The translations under genes and the position numbers were made by a program. A model generated the notes under the pieces. The model was not told where the DNA came from. It did no database searches and saw only the letters and a list, made by a program, of their open reading frames with translations. Shown in pieces: positions 1 to 47,281 of a stretch of 47,281 nucleotides of DNA. The stretch comes from Burkholderiales bacterium (lineage in GTDB: Bacteria > Pseudomonadota > Gammaproteobacteria > Burkholderiales > SG8-39), in assembly GCA_035542795.1 (NCBI GenBank), contig DATKKT010000102.1, positions 1 to 47,281 on the forward strand, read 5' to 3'. Numbering within the stretch: the first letter of the stretch is position 1; each line of letters starts with the position of its first letter.

Positions 1-1
1 C

Positions 2-1930
<1,929 letters not shown>

Positions 1931-2510
1931 AGGCCTGACGATCGGCACGCTCGCGGCGGCCACCGGCATGTCGAAGTCGGGCCTGTTCGCCCACTTCGGC
2001 TCGCGCGACGAGCTGCTGATCGCGGTGATGGACCGCGGCCAGCAGGAATTCCTCAAGATCGTCGTCAACCCGGCGCTCGCCAGGCCGCGCGGCCTGCCGC
2101 GCCTGCGCGCCCTCTTCGTCAACTGGATCGACTGGACCGAGTCGGCCGACCTGCCGGGCGGCTGCCCGATGATCGGCGGCGCGATCGAGTTCGACGACAA
2201 GCCCGGGCAGGTGCGCGACGCGCTCGCCGCCGGCCAGCGCGCCTGGATCGGCACGCTCACGCGCGCCGCGCGCCAGGCCGTCGAGCAGGGACAGCTCGCA
2301 GCGGACACCGACGTAGAGCAGATCGCCTTCGAGCTCTTCGGCATCGCGCTCGTGGTGCACCACCACCGGCGCCTGCTCGGCTACGAAAAGGCGCGCGCGC
2401 GCGCGCTCGCCGCTTTCGAGACGCTCCTCGAGCGCTTCGCCGTCTCTTCCGAAGCGCGCGCGAAACTGCGCGCGCACCGCTAGCCCTCCCCAAGAAGGAA
2501 AGGAGTTGCC

Positions 2511-3410
2511 ATGGCCCTCGCCCATCAGCTGCACAGGATTAGCACGAACGTTCGGTTTTGGACCGGCTCGCTGCTGCTGCCCGAGCACGCGGCGGCGCTC
2601 GCCGAGCGATTGTTCCTCACGCCGCCGCCGCCGCGCCTGCCGCAGAGCACGTTCTTCGACTTCGTCGACGCGCATGCCGGCTTCGTGGAAGTGCGCGGCC
2701 GCCAGCTCGCCACCTGGCGCTGGGGACCGCTCGATGCACCGGCGGTGGTGCTCGCGCACGGCTGGGGCGGCTACGCCGCGCAGCTGCGCGGCTTCGTGCC
2801 GCGCCTGCTCGCCGAAGGCTATCGCGTGATCGCCTACGACCAGCCCGCGCACGGGCTTTCCGAAGGCAGGCTCACCGGGCTGCCCGACTTCGCGGGCGCG
2901 CTGGCTGCGGTCGCCGCGAGCCAGGGCGACGTGCAGCACGTGATCGCGCATTCGCTCGGCGCCGTCGCCACCGCCGTCGCGCTTTCGCGCGGCCTGGAGC
3001 TGAAGAGCGCGGTGCTCGTCAGCCCGCCCTCGGACCTCGTCGGCTACTCGCACCGGTTCGCGCGCTGGTTCTGGATGCCCGAGCGGCTGCGCCGTGCGAT
3101 GCAGGCGGCCATCGAGGAGCGCTTCGGCCTGCGCTGGTTCGAGCTCGAGGTTGCGCGGCTCGCGCCGCGCCTGCGCACGCCGGCGCTCGTGATCCACGAC
3201 CGCGGCGACGGCGTCGTGCCCTGGGCGCAGGGCGCGGCGCTCGCGCGCGCCTGGCCCGGCGCACGCCTGCTCTCGACCGCGGGTCTCGGCCACGGCCGCA
3301 TCCTGGAAAGCGGCGCGGTCACGCGCGCCGCAGCGGATTTCGTCGCCGGAAGATCGGCGGTGGCGAGCCCTGCCGCGCCGGCGCTGCCCGAGCCGGCGCC
3401 GCTATACTGA
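2511..3410 (+). CDS. Alpha/beta hydrolase
   Basis: AGGAG lies 8 nt upstream of the ATG. Oxyanion-type motif VVLAHGWGG, nucleophile elbow AHSLGA, and C-terminal GLGHGRI (His). Confidence 0.85.
   Translation: MALAHQLHRISTNVRFWTGSLLLPEHAAALAERLFLTPPPPRLPQSTFFDFVDAHAGFVEVRGRQLATWRWGPLDAPAVVLAHGWGGYAAQLRGFVPRLLAEGYRVIAYDQPAHGLSEGRLTGLPDFAGALAAVAASQGDVQHVIAHSLGAVATAVALSRGLELKSAVLVSPPSDLVGYSHRFARWFWMPERLRRAMQAAIEERFGLRWFELEVARLAPRLRTPALVIHDRGDGVVPWAQGAALARAWPGARLLSTAGLGHGRILESGAVTRAAADFVAGRSAVASPAAPALPEPAPLY
2545..2554. promoter_or_regulatory. Second copy of the operator core CGAACGTTCG
   Basis: The 10-bp palindromic core is identical to that at 1809-1818. The wider 14-mer CACGAACGTTCGGT matches 11 of 14 positions. 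It lies 34 nt inside the hydrolase reading frame. Confidence 0.45.
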
Positions 3411-3439
3411 ATCGATCCGCAGAAGAACAAGGAAGCACG

Positions 3440-3922
3440 ATGGAGCGCTCGCTCACCGTCCACTGGCGGGATCCGCACGCCGCGTTCGCCGCCGGCAAGG
3501 GCCTGCCAGGCCTGGAGTACATGAAGCAGATGATCGCCGGCGGGATTGCGCCGCCGCCGATCATGGCGCTGATGGGCTACCGCCTCGCGCGGGTCGGCGA
3601 AGGGCTCGCGGTATTCGAGTGCGAGCCGGGCGAGCAGCACTACAACCCGATCGGCGTGGTCCACGGCGGCCTCGCGATGACGCTGCTCGACTCGGCGATG
3701 GGCTGCTGCGTGCACACGAAGCTGCCGGCGAACGTGGGCTACACCACGCTGGAGGTGAAGATCAACCTCGTGCGCGCGATCACCGCGAAGACCGGCACGA
3801 TCCGCGCGACCGGGCGCGTGATCCACTTCGGCAACAAGACCGCGACCGCGGAGGCGCGCCTGGAGGATGCGGCGGGCAAGCTCTACGCCCACGGCACCAC
3901 CACCTGCATTATCCTGAGCTGA
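3440..3922 (+). CDS. PaaI-family (hotdog fold) thioesterase
   Basis: The motif NPIGVVHGGLAMTLLDSAMG is typical of the PaaI/'uncharacterised domain 1' thioesterases. Length is 160 aa, and GGAAG lies upstream of the ATG. Confidence 0.85.
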   Translation: MERSLTVHWRDPHAAFAAGKGLPGLEYMKQMIAGGIAPPPIMALMGYRLARVGEGLAVFECEPGEQHYNPIGVVHGGLAMTLLDSAMGCCVHTKLPANVGYTTLEVKINLVRAITAKTGTIRATGRVIHFGNKTATAEARLEDAAGKLYAHGTTTCIILS

Positions 3923-5597
3923 GACTCGCCCAGGCGAGCTGCCGAGTGTGAAACTCGGCGAGCTCGGCGCGGTGGCCGATCGACACCAGCGTCGTCCGGG
4001 GTAGCCGCTCCCTCACAAGCCGGTAGAGCGCGGCCTGCGCTTCGTCGGGCAGCGCCGCGGTCGGCTCGTCCATGAACAGCCAGTCGGGCTTGTTGAGCAG
4101 CGCGCGCGCTACCGCCACGCGCTGCTGCTCGCCGCCCGAGAGCAGTTGCGCCCAGTTCTCCTCGCGCTCGAGGTCGTCGGCCAGCTTCGGCAGGCCTACG
4201 GCGACGAGCGCCTCGCGCACGTCGGCGTCGGCCAGCGCGGCCGCGTCCGCCGGATACGCGGTCGCGTACTTGAGCGAGCCGATCGGCAGGTACGGCCGCT
4301 GCGGCAGGAACAGCAGCGTCGCGCCCCGGGGCAGCGCGATGCGGCCCTTCCAGTAAGGCCAGATGCCCGCAAGGGCACGAAACAGCGTGCTCTTGCCCGC
4401 GCCCGAAGGGCCCGTCACCAGCACCGACTCGCCCTCGCGCAGCTGCAGCGTGGTGGGCGCGAGCAGCTGCTGCCCCTGCGGCAGATCGAGCGACAGACGC
4501 TCCAGCTGAAGCACTCTGGGCTGCCCTTCTTCCCGATCGCCGTCCAGGCGCGCCGATTCCCGGCGTGCGTGCTCGAGCGCCTCGGTGAAGCTCGTGAGGC
4601 GGTCCACCGTCGCCTTCCAGTTCGCGTAGCTCGTATAGACGTTGACGAACCAGGACAGCGCGCCCTGCACCTGGCCGAACGCCGAGGCGACCTGGAAGAT
4701 CTCGCCGAGCGGCACCTTGCCGGCGAAAAAGCGCGGCGAGGCGACGAGAAACGGAAAGATGATCGCCACCTGGCCGTAGAACGACTGGAACCAGCCCAGC
4801 TGCTTCTGCTTGAGCATCTTCGCCCACCAGATCGCGATCACGTCGGCGAAGCGTGCGCGGAAGTTGGCGAGCTCGCCGCCTTCGCCGCGATACAGCGCCA
4901 CGCCCTCGGCGTTCTCGCGCAGGCGCACCAGCGAGAAGCGGAAATTCGCCTCGTAGCGCTGCTGCTCGAAGCCGATCTGCACCAGCGGCCGGCCGATGAG
5001 GTGCGTGAGCCAGGTGCCGACGATCGAGTAGCCGAGCGCGACCCAGACCATGTAGCCGGGGATCTCTACGCCGAGCACCGTGAGCGCGCCCGACATCGCC
5101 CACAGGATGCCGAGGAAGGACACCAGCGTCACCACTGCCGACAGCAGCCCCAGCGCGAGCGAGAGCGTGAGGTCGACGAAGATGTTGAGGTCGTCGGCGA
5201 TGCGCTGGTCCGGGTTGTCAGTGCCCTTGTCCAGCAGCTGCAGCCGGTAGTAGGCGCGGTCCTTCAGCCAGTCGGCGAGGTAGCGCTCGGTCATCCAGCT
5301 GCGCCATTCGATCATCAGCATCTGCTGGAAATACTGCCGGTAGACGCCGTTGATGATGTACAGCGTCGCGAGGATCGTGAACATGCCGAGCTGGCGGAAG
5401 AACTCGGCCTGGTCCTTGGATTCGAAGGTGTTGTAGAACTCGCGGTTCCACGTGTTGAACTTGACCTCCAGCCACACTCCCAGCAGCGCGAGGCCGACCA
5501 CGGTGGCGAGCAGCACGAGGCCGGTGCGGCGCTTCTCCGATACCCAGTACGGCCGGATCAGCGCCCACAGCGTGGCGAAGAATCGTTTCTTTTGCAT
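3909..5597 (-). CDS. ABC transporter permease/ATPase fusion, YddA/ABCD-like (SbmA/BacA-type membrane domain)
   Basis: An N-terminal membrane domain is followed by Walker A GPSGAGKST, signature LSGGEQQRVAVARA and Walker B WLFMDEPTAAL. At 562 aa it is the same size class as E. coli YddA. Confidence 0.9.
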   Translation of the reverse strand: MQKKRFFATLWALIRPYWVSEKRRTGLVLLATVVGLALLGVWLEVKFNTWNREFYNTFESKDQAEFFRQLGMFTILATLYIINGVYRQYFQQMLMIEWRSWMTERYLADWLKDRAYYRLQLLDKGTDNPDQRIADDLNIFVDLTLSLALGLLSAVVTLVSFLGILWAMSGALTVLGVEIPGYMVWVALGYSIVGTWLTHLIGRPLVQIGFEQQRYEANFRFSLVRLRENAEGVALYRGEGGELANFRARFADVIAIWWAKMLKQKQLGWFQSFYGQVAIIFPFLVASPRFFAGKVPLGEIFQVASAFGQVQGALSWFVNVYTSYANWKATVDRLTSFTEALEHARRESARLDGDREEGQPRVLQLERLSLDLPQGQQLLAPTTLQLREGESVLVTGPSGAGKSTLFRALAGIWPYWKGRIALPRGATLLFLPQRPYLPIGSLKYATAYPADAAALADADVREALVAVGLPKLADDLEREENWAQLLSGGEQQRVAVARALLNKPDWLFMDEPTAALPDEAQAALYRLVRERLPRTTLVSIGHRAELAEFHTRQLAWASLSSG

Positions 5598-5671
5598 GGA
5601 GTTACCTCGGGCTGGACAGCGTATGCCGAAAGCAGTTTACAGAACGATGAAAGCGGCGCGAGAATGCCCCA

Positions 5672-6334
5672 ATGCAGCAGGTCTACCGCTTCGGCCCCGC
5701 TCCGGAGCAACCCGCCCGACATCTCTTCGTATTCCTGCATGCAAGCGGCGCCGACGCGCGCTCGATGATCCCCGCGGCCTTCAAGTACCAGGGCAGGTTC
5801 CCGAGCGCCGCGCTCGTGGTGCCGAGCGGCTTCTCGTCCTTCCGAAAGACACCGGACGGCATGCAATGGTTCTCGACCAAGGACCTGAGCTACGAGAACC
5901 ACATGGACCGCGTGCGCGCGATCCTGCCGCGCATCGAGCAGATCGTGCGCCACGAGCAGGCGAGCTACCGCGTGCCGGTCGAGCGCACCGTGCTGATCGG
6001 CTACTCGCAGGGCGGCACCGTGGCGCTGGAAGCCGTCAAGGCGATCCCCGAGCTCGCCGGCGCCGTGGTCGCCTACTCCGCCCGCTTCGCGAGCCTGCCC
6101 AAGCTCGGCACGCGCCTGCGCTCGCGCATCCACCTCGTGCACGGCGGCTACGACTCGGTCGTCTCTCGCGTGCACGCCGAGCGCGCCGCACGCGTGCTCG
6201 CAGGCCTGCACGTTCCGGTGACGCTGGACATCATCGAGCACGACGGCCACGCGCTCAGCCACGAAGCCATCTGCCGCGGCTCGCTGCGCCTGCTGCAGGG
6301 CATCTACGAGCGGCGCAGGGCGACCCTGCACTGA
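5672..6334 (+). CDS. Phospholipase/carboxylesterase-family alpha/beta hydrolase
   Basis: Nucleophile motif GYSQGG, plus VHGGYDSVV and HDGHAL (Asp/His). Length is 220 aa. Confidence 0.85.
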   Translation: MQQVYRFGPAPEQPARHLFVFLHASGADARSMIPAAFKYQGRFPSAALVVPSGFSSFRKTPDGMQWFSTKDLSYENHMDRVRAILPRIEQIVRHEQASYRVPVERTVLIGYSQGGTVALEAVKAIPELAGAVVAYSARFASLPKLGTRLRSRIHLVHGGYDSVVSRVHAERAARVLAGLHVPVTLDIIEHDGHALSHEAICRGSLRLLQGIYERRRATLH

Positions 6335-6399
6335 ATCGATTCCGACCGCCGGGACTTCTGGCCGAATATACGAGACCGTGGAAGCTGCTGACGCTCGCG

Positions 6400-6774
6400 T
6401 TGGGCGTCGCCCTGCTCATTGCCGGCTCGTTCTACTACGAAGCGCCGGACTGGGACATTCCGATCAGCTTGATCATGGCGGGACTCGCGTACCTCACGGC
6501 GCCGTGGAGCCTGCGCGTCATCGTTGAGAGACGCTGGAGGCTGTGGCCGGGGATGCTGTTCGCGACCTGGATCACGGTCGACGGCAGCTACTGGCTGTAT
6601 TGGCGCTTCAAGAACCCCGCCGCGCTCGAGATGATGCGCGAGGCGAACTTCCTGGCGTCGCTTTGCCTCTACGGAATGTGCGGCGTCGTCTGGCTCTATC
6701 GCGGCAGCCTGCGCGAGATGCTATCGGAGGCGAGCGCACGCGTTCGCCAGCTGCGCGCTGAACTTCGCAAGTAG
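6400..6774 (+). CDS. Hypothetical small membrane protein (start uncertain)
   Basis: Four hydrophobic segments (LGVALLIAGSFYY, ISLIMAGLAYLTAPW, GMLFATWITVDGSYWLYW, FLASLCLYGMCGVVWLY) and locally lower G+C. In-frame starts are TTG 6400 and ATG 6475. The first hydrophobic segment begins before 6400, where only CTG codons are available. Confidence 0.4.
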   Translation: MGVALLIAGSFYYEAPDWDIPISLIMAGLAYLTAPWSLRVIVERRWRLWPGMLFATWITVDGSYWLYWRFKNPAALEMMREANFLASLCLYGMCGVVWLYRGSLREMLSEASARVRQLRAELRK

Positions 6775-6796
6775 CGGCTGAGCCGAGGGGCCGGGG

Positions 6797-8758
6797 CTAG
6801 CCCGCGAGCTCGGGCATGTTCTTGAAGAGCTCGAGCGCCTCGGGATTGGCGAGCGCGTCGGTGTTGGCCACGGCCATGCCGTGAACGACTGAGCGCACGG
6901 CGAGCTCGACCACCTTGCCGTTCTTGGTGCGCGGGATGTCGGGCACCTGGATGATTTTCGCGGGAACGTGCCGCGGAGTGGTGTTCTCCTTGATTCGCGC
7001 CTTTATTTCTGCGGTCAGTCTTTCATCCAGAGAAAAACCGGGCCTCAGGCGCACGAAAAGGATTACGCGCGTGTCGGCGGGCTTGTCGGGCGGCCAGAGC
7101 TGGCCGATGGCGACGGATTCCTCGACCTCGTGGATCTTCTCCACCTGGCGGTAGATCTCCGCGGTGCCGATGCGCACGCCGCCCGGATTCAGCGTGGCGT
7201 CCGAGCGCCCGTAGACGATCATCGAGCCGCGCTCGGAGAGCTCGCACCAGTCGCCGTGCGTCCAGACGCCGGGGAATTTCTCGTAGTAGGCGCTGCGGTA
7301 CTTCTCGCCGCCGCGGTCGTTCCAGAAGCCGAGCGGCATCGAGGGCACGGGCTTGACGCAGACGAGCTCGCCCTTCTGGCCGACCACGGGCTTGCCCTGG
7401 TCGTTCCAGACCTCGACCGCCATGCCGAGCGCGCGGCACTGGATCTCGCCGCGGTAGACGGGCAGGATCGCGTTGGCGTCCGCGAACGCGGCCATGATGT
7501 CCGTGCCGCCCGAGATCGAGGACAGGCACACGTTCTTCTTCACCTTCGAGTAGACGTAGTCGTAGCTCTCGGCGACGAGCGGCGAGCCCGTGGAGATGAT
7601 CATGCGCACGTCCGAGAGCTTGTGCGTCTCGGCGGGCGCGAGGCCGCGCTTCTCCATCGCGTCGATGAATTTCGCCGAGGTGCCGAACTGCGTGAAGCGC
7701 TCGGCGTCGCAGTAGTCGAAGAGGATCTTGCCGCCGCGCTCGAACGGCGAGCCGTCGTAGAGCATCACGCTCGCTTCCGCCGCGAGCGCGCTGAAGAGCA
7801 GGTTCCACATCACCCAGTTGGTGGTGCTGTAGTAGAACATGCGGTCGCCCGGGCGCACGTCGAACTGCAGCTTGTACATCTTCAGCGTCTGCAGCAGCGT
7901 GCCGCCCACGCCGTGCACGATGCACTTGGGCGTTCCCGTGGTGCCGGAAGTGAACAGGATGTAGGCCGGGTGCTCGAACGGCAGCTGCACGAAGTCGATC
8001 TCGCCCGCCGAGTGCTTGCGCAGCCACTCCTCGAGCAGCACCGCCTTCGGGATGCCGTCGATGTCGGGCCGCGGCCGCAGGTAGGGCACGACGACCACCT
8101 TGCGCAGGCCGGGCAATCCCCCGGCGATCTCGGCGACGCGCTCCAGCACGTCGTACTCGCGCCCGGCATAGCGGTAGCCATCGGCGACGAAGAGGATCTT
8201 CGGCTCGATCTGGCCGAAGCGGTCGAGCACGCCGCTGGTGCCGAAGTCCGGCGAGCAGGAGGACCAGACGATGCCCTGCGAGAGCGCCGCGAGCGCGAGC
8301 ATGCCGGTCTCGGGCATGTTCGGGATGAACGCGGCGGCGCGGTCGCCGGGCCGCAGGCCGATCTGGGCGAGCGCCTGCGCGGCGCGCGAGACGTCGCTCG
8401 TCAGCTGCGAGTACGACACGCGCCGCTGGAAGCCGCGCTCGTCCCAGAACACGAACGCGTCGCCCTGGTCGCCGCGCTTGAGCAGGTTCTCGGCGAAGTT
8501 GAGGCGCGCCTCGGGGAACCACTTCGCGCCGGGCATCCTGCCGCCGTCGACGAGCACCGTGCTGCCCTTTTTCGAGGCCACCACGCCGCACCAGTCCCAG
8601 ACTTCCGACCAGAACTGCTCGGGGTTATCGATGGTCCACTGGTAGAACTCGGGGTAGGTGTTCAGCTCGAGCTTGTACTTGCGCACCACGTGACGCGCGA
8701 ACTGCGTGAGCTGCGCCTGCTCGATCGCCTGCTCCGACGGGGACCAGATGGGCTCCAT
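6797..8758 (-). CDS. Acetoacetyl-CoA synthetase (acetoacetate-CoA ligase)
   Basis: The 653-aa AMP-forming ligase has FTSGTTGTPKCIVH (AMP-binding motif). Its N-terminus PIWSPSEQAIEQAQLTQF...FWSEVWDW is characteristic of acetoacetyl-CoA synthetases. Confidence 0.9.
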   Translation of the reverse strand: MEPIWSPSEQAIEQAQLTQFARHVVRKYKLELNTYPEFYQWTIDNPEQFWSEVWDWCGVVASKKGSTVLVDGGRMPGAKWFPEARLNFAENLLKRGDQGDAFVFWDERGFQRRVSYSQLTSDVSRAAQALAQIGLRPGDRAAAFIPNMPETGMLALAALSQGIVWSSCSPDFGTSGVLDRFGQIEPKILFVADGYRYAGREYDVLERVAEIAGGLPGLRKVVVVPYLRPRPDIDGIPKAVLLEEWLRKHSAGEIDFVQLPFEHPAYILFTSGTTGTPKCIVHGVGGTLLQTLKMYKLQFDVRPGDRMFYYSTTNWVMWNLLFSALAAEASVMLYDGSPFERGGKILFDYCDAERFTQFGTSAKFIDAMEKRGLAPAETHKLSDVRMIISTGSPLVAESYDYVYSKVKKNVCLSSISGGTDIMAAFADANAILPVYRGEIQCRALGMAVEVWNDQGKPVVGQKGELVCVKPVPSMPLGFWNDRGGEKYRSAYYEKFPGVWTHGDWCELSERGSMIVYGRSDATLNPGGVRIGTAEIYRQVEKIHEVEESVAIGQLWPPDKPADTRVILFVRLRPGFSLDERLTAEIKARIKENTTPRHVPAKIIQVPDIPRTKNGKVVELAVRSVVHGMAVANTDALANPEALELFKNMPELAG

Positions 8759-8770
8759 GCGCTGCGCATT

Positions 8771-10201
<1,431 letters not shown>

Positions 10202-10232
10202 ACTGTAGGCGATTCTATTCCCGCCGCATGAC

Positions 10233-11918
10233 ATGACTCGCCTGTTCCGCATACTGCTGCTCGCCCTGGCCGTTCCCTGCGCGCACGCCGCCGAGTACAT
10301 GGTGGCGGCGGCCAACCCGCTCGCCGCGCGCGCGGGCATGCAGATCCTGCGCGACGGCGGCAGCGCGCTCGATGCGGCGATCGCCGTGCAGATGGCGCTC
10401 AACGTCGTAGAGCCGCAGTCCTCGGGCATCGGCGGCGGGGCGTTCCTGCTGAACTGGGACGCCGCGGCCAAGGCGGTCTCGGCCTACGACGGCCGCGAGA
10501 CGGCGCCCGCGGCCGCGCGCCCCGACCGCTTTCTGCGCCCCAGCGGCGCGCCGATGGGCATCGGCGAGGCGATCGCCTCGGGACGCTCGGTGGGCGTTCC
10601 CGGCGTGCTGCGCATGCTCAAGCTCGCGCACGAGCGGCACGGGGTCCTGCCCTGGCGCGAATTGTTCCAGCCGGCGATCCGCCTCGCCGAAGACGGCTTC
10701 GAAGTGTCGCCGCGCCTGCACCGGCTCATCGCCGCCGACCCGCTGCTGCGGCGGAACGCCGCGGCGCGCGCGTACTTCTACCTGCCCGACGGCCGCGCGC
10801 TGCCCGCCGGTTACCGGCTGAAGAACCCGGAGCTCGCCGCGGTCCTGCGCCGCGTCGCCGACGAGGGGCCCGATGCCTTCTATCAGGGCGAGATCGCGCA
10901 CGCGATCGTTGCCGCGGCCGCCGCGGCGGACCGTTACGGCCGTGCCGGGGATCTCGCCCCGGAGGACCTCGCGAACTACCGCGCGATCGAGCGCGACGCC
11001 GTCTGCGGCGGCTACCGCGGCCACCGCGTCTGCGGCACGCCGCCGCCCAGCTCCGGCGGCATCGGCGTGCTGGCGATGCTCGGCATCCTCGAGCGCTTCC
11101 CGCTTGCGCGCGTGCCCGCCGGCTCGGCGGAGGCGGTCCACCTGTTCGCCGAGGCCGGGCGCCTCGCATACGCGGATCGCGATCACTACGTCGGCGATCC
11201 GGAGTTCGTGGACGTTCCCACGGCGGGTCTCGTCGATCCGGCCTACCTGCGCGGGCGCTCGATGCTGATCCGTCGCGATCGCAGCATGGGCCGCGCCGCG
11301 CCGGGCACGCCGCCCGGCGCGCGCGCCGCGCTCGGCGCGGACGCGACCGTGGAAGCGGGCGGCACCAGCCACCTGTCGATCGTCGACGCCGACGGCAACG
11401 CGGTGGCGATGACCACGAGCATCGAATCGGCGTTCGGCAGCCGCCTCTTCGTGCGCGGCTTCCTGCTCAACAACGAGCTCACCGATTTCTCGTTCGCGCC
11501 GGGCGAGGCCGGGCGGCCGGCGGCGAACCGCGTCGAAGGCGGCAAGCGGCCGCGCAGCGCCATGGCGCCGACGCTCGTCTTCGCGCGCGGGCGCGACGAT
11601 CGCCTGCTGCTCGCCGCCGGCTCCGCCGGCGGCCCGTCGATCATCAACTACGTCGCCAAGCTGCTCGTCGGCGTGATCGACTGGAAGCTCGGCGTGCTGG
11701 GGGCCATCGCCGCGCCGAACATGGGCAGCCGCAACGGCGATACCGAGCTCGAGCGCGGCAGCGCCGCGGAAGCCCTCGCGCCGGCGCTGCGCGCGCTGGG
11801 GCACCCGGTCGCGGTGCATGCCATGACGAGCGGCTCGCAGGCGATCCTCGTCGCGCCCGGCGGCCTGCAGGGCGGGGCCGACCCCCGCCGCGAGGGCGTC
11901 GCCCTAGGCAACCGCTGA
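10233..11918 (+). CDS. ggt: Gamma-glutamyltransferase, secreted
   Basis: Signal peptide MTRLFRILLLALAVPCAHA, then EPQSSGIGGGAFLL, and the autoprocessing/nucleophile Thr in GGTSHLSIVD. Confidence 0.92.
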   Translation: MTRLFRILLLALAVPCAHAAEYMVAAANPLAARAGMQILRDGGSALDAAIAVQMALNVVEPQSSGIGGGAFLLNWDAAAKAVSAYDGRETAPAAARPDRFLRPSGAPMGIGEAIASGRSVGVPGVLRMLKLAHERHGVLPWRELFQPAIRLAEDGFEVSPRLHRLIAADPLLRRNAAARAYFYLPDGRALPAGYRLKNPELAAVLRRVADEGPDAFYQGEIAHAIVAAAAAADRYGRAGDLAPEDLANYRAIERDAVCGGYRGHRVCGTPPPSSGGIGVLAMLGILERFPLARVPAGSAEAVHLFAEAGRLAYADRDHYVGDPEFVDVPTAGLVDPAYLRGRSMLIRRDRSMGRAAPGTPPGARAALGADATVEAGGTSHLSIVDADGNAVAMTTSIESAFGSRLFVRGFLLNNELTDFSFAPGEAGRPAANRVEGGKRPRSAMAPTLVFARGRDDRLLLAAGSAGGPSIINYVAKLLVGVIDWKLGVLGAIAAPNMGSRNGDTELERGSAAEALAPALRALGHPVAVHAMTSGSQAILVAPGGLQGGADPRREGVALGNR

Positions 11919-11961
11919 CGGGATCATTAGAATTGGCCGCTCTTCACCTGGGAGAAACCGC

Positions 11962-12861
11962 ATGAAACGCCTCGCACTTTTCGCCGCTTCGCTGCTCGCG
12001 CTCGCCAGCTTCGGCGCGCTCGCACAGGACGGCACGCTGAAGAAGATCAAGGACAGCGGCGCGATCACCATCGGCCACCGCGACGCCTCGCTCCCGCTCT
12101 CGTACCTGGACGACAAGCAGAAGCCCATCGGCTACGCGATGGATCTGTGCGCGAAGATCGTCGACGGGATCAAGGCGCACCTCAAGATGCCCAAGATCGA
12201 GGTCAAGTATCAGCTGGTGACCTCCGCCAACCGCATTCCGCTGATGGCGAACGGCACCATCGACCTCGAGTGCGGCTCGACCACCAACAACCTCGAGCGC
12301 CAGAAGCAGGTCTGGTTCACGATGACGCATTTCGTGACCGCCAACAAGTTCGTGGCGAAGAAGTCCGCGAAGCTGAACAAGCTCGAGGACCTGAAGGGCA
12401 AGACGGTGGTCTCGACCGCCGGCACGACGAACATCAAGCAGCTCACCGAGCTCAACACCGCGAAGGGCCTCAACATCGACATCGTCTCGGCGAACGGCCA
12501 CCCGGAAGCCTTCCAGATGGTCGAGAGCGGCCGCGCCGCGGCGTTCGTGATGGATGACATCCTGCTCTTCGGCCTGGTGGCGAACTCCAAGAAGCCGAAG
12601 GACTTCGCGATCTCGCAGGACGCGCTCTCGGTCGAGCCCTACGGCATCATGGTGCGCAAGGACGACGCCGAGTTCAAGAAGGTCGTCGACGCCGCGATCA
12701 GCAAGGTCTACACGTCGGGCGAAGGCGCGAAGATCTATGCGAAGTGGTTTCAGAAGCCGATTCCGCCCAAGGGCATCAACCTGAACGTGCCGATGAGCCC
12801 GCAGTTGAAGAAGGTCATGGCCCACCCGACCGACTCCGGGGATCCCAAGGACTACCAGTGA
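11962..12861 (+). CDS. gltI: Glutamate/aspartate ABC transporter substrate-binding protein
   Basis: A signal peptide, then TLKKIKDSGAITIGHRDASLPLSYLDDKQKPIGYAMDLC and GTIDLECGSTTNN. It is followed by two permease genes and an ATPase gene in the order gltIJKL. Confidence 0.9.
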   Translation: MKRLALFAASLLALASFGALAQDGTLKKIKDSGAITIGHRDASLPLSYLDDKQKPIGYAMDLCAKIVDGIKAHLKMPKIEVKYQLVTSANRIPLMANGTIDLECGSTTNNLERQKQVWFTMTHFVTANKFVAKKSAKLNKLEDLKGKTVVSTAGTTNIKQLTELNTAKGLNIDIVSANGHPEAFQMVESGRAAAFVMDDILLFGLVANSKKPKDFAISQDALSVEPYGIMVRKDDAEFKKVVDAAISKVYTSGEGAKIYAKWFQKPIPPKGINLNVPMSPQLKKVMAHPTDSGDPKDYQ

Positions 12862-12880
12862 TCGCAGGATAAGCCTCGAG

Positions 12881-12910
12881 ACGGGGGACGCGAGTCCCCC
12901 GTTTTTCTTT
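12881..12910 (+). terminator. Rho-independent terminator/attenuator between gltI and gltJ
   Basis: Stem ACGGGGGAC (12881-12889) / GTCCCCCGT (12894-12902), loop GCGA, followed by TTTTTCTTT. Confidence 0.7.
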
Positions 12911-12921
12911 GCGCGGGCGGC

Positions 12922-13677
12922 ATGCATTACAACTGGAACTGGGCGATCCTGCTGCAGAAGTCGGCCGAGGCCGGCGGCTCGTGGCTCCTGTACCTCGTCG
13001 CCGGACTTGGCTGGACGCTCGCGGTCGCGCTCTGCGCGTGGGCGATCGCGCTCGCGCTCGGCGCCGTGGTCGGGACGCTGCGCACCGGGCCAATGCGCTG
13101 GGTGGCGCGCGTGTGCGCCGCCTACGTCGAGATCTTCCGCAACGTGCCGCTGCTCGTGCAGATGTTCCTGTGGTTCTTCGTGCTGCCCGAGCTCCTGCCC
13201 GAGCAATGGGGCGACGCGATCAAGCAGATGAAGCCGCCCTGGGCGGCGTTCCTGCCGGCCGTGCTCTGCCTCGCGTTCTACACCTCGGTGCGCGTCGCCG
13301 AGCAGGTGCGCGCCGGCATCCAGTCGCTGCCGCGCGGGCAGTCGCTGGCCGGGACCGCGATGGGCCTCTCGCTCGCGCAGACCTACCGCTACGTGCTGCT
13401 GCCGATGGCCTTCCGCATCATCCTGCCGCCGCTCACCTCGGAGTTCCTCAACTGCATCAAGAATTCCTCGGTCGCGCTCACGATCGGCGTGATGGAGCTC
13501 ACGGCGCGCGCGCGCTCGATGCAGGAGTTCACCTTCCAGGTATTCGAGGCATTCGCCGCTGCGACGGCGATCTACCTGCTCACCAACATGATCGTCGTTC
13601 TCCTCATGCGGCGGCTTGAGGCGCGTGTGCGCGTCCCGGGCTTCATCGGCGCGCATTCCGGCGCCGCCGGGCACTAG
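12922..13677 (+). CDS. gltJ: Glutamate/aspartate ABC transporter permease
   Basis: Polar amino-acid permease (HisM/GltJ type) with the EAA-loop region SLPRGQSLAGTAMGLSLAQTYRYVLLPMAFRIILPPL. Confidence 0.88.
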   Translation: MHYNWNWAILLQKSAEAGGSWLLYLVAGLGWTLAVALCAWAIALALGAVVGTLRTGPMRWVARVCAAYVEIFRNVPLLVQMFLWFFVLPELLPEQWGDAIKQMKPPWAAFLPAVLCLAFYTSVRVAEQVRAGIQSLPRGQSLAGTAMGLSLAQTYRYVLLPMAFRIILPPLTSEFLNCIKNSSVALTIGVMELTARARSMQEFTFQVFEAFAAATAIYLLTNMIVVLLMRRLEARVRVPGFIGAHSGAAGH

Positions 13678-13680
13678 CGC

Positions 13681-14373
13681 ATGTTCAGCGATTTCGATTT
13701 CGACGTCATCGCGCGCTCGCTCGAGTTCCTTTTCGTCGACGGCATGAGCTTCACGATCACGCTGACGCTGCTCGCGATGAGCGGCGGCATCGTCTTCGGC
13801 ACGCTGCTCGCCATGATGCGGCTCTCAGCGTTCACGCCGCTCTCGATGGTCGCCAGCGGCTATGTGAACCTGATGCGCTCGCTGCCGCTGGTGCTCGTCA
13901 TCTTCTGGTTCTACTTCCTCGTGCCCTGGATCGGAGGCTGGGTGACGGGCGCCGGACAGACGATCCAGGTCGGCGCGTTCCTGAGCGCGGTCATCACCTT
14001 CACCATGTTCGAGGCCGCGTACTTCTGCGAGATCATGCGCGCCGGCATCCAGTCGATCCCGCGCGGGCAGGTCTCGGCGGGCTATGCGCTCGGCCTCGAC
14101 TACTGGCTGACGATGGGCAAGATCGTGCTGCCGCAGGCCTTCCGCAACATGCTGCCCGTGCTGCTCACGCAGACCATCATCCTGTTCCAGGACACCTCGC
14201 TCGTGTACGTGATCTCGGCGACCGACTTCCTCGGCGCCGCCGCCAAGGTCGCCAACCGCGACTACCGCCTGGTCGAGATGTACAGCTTCGTCGCGGTGGT
14301 CTACTTCGTGATCTCGTACGGCCTGTCGTCGCTCGTGAAGCTGCTGCAGGCCCGCATCGCCATCATCCGCTAG
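13681..14373 (+). CDS. gltK: Glutamate/aspartate ABC transporter permease
   Basis: [37 protein letters not shown]. Second permease of the operon. Confidence 0.88.
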
Positions 14374-14383
14374 GATCGCCGAC

Positions 14384-15112
14384 ATGATCGTCATCAAGAA
14401 CGTCAGCAAGTGGTACGGCAGCTTCCAGGTGCTCACCGACTGCTCCACCGCGGTGCAGAAGGGCGAGGTGGTGGTGGTCTGCGGTCCCTCGGGCAGCGGC
14501 AAGTCGACGCTCATCAAGTGCGTAAACGCGCTCGAGCCCTTCGAGAAGGGCGAGATCACCGTGGACGGCGTGTCGGTGGGCGACCCGAAGACGAACCTGC
14601 CCAAGCTGCGCTCGAGGATCGGCATGGTGTTCCAGAACTTCGAGCTGTTCCCGCACCTGTCGGTGACCGAGAACCTCACGCTCGCGCAGGTCAAGGTGCT
14701 CGGCCGCACGCCCGAGGCGGCGCGCGACAAGGGCCTCAAGCTGCTCGACCGCGTAGGCCTCCTCGCGCACAAGGACAAGTTTCCCGGCCAGCTCTCGGGC
14801 GGCCAGCAGCAGCGCGTCGCGATCGCGCGCGCGCTGTGCATGGACCCGATCGCGATGCTGTTCGACGAGCCGACCTCGGCGCTCGACCCGGAGATGATCA
14901 ACGAGGTGCTCGACGTCATGCAGCAGCTCGCCCAGGAAGGCATGACGATGATGGTGGTGACGCACGAGATGGGCTTCGCCAAGCGCGTCGCCCACCGCGT
15001 GATCTTCATGGACGCGGGCAAGATCATCGAGGACGCCACCAAGGCCGACTTCTTCGGCACGCCGCGCTCCGAGCGCGCGCAGCTGTTCCTCTCCAAGATC
15101 CTGCACCACTGA
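14384..15112 (+). CDS. gltL: Glutamate/aspartate ABC transporter ATP-binding protein
   Basis: Walker [10 protein letters not shown], signature [14 protein letters not shown], Walker [12 protein letters not shown]. Confidence 0.92.
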
Positions 15113-15135
15113 ACCTGCGCCTGCTGCTCGCCGTT

Positions 15136-16206
15136 GTGCTGCTCGCCGCGGGCGCGGCGCTCGCCGCGCCGCCCGAGGCGGCGCGCTTCTTCGCCTGGCC
15201 GCTGGATGAGCCCGCGCTCGAGGCGCGCGGCGGCAGCACGCGCGGCGTGCCGGTGACGCTCGACGCCGCGCCGTCGGAGGCCTGGCGGAAGCTACGCGAG
15301 CCGGGCCTGAGCGAGCACGAGCGCGACCGGCGCGCGATCCTCGCGATGGCCGGCCCCTACCGGGTCACCTTCGACTTCCTCGAAGTCGTGCGCTTCGATG
15401 CGGCGCGCAAGGCCGACGCGCCCTACCAGAGCTGGGCGACCGAGTTCGTGTTCGTGGCCGAGGACCGGCCGGATTTCATCGCGCTTCAGCACGTGCTCGT
15501 GATGCGCGTGCTTCTCGAGGGCGGAAAGGAGAGCGCGCCGATCGTGCAGCGTCACTGGCGCCAGGAGTGGCGCTACGAGGCCGAGCGCCTCCTCGCCTAC
15601 GAGGGCGCCAATACCTGGGCGCCGCGGGCGCTCGCCGAACCCGAGCGCCGCGGCGCCTGGGTGCAGAGCGTCCTGCAGGTGGACGATTCGCCGCGCTACG
15701 CCGCGCGCGGCCGCTGGCGGCACGGCGAGGGCGTCTCCACCTGGATCAGCGACGAGACCTGGCGGCCGCTGCCGCGGCGCGAGTTCAGCGTGCGCAAGGA
15801 CTACCAGATGCTCGCCGGCACCAACCGGCACAGCATCACCCCGGGCGGCTGGGTGCAGGAGGAGAACAACGTCAAGCTCGCGCTCGCCGGCGACGCGCCC
15901 GGCGGGCGGCGCGTCCTGGCCCGCGAATATGGCGTGGCGCGCTATGAGCGCATCCGCGACTATGACTTCGGCCCCGCCGAGCGCTATTTCGCCGCCACCG
16001 AGCCCTTCTGGGCTGAGGTGCGCGCGGCCTGGCGCGAGGCCGCCGAGGCCGGTCGGTTCACGCTGCGCGCGCAGCCCGACCAGGGCGGGTTGTTCGCGGC
16101 TTTTTTCGAATATGCAGGCAAGCTCGCCGCGGGCGCCGCGTTCGACCGCGACGCGGCGCGCGCCTTCATCCGCAGCACGCTGCGCGAGCGCTATCTCGCG
16201 CCCTGA
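15136..16206 (+). CDS. Conserved hypothetical exported protein (start uncertain)
   Basis: The Trp/Arg-rich, non-repetitive translation (WRQEWRYEAERLLAYEG..., DDSPRYAARGRWRHGEGVSTWISDETWRPLPRRE) looks like a real protein. The first canonical start in frame is GTG 15136. CTG 15115 would give a complete signal peptide, MRLLLAVVLLAAGAALAAP. Confidence 0.6.
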   Translation: MLLAAGAALAAPPEAARFFAWPLDEPALEARGGSTRGVPVTLDAAPSEAWRKLREPGLSEHERDRRAILAMAGPYRVTFDFLEVVRFDAARKADAPYQSWATEFVFVAEDRPDFIALQHVLVMRVLLEGGKESAPIVQRHWRQEWRYEAERLLAYEGANTWAPRALAEPERRGAWVQSVLQVDDSPRYAARGRWRHGEGVSTWISDETWRPLPRREFSVRKDYQMLAGTNRHSITPGGWVQEENNVKLALAGDAPGGRRVLAREYGVARYERIRDYDFGPAERYFAATEPFWAEVRAAWREAAEAGRFTLRAQPDQGGLFAAFFEYAGKLAAGAAFDRDAARAFIRSTLRERYLAP

Positions 16207-16233
16207 TTTGCCGAGACAAGGAGAAGGAAGACC

Positions 16234-17112
16234 ATGAGCACGGTGGCATTCATCGGATTGGGCGCGATGGGCTCGCGCATGGCGATGAACCTGCATTCCG
16301 CGGGGCATTCATTGAGGGTTTTCAATCGAAGCAAGGAAAAGACCAAGCCGTTCGCCGACAAAGGCGCCGTCGTCTGCAGTTCGCCCGCGGAGGCGGCGAA
16401 GGGCGCCGAGTTCGTCTGCTCGATCGTCTCCGACGACGTCGCCACGCGCGAGGTGATGCTCGGGGCCTCGGGCGTGATCGGCGCGGCGGCGCCGGGCACG
16501 ATCGTCCTCGATTCCAGCACCAACACGCCGGCGATGGCGCGCGAGGTGGCCAGGGCGGCAGCGGCCAAGGGAATCCTCTATCTCGACGCCCCCGTGTCCG
16601 GATCGCTCGCGCAGGCGCAGGGCAAGGAGCTCGTGATCCTCGTCGGCGGCGACAAGGCGGCCTTCGACAAGGCGCTGCCGGTGCTGGGCGCCATGGGCAA
16701 GATGGTGCGGCGCATCGGCGACGCGGGCGCGGGCGCGACGCTGAAGCTCATCAACAACATGATGTCCGCCTCGCTCACGGCCGCGATCGCGGAGGCCGCG
16801 CAGATGGCCGAGGCGGCGAACCTCGATCGCGACGCGTCGCTCGAGGTCCTCAGCGAGGGTGCCGCGGGCTCGCGCCTCATGAAGACCAAGCTGCCGAAGA
16901 TCTTCAAGCGCGACTTCTCGCCGCAGTTCCAGCTCGAGCTCATGGACAAGGACCTGCGCTACTTCCTCTCGCTCGCGCAGGAGCTCGACCGGCCGGCGCC
17001 GATCGCCTCGCTGGTGCGCAGCCAGTACCAGGCCGCCAGGCGCGCGCAGCTCGGCAAGCTCGATTCCTGCGCGGTGTTCCTGCAGGCCGCGGGCGAGCCG
17101 CCGAAAGCCTAG
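16234..17112 (+). CDS. NAD(P)-dependent beta-hydroxyacid dehydrogenase (3-hydroxyisobutyrate dehydrogenase family)
   Basis: Rossmann motif VAFIGLGAMGSRMAMNL, with GGAG upstream. Length is 292 aa. Confidence 0.88.
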   Translation: MSTVAFIGLGAMGSRMAMNLHSAGHSLRVFNRSKEKTKPFADKGAVVCSSPAEAAKGAEFVCSIVSDDVATREVMLGASGVIGAAAPGTIVLDSSTNTPAMAREVARAAAAKGILYLDAPVSGSLAQAQGKELVILVGGDKAAFDKALPVLGAMGKMVRRIGDAGAGATLKLINNMMSASLTAAIAEAAQMAEAANLDRDASLEVLSEGAAGSRLMKTKLPKIFKRDFSPQFQLELMDKDLRYFLSLAQELDRPAPIASLVRSQYQAARRAQLGKLDSCAVFLQAAGEPPKA

Positions 17113-17945
17113 CGCCGCTCCACGCGCTTCAGCATCTCCTCCGGAATGCGGAATTCCGGATAGCGCTTGCGGAACTCGGCGAGCGCCTTGTCGGCCTCAT
17201 CGTGCCGGCCCTCGGCGCGCAGCCGCGCGATGCGCTCGAGCTCGTGCTCGGGCGTCTCGACCGCGGTCTTCGGAGCCGGCTCCGCCGTCGCTCTTGCGGC
17301 GGGCGCGGGCGCGGCCCGTGCGGCCGCCGCCGGCTCGGCCGGCGCGCGCTTGGCGAGCGCGGCAGCGGCCTGCGGCGCGCGCGCCGCGGCCTCGGCGTCG
17401 CGCGCGACGCGCTCCTCCTCGCGTCGTAGCGCCGAGTCGCGGTAGGGCGTCTCGGCGCCGCGGCCGGCATACCTTCTCGACGCCAGCTCGCCGGACGCGG
17501 CCGGCGGTAGCGGCACCGCCGGCGCCTGCGCCACGCCCGCGCCGGAGACCGCCGCAGGCGCGCGATCGGATCGCGCTTCGGCGAACGGCTTCGGCTCGGC
17601 GCGCCGCGCCGCGGGCTTCCGCGCCGGCTTTTCAGCCAGCTTGAGCTGGTCCTCGACCTTAAGCTTGAGCGTCTCCGGCTGCGCCTCCTGCGGCGCGGCC
17701 GGCGCCGCCGCGGGCGGGGCCTGCGGGGTCACGAGCTCGGGCTGCTCGTGCTGCAGGCGCAGGGTGACGACGACCGAGAGCACCACTACCGCAGCGAGCG
17801 AAAGCGGCACGGCCCAGCGCCCGGACCAGGACTGAGCGGGGCGGCGCGCCGCGGCGAGAATCGCGTCGTCGACCGCGCGCGAAGGTTCCTCCGGGCCGAG
17901 CGCGCGATAGGCGGCAGAGACTTTCGGATCGTGCTCGTCAGCCAT
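17109..17945 (-). CDS. Membrane-anchored anti-sigma factor
   Basis: It overlaps the 3' end of the ECF sigma gene by 8 nt. A short cytoplasmic N-terminus is followed by a single TM (WAVPLSLAAVVVLSVVVTL) and an Ala/Pro-rich periplasmic region. Confidence 0.7.
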   Translation of the reverse strand: MADEHDPKVSAAYRALGPEEPSRAVDDAILAAARRPAQSWSGRWAVPLSLAAVVVLSVVVTLRLQHEQPELVTPQAPPAAAPAAPQEAQPETLKLKVEDQLKLAEKPARKPAARRAEPKPFAEARSDRAPAAVSGAGVAQAPAVPLPPAASGELASRRYAGRGAETPYRDSALRREEERVARDAEAAARAPQAAAALAKRAPAEPAAAARAAPAPAARATAEPAPKTAVETPEHELERIARLRAEGRHDEADKALAEFRKRYPEFRIPEEMLKRVERR

Positions 17946-18477
17946 CGCCCAATGCCTCTTTCAGCTTGGCGAACGCATAGCGCAGCCGGCTCTTGGCGGC
18001 CTCCTCGTTGGCGCCGGTCGCGCTCGCGATCTCGGCAACGCTCATTCCCGCCTCCTGGTGCAGCAGGAACGCCTCCCGCTGCGCCGGCGGCAGCGCCGCC
18101 AGCGCGCGCGCGAACCGCTCGAGCTCCTGCTTCGCCTCGACGATCCTTTCCGGCTCGAAGCCGGGATTCGCGGCGAACTCGCTCTCGGTGTCGAGCGCGA
18201 CGACCTGCAGTCCCTTCTTGCGCCAGTGATCGACGAGGCGGTTGTGCGCGATCGTGTACAGCCAGGTGATGAATTTCGCCTGGGGCTCGTACCGTCCGCG
18301 CGCCTCGATCGCCCGCATCCAGACCTCCTGGTACAGCTCCTCGGCGACGGCGCGGTCGCGCACGCTGCGCGACACGAAGCGGAACAGGCCGCCTCGATGC
18401 CGCCGGTAAAGCTGCTCGAACGCGCCGGCGTCGCCCCGGCGGTATGCGAGCATCAATTCTTCGTCGCCGCCCCCCAT
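17938..18477 (-). CDS. ECF (group IV) RNA polymerase sigma factor
   Basis: Region 2 (FEQLYRRHRGGLFRF...AEELYQEVWMRA...TWLYTIAHNRLVDHWRKK) and region 4 (REAFLLHQEAGMSVAEIASATGANEEAAKSRLRYA). Confidence 0.9.
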   Translation of the reverse strand: MGGGDEELMLAYRRGDAGAFEQLYRRHRGGLFRFVSRSVRDRAVAEELYQEVWMRAIEARGRYEPQAKFITWLYTIAHNRLVDHWRKKGLQVVALDTESEFAANPGFEPERIVEAKQELERFARALAALPPAQREAFLLHQEAGMSVAEIASATGANEEAAKSRLRYAFAKLKEALGDG

Positions 18478-18488
18478 CCCCTCCTAGT

Positions 18489-19256
18489 TTACGCGGGCGG
18501 ATCCGGGACGAAGCCCGGGAACGGATTGGGCGCCGGGCGCGGCGCCGGCGCGACCGCGCAGGGCGCGGCCCAGCGCGGCAGGACGCCGCGCGCGAGCAGG
18601 TTCGAGCAGCTGTCGTAGTAGATCACCACCGTCTCCGCGGGCTCGCTCGAGGCGCGCTCGAAGGCTACGTAGCGGGCATGGGAGGTCTCGTCGCGGCCGT
18701 GACCGGTACCCAGGGGCGCTTCAGCGGGACGCGATGCCGCGGCGCCCGCCGCGTCCGCGCTGCGTTTTTCCAGCCTCGAGAAAGGTTGCGAGAGGGCGGG
18801 CGCAGGCTCCGGCGCTTTCCTCCGAAACAGCGCCACGCCGATCGCGCCCACGTTGTCCGGGCGGCCGGTGCGCGCGGCGTAGGAGTCGCCGAGCGAGGTG
18901 AAGTAGAAAGCCGCGGTGCGCGCGAGGCTCTTGCGCCAGCCCTTCACCTCGAGCCCGCGCCCGGGCGAGAGCACGTAGCCGCTCTGCTGCACCGTGGCGG
19001 TCTGGCCGGTGATCACGTTGACGCCGTCCACCGAGAACACGGCCAGCAAGTCCTCGCCCTGGCGGCTGCGCAGCGTAAGCTGGTACTCGTTCCCCGGCCT
19101 GCCGACGACGTAGGCGCGGCCCTCGTGCCAGTACACCGGCAGCAAGCGGCCCTCGCTGCGGTCGTAGACGCCGAGGTCGGCGAGCCCCCCGACGGCGAGG
19201 GCGGGCCCGGCGAGCGCCGCGAGCAGCACGGCAAGTCCCAATCGCGACTGTTTCAT
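18489..19256 (-). CDS. Hypothetical exported protein, first gene of the ECF sigma operon
   Basis: Signal peptide MKQSRLGLAVLLAALAGPALA, GGAGG 6 nt upstream of the ATG, and an 11-nt gap to the sigma gene. Confidence 0.7.
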   Translation of the reverse strand: MKQSRLGLAVLLAALAGPALAVGGLADLGVYDRSEGRLLPVYWHEGRAYVVGRPGNEYQLTLRSRQGEDLLAVFSVDGVNVITGQTATVQQSGYVLSPGRGLEVKGWRKSLARTAAFYFTSLGDSYAARTGRPDNVGAIGVALFRRKAPEPAPALSQPFSRLEKRSADAAGAAASRPAEAPLGTGHGRDETSHARYVAFERASSEPAETVVIYYDSCSNLLARGVLPRWAAPCAVAPAPRPAPNPFPGFVPDPPA

Positions 19257-19363
19257 GACGGTTCCTCCATGGCTGGTGGCTATGGAGGATTGAACGGGCC
19301 GACGGCGCGAAGGGGTTACGCCGGCATGGCGTAAAATGCGCGCCTTTTTCAGCAGAAGAATCC

Positions 19364-19729
19364 ATGAAGAGCAACTACGATTGCAGCAAGTGCCCCGGCT
19401 ACTGCTGCAGCTACCCCCTGATCGAGGTCACGCGCGCCGACATCGCGCGCCTGGCGAGGCACCACGGTCTCGCCTACGAGGACGCCGAGGAGCGCTTCAC
19501 GCTCTACGACCGCGAGGAGAAGGTGCGCGGCCTGCGCAAGCGCAAGGACGAGTATTTCGGCAGCGTCTGCCGCTTCTTCGACCCCAAGGCGAGACGCTGC
19601 ACGGTGTACGAGGCTAGGCCCGAGGCCTGCCGCGACTATCCCTACGCCAGGGAGTGCGGCTACTACCAGTTCCTGCGCTTCGAACGTAAACTGCAGGGCG
19701 ACCGCGAATTCGTCGCGATGACCCGCTAG
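19364..19729 (+). CDS. YkgJ-family cysteine-cluster protein
   Basis: CSKCPGYCCSY near the N-terminus, plus later CRFF...RCTVYEARPEACRDYP. Confidence 0.85.
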   Translation: MKSNYDCSKCPGYCCSYPLIEVTRADIARLARHHGLAYEDAEERFTLYDREEKVRGLRKRKDEYFGSVCRFFDPKARRCTVYEARPEACRDYPYARECGYYQFLRFERKLQGDREFVAMTR

Positions 19730-19740
19730 GAGAATCGACC

Positions 19741-20058
19741 ATGCGCCCGATGCCCGCCCTGCTCGCGCTGCTCGCCGCCGGCTGCGCGTCCACCGCGCCC
19801 ACGCCTGCCGAGAAGGTCACCGTGCACGAGTCGCGCGCGAGCGTCCCGCCGGGCTACCAGGTCATCAAGCGCGTCTGGGTGGATTCCTGGCAGAGCGCGC
19901 TCTTCGTTCCCACCTACGCTTCGCGCGAAGAGGCGGCGCAGGCGATGCGCGAGCAGGCCGCCGCGCTGGGCGGCAACGGCGTGATCAACTTCGCCTGCTA
20001 CCGCATGTATTCGGACGACTCGCTGGGCTGCAACGGCACCGTCGTGCGCTTCCAGTAG
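19741..20058 (+). CDS. Small lipoprotein
   Basis: Lipobox in MRPMPALLALLAAGCAST. Confidence 0.7.
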   Translation: MRPMPALLALLAAGCASTAPTPAEKVTVHESRASVPPGYQVIKRVWVDSWQSALFVPTYASREEAAQAMREQAAALGGNGVINFACYRMYSDDSLGCNGTVVRFQ

Positions 20059-20061
20059 CCG

Positions 20062-21750
20062 CTAGCGTTTCTTCAGCGCCGCGGCGCGCAATCCCGAGAG
20101 GGTCGCCGTAGGCGTGATCGCCTCGGGGTCGATCCTCAGTTCGACGACGGCTGGCTTGCCCGAAGCCACGGCGCGCTCGAACGCGGGCGCAAACTCGGCG
20201 GTGCGCTCCACCGTCTCGCCATGGCCGCCGAATGCGCGCGCGTAGGCGGCGAAATCCGGATTTTTCAGCTCCGTGCCGCTCACTCGCGCCGGGAACTCCC
20301 TTTCCTGGTGCATGCGGATCGTCCCGTACATGCCGTTGTTCACCACCAGCACCACGATCGGCGCGCCGTACTGCGCGGCGGTAGCGAGCTCCTGGCCGTT
20401 CATGAGGAACTCGCCGTCGCCCGCGATCGCGACCACGGTGCGCCGCGGATGCAGGATCTTCGCCGCCACCGCCGCGGGCACGCTGTAGCCCATCGAGCCG
20501 CTGGTGGGCGCGAGCTGCGTGCGCGCGCCGCCCCGCCAGCCCTTGTAGCGGAAATGGCGGTGCAGCCAGCTCGCGAAGTTGCCCGCGCCGTTGGTGACGA
20601 TCGCGTCCTCGGGCAGGTTGTCGGAGAGCCAGGCGATCACCTCGCCGTAGTGCAGCGCGCCCGGCATCGGCACGGGCTTGTTCCATTCCAAATAGCTTCT
20701 GTGAATGTCCTTTGTATTTTCGTTCCAATTCGAATGCAAATTCAAAGACGAGAGCGCAAGAACAAACTCTTCGTAGTTGGAAACGATGGGCAGCGTCGCC
20801 TGATAGACGCGCCCGAGCTCCTCGGCGCCCGCGTGCACGTGCACGAGCTTCTGGCGCGGCACCGGCACCTCGAGCAGCGTGTAGCCGCTCGTGGTCATTT
20901 CGCCCAGGCGCGCGCCGATGACGAGCAGCAGGTCGGCTTCCTTCACGCGCTGCGCGAGCTTCGGGTTCAGGCCGATGCCGACGTCGCCCGCGTAGCAGGC
21001 ATGCCGGTTGTCGAAATAATCCTGGCAGCGGAACGAGGCCGCCACCGGGACGCCGGTGCGCTCGGCCCAGGCGCGCAGCGCCTCGATCGCGCGGCTCGTC
21101 CAGCCGCCGCCGCCGACGAGGACGAGCGGATTCTTCGCCGCGCCGAGCAGGCGCTCGAGCTCCTGCAGATCGGCGGGCGCCGGCGCGGCCTTCGGCGCGC
21201 GGTAGCACGGCGCGTCGGCCACCGCGGCCTCGGAGAACAGCATGTCTTCGGGCAGCGCGAGCAGCACCGGGCCGGGGCGGCCCGAGGTCGCGACGTGGAA
21301 CGCGTGGCTCACGTACTCGGGGATGCGCTCGGCGCGGTCGATCTGCGACACCCACTTGGTGAGCGGCCCGTACATGCGCCGGTAGTCGATCTCCTGGAAC
21401 GCCTCGCGCTCCACGAAGTCGTTGCCGACCTGGCCCACCAGGACGAGCATCGGCGAGGAGTCCTGGAACGCGGTATGCACGCCCACCGAGCCGTTGGTGG
21501 CCCCCGGGCCGCGCGTGACGAAGAGCACTCCGGGCTCTCCCGTCAGCTTCGCGTAGGCCTCGGCCATGTACGAGGCGCCTCCCTCCTGGCGGCAGATCAC
21601 GAACTTCAGGCGCTCCTTCAGGTCGTGCAGGCCGTCGAGCACCGGCAGGAAGCTCTCGCCCGGCACTCCGAACGCCGCGCGCACGCCGTGGCCGGCGAGC
21701 GCATCGGCGAGGATCTTGCCGCCGTGGCGTGCCTTGAGATCGGACTTCAC
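20062..21750 (-). CDS. Thiamine-pyrophosphate-dependent enzyme, acetolactate synthase-like
   Basis: From GTG 21750: KILADALAGHGVRAAFGVPGESFLPVLDGL, GPGATNGSVGVHTAFQDSSPMLVLVGQV, and the TPP motif GDGEFLMNGQELATA...VVNNGMYGT. The GTGA overlap couples it to the upstream esterase gene. Confidence 0.88.
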   Translation of the reverse strand: MKSDLKARHGGKILADALAGHGVRAAFGVPGESFLPVLDGLHDLKERLKFVICRQEGGASYMAEAYAKLTGEPGVLFVTRGPGATNGSVGVHTAFQDSSPMLVLVGQVGNDFVEREAFQEIDYRRMYGPLTKWVSQIDRAERIPEYVSHAFHVATSGRPGPVLLALPEDMLFSEAAVADAPCYRAPKAAPAPADLQELERLLGAAKNPLVLVGGGGWTSRAIEALRAWAERTGVPVAASFRCQDYFDNRHACYAGDVGIGLNPKLAQRVKEADLLLVIGARLGEMTTSGYTLLEVPVPRQKLVHVHAGAEELGRVYQATLPIVSNYEEFVLALSSLNLHSNWNENTKDIHRSYLEWNKPVPMPGALHYGEVIAWLSDNLPEDAIVTNGAGNFASWLHRHFRYKGWRGGARTQLAPTSGSMGYSVPAAVAAKILHPRRTVVAIAGDGEFLMNGQELATAAQYGAPIVVLVVNNGMYGTIRMHQEREFPARVSGTELKNPDFAAYARAFGGHGETVERTAEFAPAFERAVASGKPAVVELRIDPEAITPTATLSGLRAAALKKR

Positions 21751-22694
21751 TTGCTCCAGGCCTTCCTCAGCGCCGCGGCGCAGCCGGCAAGCGCCGTGTT
21801 CGCGGTGTCGAGCACGCGGCCCATGGTGATGAAGCCGTGCACCATGTCGGCGTAGTTCTTGTACTCCACCGGCACGCCCTCCTTGCGCATGCGCTCGGCG
21901 TATTCCCTGCCTTCGTCCACGAGCGGATCGAAGCCCGCAGTGAGCACGAAGGCGGGCGGCAGCTTGGCCAGGCTCTTGGCGAGCAGCGGCGAAGCGCGCC
22001 AGTCGAGCCAGTCCTTCGCCTCCGGCAGGTAGTGACCGCGGAAGTAGTGCATGCTCTTCTCGGTGAGCAGGTAGCCTTCGCCGTTGCGCTTGATCGAAGC
22101 GTGCTGCATGCGCTGGTCGACGCCCGGGTAGATGAGCAGCTGGAACGCGATCGCCGGCCCGCCGCCGTCGCGCGCCATGAGCGCCATCACCGTGGCGAGA
22201 TTCCCGCCCGCGCTGTCGCCGCCGACGGCAATTTGTTTCGCATTTGCGTTGAAGGACTTTGCATTCGAAAAAACAAACGAAAGAGCGGAAAAGCAATCGT
22301 CCACCGCCGCGGGAAACGGCGCTTCGGGCGCCTTGCGATACTCGACCGAGAACACCGCGCAGCGCGCGCCGTTGCACAGCGTCCGGCAGACGACGTCGTG
22401 GGTATCGAGATCGCCAATCACCCAGCCGCCGCCGTGGAAGTAGACGAGCGCGGGCAGCACCTCGTCCTTGCCCGCGCCCTTCGGCCGATAGCCGCGAATG
22501 GGCACCGGTCCGGCCTTGCCCGGCGCCATCAGCAGCTGCACCGACTCGACGGCTGGTGGATCCGGCGTGAGCGCGCCGCGCGAGTCGCGGTACAGCCGCC
22601 GCGCCACCGCGGGCGGCACCTCGTAGTACGGCGGCAGCGGCGATTGCGCGACGCGCTCGAGGACCGCCGCGACCTGCGGGTGCACGCCGCTCAT
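21747..22694 (-). CDS. Alpha/beta hydrolase fold-3 esterase/lipase (HSL family)
   Basis: HGGGW oxyanion motif (LVYFHGGGWVIGD), nucleophile GDSAGGN, and C-terminal DMVHGF. The ATGA overlap couples it to the upstream NIPSNAP gene. Confidence 0.88.
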   Translation of the reverse strand: MSGVHPQVAAVLERVAQSPLPPYYEVPPAVARRLYRDSRGALTPDPPAVESVQLLMAPGKAGPVPIRGYRPKGAGKDEVLPALVYFHGGGWVIGDLDTHDVVCRTLCNGARCAVFSVEYRKAPEAPFPAAVDDCFSALSFVFSNAKSFNANAKQIAVGGDSAGGNLATVMALMARDGGGPAIAFQLLIYPGVDQRMQHASIKRNGEGYLLTEKSMHYFRGHYLPEAKDWLDWRASPLLAKSLAKLPPAFVLTAGFDPLVDEGREYAERMRKEGVPVEYKNYADMVHGFITMGRVLDTANTALAGCAAALRKAWSK

Positions 22695-23032
22695 TTGACG
22701 GCGGCGAGCATCTTCTTCAGGCGCTCCACGAAGAACGGCGCGCACTTCATGATGCGCGCCTCCTGCGCGACCATGAACGGCCGGTTCTTCGCGAGATAGA
22801 CCGGCCAGTCCGGGTCGGCCTGCATCGCCGCGCGGCATCGGTCGCGCTGATTGAGGTCGTCGTAGGCCCAGAGGTGGACCACCTTGTTCAGCTCGCCCAC
22901 CTCGGTGACGTAGTAGCCGACCATGTGCGGCAGATGGCGAAGCTGCACCTTCATGCCGAATTCCTCGTAGTTCTTGAAGTACTGCGCCGCGGTGCCGACC
23001 TGCAGCGTGTACACGCGCTCTTCCACGTACAT
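22691..23032 (-). CDS. NIPSNAP-family protein
   Basis: The 113-aa protein starts MYVEERVYTLQVGTAAQYFKNYEE and contains VVHLWAYDDLNQRDRCR, typical of NIPSNAP dimeric alpha-beta barrels. Confidence 0.85.
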   Translation of the reverse strand: MYVEERVYTLQVGTAAQYFKNYEEFGMKVQLRHLPHMVGYYVTEVGELNKVVHLWAYDDLNQRDRCRAAMQADPDWPVYLAKNRPFMVAQEARIMKCAPFFVERLKKMLAAVK

Positions 23033-23072
23033 GGTTCGCTCCTCCGGGATGGAGTTCGATTATAGTGGCCGC

Positions 23073-23546
23073 ATGCAGGACGACATCAACACGCTGCGCC
23101 GCATATTGAACGAGTGCCGCGTGCTCGCGGTGGTGGGGCTGTCGGCGCAATGGCACCGGCCGAGCTTCTTCGCCGCGAAGTACATGCTCGAGCACGGCTA
23201 CCGCGTGATTCCGGTCAATCCGCAGTACCGGGAGGTACTCGGCCAGAAGTGCTACGCGAGCCTGCGCGAAATCCCGCAGAAGGTGGACCTCGTAGACGTG
23301 TTCCGCAAGACCGCGGACGTGCTGCCCATCGCACGGGACGCGATCGCCATCGGCGCCAGGGTGCTCTGGCAGCAGCTCGGCGTGAAGAACGAGGAGGCGG
23401 CCGCCCTCGCGCGCGCGGCGGGGCTCGACGCGGTCATGGATCGCTGCGTGAAGATCGAGCACGCGCGCCTGTTCGGCGGCCTGAACTGGGTGGGGGTCAA
23501 CACGCGGGTGATCTCGGCCAAACGGCCCCGCTGGCTGGCGTACTGA
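23073..23546 (+). CDS. CoA-binding protein (YccU-like)
   Basis: LRRILNECRVLAVVGLSAQWHRPSFFAAKYMLEHGYRVIPVNP and VDLVDVFR. ATG 23073 is preferred to the upstream track start. Confidence 0.85.
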   Translation: MQDDINTLRRILNECRVLAVVGLSAQWHRPSFFAAKYMLEHGYRVIPVNPQYREVLGQKCYASLREIPQKVDLVDVFRKTADVLPIARDAIAIGARVLWQQLGVKNEEAAALARAAGLDAVMDRCVKIEHARLFGGLNWVGVNTRVISAKRPRWLAY

Positions 23547-23613
23547 CCCCCCGTTTTCCGGCCGCCGAAAGGCCCCCTAGCCAAGGTCGGGGCCAGCCGT
23601 TAAGCTGTTTCGC

Positions 23614-24480
23614 ATGTCCCGTCCTATCCGGGTTTTCGATGGCAGCTTCGGCCGCCTGCAGCTCATCGAGGCGGTGGCGGGCGACGTCCCCCAGGCGAGC
23701 CCCGTCCCCCAGATCGTGGTCAAGCAGGACGGCGCCGACCTCGACCTGCGCGTGGACGGCGAGCTGCTGCGCCTGACGCGCGACAGCCTGCTGTTCGTCA
23801 GCCCCAACGCCGCCTGCGAAGCGGTATTCGCTACCGCCACCGAGTCGGCCCAGCTGCTCTGGTTCCAGGCGTCGGCCGACTGGCTGCGCGGCAGCTTTCC
23901 GGCGGTGTTCGACGCGGGCAGCCAGGCCTTCGGCTCGGCGCGCGAGGCGATCACGCCGCGCATCCGCCAGCTCGCCGACACGCTGGTGGTCGAGGTGCTC
24001 AACGACCAGTTCCTGTCGCACGAGCGGCTGGAGTTCATGCTGCAGGAGCTGATGCTGTCGATCGTGGAGACCTACCTCGCGCGGCGCCAGGCCGGCGCGC
24101 GCCTGTGGCGCGGCTCGCCGTTCGCCGACAACCGCATCCGCAAGGCGCTCGCGCTGCTGCGCGCGCACCCGAACAAGGAGCTCAACATGAACGACCTGGC
24201 GAACCAGGTCGGGCTGTCGCGCTCGCGGTTCTACGACCTGTTCCAGACCAGCACCGGGCGCTCGCCGCGCTCCTACCTCGACCTGCTGTGCGTCGAGACG
24301 GCGATCGCCAAGCTCTCCTCGGGCAGCGCCAAGATCGCCGAGGTTTCGGCCGAGCTCGGCTTCTCGGCGCAATCCAACTTCACGCGCTTCTTCCAGCAGC
24401 AGGTGGGCATTCCGCCCTCCGAGTACCGGCGCGCGGCCGGCAAGCCGAACACCGAACCCCAGGACGACCCGCAGGGCTGA
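23614..24480 (+). CDS. AraC-family transcriptional regulator
   Basis: C-terminal double HTH: MNDLANQVGLSRSRFYDLFQTSTGRSPRSYL...AEVSAELGFSAQSNFTRFFQQQVGIPPSEYRR. Confidence 0.88.
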   Translation: MSRPIRVFDGSFGRLQLIEAVAGDVPQASPVPQIVVKQDGADLDLRVDGELLRLTRDSLLFVSPNAACEAVFATATESAQLLWFQASADWLRGSFPAVFDAGSQAFGSAREAITPRIRQLADTLVVEVLNDQFLSHERLEFMLQELMLSIVETYLARRQAGARLWRGSPFADNRIRKALALLRAHPNKELNMNDLANQVGLSRSRFYDLFQTSTGRSPRSYLDLLCVETAIAKLSSGSAKIAEVSAELGFSAQSNFTRFFQQQVGIPPSEYRRAAGKPNTEPQDDPQG

Positions 24481-24532
24481 GGCCGGCGCGCGCCGCCGTC
24501 TCGCCCTGGCGCCCTGCCGCTAGAATCCGGCG

Positions 24533-25822
24533 ATGGCGGACCGCAAGTTCGGCTTCGAGACCCTGTGCCTGCACGCCGGGCAGATCCCGGATCCGGCCAC
24601 CGGCGCGCGCGCGGCGCCGATCTACCAGACCACGTCCTTCGTCTTCGACTCGGCGGATCACGCCGCGAGCCTGTTCAACCTGCAGACCTTCGGCAACGTC
24701 TATTCGCGCATCTCCAATCCTACGGTGGCGGTGTTCGAGGAGCGCATGGCGGCGCTCGAGAACGGCCGCGCCGCACTCGCCTGCGCCACCGGCCAGGCCG
24801 CCGAGGCGACCGCGATCCTGACGCTGTGCAAGGGCGGCGACCACATCGTCTCCGCCTCCACGCTCTACGGCGGAACGCACACGCTGCTCGGCGTCAATCT
24901 GAAGAAGCTGGGAATCGACACGACCTTCGTCGATCCCGACGACCTGGGGGCTTTCGAGAAAAGCATCAAGCCGAACACCAAGCTCGTCTATGCCGAGACG
25001 CTCGGCAACCCGCTGATCAACGTCGTCGACATCGAAGCCCTCGCACGGCTGGCGCGGGCCAATGACATCCCCCTGGTCGTCGACAACACCGTGCCCTCGC
25101 CCTATCTGTGCCGGCCGATCGACTGGGGCGCGGACATCGTCGTGCACTCGGCCACCAAGTACATCGGCGGCCACGGCACCACCATGGGCGGCGTGATCGT
25201 GGAATCCGGCAAGTTCGACTGGGGCAACGGCAAGTTTCCCGAGTTCACGACGCCCTCGCCCGGCTACCACGGCGTGATCTTCCACGAGACCTTCGGCGAC
25301 TTCGGCTACACCATGAAAGCGCGCATGGAGATCATGCGCACCTTCGGCCCGGCGCTCTCGCCGATGAACGCCTGGCTGCTGCTGCAGGGCCTGGAGTCGC
25401 TGCCCGTGCGCATGGATCGCCATTGCGCGAACGCCCTGGCCGTTGCTCGTTTCCTGAAGGATCATCCGAGAGTGGCATGGGTGAACTACCCCGGCCTCCC
25501 CGACAGCAAGTATCACGCGCTGGCGAACAGGTATTTTCCGAACGGCGCCTCCGGGCTGCTCAACTTCGGAGTCAAGGGCGGCGCGAAGGCGGGCGAGCGC
25601 TTCATCGAGGCCGCGCAGTTCATGAGCCACCTCGCCAACATCGGCGACGCGAAGACGCTCATCATCCACCCGGCCTCGACCACGCACCGGCAGATGAGCG
25701 AGGAAGACCAGGCGAAGGCGGGCGTGACGCCCGACATGGTCCGCATGTCGGTCGGCCTGGAGTCGATCGACGATATTCTCTGGGACATCGACCAGGCATT
25801 GAACGAGGCGGCAAGAACATGA
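24533..25822 (+). CDS. metY: O-acetylhomoserine sulfhydrylase (aminocarboxypropyltransferase)
   Basis: FETLCLHAGQIPDPATGARAAPIYQTTSFVF and the PLP-lysine region SATKYIGGHG. Length is 429 aa. Confidence 0.9.
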   Translation: MADRKFGFETLCLHAGQIPDPATGARAAPIYQTTSFVFDSADHAASLFNLQTFGNVYSRISNPTVAVFEERMAALENGRAALACATGQAAEATAILTLCKGGDHIVSASTLYGGTHTLLGVNLKKLGIDTTFVDPDDLGAFEKSIKPNTKLVYAETLGNPLINVVDIEALARLARANDIPLVVDNTVPSPYLCRPIDWGADIVVHSATKYIGGHGTTMGGVIVESGKFDWGNGKFPEFTTPSPGYHGVIFHETFGDFGYTMKARMEIMRTFGPALSPMNAWLLLQGLESLPVRMDRHCANALAVARFLKDHPRVAWVNYPGLPDSKYHALANRYFPNGASGLLNFGVKGGAKAGERFIEAAQFMSHLANIGDAKTLIIHPASTTHRQMSEEDQAKAGVTPDMVRMSVGLESIDDILWDIDQALNEAART

Positions 25823-26886
25823 TCGCTTACGACGTCGTAGAGCACGGCAGGCCGCTGCAGAAGGTCCTGAAGGACACGCCGAAGCCGCAAGGCACCGAGG
25901 TGCTCGTGCGCGTCACGCGCTCGGGCGTGTGCCATTCGGACCTGCACATCTGGGACGGCTACTTCGACCTGGGCGGCGGCAAGCGCTTCTACGTGAAGGA
26001 GCGCGGCTGCGTGCCTCCCTTCACGCTCGGCCACGAGCCGTTCGGGATTGTTGAGGATTTCGGCTCTTCGGCTCCGCGCATCGATAAGAAGCTCAGGCGA
26101 GGCCAGAAGAAGATCGTCTATCCGTGGATCGGCTGCGGCAAGTGCGCGGTCTGCAAGGACGGCTTCGACAACTACTGCGTCTCGGGCACGCGCTTTCTCG
26201 GCGTCACGCGCCCGGGCGCCTATGCGAGCCATGTGCTGATTCCGCACCCGAAGTACCTGGTGGACGCGGCGGGCGTCGACGAGTCCTTCGCCGCCACGCT
26301 CGCCTGCTCCGGGCTCACCACCTACAGCGCCGCAGCGAAGCTGCCGGAGCTCGGGGCGCGCGACTGGGTGGCGGTGATCGGCTGCGGCGGACTGGGCCTG
26401 GTCTGCATCTCGGTGCTGCGCGCCAAGGGCGTGAAGAACATCGTCGGCTGCGACGTCGACGAGGCGAAGCTCGCCGCGGCGCGCAAGCAGGGCGCGAAGC
26501 TCACGCTCGATACGCGATCGCCGGACGCAGTGCAGAAGCTGCAGGGCCTCGCGATGGGCAGCCTCGCCGGCGCGATCGACCTCGTCGGCATGCCCGCGAC
26601 CGCGGCGCTGGGCCTCGGCGCGCTCAGGAAGGGCGGCCGCTACGTGCTCTGCGGCCTCTTCGGCGGCGAGATCACGCATCCGCTGCCGCCGTTCGCGCAG
26701 CGCGCGATCGGCCTCGTAGGCTCCTACGTGGGCAACCTGAAGGAGCTGAAGGAAGTGGTGGCGCTCGCGAAAAAGAAGAAGCTCAAGCCCACGCCCCTGG
26801 CCACGCGGCCGATGGACGAGATCAACGCGATCCTGGAAGACCTCAAGGCCGGCAGGGTGCTCGGGCGCGTGGTGCTCGCGCCCTAG
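25819..26886 (+). CDS. Zinc-dependent alcohol dehydrogenase-family oxidoreductase
   Basis: [14 protein letters not shown], the structural-zinc cysteines [15 protein letters not shown], and the Rossmann motif VIGCGGLG. The ATGA overlap couples it to metY. Confidence 0.88.
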
Positions 26887-27395
26887 CGCGAGCCGGTGCG
26901 GCCGAGCAGCGCTTCGTAGACCGCCAGGTCGCCCGCCGAGAAGCAGCAGAACGTCACTTCCTCGATCGCGGGCAGCCGCGCGAGCGTTTCGCGCACGGTT
27001 GCGACCGCGATGCGGGCCGCCGCTTCGACCGGATAGCCGTAAACGCCCGTGCTGATCGCCGGGAAAGCGATCGTGCGCGCGCCCGCCGCCGCGGCGACCT
27101 CGAGCGAGCGCCGGTAGCAGGAGGCGAGCAGCGCGGGCTCGCCCTCGTTCCCGCCGCGCCAGACCGGCCCTACGGTGTGCACGATGAACTTCGCCTTCAA
27201 GCGGTAGCCTTTCGTCAGCTTCGCCTCCCCCGTAGGACAACCGCCCAGCGTGCGGCACTCGGCGAGGAGCTGCGGGCCCGCGGCGCGGTGGATCGCGCCG
27301 TCCACTCCGCCGCCGCCGAGCAGCGACGAATTGGCGGCGTTGACGATCGCGTCCACCGCGAGCGTCGTGATGTCGGCCCGCAGCGCGCGCAGCAC
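26883..27395 (-). CDS. Macro-domain protein (O-acetyl-ADP-ribose deacetylase, YmdB-like)
   Basis: [34 protein letters not shown] and [17 protein letters not shown] start at 27395. Confidence 0.9.
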
Positions 27396-27396
27396 G

Positions 27397-27804
27397 TCAG
27401 CCCCCCGGCTCCTTGAGCGCCTTGTCCTCCCGGCAGGCTTTCAGCGGCCGCGCCTTGGCGCTGACGATCCGCTTCACTTCGCGCGTCGCCGGATCGGCGA
27501 CGACTTTCAGGCAGGCGCAGCCGTGGCCGTAGCTGCGGTTCGTGGCGACCCATTCGCCCTTCCTGAAGCGCGGCCAGTCGCCCTCGGCCTGATTGCCGCC
27601 CTGCATCCCGATCGTCCATTCGCCGTCGCGATCGGCAAGCGTCGCGTTGCCCGGCGTAGGGTTCTCGAACCAGCCGCAGCGCAGGACGGCCGGCGCATCC
27701 GCTCGCGCGTCGGTCGCGCCGACAGTTGCCAGTGCGACGATCAGCGTCGCCGCGCTGCGGAACGCTCCAGTCGCCAGGGCAAGCGCAGCGACGCTCGATC
27801 TCAT
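27397..27804 (-). CDS. DUF4087-like exported protein
   Basis: A signal peptide followed by [12 protein letters not shown]...GEWTI...YGHGCACL, which from memory is the DUF4087 pattern. ATG 27804 has GGAGG 4 nt upstream and is preferred to 27825. Confidence 0.75.
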
Positions 27805-27832
27805 CGGACCTCCATTTCGGGCCATGCGCGAA

Positions 27833-30271
27833 TCACGCTGGTAACCGTCGCGGCGCGATCCACAGGCGCTCGGTGAGAACGCACTTTACCCCGTCGTTGA
27901 GCAAAAGCGAGCAGACGAGCGCATAGGCGGCGATGAACGCGATCTGCCCGGCCGGAAGTGGCGCGAGCTCGGCCAGCCCGAGGAGGCCGATGGCCACGCC
28001 GACCAGCGCATCCGCCGACAGCGCGGCCGCGAGCACCCAGCCGGGCCGCGACCGCCAGAAGGCGCGCCGCTCGCGGATCGAGACGATCGAGAAGATCGCG
28101 AAAAAGAGCAGCGTCAGGAAGGAGAACGTGTTGAGCCTGCCGCCCGCGAGATCGAACAGCCGCGAGCCGAGGGCGAGCAGCGCCAGGGACTCGAGCAGCA
28201 TCAGCACGCCGAGCACGACCGCGACCTCGACCAGCGGGCCGATGCGCCAGCTCTCGGGCGCCCGCGAGGGGCGGACGCGATCCGCCGAGAGCGCGATCTT
28301 CACGAAGTCGGTCATGAAGACGAGCAGAACCATGCCGAGCGCGGAAATGACGAACTTGCCCGTGACGAGGAACGCGACGACGACGAACCCCGCCTTCAGG
28401 ATCGTGCGGCTCACCTTGTTGATGATCCAGGTGAGGACCCGCTGGTAGATCGAGCGCCCGATCTTCACCAGGTCGACGATGCTCGCGAGCCCTTCTTCCG
28501 TCAGGACGATGCTGGCCGCCCCCTTGGCGACGTCGGTCGCGCCGCTCACGGCGATGCCGACCTCGGCCTGGCTGAGCGCCGGCGCGTCGTTCACGCCGTC
28601 GCCGGTCATGCCGGCCACGTGGCCCGCCGACTGCAGGCGCTTGACGACGAGGAACTTGTCCTCGGGGAAGACCTCGGCGAAGCCGTCGGAGCGCGCCGCG
28701 AGCTCGGTCGCGCGCGAGCCGCCTTCCTTTTCGGCCGCGCGCAGCTCCGGGGCGCGCGCGATATCGCCCAGCCCGAGCTCGCGGGCGATCTCGCGCGCGA
28801 CGGGCAGGCCGTCGCCCGTGAGCATCTTGATTCGGACGCCGAGCGAGCGAAGCTGCTCGATGAGCTGGCGCGAATCCGGCCGCGGCGCGTCGCGCAGGAA
28901 CGCGAGGCCTACGAGCTGCAAGGGGGCGTCGCCGTCGCCTCGCGCGACCGCGAGCACGCGCGCGCCCTTCTTTCCCTCCTCGCCGGCGCGCGCCTCGAGC
29001 TCCGCGACGGTCTGCGGCGGCAGGCCGCACAGCTCGGCGAGCGTGCGCAAGGCGCCCTTGACCGCGCGCAGCTTGCGGCCCTGCACGTCTACGACCGATT
29101 CCGTGCGCCGCGTGTCGGGGGCGAATGGAGCGAAGCTCAGCGTCCTGGCGCCCGGATCGAGCAGGCCGCGCTCGGCCGCCGCGCGCAGGAAGCCGAGGTC
29201 GATCGGATCCTGGTTGGCCGCGTTCGAGGCGAGCGCCGCAGTGCGCAGAACGTCGTCGCCGCTGAATCCGGGCTGCGCGAGCACGGCGTCGAGGCTCAGG
29301 CGGTTCATCGTGAGCGTGCCCGTCTTGTCGGCGCACAGGACGTCCATGTTCGCCGCGTCCTCCACCGCCGCGAGACGGGTGATCAGCACCCCGCGGCGGC
29401 CGAGCTCCATCGAGCCGAGCGCCGTGCTCACGGTGAACATCACCGGCAGCGCCACCGGCACCGCGCTCATGAGCAGCACGAGCGAGAGCGGCAGGATGTC
29501 GAGCAGCGGCAGCCCGCGCACCACGGACAGCACGAGCGCGACGCCCACGAGCGCGCCCACGATGACGAACAGCCACCTCACCATGCGCGTGGTGATCTCC
29601 TCGATGTGCAGCTTCGGGTGCGCGCTCTCGATGAGGTGCGTCGTGCGGCCGTAATAGGTCCGCGCGCCCGTCGCGGAGACGCTCGCGGTGGCCTCTCCGC
29701 GGCGAACGACGCATCCGGCGTAGAGCGTATCGCCGGCGCGCTTTTGCAGCTCGACCGACTCGCCCGTGAGCGCCGATTGGTCGATGCGCAGGTCGCCGTC
29801 GACGACGCGCACGTCCGCCGGCACGAAGTCCCCCGCGCGCACGCGCACCACGTCTCCCGAGACCAGCTCGCGCGCCGGAACCGGCCTCCAGGCCCCGCCG
29901 CGCAAGACCCGTGCGGTGACCTGCAAGCGCTGACGCAGGGCGGCCACCGCCGCGGACGCGCGCCGCTCCTGAAAGAAGCTGAGGAGCGCGTTGACGAAAA
30001 GGAGCGCCAGCGCGATCCAGAAGTCGGCGAGCTTGTGCAGCACGAGCGAGAGACCGGCGATGAGCTCGAGCATCCACGCCGAGAGGCCCCAGAACTTCCC
30101 GAGCAGGCGCAGGAGCGGGTGGCTCGGCGCCTCGGGAACCTCGTTCGGGCCCTCGCGCGCGAGAAGATCATTCGCCTCGGCCTCGGTCAGGCCGCGCTCG
30201 GAAGCGGAGTGAGCCGCCTGCTCAGGCGCGGGCGGCATTTCGCGGCCGTCCAGAGAAAGGTCGGAGTTCAT
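27833..30271 (-). CDS. P-type cation-transporting ATPase, plasma-membrane H+-ATPase-like (type III)
   Basis: TGES, the phosphorylation site CADKTGTLT, and the hinge MTGDGVNDAPAL. Length is 812 aa. The N-terminus GLTEAEANDLLAREGPNEV is typical of type IIIA pumps. Confidence 0.9.
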   Translation of the reverse strand: MNSDLSLDGREMPPAPEQAAHSASERGLTEAEANDLLAREGPNEVPEAPSHPLLRLLGKFWGLSAWMLELIAGLSLVLHKLADFWIALALLFVNALLSFFQERRASAAVAALRQRLQVTARVLRGGAWRPVPARELVSGDVVRVRAGDFVPADVRVVDGDLRIDQSALTGESVELQKRAGDTLYAGCVVRRGEATASVSATGARTYYGRTTHLIESAHPKLHIEEITTRMVRWLFVIVGALVGVALVLSVVRGLPLLDILPLSLVLLMSAVPVALPVMFTVSTALGSMELGRRGVLITRLAAVEDAANMDVLCADKTGTLTMNRLSLDAVLAQPGFSGDDVLRTAALASNAANQDPIDLGFLRAAAERGLLDPGARTLSFAPFAPDTRRTESVVDVQGRKLRAVKGALRTLAELCGLPPQTVAELEARAGEEGKKGARVLAVARGDGDAPLQLVGLAFLRDAPRPDSRQLIEQLRSLGVRIKMLTGDGLPVAREIARELGLGDIARAPELRAAEKEGGSRATELAARSDGFAEVFPEDKFLVVKRLQSAGHVAGMTGDGVNDAPALSQAEVGIAVSGATDVAKGAASIVLTEEGLASIVDLVKIGRSIYQRVLTWIINKVSRTILKAGFVVVAFLVTGKFVISALGMVLLVFMTDFVKIALSADRVRPSRAPESWRIGPLVEVAVVLGVLMLLESLALLALGSRLFDLAGGRLNTFSFLTLLFFAIFSIVSIRERRAFWRSRPGWVLAAALSADALVGVAIGLLGLAELAPLPAGQIAFIAAYALVCSLLLNDGVKCVLTERLWIAPRRLPA

Positions 30272-30423
30272 CTGTTGCGGCTTCGAGCCTTGCGGGCCTG
30301 CACACGCCCGGCTCGTGATTCAGCCCATCGCTTTCAGCCGTCACGCAGTGAGACCGGCGCGTCCGCCGCTTGGTTCCGGCACGGCGGCAGCCTGCCGCCA
30401 AACGTTGCCCAGTGGCCGAGGCC

Positions 30424-30735
30424 TCAGGCCACTTCAATGACCTCTTGCAGGTTGTCCACCGACACCGGAACGGAGGCGTACAGGATCTCCGGCGCTGCGC
30501 CGTACTTCGCAGTGACCATGGCCTTCCACTCCGCCGTGTAGCAGGCTTCGGCGTCGGCCTTGCTCTTCCAGAAATAGATCCCTCCCGCGCGATCGCCGCT
30601 TTCGGTGACGTAATAGTGCTTTCGCACGAGGCCCGGCTTGCGCAGATAGTTCGGAGCGGTCGACTTGAACACGGCCGCCGCTTCCTCGACCGTCCAGCGC
30701 TTCGGCAGCCTGAAGGTCACGATTGATACGATCAT
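30424..30735 (-). CDS. Cassette 7, second ORF: YdhR-like putative monooxygenase (dimeric alpha-beta barrel)
   Basis: The 103-aa protein starts MIVSIVTFRLP and contains GLVRKHYYVTESGDRAGGIYFWKSKADAEACY, which resembles the E. coli YdhR pattern (GGIYLF...A.AY). GGAG lies 7 nt upstream of the ATG. Confidence 0.7.
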   Translation of the reverse strand: MIVSIVTFRLPKRWTVEEAAAVFKSTAPNYLRKPGLVRKHYYVTESGDRAGGIYFWKSKADAEACYTAEWKAMVTAKYGAAPEILYASVPVSVDNLQEVIEVA

Positions 30736-30760
30736 CGTCTTCTCCGTTTGATTGACGTCC

Positions 30761-30922
30761 TCATTCGCCGGCAGGCCATGGTCCGCCGCCCGCCAAGGGC
30801 TTCAGCAGCTTGCGACAGCCTTTGCATTCGTAGAAGAAGACGCACGCGTCAGGCGGCATCTCCTCCTCCGACGCGGTCCCGCACGCAGGACAAGTGATCG
30901 TCGATCGGAGAATCGCTTCCAT
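30761..30922 (-). CDS. Cassette 7, first ORF: 53-aa Cys-rich (CxxC...C...CxxC) peptide
   Basis: My own translation is MEAILRSTITCPACGTASEEEMPPDACVFFYECKGCRKLLKPLAGGGPWPAGE. GAGG lies 5 nt upstream of the ATG. It is not in the ORF track because it is under 60 aa. The first 43 aa resemble, from memory, the N-terminal part of the GDCCVxC-motif protein family, but the C-terminal motif is absent. Confidence 0.5.
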   Translation of the reverse strand: MEAILRSTITCPACGTASEEEMPPDACVFFYECKGCRKLLKPLAGGGPWPAGE

Positions 30923-30937
30923 GCGGCCTCAAATGAG

Positions 30938-30997
30938 GTCTAACGTTCGAGCTAACTGCGCCGCCGAAGGCGGTTGCAGTCGAGCGAGGGGTTAGGC
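30938..30997 (-). repeat. attC site of cassette 6 (60 bp)
   Basis: The plus strand reads GTCTAAC...GTTAGGC, with internal inverted repeats (CGTTCGAGC / CTCGCTCGA-like). Classic 59-base-element size. Confidence 0.8.
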
Positions 30998-31011
30998 GTC
31001 AACTCCAGCTC

Positions 31012-31362
31012 TTACCCTGCCGGAACGGGAAGCACTTCCATCACTTCCACTCCTTCTCCAGGAAAGATCGTAAAGTGAGGGTGATTCAAAAATAGCCGCG
31101 CGGCGGATTCCTGCGACTCCGCCTGGACGATAGTAAAGGCGGCAAGATTGTTGCGAATGTCCGTAATTCCGCCGCTCGCCACCAGCTTGGTACGACTAAG
31201 TGGGCCTCCCATTTCGACTATGGCCGCCACGTTGTCGCTAGCCCACTTTTTCCAAGCCGCCACGCCCTGAGCTTGCCTGTGCTGGCGCTCGCGTTCGGTG
31301 AGCGCTTCCCACCGGGCCATTGCGCCGGGAGTGCCGGTAAAAACTGCAAGGTACCTCTTCAT
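31012..31362 (-). CDS. Cassette 6 ORF: hypothetical 116-aa soluble protein (possibly alpha+beta barrel-like)
   Basis: AGGAGG lies 5 nt upstream of the ATG. The translation is non-repetitive: MKRYLAVFTGTPGAMARWEALTERERQ...FLNHPHFTIFPGEGVEVMEVLPVP. I cannot name a family with confidence. Confidence 0.7.
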   Translation of the reverse strand: MKRYLAVFTGTPGAMARWEALTERERQHRQAQGVAAWKKWASDNVAAIVEMGGPLSRTKLVASGGITDIRNNLAAFTIVQAESQESAARLFLNHPHFTIFPGEGVEVMEVLPVPAG

Positions 31363-31471
31363 GTGGACCTCCTGGTGTCTTCGTGCGGCTCCGGCTACGC
31401 CGCCGGGCGATCAGCCTCGCAGCAAAGTCCGGTGCACGTTGAGACCGGATGATGGGAGCACGAACGTTGCG

Positions 31472-31555
31472 GCCTAACGTTCGAAATCAGCGCCGGTCCG
31501 GCAGCTTGCCTGAGCACGGTGCTGGTGGCCCGTCCGCTGGATTGAGGGGTTAGGC
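31472..31555 (-). repeat. attC site of cassette 5 (84 bp)
   Basis: GCCTAAC (31472-31478) ... GTTAGGC (31549-31555). The arms GCCTAACGTTCGAAATCAGCG and CGCTGGATTGAGGGGTTAGGC are imperfect inverted repeats. Confidence 0.8.
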
Positions 31556-31843
31556 AGCACTCTTAGGTTTACGAAACCTACACAGTGCCCGCCAAGCGAA
31601 AATAAGCGAGATGGTGAGCAATGACCAGAAGACGGTGGTTCCGGCAATCTCAATGACGTCCCCTCGCCAATCAATGTATCCACCGTGGACTCCAAACAGC
31701 AGTACTTGAATTGCAACTCCCGGTAGATCGATATATCTGATCCACTCGAGTTCCGGTGAAATCGCGTATGGCACGACTCTGAGTTTTACCCAGCCGGCAA
31801 CCAAGACCCAAATCAACGCAACGGGCCAATACCTTCGAAGCAT
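31550..31843 (-). CDS. Cassette 5 ORF: hypothetical 97-aa membrane protein (about 3 TM)
   Basis: ATG 31843 is preceded by GGAGG; the track start at 31864 is TTG. Hydrophobic segments are WPVALIWVLVAGWV, GVAIQVLLFGV and TVFWSLLTISLIFAW. The TAA stop lies inside the attC inverse core. Confidence 0.6.
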   Translation of the reverse strand: MLRRYWPVALIWVLVAGWVKLRVVPYAISPELEWIRYIDLPGVAIQVLLFGVHGGYIDWRGDVIEIAGTTVFWSLLTISLIFAWRALCRFRKPKSAA

Positions 31844-31872
31844 ATTCCTCCGCGGCGAGGACAATGAATGCT

Positions 31873-31962
31873 GCCTAACGTGGAGCCGAGCGGCGCGCGC
31901 GGCACAGACACTTAGGAAGCTCCGCCGCCTCGCGCGCGTCCGCCTGCGGCGCCAGGTTAGCC
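31873..31962 (-). repeat. attC site of cassette 4 (90 bp)
   Basis: GCCTAAC (31873-31879) ... GTTAGCC (31956-31962). The arms GCCTAACGTGGAGCCGAGCGG and CCGCCTGCGGCGCCAGGTTAGCC are imperfect inverted repeats. Confidence 0.75.
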
Positions 31963-32403
31963 CCGCGGTTGATTCCAGTGGTCATGTCGGTCACGGCGCT
32001 CTTGACGGTAGTTGGTGACTTCAAGACGCACACCATCGGGGTCGTTAAAGAACGTTGCCCAGTAGTCAGGCGCGTACTCGGGATAGAGGCTTGCCTCAGA
32101 AGCCTCGACGCCTGCGCCTCGGAGCTGATTGGCGACGGCCACGACATCAGCTACTGACTCGACGCGAAAACAGAAGTGGTGCAACCCGGGGGCGTAGGAA
32201 TCGTGCTTGGCGTGCCCGCGCGCGGGACGAAGGACATAGCCGAAGTGGCGGTTGAAGTACTGAACGTGCTGATCGCCGCCGATGGCAAATTTGTTCTTCC
32301 TGAAACCTAGCACTTGCAGCATAACGCGGTCATAGAAGGATTCTGACCGATCAAGATCGGACACCGCGATATGAATGTGGTCAATGCCTGCGACCTCTGT
32401 CAT
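31957..32403 (-). CDS. Cassette 4 ORF: VOC-family protein (glyoxalase/bleomycin-resistance/dioxygenase fold)
   Basis: GIDHIHIAVSDLDRSESFYDRV...GLHHFCFRVES...FNDPDGVRLEV. Length is 148 aa. Confidence 0.85.
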   Translation of the reverse strand: MTEVAGIDHIHIAVSDLDRSESFYDRVMLQVLGFRKNKFAIGGDQHVQYFNRHFGYVLRPARGHAKHDSYAPGLHHFCFRVESVADVVAVANQLRGAGVEASEASLYPEYAPDYWATFFNDPDGVRLEVTNYRQERRDRHDHWNQPRG

Positions 32404-32417
32404 GGCGCGATCGGAGG

Positions 32418-32495
32418 GGCTAACGTTCGCGTTTTGCCGCGCCGCATGCGCAGCGTAGTGAGCTGAAGGCGTCGGGCATCAACGCGCTGTTAGGC
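32418..32495 (-). repeat. attC site of cassette 3 (78 bp)
   Basis: GGCTAAC (32418-32424) ... GTTAGGC (32489-32495). The left arm CTAACGTTCGCGTTTTGCCGCGC closely resembles that of the next attC (32956). Confidence 0.8.
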
Positions 32496-32520
32496 CGCAG
32501 CCGCAGCGAAAGGCCGGACG

Positions 32521-32943
32521 TCAACGATTGCCGGGCAACCATTCGACTCGCTTAAGGTTGTGAGCATGGATCGTGGAAGGGAAGCTTTTCCACTTGATCC
32601 ACTTGCCAGTCTGCGCCATGAAGTACTTGTTGTTGTCCAAATACGCTTCATTGCCCGGGTTCGTCCACTCCTGCCAGATCTGCTCATCCCATTGCACCCG
32701 AACCAGAGTGCCTCTCGACGGTGCCGGCTCTGTACCGATGACTTTGCCCCTTTTTCCCGGATGAACAATGAGGCGTTTTTCGTAACCGGAATCTTTGGGC
32801 TCGATCACGATTGGCGGAAACTGTCCAACGATTGCCACAACTAGTGCGCCCTTCGGGAATGCGTCATTTCCTTCATCCGCGGAAACTGGTTGCGGAACAT
32901 ATAGGAGCAATTGCAGAAATGCCAAGAAGCGAACGAGCGCCAT
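32521..32943 (-). CDS. Cassette 3 ORF: hypothetical 140-aa secreted protein
   Basis: ATG 32943 gives the signal peptide MALVRFLAFLQLLLYVPQPVSA. The longer track ORF would cross the attC. The mature part is Trp/Lys-rich and has no recognisable motif. Confidence 0.65.
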   Translation of the reverse strand: MALVRFLAFLQLLLYVPQPVSADEGNDAFPKGALVVAIVGQFPPIVIEPKDSGYEKRLIVHPGKRGKVIGTEPAPSRGTLVRVQWDEQIWQEWTNPGNEAYLDNNKYFMAQTGKWIKWKSFPSTIHAHNLKRVEWLPGNR

Positions 32944-32955
32944 TGCTAACCTGCG

Positions 32956-33036
32956 GCCTAACGTCCCGGTTTTGCCGCGCTGAAGGAGGCGCGTAGCGCC
33001 GATGCGCAAGCGTCGGTCAACAACCGATTGTTAGAT
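32956..33036 (-). repeat. attC site of cassette 2 (81 bp)
   Basis: GCCTAAC (32956-32962) ... GTTAGAT (33030-33036). Confidence 0.8.
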
Positions 33037-33046
33037 GACTGACGCC

Positions 33047-33328
33047 TCATACAACAGCCACCTCTCGCGGCTTTAGACTGAAATTGCTGCTCCCGCCGTC
33101 TGACCCGAACCAGATCATTCCGTATCGGTCGATCTCCAGTACCTGGAACACCTTTCCTTCGTAGGACCTCAGTCGGGCCTGATCTTCAGGAGGCAGTCCA
33201 TGCGCGCATGAGGAGACCGACACGATCCGGACCTTTGCGCCAACCACGATTGGGCGGCCAGACTCGTCTACGGCCGGCAGTGGAAATCCGGGCGGTAGTT
33301 TCCTCTCAGGCGGCCAATTGGCAGTCAT
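33047..33328 (-). CDS. Cassette 2 ORF: hypothetical 93-aa soluble protein
   Basis: MTANWPPERKLPPGFPLPAVDESGRPIVVGAKVRIVSV...KVFQVLEIDRYGMIWFG. The ATG is embedded in the attC core (GTTAGATG), so there is no room for a Shine-Dalgarno sequence inside the cassette. Confidence 0.6.
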   Translation of the reverse strand: MTANWPPERKLPPGFPLPAVDESGRPIVVGAKVRIVSVSSCAHGLPPEDQARLRSYEGKVFQVLEIDRYGMIWFGSDGGSSNFSLKPREVAVV

Positions 33329-33416
33329 CTAACGTGCCCGGTAACCGGCGCGTGCCCGGCAGCCTACGTGCATGGCGGCGCGTCCGCACGCGTCCGCGTT
33401 GACCGAGGGGTTAGGT
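33327..33416 (-). repeat. attC site of cassette 1 (90 bp)
   Basis: ATCTAAC (33327-33333) ... GTTAGGT (33410-33416). The arms ATCTAACGTGCCCGGTAACCGGCGCG and CGCGTCCGCGTTGACCGAGGGGTTAGGT are imperfect inverted repeats. Confidence 0.75.
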
Positions 33417-33429
33417 GTGACGTGCGCCA

Positions 33430-33720
33430 TTAGAACCACCACCATTGCGGGCCAGCGTAGTACCCGCGCCCAAAGGGCTTGGTTGATAGGAACCCGAGAA
33501 AGAGTAGAAGACCAAGCCCGCCCACTATGGTGAGGGCAACACGCACCGCGTCCGGCAAGAAATCATAGCGGACGCACCAAAGCGCGAGAACGCTTACAGC
33601 TCCGACTGTGATCCAGAAGGACCACGCTCGCCTTGAACTGGTGCGTCCCTTCCCATCGAGGTAAGCATCGACCATGGCTTTGCCTCGAGGGTCCGGATTG
33701 TCAGGTGGCAGAAGCAGCAT
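33430..33720 (-). CDS. Cassette 1 ORF: hypothetical 96-aa membrane protein (2 TM)
   Basis: ATG 33720 lies 6 nt after the attI crossover GTTAGGT, and AGGTG serves as the SD. TM segments are FWITVGAVSVLALWCV and VALTIVGGLGLLLFLGFL. The 169-aa track ORF would start inside intI and cross attI. Confidence 0.6.
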   Translation of the reverse strand: MLLLPPDNPDPRGKAMVDAYLDGKGRTSSRRAWSFWITVGAVSVLALWCVRYDFLPDAVRVALTIVGGLGLLLFLGFLSTKPFGRGYYAGPQWWWF

Positions 33721-33726
33721 CGTCAC

Positions 33727-33775
33727 ACCTAACGTGTATTGGTTGACATTTTTAGTTGACGAATTGGCAACTAAA
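33727..33775 (-). other. attI recombination region (crossover GTTAGGT at 33727-33733 on the minus strand)
   Basis: A GTTRRRY core sits immediately upstream of the first cassette ORF. The adjacent sequence has GTTGAC direct repeats (33742-33747, 33755-33760) and a 21-bp imperfect inverted repeat TAGTTGACGAATTGGCAACTA (33753-33773). These are plausible IntI-binding sites. Confidence 0.6.
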
Positions 33776-33859
33776 TCGGGGCCATTCTGCGCCTGACGGC
33801 CGTCATCCTTCAACCGCCTCCGCACGTTAGCGAATTCTGAGGCGACGAAAAGGCATGAC

Positions 33860-34882
33860 ATGGCATCTGATTCCGAGATAGGCGAGCCCGCGCGCCCTCC
33901 CAGGCTGCTCGATGTCGTGCGCGATTGCATCCGCCGCAAGCACTACAGCCTGCGCACGGAGCAGACGTATGTCCACTGGATCAGGCGCTTCATCTATTTT
34001 CACGGCAAGCGCCACCCGCTCGAGCTGGGCGAGGCCGAGGTCACGGCGTTCGTGAACCATCTCGCGCGCGAGCGCGACGTCGCGGCGGCCACGCAGAACC
34101 AGGCGCTGTCGGCCCTGCTCTTTCTCTACCGGGAGGCGCTGAAGCGCCCGCTCGCCTGGCTGGAGGGCCTCGAGCGCGCCAAGCGCCCCGCCCGCGTGCC
34201 GACGGTGCTGACGCGCCGCGAAGCGCAGCACCTGCTCGCGAACCTGCACGGCACGCGCTGGCTGATGGCAAGCCTGCTGTACGGCGCGGGATTGCGATTG
34301 CGCGAATGCCTCAAGCTGCGCGTGAAGGACGTCGATTTCGAGTACCGGCAGATCGTCGTGCGCGACGGCAAGGGCGCGAAGGACCGGGTCACCATGCTGC
34401 CGGCATCCGCAGCGGAAGCGTTGAAGGCGCAGATCGCGCACGCCCGCAGGGTGCACGAGCGCGACCTCGCCGCCGGCTGCGGGGATGTCGAGCTGCCGGA
34501 CGCGCTCGCGCGCAAGTACCCGAAGGCGCCGTACGAATGGGGATGGAAATTCGTCTTTCCGTCGCACAAGCTGTCGACGGACCCGCGCACCGGCGCCGTC
34601 CGGCGCCATCACCTGTACGAGAACTACCTCATCCGCGCCGTGAAGGACGCAGCCCGGCGCGCCGGCATCGCCAAGCACGTGAGCTGCCACACGCTGCGAC
34701 ACTCCTTCGCTACGCACCTGCTCGAGGCAGGCCACGACATCCGCACGGTGCAGGAACTGCTCGGCCATTCCGACGTGAGCACCACGATGGTGTATACGCA
34801 CGTGCTCAACAAGGGCGGGCGCGGCGTGATGAGCCCGCTCGATCGAATCGAACGGCCGGCAACCGACCCAGCAGCGCGCTAA
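33860..34882 (+). CDS. intI: Integron integrase
   Basis: The 340-aa protein is collinear with IntI1: [26 protein letters not shown], box [23 protein letters not shown], the integron-specific insertion [40 protein letters not shown], and box [41 protein letters not shown]. All R-H-R-Y positions are present and there are no internal stops. Confidence 0.95.
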
Positions 34883-34932
34883 GAGGGCAGGCGCTTGATG
34901 AATCATTCAGATAATCAATCGCTTGCAATTTT

Positions 34933-34953
34933 GAGGTCGCAAAATGCGACTTC
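34933..34953. repeat. Inverted repeat GAGGTCGCA-AAA-TGCGACTTC spanning the ORF6N start codon
   Basis: The core GTCGCA/TGCGAC is perfect (34936-34941 / 34945-34950). The outer arms have one mismatch. It shares the GGTCGCAAA..TGCGAC core with the palindrome at 35154-35180. Confidence 0.8.
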
Positions 34954-35531
34954 AGGTTACGGACGTGACCACGCAGATGCGTGACGAAATTCAATCCAGG
35001 ATCGTGCAAGTTCGCGGAACGCGTGTGCTCGTCGATTCGGACCTTGCAGTGCTCTATGGGGTCACCACGAAGCGTCTGAACGAGCAGGTCAAGCGCAACC
35101 GGGAGCGGTTTCCGGCGGAGTTCGTGTTTCGGCTGACCCCGGCCGAGAAGGCGGAGGTGGTCGCAAATTGCGACCACCTCGCGAAGCTCCGGTTCGCACC
35201 CACCCTACCTCACGTCTTCACCGAGCACGGTGTCCTGATGGCTTCGGCAGTTCTCAATACGCCGCAGGCGGTGGAGGTGAGCCTGTTCGTGATCCGAGCT
35301 TTCCTACGGCTTCGCGAGACAGTCTCGGCAAACCGGGAGATTTCCAGGGCCCTCCATCAGCTGGAGCGCAGGGTCGGCATCCACGACCGCGCGATCGCAC
35401 AGATATTCGAGGCGCTCCGCAGGCTCACAGCGCCGCCCGAGGCGCCGAAGCGGCGGCGCATCGGCTTCCTGCAGCGAAATTGCTCGCGGTCAAGCGGGAA
35501 GCACCCCGGTGCCCGCTTAGAATTACGCCCC
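34944..35531 (+). CDS. ORF6N/KilA-N-like DNA-binding domain protein, with no stop codon of its own (frame continues into the GGT gene)
   Basis: IVQVRGTRVLVDSDLAVLYGVTTKRLNEQVKRNRERFPAEFVFRLT and LPHVFTEHGVLMASAVLNTPQAVEVSLFVIRAF match the ORF6N-domain pattern. The reading frame 34944-37121 is uninterrupted. Confidence 0.7.
35154..35180. repeat. 27-bp perfect palindrome (13-nt arms) inside the ORF6N coding sequence
   Basis: GAGGTGGTCGCAA-A-TTGCGACCACCTC, checked base by base; pairing breaks at 35153/35181. Confidence 0.95.
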
Positions 35532-37121
35532 ATGAGCGTTCCCTTCGACTGGAAATTCCCCTATACGTGGCCGCGCAAGCCGCTGTTCGCGAAGAACGTG
35601 GTTTGCACCTCGCAGCCGCTCGCCGCACAGGCCGGGTTGCAGATGCTCGCCGCGGGCGGCAGCGCGGTGGACGCGATCCTCGCCACCGCGATCACCCTCA
35701 CGCTCGTAGAGCCCGTCTCCAACGGCATTGGCTCGGACGCCTACGCGATCGTCTGGGACGGCAAGCAGCTGCACGGCCTCAACGCCTCGGGGCGCTCGCC
35801 CGCCGCATGGTCGCCCGAGTATTTCGCGAAGCACGGCAAGGTTCCGGTGCGCGGCTGGGATTCGGTCAGCGTGCCGGGGTGCGTCGCGGCCTGGGCGGAC
35901 CTGCATGCGAAGTTCGGCAAGCTGCCCTTCGAGAAGCTCTTCGAGGCGGCGATCCGCTACGGGCGCGAAGGCTTCATGGTCTCGCCCACGATCGCGAAGC
36001 AATGGGCGGCGCAGGTGCCGGAGCTGAAGGTTCAGCCGGGCTTCGCGGAAGCATTCATGCCGAACGGGCGGCCGCCCGCGACGGGGGAAGTATTCAAGTG
36101 GGCCGACCACGCGGCGACGCTGGAAAGAATCGCCGCGACGCGCGGCAAGGATTTCTACAGCGGCGGCATCGCCGAGAAGATCGAGGCGCACGCGAAGCAG
36201 CACGGCGCCGCGATGAAAGTGTCCGACCTCGCGGCGCACAAGTCCGAGTGGGTAGGGACGCTGCAGCACGACTACCGCGGCTACACGATCCACGAGATCC
36301 CGCCCAACGGCCAGGGCATCGTCGCGCTGATCGCGCTCGGCATCCTCGAGCACTTCGACATGAAGTCGATCCCGGTGGACTCGACCGAGAGCTTCCACCT
36401 GCAGATCGAGGCGGTGAAGCTCGCCTTCGCCGATGCGCTCGCCTACGTGGCCGACATCGACTACATGCCGTTTCGTCCCGAGCGGCTTTTGGATAGAAAT
36501 TATTTGAAGGAAAGATCCGGATTGATCGACCGCAAGAAGGCACAACCCTTCTCCGCCGGCAAGCCGCCGCAGGGCGGCACGGTGTACCTCACGGCGGCCG
36601 ACGCCTCCGGAATGATGGTGTCGATGATCCAGTCGAACTACATGGGCTTCGGCTCCGGTGTCGTGGTGCCCGGCACGGGCGTGTCGCTGCAGAACCGAGC
36701 GGCGACCTTCGTCATGGCCGAGGGCCACCCGAATCGCGTAGCGCCGAGGAAGAAGCCCTACCAGACGATCATCCCGGGCTTCGTGACGAAGGACGGCCGG
36801 CCGATCATGAGTTTTGGTGTGATGGGCGGCACCATGCAGCCGCAGGGCCACGCGCAGGTACTGGTGAGAATTGCGGATTACGGCCAGAACCCGCAGGCAG
36901 CCTGCGACGGGCCGCGCTTCCGCTGGGTGCAGGGCATGGACGTCTCGGTCGAGGACAACTTCCCGCCGAAGGTGGTCGAGGGGCTGCGCGCGCTCGGCCA
37001 CCGCATCGTCACCGTGGACGACTACAACCAGTTCGGCAGCGGCCAGCTGATCTGGAAGATGGACGGCGGCTGGCTGGCGGCGAGCGACCCGCGCCGCGAC
37101 GGCCAGGCGGCGGGGTTCTGA
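35532..37121 (+). CDS. Gamma-glutamyltransferase-family protein without signal peptide
   Basis: From ATG 35532: MSVPFDWKFPYTWPRKPLFAKNVVCTSQPLAAQAGLQMLAAGGSAVDA, EPVSNGIGSDAYAIVW, and the nucleophile Thr in GGTVYLTAAD. At 529 aa it is in the size class of cytoplasmic GGT-like amidohydrolases. Confidence 0.88.
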   Translation: MSVPFDWKFPYTWPRKPLFAKNVVCTSQPLAAQAGLQMLAAGGSAVDAILATAITLTLVEPVSNGIGSDAYAIVWDGKQLHGLNASGRSPAAWSPEYFAKHGKVPVRGWDSVSVPGCVAAWADLHAKFGKLPFEKLFEAAIRYGREGFMVSPTIAKQWAAQVPELKVQPGFAEAFMPNGRPPATGEVFKWADHAATLERIAATRGKDFYSGGIAEKIEAHAKQHGAAMKVSDLAAHKSEWVGTLQHDYRGYTIHEIPPNGQGIVALIALGILEHFDMKSIPVDSTESFHLQIEAVKLAFADALAYVADIDYMPFRPERLLDRNYLKERSGLIDRKKAQPFSAGKPPQGGTVYLTAADASGMMVSMIQSNYMGFGSGVVVPGTGVSLQNRAATFVMAEGHPNRVAPRKKPYQTIIPGFVTKDGRPIMSFGVMGGTMQPQGHAQVLVRIADYGQNPQAACDGPRFRWVQGMDVSVEDNFPPKVVEGLRALGHRIVTVDDYNQFGSGQLIWKMDGGWLAASDPRRDGQAAGF

Positions 37122-37735
37122 TGCTGAAGATCTGGGGCCGCACGAATTCGGTCAACGTGAAGAAGGTGCTCTGGTGCCTGGACGAGCTCGGGCTGGAGTA
37201 CGAGCGCACCGACGCCGGCATGCAGTACGGCGTGGTGAATACGCCCGAGTACCGGAAGATGAACCCGAACGGCCTCGTGCCTACGATGGACGAGGACGGC
37301 TTCATCCTCTGGGAGTCGCATACGATCGTCCGCTACCTGGCCGACAAGTACGGCAAGGGCGTGCTCAGGCCGATGGAGCTGGAAACGCGCTCGATCGCCA
37401 ACCAGTGGATGGACTGGGCGTTCAGCTTCCAGGGCGGCGTGCGCGACGCGTTCTGGAACCTCATTCGCACGCCGGCCGAGAAGCGCGACCCGAAGGCGGT
37501 CGAGGCCTCGCGCGCGAAGTCGGGCGAGCTCGCGAAGATCCTCGATGCGGCGCTCGCCGGCCGGATGTACGTCGCCGGCCCCTTCTCGATGGGCGACATC
37601 CCGATCGGCTGCGAGGTGCAGCGCTGGATGCGCCTGCCCATGGAGCGGCCGAAGCTGCCGAACCTGGAGGCCTGGTTCGAGCGGCTGTGCGCGCGCCCGG
37701 CGTTCAAGAAGAACGTCGACCTGCCGCTCACCTGA
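37121..37735 (+). CDS. Glutathione S-transferase
   Basis: MLKIWGRTNSVNVKKVLWCLDELGLEYE...NPNGLVPTMDEDGFILWESHTIVRYLADKYG. A TGATG overlap couples it to the GGT gene. Confidence 0.9.
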   Translation: MLKIWGRTNSVNVKKVLWCLDELGLEYERTDAGMQYGVVNTPEYRKMNPNGLVPTMDEDGFILWESHTIVRYLADKYGKGVLRPMELETRSIANQWMDWAFSFQGGVRDAFWNLIRTPAEKRDPKAVEASRAKSGELAKILDAALAGRMYVAGPFSMGDIPIGCEVQRWMRLPMERPKLPNLEAWFERLCARPAFKKNVDLPLT

Positions 37736-38490
37736 TGCCGAAGGTCGCGATCGTCACGGGCGCGGCGAGCGGCATCGGCCTCGCCTGCGCCGAGCGCCTC
37801 GCCGCCGATGGCATGAAGGTGGTGCTCGCCGACGTCAACGAAAAGGCGGGCGCCGGGCACGCCAAGCGCCTGGCCGGGGATTTCGTGCATTGCGATCTGA
37901 CGACGCGATCCGGCTGCAAGCAGCTGGTCGACGCCGTGCTCGCGAAGCACGGCACGGTGCACGTGCTCGTCAACAACGCGGGCTACCAGCACGTCGCGCC
38001 GATCGAGGAGTTCCCCGAGGACCAGTGGGAGCGCATGATCTTCCTCATGCTGACGGCGCCCTTCCTGCTCACGCGCTACTGCTGGCCGGCGATGAAGCGG
38101 CAGAAGTGGGGCCGCGTGGTGAACATCGGCTCGATCCATGCGCTCATCGCCTCGCCGTTCAAGGCGGGCTACATCTCCGCCAAGCACGGCCTCGTGGGCC
38201 TCACGCGCACCGCGGCGCTCGAGGGCGGCGAGCACGGCATCACGGTGAACGCGATCTGCCCCGCCTACGTGCGCACGCCGCTCGTCGACAGCCAGATCGC
38301 CGACCAGGCGAAGGCGAACCGGCTGTCGGAGCAGGAGGTCGTAGAGAAGATCATGCTCGCGCCCGCGGCCGTGAAGCGCCTCATCGAGCCCGCCGAGGTG
38401 GCGGGCTTCGTCGCCTACCTGTGCAGCGACGCGGCGGGCACGATCACGGGGTCGGCTTTGACAATGGACCTCGGCTGGACGGCGCGCTAG
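37735..38490 (+). CDS. Short-chain dehydrogenase, 3-hydroxybutyrate dehydrogenase type
   Basis: TGAASGIGLA, NNAG, and catalytic S...YISAKHG. The C-terminal ITGSALTMDLGWTAR is typical of 3-hydroxybutyrate dehydrogenases. A TGATG overlap couples it to the GST gene. Confidence 0.85.
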   Translation: MPKVAIVTGAASGIGLACAERLAADGMKVVLADVNEKAGAGHAKRLAGDFVHCDLTTRSGCKQLVDAVLAKHGTVHVLVNNAGYQHVAPIEEFPEDQWERMIFLMLTAPFLLTRYCWPAMKRQKWGRVVNIGSIHALIASPFKAGYISAKHGLVGLTRTAALEGGEHGITVNAICPAYVRTPLVDSQIADQAKANRLSEQEVVEKIMLAPAAVKRLIEPAEVAGFVAYLCSDAAGTITGSALTMDLGWTAR

Positions 38491-39469
38491 CCGCGTAGCG
38501 CTTCACCTGGGCGTAGAAGCGCTCCAGGTCGCCGTTGTTTTCCCGCAGGATCTCCTCGAACTCGTTGACGAGCTCGGTGTAGGTCGCGAACGAGGCGAGG
38601 AAGGCGTTGTTCGGCACGACGTCCCGGTAGCGCCCGGCGAGCTTCTGCTTCAGCGCGGCGAGCTCGCGCTGCTTGCGCTCGCGCATCGCCTCGACCGAGA
38701 TGCGCGAGCGGTAGAGCCGCTCCAGGCGCGCGCTCGCCTGCTGGATCTCGGCGACGAGCCGGCGCTGCTGCTCCTCCGCGTCGAGCCAGGCGGCAAGTCC
38801 GCGCCCCGTCGCGAGCAGCCAGCGGCGCACGCCCTCGCGCTCGACCACGACGGCGAACGACTCGTTGAAGGTGGAATCGTCCTTCACGTAGGCGACCTGG
38901 TGCGCGAGCTCATGGAAGATGAGGCGCGCGAGCTCGGTGTCGGGATAGCGGATGAAGCTGGAGAGCAGCGGATCGTCGAAGCTGCCCAGCGTCGAATACG
39001 CGGCCACGCCGTAGACGAAGACGTCGTAGCCCTGCGCGCGCAGCCCCGCAGCGTAGTGCTCGGCATCGGCCTGCGCGAAGAAGCCGCGGTAGGCGACGCA
39101 GCCGGCCACCGGGAAGCAGGACTGCAGCGGCGCGAGCGCGAACTCGGGCGCCGCGACCACGTTCCAGACTGCATAGGGCCGGCCGATGTCGGAGTAGCTG
39201 CGGTAGCTGCCGTTGTCCGGAAGCATGAGCTCCCTGCTCGCGTAATCGCGGATCGAGCGCGCGAGCAGCAGGCGCTCGCGCAGCGGCGCCGGGGTCGCCT
39301 TGTCGGCGAGCAGCGCGTCCACGCTGCGCTTGCCGGCCATGAGCGACACCTGGCCGCTCACCGCCTGCGCGTAGTAGGCGAGCGTCTCGCAGCCCGCGAG
39401 CAGAAGAGCGCACAGCAGGCTAGCGAGAACTCTCAGGAAATCGTCCTTTCGTGAGAAAAGCAGCCACAT
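38444..39469 (-). CDS. Putative zinc aminopeptidase lipoprotein (DUF2265-type)
   Basis: Lipobox LLLAGC, the HExxH motif in IFHELAHQ, and conserved CFPVAGCVAYRGFF. It overlaps its neighbours at both ends, so the start is moderately uncertain. Confidence 0.8.
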   Translation of the reverse strand: MWLLFSRKDDFLRVLASLLCALLLAGCETLAYYAQAVSGQVSLMAGKRSVDALLADKATPAPLRERLLLARSIRDYASRELMLPDNGSYRSYSDIGRPYAVWNVVAAPEFALAPLQSCFPVAGCVAYRGFFAQADAEHYAAGLRAQGYDVFVYGVAAYSTLGSFDDPLLSSFIRYPDTELARLIFHELAHQVAYVKDDSTFNESFAVVVEREGVRRWLLATGRGLAAWLDAEEQQRRLVAEIQQASARLERLYRSRISVEAMRERKQRELAALKQKLAGRYRDVVPNNAFLASFATYTELVNEFEEILRENNGDLERFYAQVKRYAASAPSSRGPLSKPTP

Positions 39470-40043
39470 GCCCGGCCACGCGCGCCGACACGAGCATCGC
39501 GCTGTGGCCCACGGCCAGCGTCGCGCGCTCGGTCATGCCTGCCACCGCAGTCTCCTCCACGCTCACCACGCCGTCGTTGGCGCCGGGCAGCGGACCGAAC
39601 AGGCGCCCGAGCCCGAGCGGCGTGCTGCCCGCGATGACGCCGAGCGCTTCGGGCCGCGCCCAGCGCGCCGCGCGCCCCTCGCGCCACAGGTCCTCGCTTT
39701 CGCCGAGCAGCCAGCGCCCGCCGGGATAGCGGGCCAGGCGCCGGCCCGCGAAGCAGCCCTGCGCCGGCGTGCCGAGCAGCACTACGCGCCCGGCCTGCAT
39801 CCCGGGCTCGCGCTGCAGCGCCTCGAGGATCACGAGGCCCCCGAGGCTGTGGCCCACGAAGTGCGCAGGTCCATGGTCGCGCGCGAAGCGCGCCAGGCGC
39901 TCGGCGTGCGCCTCGAGCGGACGCCGTGCGCCCATGTACGAGAACGTGCGGCAGCGGAATCCTGCGCGCGCGAGGCGCGCAGCGAGCGGCTGCATCACCA
40001 CGCCGGGCACCCACAGCCCGTGGGCGAGGATCACTTCGCGCAT
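39420..40043 (-). CDS. Alpha/beta hydrolase (esterase/lipase-like)
   Basis: Nucleophile elbow GHSLGG. Length is 207 aa. The ATG abuts the stop of the upstream thioesterase gene. Confidence 0.8.
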   Translation of the reverse strand: MREVILAHGLWVPGVVMQPLAARLARAGFRCRTFSYMGARRPLEAHAERLARFARDHGPAHFVGHSLGGLVILEALQREPGMQAGRVVLLGTPAQGCFAGRRLARYPGGRWLLGESEDLWREGRAARWARPEALGVIAGSTPLGLGRLFGPLPGANDGVVSVEETAVAGMTERATLAVGHSAMLVSARVAGHVAAFLTKGRFPESSR

Positions 40044-40499
40044 CTAGCTCTCCGGAGGCGCGTCGGGGGGCGCGGGGCGCATCCTCGCCATTCTGAAATT
40101 CGCGCTGATGCGCGCGATCGGCTGGCCGTTCGCGAGCAGATGGCCCACGGCCGAGGCCGTGCGCGCGCCCGCGTTCAGCACCCTCACCTCGGATTGCACC
40201 CAGTCGCCGGCCCGCGTGCTCGCGAGGTACTGGACCTGAAGGTCGATGGTGACGAAGTTCTTTCCGCCGCCCCCGGCATCGCTGGCAGCGGCGCAGGCGT
40301 AGCCGAGCGCGATGTCGGCCAGCGTCGCGATCAGCCCGCCATGGCCGGTGCCGCGGTTGTTGAGATGCCGCTCCTCGATGCGCAGGCCGATGGAAATCTC
40401 GCGCCCGTCGCGCTTCGCATAGAACGGGCCGGCCAGCCCCGCGAAGGTGTGCGGCTGGATGCGCTGCACGCGCTCGAAGCCCTCGGGAATGTCGCTCAT
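40044..40499 (-). CDS. PaaI-family (hotdog fold) thioesterase
   Basis: NNRGTGHGGLIATLADIALG. Length is 151 aa. Confidence 0.85.
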   Translation of the reverse strand: MSDIPEGFERVQRIQPHTFAGLAGPFYAKRDGREISIGLRIEERHLNNRGTGHGGLIATLADIALGYACAAASDAGGGGKNFVTIDLQVQYLASTRAGDWVQSEVRVLNAGARTASAVGHLLANGQPIARISANFRMARMRPAPPDAPPES

Positions 40500-41710
40500 G
40501 GCCCCGGAATTCTAGCGAGCAGCCAGGCGCCGACCGCGAACGCGGGCACGGCGAACGCCGCGTACGCGGCCGGATAGCCGCCGGTCAGGCCGAGCGCGAG
40601 GTTGAACGCGGGCGGCGCGACCACCACGCCGAGAAACGTGAAGAACAGCGCGCCGCCGGTGGCGGCGCTCGCGCGCCCTTCGGGCGCGAGTCTTGCGACC
40701 TCCGCGAGGTAGACGCCGTTCCAGCCTACCGCGGTCGCGCCGAACACGGAGGCATAGGCGCACAGCAGCCACACCGGCCATTGCGGCGCGGCCGCGAGCG
40801 CTACGAGCGCCGACGCGCCCATGCCCAGGCCGAGCAGCCCCAGCATCGTGCGACGCTTCAGCGCCCGGTCGGCGAGAATTCCCCAGAGCACGCGGCCCGT
40901 GACGCTCGCCACCTGCGCCACCGCCATCACCAGGCCCGCGAGCACCAGCGACAGGCCGAAGCTCTCCACGAGGAAGCTGACGAGGTAGGTGACCAGCGTG
41001 ATCTGCACGCCGCCGTAGACGAAGCCCGCGACGCAGAGCTGGCGCAGCCGCCGGTCGCGCAGCGCCAGCCCCACCGGCGCGAGCGCCGAACGCAGCGACA
41101 CCGGCGCGCGCGGGTCGAGATCGCGGTCGTAGTGCGCTCGCACGATCGCGATCCCCGCCGCGAGGGTGAGGCAGGCGCCGCCGATCGCGAGCGCGCCCCG
41201 CTCCCAGCCGAAGGCGAGGATCAGCGTCGGCACGAGCAGGCCGGCGAGCGCGCCGCCCGCGGGCACGCCGGTCTGCTTGATCGAGAAGATGAGCGAGAAA
41301 TAGCGCGGCGGCGTGCGCACGAGGATCGAGGAGCTCGCCGGCGTGGTCGGCCCGTAGCCCAGGCCGACGATGAAGCCGCCCAGCACGACGACGGGGAGCC
41401 AGCCGCTCGCCGCGAGCGACAGGCCGACAAAGCAGAGCGCGAGAGCCGCCTGGCTCACGCGAATGGGGCCGAAGCGCGCCACCCAGCCGCCCGCCGCCGC
41501 CGAGGCGAGCATGCTGCCGAGGTAGCTCGCGGCGATGTAGTAGCCGACGCTGGCGGCCGGGACGCCGAGCGCGGGACCGGCGACCGGCGCCATCACCGGC
41601 GCGCTGTAGACGGCGAACGCGACCATGGTCTGGATCGCGAAAGTGATCGCGAGCGAGATCGGCACCGAATCGGCGATCGGCGCCGCCGCGCGATTCCGCG
41701 GCGCGCTCAT
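40496..41710 (-). CDS. MFS transporter
   Basis: From ATG 41710 there are about 12 hydrophobic segments in 404 aa. The ATGA overlap couples it to the upstream binding-protein gene. The 172-codon upstream extension in the track is Arg-rich shadow sequence. Confidence 0.88.
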   Translation of the reverse strand: MSAPRNRAAAPIADSVPISLAITFAIQTMVAFAVYSAPVMAPVAGPALGVPAASVGYYIAASYLGSMLASAAAGGWVARFGPIRVSQAALALCFVGLSLAASGWLPVVVLGGFIVGLGYGPTTPASSSILVRTPPRYFSLIFSIKQTGVPAGGALAGLLVPTLILAFGWERGALAIGGACLTLAAGIAIVRAHYDRDLDPRAPVSLRSALAPVGLALRDRRLRQLCVAGFVYGGVQITLVTYLVSFLVESFGLSLVLAGLVMAVAQVASVTGRVLWGILADRALKRRTMLGLLGLGMGASALVALAAAPQWPVWLLCAYASVFGATAVGWNGVYLAEVARLAPEGRASAATGGALFFTFLGVVVAPPAFNLALGLTGGYPAAYAAFAVPAFAVGAWLLARIPGP

Positions 41711-42879
41711 TTGAGGATCTTGCGCGCGTCCCAGGCCGGGTACGGCTGCCGCTTTGCGGTCGCGAGCGCCTCGGGCCACACGATCTCGCGACGGCCGCGC
41801 TGCACCTGCACGAGCAAAGGCTGCGCGCCGACCTGCGCGCCCGCGCGGTCCACCTTGTAGGGCCCGAGCGGCGTCTGCGTTTCCAGCGCGGCGAGCGCCG
41901 CGCGCAGCTTCTCCTGCTCGAGCGTGCCGGCGCGCCGCACGCCTTCTTCGAGCACTTTGCCCGCGGCGTAGCCCTCGGCGGCGAGCACGCCGGGCTCGGC
42001 GGACCATTTCGCCGCGTAGTCGCGCACGAACTCGGCGTTGCCGCGCGTGCGCGCGCGGGGATCGTAGGCGGTCATGCCGAGGGCGAACTCGGCGTCCTGG
42101 CCGACCAGCTTCACGAACTCGCTCGCCGAGGCGCCCTGCGCGGCGAAAAGCCGCGGCGCGTAGCGCAGCCTGCGGAACGTCTTCACCATCTCGGCCGCGT
42201 CGTGCGGCAGGCCGAACGCGATCCACGCTTCGCTGCCCGCGGCGCGCGCGCGCAGAACCTGCGCCGAGAAATCGTCGGCCGAGGCCGGGTAGACCTCCAC
42301 TTCGCCCACTGTCAGGCCCTGCGCGACGGCCTGCTCGCGCGCCCGGCTCGCCGTTTCGCGCGAGGTCGGGTCGTCGCGCGCGAGCAGGACGACACGCTGG
42401 AGCCCCTGCGCGCGCACGGCCTCCAGCGCGCCCGCCCCCCAGGCGGCGAGCGGCGTCGCGGTCTGGAAGACGTAGCGGAAATTGGGCTTCTGCGTCCCAC
42501 GCGTCGCGCCCGTGCCGTTGACGAGCACGCGCCGGTGGCGCTCGGCCGCGCCCGCGGCGCCGAGCGTGGCCGCCGAGCCGAACGGCCCGATCAGCAGCTC
42601 GGCCTTGCCTTGCGCGATCAGCTGCTCGTAGAGCCTGCCCGCATCGCCGGATTCCGAGTGGTCGTCGACGACGAGCAGCTCGACGCGCCGGCCGGCCAGG
42701 CCGCCGGCGGCGTTCACCTGCTCCTGCCAGAGCAGCAGCGCCTTGCGGTAGTCCGCGGCGAGGTCGGCGAGGATGCCCGATTCCGGCAGCGCGACGCCGA
42801 CCGTCACGCTCTGCGCTTCCGCAGGTTGCGAGTACGCCGGCGTGGCGAGGAGCAGGACGAGGGCGAGGAGCCGGCGCAT
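41707..42879 (-). CDS. Periplasmic substrate-binding protein, Leu/Ile/Val-binding (LivJ) family
   Basis: A signal peptide, then VTVGVALPESGILADLAADYRKALLLWQEQVNAAGGLAGRRVELLVVDD. Confidence 0.88.
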   Translation of the reverse strand: MRRLLALVLLLATPAYSQPAEAQSVTVGVALPESGILADLAADYRKALLLWQEQVNAAGGLAGRRVELLVVDDHSESGDAGRLYEQLIAQGKAELLIGPFGSAATLGAAGAAERHRRVLVNGTGATRGTQKPNFRYVFQTATPLAAWGAGALEAVRAQGLQRVVLLARDDPTSRETASRAREQAVAQGLTVGEVEVYPASADDFSAQVLRARAAGSEAWIAFGLPHDAAEMVKTFRRLRYAPRLFAAQGASASEFVKLVGQDAEFALGMTAYDPRARTRGNAEFVRDYAAKWSAEPGVLAAEGYAAGKVLEEGVRRAGTLEQEKLRAALAALETQTPLGPYKVDRAGAQVGAQPLLVQVQRGRREIVWPEALATAKRQPYPAWDARKILK

Positions 42880-42922
42880 GCCTGTGCCAAGTTAAGCTGT
42901 GGGAAAATCGTCGTCAAGAATC

Positions 42923-44308
42923 ATGCGCAACGACCTGCTCGGCGCGCTCGCGGCTATCGTTGGCGAGAAGAACGTCCTCGCCGGCGAGCGCGAGGCCTCG
43001 CCCTATCTCACCGACTGGCGCAAGCAGTTCAGCGGCGCCGCCGCCTGCGTGGTGCGGCCCGCGAGCACTGCGGAGGTCGCGGACACGGTGCGTTTGTGCG
43101 CGCAGGCGGGTGTGGCGATCGTGCCGCAGGGCGGCAACACGGGCCTGGTGGGAGGCTCGGTGCCGACCGGCGAGCGCCCCGAGATCGTGCTGCAGCTCGG
43201 GCGCATGAACCGCATCCGCGCGATCGACACGCTCAACGATACCGTCACCGCGGAGGCGGGCTGCGTGCTCGCCGACCTGCAGCGCGCCGCCGACGACGCG
43301 GGCCGCCTGTTCGCGCTCTCGCTCGCCGCCGAGGGCAGCTGCCAGATCGGCGGCAACCTCTCCACCAACGCCGGCGGCGTCAACGTATTGCGCTACGGCA
43401 ACGCGCGCGACCAGGTGCTCGGCCTCGAAGCGGTGCTGCCCGACGGACGGGTCTGGGACGGCCTGCGCGGCCTGCGCAAGGACAACACGGGCTACGACCT
43501 GAAGCAGCTGTTCATCGGCGCCGAGGGCACGCTCGGCGTCATCACCGCGGCGGTGCTCAAGCTCCATCCGAAGCCCACGGCCTCGGCCACCGCGTGGATC
43601 GCGGCCGAGAGTCCCGCGCGCGTCGTAGAGCTGCTCGCCCACATGCGCGCCGCGTGCGGCGACCGGCTGAGCGCGTTCGAGCTCGTGTCGAGGAACTGCG
43701 TCGACGCGGTGCTCGCGCACCGGCAGGGCGTTGCAGACCCCCTGCCCGCGCAGAACGCGCCGTGGTTCGTGCTCGCGCAGCTGGACGACTCGGGCTCGCA
43801 CTCGGCGCTCGGCGCGCGGCTCGAGCAGGCGATCGCCGAGGCCATAGAGCGCTCGATCGCGCGCGATGCGGTGATCGCCAGGAACGAGGACCAGCGGCGC
43901 CGGCTCTGGTCGATCCGCGAGTCGATTCCCGAGGCGCAGTTCACCAACGTGAAGCACGACATCTCGGTGCCGATCTCGAGGATTCCCGAGTTCGTCGAGC
44001 GCGCCGGCGCGGCGCTCTCCCGGGCGTTTCCCGGCGAGCCGGTCTATTGCTTCGGCCACGTGGGCGACGGCAATCTGCATTACAACGTCGGCAGTCCGGC
44101 GCTCGTGGCGCGCCGCGACGAGGTCAACCGGCTCGTCTACGAGGCGGTGGATGCGCTCGGCGGCTCGATCTCCGCGGAGCACGGCCTCGGGCAGCTCAAG
44201 CGCGATGAGATCGCGCGCCACAAGCCGGCGATCGAGCTCGATCTCATGCGCGCGGTCAAGCGCGCGCTCGACCCCCAGGGGCTCATGAACCCGGGGAAGG
44301 TGCTCTAG
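42923..44308 (+). CDS. FAD-linked oxidase (D-2-hydroxyacid/glycolate oxidase GlcD-like)
   Basis: FAD-binding PCMH domain (VVRPASTAEVADTVRLCAQAGVAIVPQGGNTGLVGGSVP) and C-terminal SAEHGLGQLK...DPQGLMNPGKVL. ATG 42923 is preferred to GTG 42899. Confidence 0.88.
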   Translation: MRNDLLGALAAIVGEKNVLAGEREASPYLTDWRKQFSGAAACVVRPASTAEVADTVRLCAQAGVAIVPQGGNTGLVGGSVPTGERPEIVLQLGRMNRIRAIDTLNDTVTAEAGCVLADLQRAADDAGRLFALSLAAEGSCQIGGNLSTNAGGVNVLRYGNARDQVLGLEAVLPDGRVWDGLRGLRKDNTGYDLKQLFIGAEGTLGVITAAVLKLHPKPTASATAWIAAESPARVVELLAHMRAACGDRLSAFELVSRNCVDAVLAHRQGVADPLPAQNAPWFVLAQLDDSGSHSALGARLEQAIAEAIERSIARDAVIARNEDQRRRLWSIRESIPEAQFTNVKHDISVPISRIPEFVERAGAALSRAFPGEPVYCFGHVGDGNLHYNVGSPALVARRDEVNRLVYEAVDALGGSISAEHGLGQLKRDEIARHKPAIELDLMRAVKRALDPQGLMNPGKVL

Positions 44309-44310
44309 GC

Positions 44311-45189
44311 CTACTTGTTGCGTACGGCCATGCCGGCCGCGCGCTCCGCCAGGCCCGAGAGCAGCGCCGAGCCGAAGGCGGGGCTGGTCTTCACGAGCTG
44401 CAGGAACGCCGCGCGGTTGATGGCGAGCAGCTTCACGTCGGTCTCGGCCACCGCCGTCGCCGCGCGCGTCGCCTGGTCGACGAGCGCCATCTCGCCGAAC
44501 ACGCCGCCGGGCCCCGCGCGCCCCACGAGGCCGCCCTTGATGGTGATCGCCACCTTGCCCTCGAGCACCACGTACATGAAGGCGCCGCCCGCGCCTTCCT
44601 GCATGATCATCTTGCCCTGCGGGTAGACGGCCGGCTCCTGGGCGCTCATGAGGTTGACCAGGCCCGCGAGCAGCTTCTTGTCGAAGATCGTGGTCTCCTT
44701 CGCCTCGCCCGCGTGCAGCGTGCCGCTCGCGCGCAGCCTGGCGATGGTCCTGCGCAGCCGCTCGTTGATGATGCTCATCAGCATCAGCGCGAACTCGGGC
44801 TTCGCCTGCAGCGCCTGCTCGTACTGCTTCGCGTCCAGGCCGATCAGCGTGCACTTGGTTTTCGCGCGCGCGGTCGCCGTGCGCGGCGCCTTGGCGATCA
44901 CCGCCATCTCGCCGAAGGTCTCGCCGGCCTTGACGCTGCCGATGACCTGGTTCTGCGCGAGCATCTCGACCTCACCCAGGATGAGCACGTACATCTTCGG
45001 GCTCTTGAACAGCCCCCCTGTTTCGTCCTCGGCGAAGATCGTCGCGCCCGCCTCGAAGCTCTCGGGCTTGCCCGCCGACTTGAAGAACTCCATCGCCATC
45101 GCCGCGTTGTAGACCGGGGGCGGCGGCGGCGCGGCCGGCTGCGGCGCCGGCTTCATCGGCGCGGTGTTGGAGAAATCCAGGTCGCTCAT
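44311..45189 (-). CDS. Protein with two cyclic-nucleotide-binding domains and no output domain
   Basis: Two CAP-effector motifs: FGEMAVIAKAPRTATARA and FGEMALVDQATRAATAVA. ATG 45189 is preferred to TTG 45210. Confidence 0.85.
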   Translation of the reverse strand: MSDLDFSNTAPMKPAPQPAAPPPPPVYNAAMAMEFFKSAGKPESFEAGATIFAEDETGGLFKSPKMYVLILGEVEMLAQNQVIGSVKAGETFGEMAVIAKAPRTATARAKTKCTLIGLDAKQYEQALQAKPEFALMLMSIINERLRRTIARLRASGTLHAGEAKETTIFDKKLLAGLVNLMSAQEPAVYPQGKMIMQEGAGGAFMYVVLEGKVAITIKGGLVGRAGPGGVFGEMALVDQATRAATAVAETDVKLLAINRAAFLQLVKTSPAFGSALLSGLAERAAGMAVRNK

Positions 45190-45229
45190 CGCAGTGCTAT
45201 CGAACCGCAATCCGGCGCGAAACGCAATC

Positions 45230-46750
45230 CTACTCCCGGCGATAGACCGGCGCGGGTGCTCGCTGGATCGCTACGTTGACGCAGGCGGCCCGCCTTGCAT
45301 CCACCGCGCGTGCCAGGGCCGGCGCGAGCTGCGCGGGCCGCTCCACGAGCTCGCCGTGGGCGCCGAACGCGGCCGCCACCTGGTCGTAACGGGTGGGCAG
45401 CAGCTCGAGCCCCTTTGCGCGCGCCTCGCCGTAGCTGCGCAGCTGGATCTGATACTCGGCGTTCCAGCAACGGTCATTGCCTATGACCGCGACGTAGGCG
45501 AGCCGTTCGCGCACCGCGGTATCGAGCTCCGAGGGGTGGAAGCCGAACGTGCCGTCGCCCAGCATCGCCACCACCGTCGCGTCCGGGAGCGCGAGCTTCG
45601 CGGCGGCCGCGAACGGCAACGCCGAGCCGATGGCGCCCGCCACGCCGTTGATCAAGCGGTGCGGCGCGGTCACTGTCGCCTGCGCCCACTGGCCGAATTC
45701 GCCGCCGTCGGCGACCAGCACGGCGTCCGGGCCGGCGAGCAGCTTCTGCACCTCGCGACCGACCTCGGCGGGATGCAGAGGCCCTTCCGGCGCCGACGCG
45801 AGGCCCGGCCACTGCGCCGGCCGGTAGGCGAGCGCCGCGCGCGCCTCTTCACGCCAGCCGCTCCTCGGCCACGGCGCGCCCGGCCGAAGGGCAGGCACGG
45901 ACTCGGCCTCGAGCACCCGGCACTCCTTGCCGAACGCGGCGCCGAACTTGAGCGTGAAGTCGAGCGGCTTGGCCACCAGCAGCGCGACGTCGGCCGCCGC
46001 GAGCACCTCGGGGAGGAGCCCCAGGCTCGGATCGTTCGCTCCGCGCGGGCTCTCCATCACGATCGCGGGAACGCCCGTCGCCTCCTCGAATTTCGCGAGC
46101 GCGTCGCGTCCGCGCGCGCTGCTCCAGCCCGGGCCCGCGATGACGAGGGGCTTTTTCGCCCTCTGGAGCGCGGCAAGCAGTTCCGCGTCGTTCCCTGAAG
46201 GAAGAGCATCAGGAACGAAAGCGTCTTTCCCGGGCAGGTCCGCATCCACTTTCGCCTCGAGCAAATCCGACGGCAGGGAGAGATGCACGGCGCCGGGACG
46301 GCCGGATTTCGCGAGGCGCATCGCGCGCGCGAGGTCTTCGCCGAGCGATTGCGCCGAGCGCACGGTCCAGGATGCCTTGCAGACCGGCTCGGCCATCCGC
46401 GCCTGGGCCATTTCCTGGAAAGCGCCCTTGCCGAGTTCGCTGGTCGGCGCATGGCCCGAGAGCAGCAGCACGGGCGACTGGGCGGCGAGCGCGGTGTAGA
46501 GCGCCGAGACCGCGTTGGCGTGGCCCGGTCCGCCGGTGACGAGCGCGACGCCCACTTCGCCCGTGAGCCGCGCCCAGGCGTCGGCCATGTGCACCGCGGC
46601 GGCCTCGTGCCTCACGTGCAGGATCGGCAAGCGCGCATCGAGCGCGGCGTCGAACACCGGCATGACGTGATTGCCGGAAAGCGCGAACACCTGGCGCGTG
46701 CCGGCGCGCGCCAGCGCGCGCGCGATCAGGTCGGCGCCGCGCCGCTTCAC
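45230..46750 (-). CDS. Thiamine-pyrophosphate-binding protein (acetolactate synthase-like)
   Basis: [58 protein letters not shown], and the TPP motif GDGTFGFHPSELDTA...VIGNDRCWN. Confidence 0.88.
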   Translation of the reverse strand: MKRRGADLIARALARAGTRQVFALSGNHVMPVFDAALDARLPILHVRHEAAAVHMADAWARLTGEVGVALVTGGPGHANAVSALYTALAAQSPVLLLSGHAPTSELGKGAFQEMAQARMAEPVCKASWTVRSAQSLGEDLARAMRLAKSGRPGAVHLSLPSDLLEAKVDADLPGKDAFVPDALPSGNDAELLAALQRAKKPLVIAGPGWSSARGRDALAKFEEATGVPAIVMESPRGANDPSLGLLPEVLAAADVALLVAKPLDFTLKFGAAFGKECRVLEAESVPALRPGAPWPRSGWREEARAALAYRPAQWPGLASAPEGPLHPAEVGREVQKLLAGPDAVLVADGGEFGQWAQATVTAPHRLINGVAGAIGSALPFAAAAKLALPDATVVAMLGDGTFGFHPSELDTAVRERLAYVAVIGNDRCWNAEYQIQLRSYGEARAKGLELLPTRYDQVAAAFGAHGELVERPAQLAPALARAVDARRAACVNVAIQRAPAPVYRRE

Positions 46751-46754
46751 CGGC

Positions 46755-47281
46755 CTACTGGCGGATGCCGAGCGCGGTAACCAGCCCGTCGTACAGCTCG
46801 TACTGCTCGCGCACGAACTTCTCGGTCTGCGCCGGCGAGCGGATCGCCGCGATGCCGCCGAGGCGCGCGTTGCCGGTCTGCCAGCCGGGGTCCTTGGCGA
46901 GCCTGGCGAACACGTCCACCCACTTGTCCACGACCTCCTTCGGCAGCCCGGGCGGCCCCATGAGCGCGGTCCAGCCGACGATCTTCTCCATGTCGGCGTA
47001 GCCCGCTTCGCGCGCGCTGGGCACGTCGGGCAGCTCGGGCAACCGCGTGGGCGTGACGAAGAGCGCGCGCAGCGCGCCCGACCGGACGTGCGGGATGACG
47101 GTCGGCACGTTGTTGCAGGCGAACTGCACCTGGCCGCCGAGGACGGCAGTGGTCACTTCGCCGCCGCCCTTGTAGTGGATGCCGACGGCGTGGTCCTTCG
47201 TGAGGCCCGCGAGCGTCAGCCAGTACTGCACCGCCATGTTCTGGCTGGTGCCCACGCCGGCAGTGGAAAAATTGAGCTTGC
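46755..47281 (-). CDS. Bug-family (TctC-like) tripartite tricarboxylate transporter substrate-binding protein; the 5' end lies outside the window
   Basis: HYKGGGEVTTAVLGGQVQFACNNVPTVIPHVRSGALRALFVT and DVPSAREAGYADMEKIVGWTALMGPPGLPKEVV. The frame is open to the window edge. Confidence 0.88.
   Translation of the reverse strand, partial: KLNFSTAGVGTSQNMAVQYWLTLAGLTKDHAVGIHYKGGGEVTTAVLGGQVQFACNNVPTVIPHVRSGALRALFVTPTRLPELPDVPSAREAGYADMEKIVGWTALMGPPGLPKEVVDKWVDVFARLAKDPGWQTGNARLGGIAAIRSPAQTEKFVREQYELYDGLVTALGIRQ

Follow-up and report, generated by a model that had tools for sequence, protein, structure and literature searches.

The window analysed here, a stretch of 47,281 nucleotides, carries a recombinase gene beside a row of imperfect palindromes, which raises the question of whether the two form a complete integron, of what kind, and whether it still exchanges cassettes. 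It is almost certainly a complete chromosomal integron of the soil and freshwater proteobacterial type, set amid housekeeping genes of an uncultured, soil-type Burkholderiales bacterium. This reading is supported by an intact integrase (IntI), an attI site, a row of attC sites and promoterless cassettes of one ORF each, in a chromosomal setting without transposition genes. As a gene-capture device the locus is unremarkable and of a familiar kind: about 10% of beta-proteobacterial genomes are reported to carry small chromosomal integrons (PMC4889954), and IntegronFinder has catalogued those of soil and freshwater Beta- and Gammaproteobacteria (Cury et al. 2016, PMC4889954).

In the mechanism we propose, IntI, a tyrosine recombinase, would recognise the folded bottom strand of the attC hairpins, here the plus strand. 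Recombination of attC with attI at G|TT would insert circular promoterless cassettes beside intI, and recombination between two attC sites would excise them. Transcription of the cassettes would start at a promoter within the intI–attI region and proceed along the minus strand, leading away from intI. We infer catalysis by this IntI, the position of Pc, the regulation of the element and the functions of its cassettes.

The integrase and its recombination sites

The intI gene (33860..34882, plus strand) encodes an intact integron integrase of 340 residues. The integron-integrase profile TIGR02249 scores 476.5 bits against it (cutoff 265), and Vibrio cholerae VchIntIA (PDB 2A3V) gives a full-length alignment of 313 residues (E 1e-97). 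The complete tyrosine-recombinase catalytic set announced in the earlier note is present as RKHRHY (R146, K171, H277, R280, H303, Y312), and these residues sit at the numbering of the class 1 integrase IntI1 (R146...Y312). The 40-residue insertion that the same note had assigned to integron integrases only is likewise found, at residues 212–251, and aligns without gaps to the IntI-specific domain of 2A3V. No IntI more than 82% identical was found in GTDB representative genomes, the closest being those of loci L001 and L002 (79–82%).

The attI site (33727..33760, minus strand) consists of two GTCAAC direct repeats (33760–33755 and 33747–33742) followed by the core GTTAGGT at 33733–33727, which the earlier note had correctly located, divergent from intI; the crossover lies directly after G33733. 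The closest IntI genes (L001, L002, L007, L009) are preceded by the same layout. A consensus scan of the intI–attI region found no sigma-70-like Pc; the best candidate by eye, TTGAAG–18 nt–CAGAAT at 33813–33784, matches at only 8 of 12 positions. We found no recognisable PintI, and no LexA box near intI.

Six attC sites follow: attC1 (33416–33327), attC2 (33036–32956), attC3 (32495–32418), attC4 (31962–31873), attC5 (31555–31472) and attC6 (30997–30938). All lie where RYYYAAC...GTTRRRY palindromes had been described, although GTTAGCC in attC3 and GGCTAAC in attC4 stray slightly from the strict consensus. They range from 60 to 90 nt with a mean identity of 62% (n = 6), and elsewhere in the window neither strand has paired cores of this kind 40–140 nt apart. 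The 60-nt attC6 has what we take to be the layout of the classical 59-base elements.

A covariance model built from these six sites (R1) gave 91 matches in 23 of 40 foreign intI loci. All of them are confined to the 157 kb that precede intI, the 304 kb beyond it containing no match, and 90 of the 91 share the strand of intI, as in the window. A second model, R2, was trained only on the 91 foreign sites near intI genes in other genomes; it is our own model, distinct from the curated attC model of IntegronFinder, and is not fully independent of the window since its training sites were found with R1. R2 recovers all six sites, at 64.2, 53.6, 60.3, 62.4, 58.7 and 54.5 bits for attC1 to attC6, against a best score of 15.9 bits elsewhere in the window and 8–23 bits on the opposite strand of the same sites. 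In the 91-site alignment, 95.8% of cells are paired, compared with 73% in shuffles and 30–42% with the partners slid, and compensatory cells number 293 versus 73. Most bulged bases are in the 3′ arm as read on the plus strand.

These data bear on a non-integron reading, in which an Xer-like recombinase lies by coincidence beside REP-like palindromes between small genes. The hairpin energies of individual window sites are only modestly better than those of shuffles (z −1.3 to −2.1), for which the high G+C content of the DNA accounts, and Rfam gave no match, both of which would suit such a coincidence. However, the protein falls well short of the XerC and XerD cutoffs and clears that of the integron-integrase model by a wide margin. 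The palindromes also fit a model drawn from foreign intI-adjacent sites, with strand asymmetry and covariation, and natural cassette indels fall exactly at G|TT. We therefore consider this reading refuted, and its probability negligible.

Cassettes and the distal end of the array

Spacing between the crossover G residues (33733, 33333, 32962, 32424, 31879, 31478 and 30944) reproduces exactly the cassette sizes given earlier (400, 371, 538, 545, 401 and 534 bp), and each of the six complete cassettes indeed holds a single minus-strand ORF. Three ORFs start or stop inside attC cores, as had been noticed: the ATG of cassette 2 overlaps the R′ core of attC1, and the ORFs of cassettes 4 and 5 terminate in their own R″ cores. 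Five of the cassette proteins had been described as matching no nameable family, and at curated thresholds five match no Pfam or NCBIfam family.

Cassette 1 (33333..33732; ORF 33720–33430, 96 aa) encodes a predicted membrane protein of no family, as does cassette 5 (31478..31878; ORF 31864–31550, 104 aa). Cassette 2 (32962..33332; ORF 33328–33047, 93 aa, no family) is 98% identical to a copy that follows an attC on L179, an unrelated contig. The protein of cassette 3 (32424..32961; ORF 32943–32521, 140 aa, no family) has a hydrophobic N terminus, by eye a possible signal peptide, and is the sole member of its 90% cluster. Cassette 4 (31879..32423; ORF 32403–31957, 148 aa) encodes a VOC/glyoxalase-fold protein (Pfam Glyoxalase, E 5e-12), and the entire cassette (31875–32427) is 92% identical to one in the unrelated arrays L175–L178. 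FosA-type resistance models reach only 17–27 bits against cutoffs of 180–310, and no resistance cassette was recognised in the array. Cassette 6 (30944..31477; ORF 31362–31012, 116 aa) encodes a YCII-like alpha+beta barrel according to its predicted fold (AlphaFold2 pLDDT 82; Foldseek matches to 1MWQ, 1S7I and 4LBP, E 4e-5 to 2e-4); the protein has at least 876 homologous clusters, all unnamed, and the cassette an 88% identical copy in attC arrays L172–L174. Cassettes 2, 4 and 6 thus recur in unrelated attC arrays.

The codon usage of the cassettes is foreign to the host, with GC3 of 0.55–0.65 in their ORFs versus 0.88–0.98 (about 0.9) in host genes. Their G+C content is 54–62%, and 58.7% over the array, compared with 69–71% in the flanks; the compositional contrast drawn earlier is therefore real, although the 60-nt lines quoted for it (47–48% vs 82%) are extremes.

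The earlier count of seven cassettes reduces to six complete ones. The seventh (30787..30943, minus strand; mechanical ORF 30922–30761) is a truncated remnant with no attC after it, comprising the 5′ two-thirds of a GDCCVxC-domain gene. NF041374 matches it at 61 bits over profile positions 1–39 of 58 only, so the GDCCVxC motif itself is missing, and the gene appears to break off near 30787. The attC covariance models found no match in the window below 30936. Adjoining the array is a YdhR/ABM-like gene (30424..30735, minus strand, 103 aa; Pfam ydhR 29 bits; GC3 0.82), whose 93% identical homologues in L169–L171 lack attC flanks; it is not demonstrably a cassette. Points against a complete integron are the lack of a recognisable Pc and of a LexA box, the missing terminal attC and the truncated distal end.

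Cassette variation among near-identical backbones

We compared the window with contigs whose backbones are 98.9–99.6% identical to it. Cassette content varies between these backbones while intI stays fixed, a comparison that the earlier note had proposed. L163, L082 and L081 (99% identical backbones) part from the window immediately after the GTTAG of attI: the first cassette encodes DUF2262 in L163 and L082, is of a third kind in L081, and is the 96-aa cassette in the window. In L164, cassettes 2 and 3 are separated by a further two, and all junctions fall at G|TTAGGC. The natural variants differ only by whole cassettes joined at the canonical crossover.

Three first cassettes and a two-cassette indel at a backbone divergence of about 1% or less argue for very recent recombination at this attI. 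We infer this activity from metagenome contigs, and the variants may represent several strains. An alternative is a decaying relic, its integrase intact in sequence but inactive or unexpressed, and its cassette polymorphism either old or made in trans by another integrase. The lack of a recognisable Pc, PintI or LexA box, the truncated distal end without an attC, the decay of intI in sister lineages (truncated in L087, fragments only in L089) and the lost stop codon of the adjoining ORF6N gene are consistent with decay. We nevertheless think a relic improbable, given the full-length ORF, in which neither a catalytic residue nor the IntI-specific domain is missing, the cassette differences between such similar backbones, and the absence of a second intI from the 47-kb contig. 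The integron is probably still active.

The chromosomal locus and its relatives

The integron is flanked by metabolic genes. A Pfam scan of 44 ORFs, covering the contig except for a few stretches such as 15.1–16.2 kb, revealed no IS, Tn or tni gene, nor did the SDR, hydrolase, 4HBT, MFS and cNMP-binding genes that the 99% identical L163 added to this inventory, in keeping with the earlier view of a chromosomal integron rather than a mobile one of classes 1–3. Class 1 and class 3 integrons share its architecture and the soil/freshwater IntI clade. However, IntI3 is 57% identical and the best plasmid-borne IntI 61%, the IntI1-type equivalog NF011946 reaches 386 bits where its cutoff is 435, and the window has no Tn402/tni module, 3′-conserved segment, plasmid or recognised resistance cassette.

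Just downstream of intI lies an ORF6N/KilA-N-type, anti-repressor-like gene (34944..35531, plus strand; Pfam ORF6N, E 2e-25; PADLOC PDC-S05, E 4e-48; PHROGs anti-repressor), a neighbour of intI and not a canonical integron part. Its C terminus reads RIGFL* in relatives but RIGFLQ in the window and L163; the stop codon is lost, so the ORF runs in frame into GGT (to 37121). The order intI(–ORF6N)–GGT–GST recurs in L015, L087, L091 and L093, without ORF6N in L091.

The earlier note also called the integron sedentary, a term for which Cury 2016 asks either that the attC sites exceed 19 or that 100% of a species' genomes carry the integron. It holds loosely, in that the element is chromosomal and not transposon-borne; six heterogeneous attC sites, empty sites in many relatives and an IntI/attI type mismatched to the same-locus integrons of sister species speak against it. 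The integron may instead be real but not sedentary, with the intI–attI(–ORF6N) platform, or the whole 8.7-kb island (26879–35540), brought in or exchanged through horizontal transfer and homologous recombination, the locus being a variable hotspot. It would then be more like a mobile or 'other' class, chromosomal by chance. We regard this as a serious contender, somewhat short of an even chance.

In many relatives the site is empty, with Zn-ADH (ending at 26878 in the window) 40–340 bp from GGT (from 35549). Between the window and L087, GGT is 88% identical and IntI 59%, while between L087 and L091 IntI is 89% identical and GGT 83%; L001 and L002, with the closest IntI genes, lack the GGT context of the window. 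The attI type, with GTCAAC repeats and no LexA box, is shared with those distant loci, while same-site relatives carry LexA boxes. The window ORF6N is 49–54% identical to same-site genes and up to 62% identical to those in other phyla. On these sequence comparisons, the phylogenetic placement of the window IntI conflicts with that of its same-locus neighbours. At the nucleotide level ORF6N is about 57% identical to L087 and GGT 88%, but the change between them, near 35.3–35.5 kb, is a gradient with no sharp breakpoint. Also against this alternative stand the host-like GC3 of intI (0.88), the distance to plasmid-borne IntI genes and the 47-kb contig, which yielded no genes for transposases, tni functions, conjugation or phage. 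Several related species hold an integron at the locus, and the ORF6N remnant kept by L088 and L091 means that deletion produced some, at least, of the empty sites.

Set beside known systems, the chromosomal integron of the window most resembles those of soil and freshwater bacteria, retrieved here from Nitrosomonas, Thiobacillus, Propionivibrio and Dechloromonas, among others. There too intI is oriented away from an array of short cassettes that all point one way, each with one ORF and mostly of unknown function; the IntI proteins are 59–82% identical to that of the window, and the attC consensus is common to the window and the 91 sites from 23 loci. The window differs in its cassette content, unique to its population, in lacking a LexA box and in the ORF6N gene. 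The archetypal sedentary V. cholerae superintegron, whose VchIntIA aligns throughout, including the IntI-specific domain, is likewise chromosomal with cassettes mostly of unknown function. In contrast to the six heterogeneous attC sites here, it has well over a hundred near-identical VCR repeats, and toxin–antitoxin cassettes were not seen in the window array. Xanthomonas chromosomal integrons at a conserved locus (bioRxiv 10.1101/2025.06.18.660453) share a fixed chromosomal position across related species and lineage-specific loss or decay of intI, as in L087 and L089. The window locus is a different one, between Zn-ADH and GGT, has a different attC type, and carries an IntI type that is not uniform across species.

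Integrase and recombination sites

The intI gene (33860-34882, + strand) is a 340-aa open reading frame without an internal stop. Its product scores 476.5 bits against the NCBIfam integron integrase model TIGR02249 (cutoff 265) and falls far under the cutoffs of the XerC and XerD models. VchIntIA (PDB 2A3V) aligns with it over 313 residues (E 1e-97), gap-free through the integron-specific additional domain (residues 212-251), and the catalytic set R146, K171, H277, R280, H303 and Y312 is complete. Both the reading frame and the IntI-specific insertion had been described in an earlier note on this DNA, and both were recovered. Judged from its sequence, this IntI would catalyse attI × attC and attC × attC recombination. 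With a GC3 of 0.88, the gene is host-adapted. The best plasmid-borne IntI among 72,556 plasmids is 61% identical and IntI3 57%, while the closest IntI in GTDB species representatives reach 79-82% and all come from Burkholderiales or Betaproteobacteria MAGs, which marks the window IntI as distinct and non-clinical. It adds one IntI lineage, whose identity to any representative genome does not exceed 82%.

The attI core GTTAGGT (33733-33727, minus strand) lies between intI and the first cassette, in the layout GTCAAC-N7-GTCAAC-N8-GTTAGGT. Beyond it, read on the minus strand, are six RYYYAAC...GTTRRRY pairs (33416-33327, 33036-32956, 32495-32418, 31962-31873, 31555-31472 and 30997-30938), with slight departures from the strict core consensus at the end of attC3 (GTTAGCC) and the start of attC4 (GGCTAAC). 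This agrees with the attI core and six core pairs of the earlier note, and no other paired cores 40-140 nt apart occur on either strand of the 47 kb. The sites are 60 to 90 nt long, with pairwise identities of 52-72% (mean 62%), and a gap of 444 bp separates the intI start from the closest R″ core (33416). All six lie on the + strand at a spacing of 371-545 bp, within 4 kb of intI and of each other. An integron is complete when it has intI and at least one attC (Cury et al. 2016, PMC4889954), and the window element is a complete integron by this definition.

For attC detection we used covariance models built in this analysis rather than IntegronFinder's own model. MAFFT misaligned the six full-length sites, so the variable loops were trimmed for the first model (R1), and the later model (R2) was built from 91 foreign full-length sites. 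RNAalifold finds 18 pairs in the trimmed six-site alignment, 10 of them with compensatory changes. In the window, R1 recovers the six sites and no others. Applied to 40 foreign intI loci, it yields 91 sites. Every one of them falls within the 157 kb upstream of intI, with no site in the 304 kb downstream, and 90 of the 91 share the strand of intI, the same arrangement as in the window. R2, which was trained on R1 matches and is thus an indirect descendant of the window's own sites, scores the six at 53.6-64.2 bits, within 2 nt of the core-pair coordinates; outside these sites its scores in the window peak at 15.9 bits, and the opposite strand of the six sites gives 8-23 bits. The earlier note had named failure of an attC model on these repeats as a refuting result, and the models do score them. 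Pairing in the 91-site alignment extends to 95.8% of cells, versus 73% when shuffled and 30-42% with slid partners, and compensatory cells number 293 versus 73, figures that lean towards structure because the alignment was fitted to the model. An Rfam scan at gathering thresholds returned no match, and Rfam may hold no attC family.

The + strands of all six sites form imperfect hairpins in which R′ pairs with R″ and bulges fall mainly on the 3′ arm. Their folding energies are modestly better than those of shuffles (z -1.3 to -2.1), the margin being small because the DNA is G+C-rich. IntI recombines attI with the folded bottom strand of attC, and cassettes enter next to intI, where they are expressed from Pc (PMC4889954, PMC8352920). 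For the window integron, the architecture, the strand asymmetry of the sites and the natural recombinants are observed directly, and Pc and the regulation we infer. A consensus scan of 33700-34000 returned neither Pc nor PintI, no LexA box was found near intI, and a weak Pc candidate, TTGAAG-18-CAGAAT at 33813-33784, was picked by eye.

Cassettes and their recent exchange

Distances between crossover G positions define cassettes of 400, 371, 538, 545, 401 and 534 bp, reproducing the sizes first read from the sequence, and each holds one minus-strand ORF. Three ORFs begin or end inside an attC core, as had been noted: the ATG of cassette 2 overlaps the attC1 R′ core, and cassettes 4 and 5 have their stop codons within their own R″ cores. 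GC3 is 0.55-0.65 in cassette ORFs versus 0.88-0.98 in host genes, and G+C is 58.7% in the array versus 69-71% in the flanks; the lines of 47-48% and 82% G+C quoted earlier are real but represent local extremes.

Cassette 4 encodes a VOC/glyoxalase-fold protein. The family of the cassette 6 protein (31012-31362) is large, numbering at least 876 clusters at 90% identity; every cluster is labelled hypothetical, and Pfam has no model for the family. The AlphaFold2 model of the protein (pLDDT 82) matches the YCII-type alpha+beta barrels 1MWQ, 1S7I and 4LBP. The gene seems to be a widespread cassette gene of the environment, and the predicted fold is YCII-like. Cassettes 1, 2, 3 and 5 match no family in Pfam, NCBIfam, PADLOC or PHROGs, and neither PADLOC nor PHROGs yields a credible function for any cassette. 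A TIR match (E 4.5e-4) was dismissed, as it falls in a predicted membrane stretch. The array thus contributes several function-unassigned proteins, the YCII-like family among them, to the environmental pool feeding mobile integrons.

At its distal end the array closes near 30753-30790. Neither R1 nor R2 detects an attC past attC6, and there is no seventh site in 30272-30936; a hairpin at 30340-30425 was rejected as an attC (z = -0.1, no match from either model). Beyond attC6 lies a 53-aa ORF (30922-30761, minus strand) that covers just positions 1-39 of the 58-position GDCCVxC-domain (seleno)protein model, keeping the N-terminal zinc-ribbon part and lacking the GDCCVxC motif, and it is accordingly a truncated cassette. 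This truncated gene marks a deletion at the distal end. We also considered the YdhR-like gene as a cassette, a reading left unsupported by its GC3 of 0.82 and by homologues 93% identical elsewhere without attC flanks. Together these observations give six complete cassettes plus a remnant, in place of the seven cassettes originally proposed.

Recent movement of these cassettes is visible in metagenomic contigs whose backbones are 98.9-99.6% identical to the window and from which it differs by whole cassettes only. The first cassette at attI is a DUF2262 cassette in two such contigs (L163 and L082), a third kind in another (L081) and a 96-aa cassette in the window. In all three contigs, divergence from the window starts directly after GTTAG, which identifies attI as the insertion point: three different first cassettes follow GTTAG in 99% identical backbones. 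A further variant contig, L164, has the distal array in common with the window, as well as the left flank up to the ADH gene. Two extra cassettes (682-1782), with ORFs of 192 aa and 110 aa, follow cassette 2 and precede cassette 3, bringing the attC total of L164 to eight. All four junctions fall at G|TTAGGC. The attC of the second extra cassette is similar to attC2 and to that of the DUF2262 cassette in L163.

The same units recur outside this locus. The unrelated arrays L175-L178 contain the whole of cassette 4 (31875-32427), 92% identical in nucleotides, with homology that stops at the cassette boundaries; cassette 6 recurs in the foreign loci L172-L174 (88%) and cassette 2 in L179 (98%). 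Each recurring copy is flanked by at least one attC scored by R2. The cassettes are therefore discrete mobile units, each an ORF with its own attC, and, on the comparison the earlier note had suggested, cassette content varies among the ~99% identical backbones while intI stays fixed. Contigs from this genome and three metagenome samples thus offer a clean case, from nature, of an environmental integron at work: they differ by whole cassettes that meet at the canonical G|TT crossover. Integrons are carried by ~10% of beta-proteobacterial genomes (PMC4889954), and this example does not change the understanding of them.

The chromosomal locus

All Pfam-annotated genes on the 47-kb contig are metabolic, transport or regulatory, and among them there is no transposase, IS, tni (Tn402/Tn7), plasmid or phage gene; the contig also has no tRNA genes. 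Many related MAGs have the Zn-ADH gene (ending at 26878 in the window) just 40-340 bp from the gamma-glutamyltranspeptidase gene GGT (starting at 35549), and relative to these empty sites window positions 26879-35540 form an 8.7-kb island. It comprises a Macro-domain gene (26883-27395), DUF4087 (27397-27825) and a P-type ATPase (27833-30271), all three with host-like GC3 and without attC, followed by the YdhR-like gene, the array, intI and ORF6N. The contig also carries, at 10233-11918, a second gamma-glutamyltranspeptidase paralogue (561 aa), 23 kb from the integron-adjacent GGT.

The same intI-GGT-GST locus is present in four related loci, L015, L087, L091 and L093. Integrons occupy it in L015 (at least 13 attC sites), L093 and L091, while L087 (1794-2567) has a truncated intI covering residues 4-261 only and L089 (3-299), at the same locus, has intI fragments only; the latter two are cases of lineage-specific integrase decay in sister species. 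In L088 and L091 the 3′ end of ORF6N survives as a remnant, indicating that deletion produced at least some of the empty sites.

Mobile integrons of classes 1-3 are linked to a transposon (Tn402/Tn7), IS or plasmid, whereas no such link was found on this contig, as the earlier note had reported for the adjacent genes. The window IntI also lies outside these classes: it scores 386 bits with NF011946 (IntI1-type equivalog), under the cutoff of 435, and is 57% identical to IntI3 and at most 61% to other plasmid IntI. Assignment away from classes 1-3 therefore holds. The label sedentary, proposed at the same time, stands in part. The position is chromosomal, free of transposons and plasmids, and conserved, with housekeeping flanks and the same locus in L015, L087, L091 and L093. 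However, the sedentary criteria of Cury et al. (2016, PMC4889954) include more than 19 attC sites or presence in 100% of a species' genomes; the window falls short on attC number, with six sites, and on similarity among them, with a mean identity of 62%. All three contigs with a ~99% identical backbone across intI (L081, L082 and L163) carry the gene, and at genus level many relatives have the empty site.

ORF6N (34944-35531, + strand) separates intI from GGT. Its matches are PDC-S05, a candidate defence family in PADLOC (E 4e-48), and anti-repressors in PHROGs. In relatives the protein ends in ...RIGFL*, but the window and L163 have RIGFLQ (CAG; junction 35466-35531). With this stop lost, the frame stays open for 20 codons and enters the GGT start, and a read-through ORF of 725 aa (34944-37121) results. 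Long tblastn alignments in L084 and L093 had suggested a conserved ORF6N-GGT fusion, which we rejected because residue-level alignments place a stop after RIGFL in every relative, with CAG only in the window and L163.

A functional tie between this ORF6N/KilA-N-type neighbour and the integron is more speculative. In an Elusimicrobiota MAG (L238, 3463-5148) an ORF6N homologue adjoins an integron-type IntI (57% identity), and in a Methylomirabilota MAG (L240, 3817-4596) one lies between two attC matches and so appears to be a cassette itself. A general intI-ORF6N association is not seen, since among 80 ORF6N loci from many phyla an integron-type IntI adjoins only in L238 and attC matches occur only in L188 and L240. 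Several other ORF6N homologues come after unrelated tyrosine recombinases.

Incongruence of the integrase platform

Across L015, L087, L091 and L093, the counterparts of the window's attI, IntI and ORF6N region (33727-35460) are much more diverged from it than GGT is: IntI is 59-67% identical and GGT 75-88%. Between L087 and L091, by contrast, IntI is 89% and GGT 83% identical, and between L015 and L093 the values are 85% and 77%. Regulatory sequences differ as well, with CTGT-N8-ACAG LexA boxes perfect in L087 and L091, carrying one mismatch in L093 and absent from the window. The window attI layout is instead that of L001, L002, L007 and L009, loci of distant context.

These comparisons suggest that the platform has probably been replaced or independently acquired. 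More specifically, it may have been exchanged in situ, such that intI, attI and most of ORF6N derive from another lineage than at the same ADH-GGT locus in sister species, a reading we hold tentatively and somewhat short of favouring. If true, nominally sedentary integrons could swap their recombinase/attI module by homologous recombination, with regulation changing too. Identity to L087 is ~57% in ORF6N and climbs to 88% in GGT; a sharp recombination breakpoint within ORF6N was considered and set aside, because sliding-window identity gives a gradient only.

In a related MAG (L003, IntI 75%), the stretch downstream of intI (14680-20654) is homologous to 38.8-44.3 kb of the window; its gene order is inverted, and GGT and GST are missing. 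This neighbourhood is rearranged around the integron.
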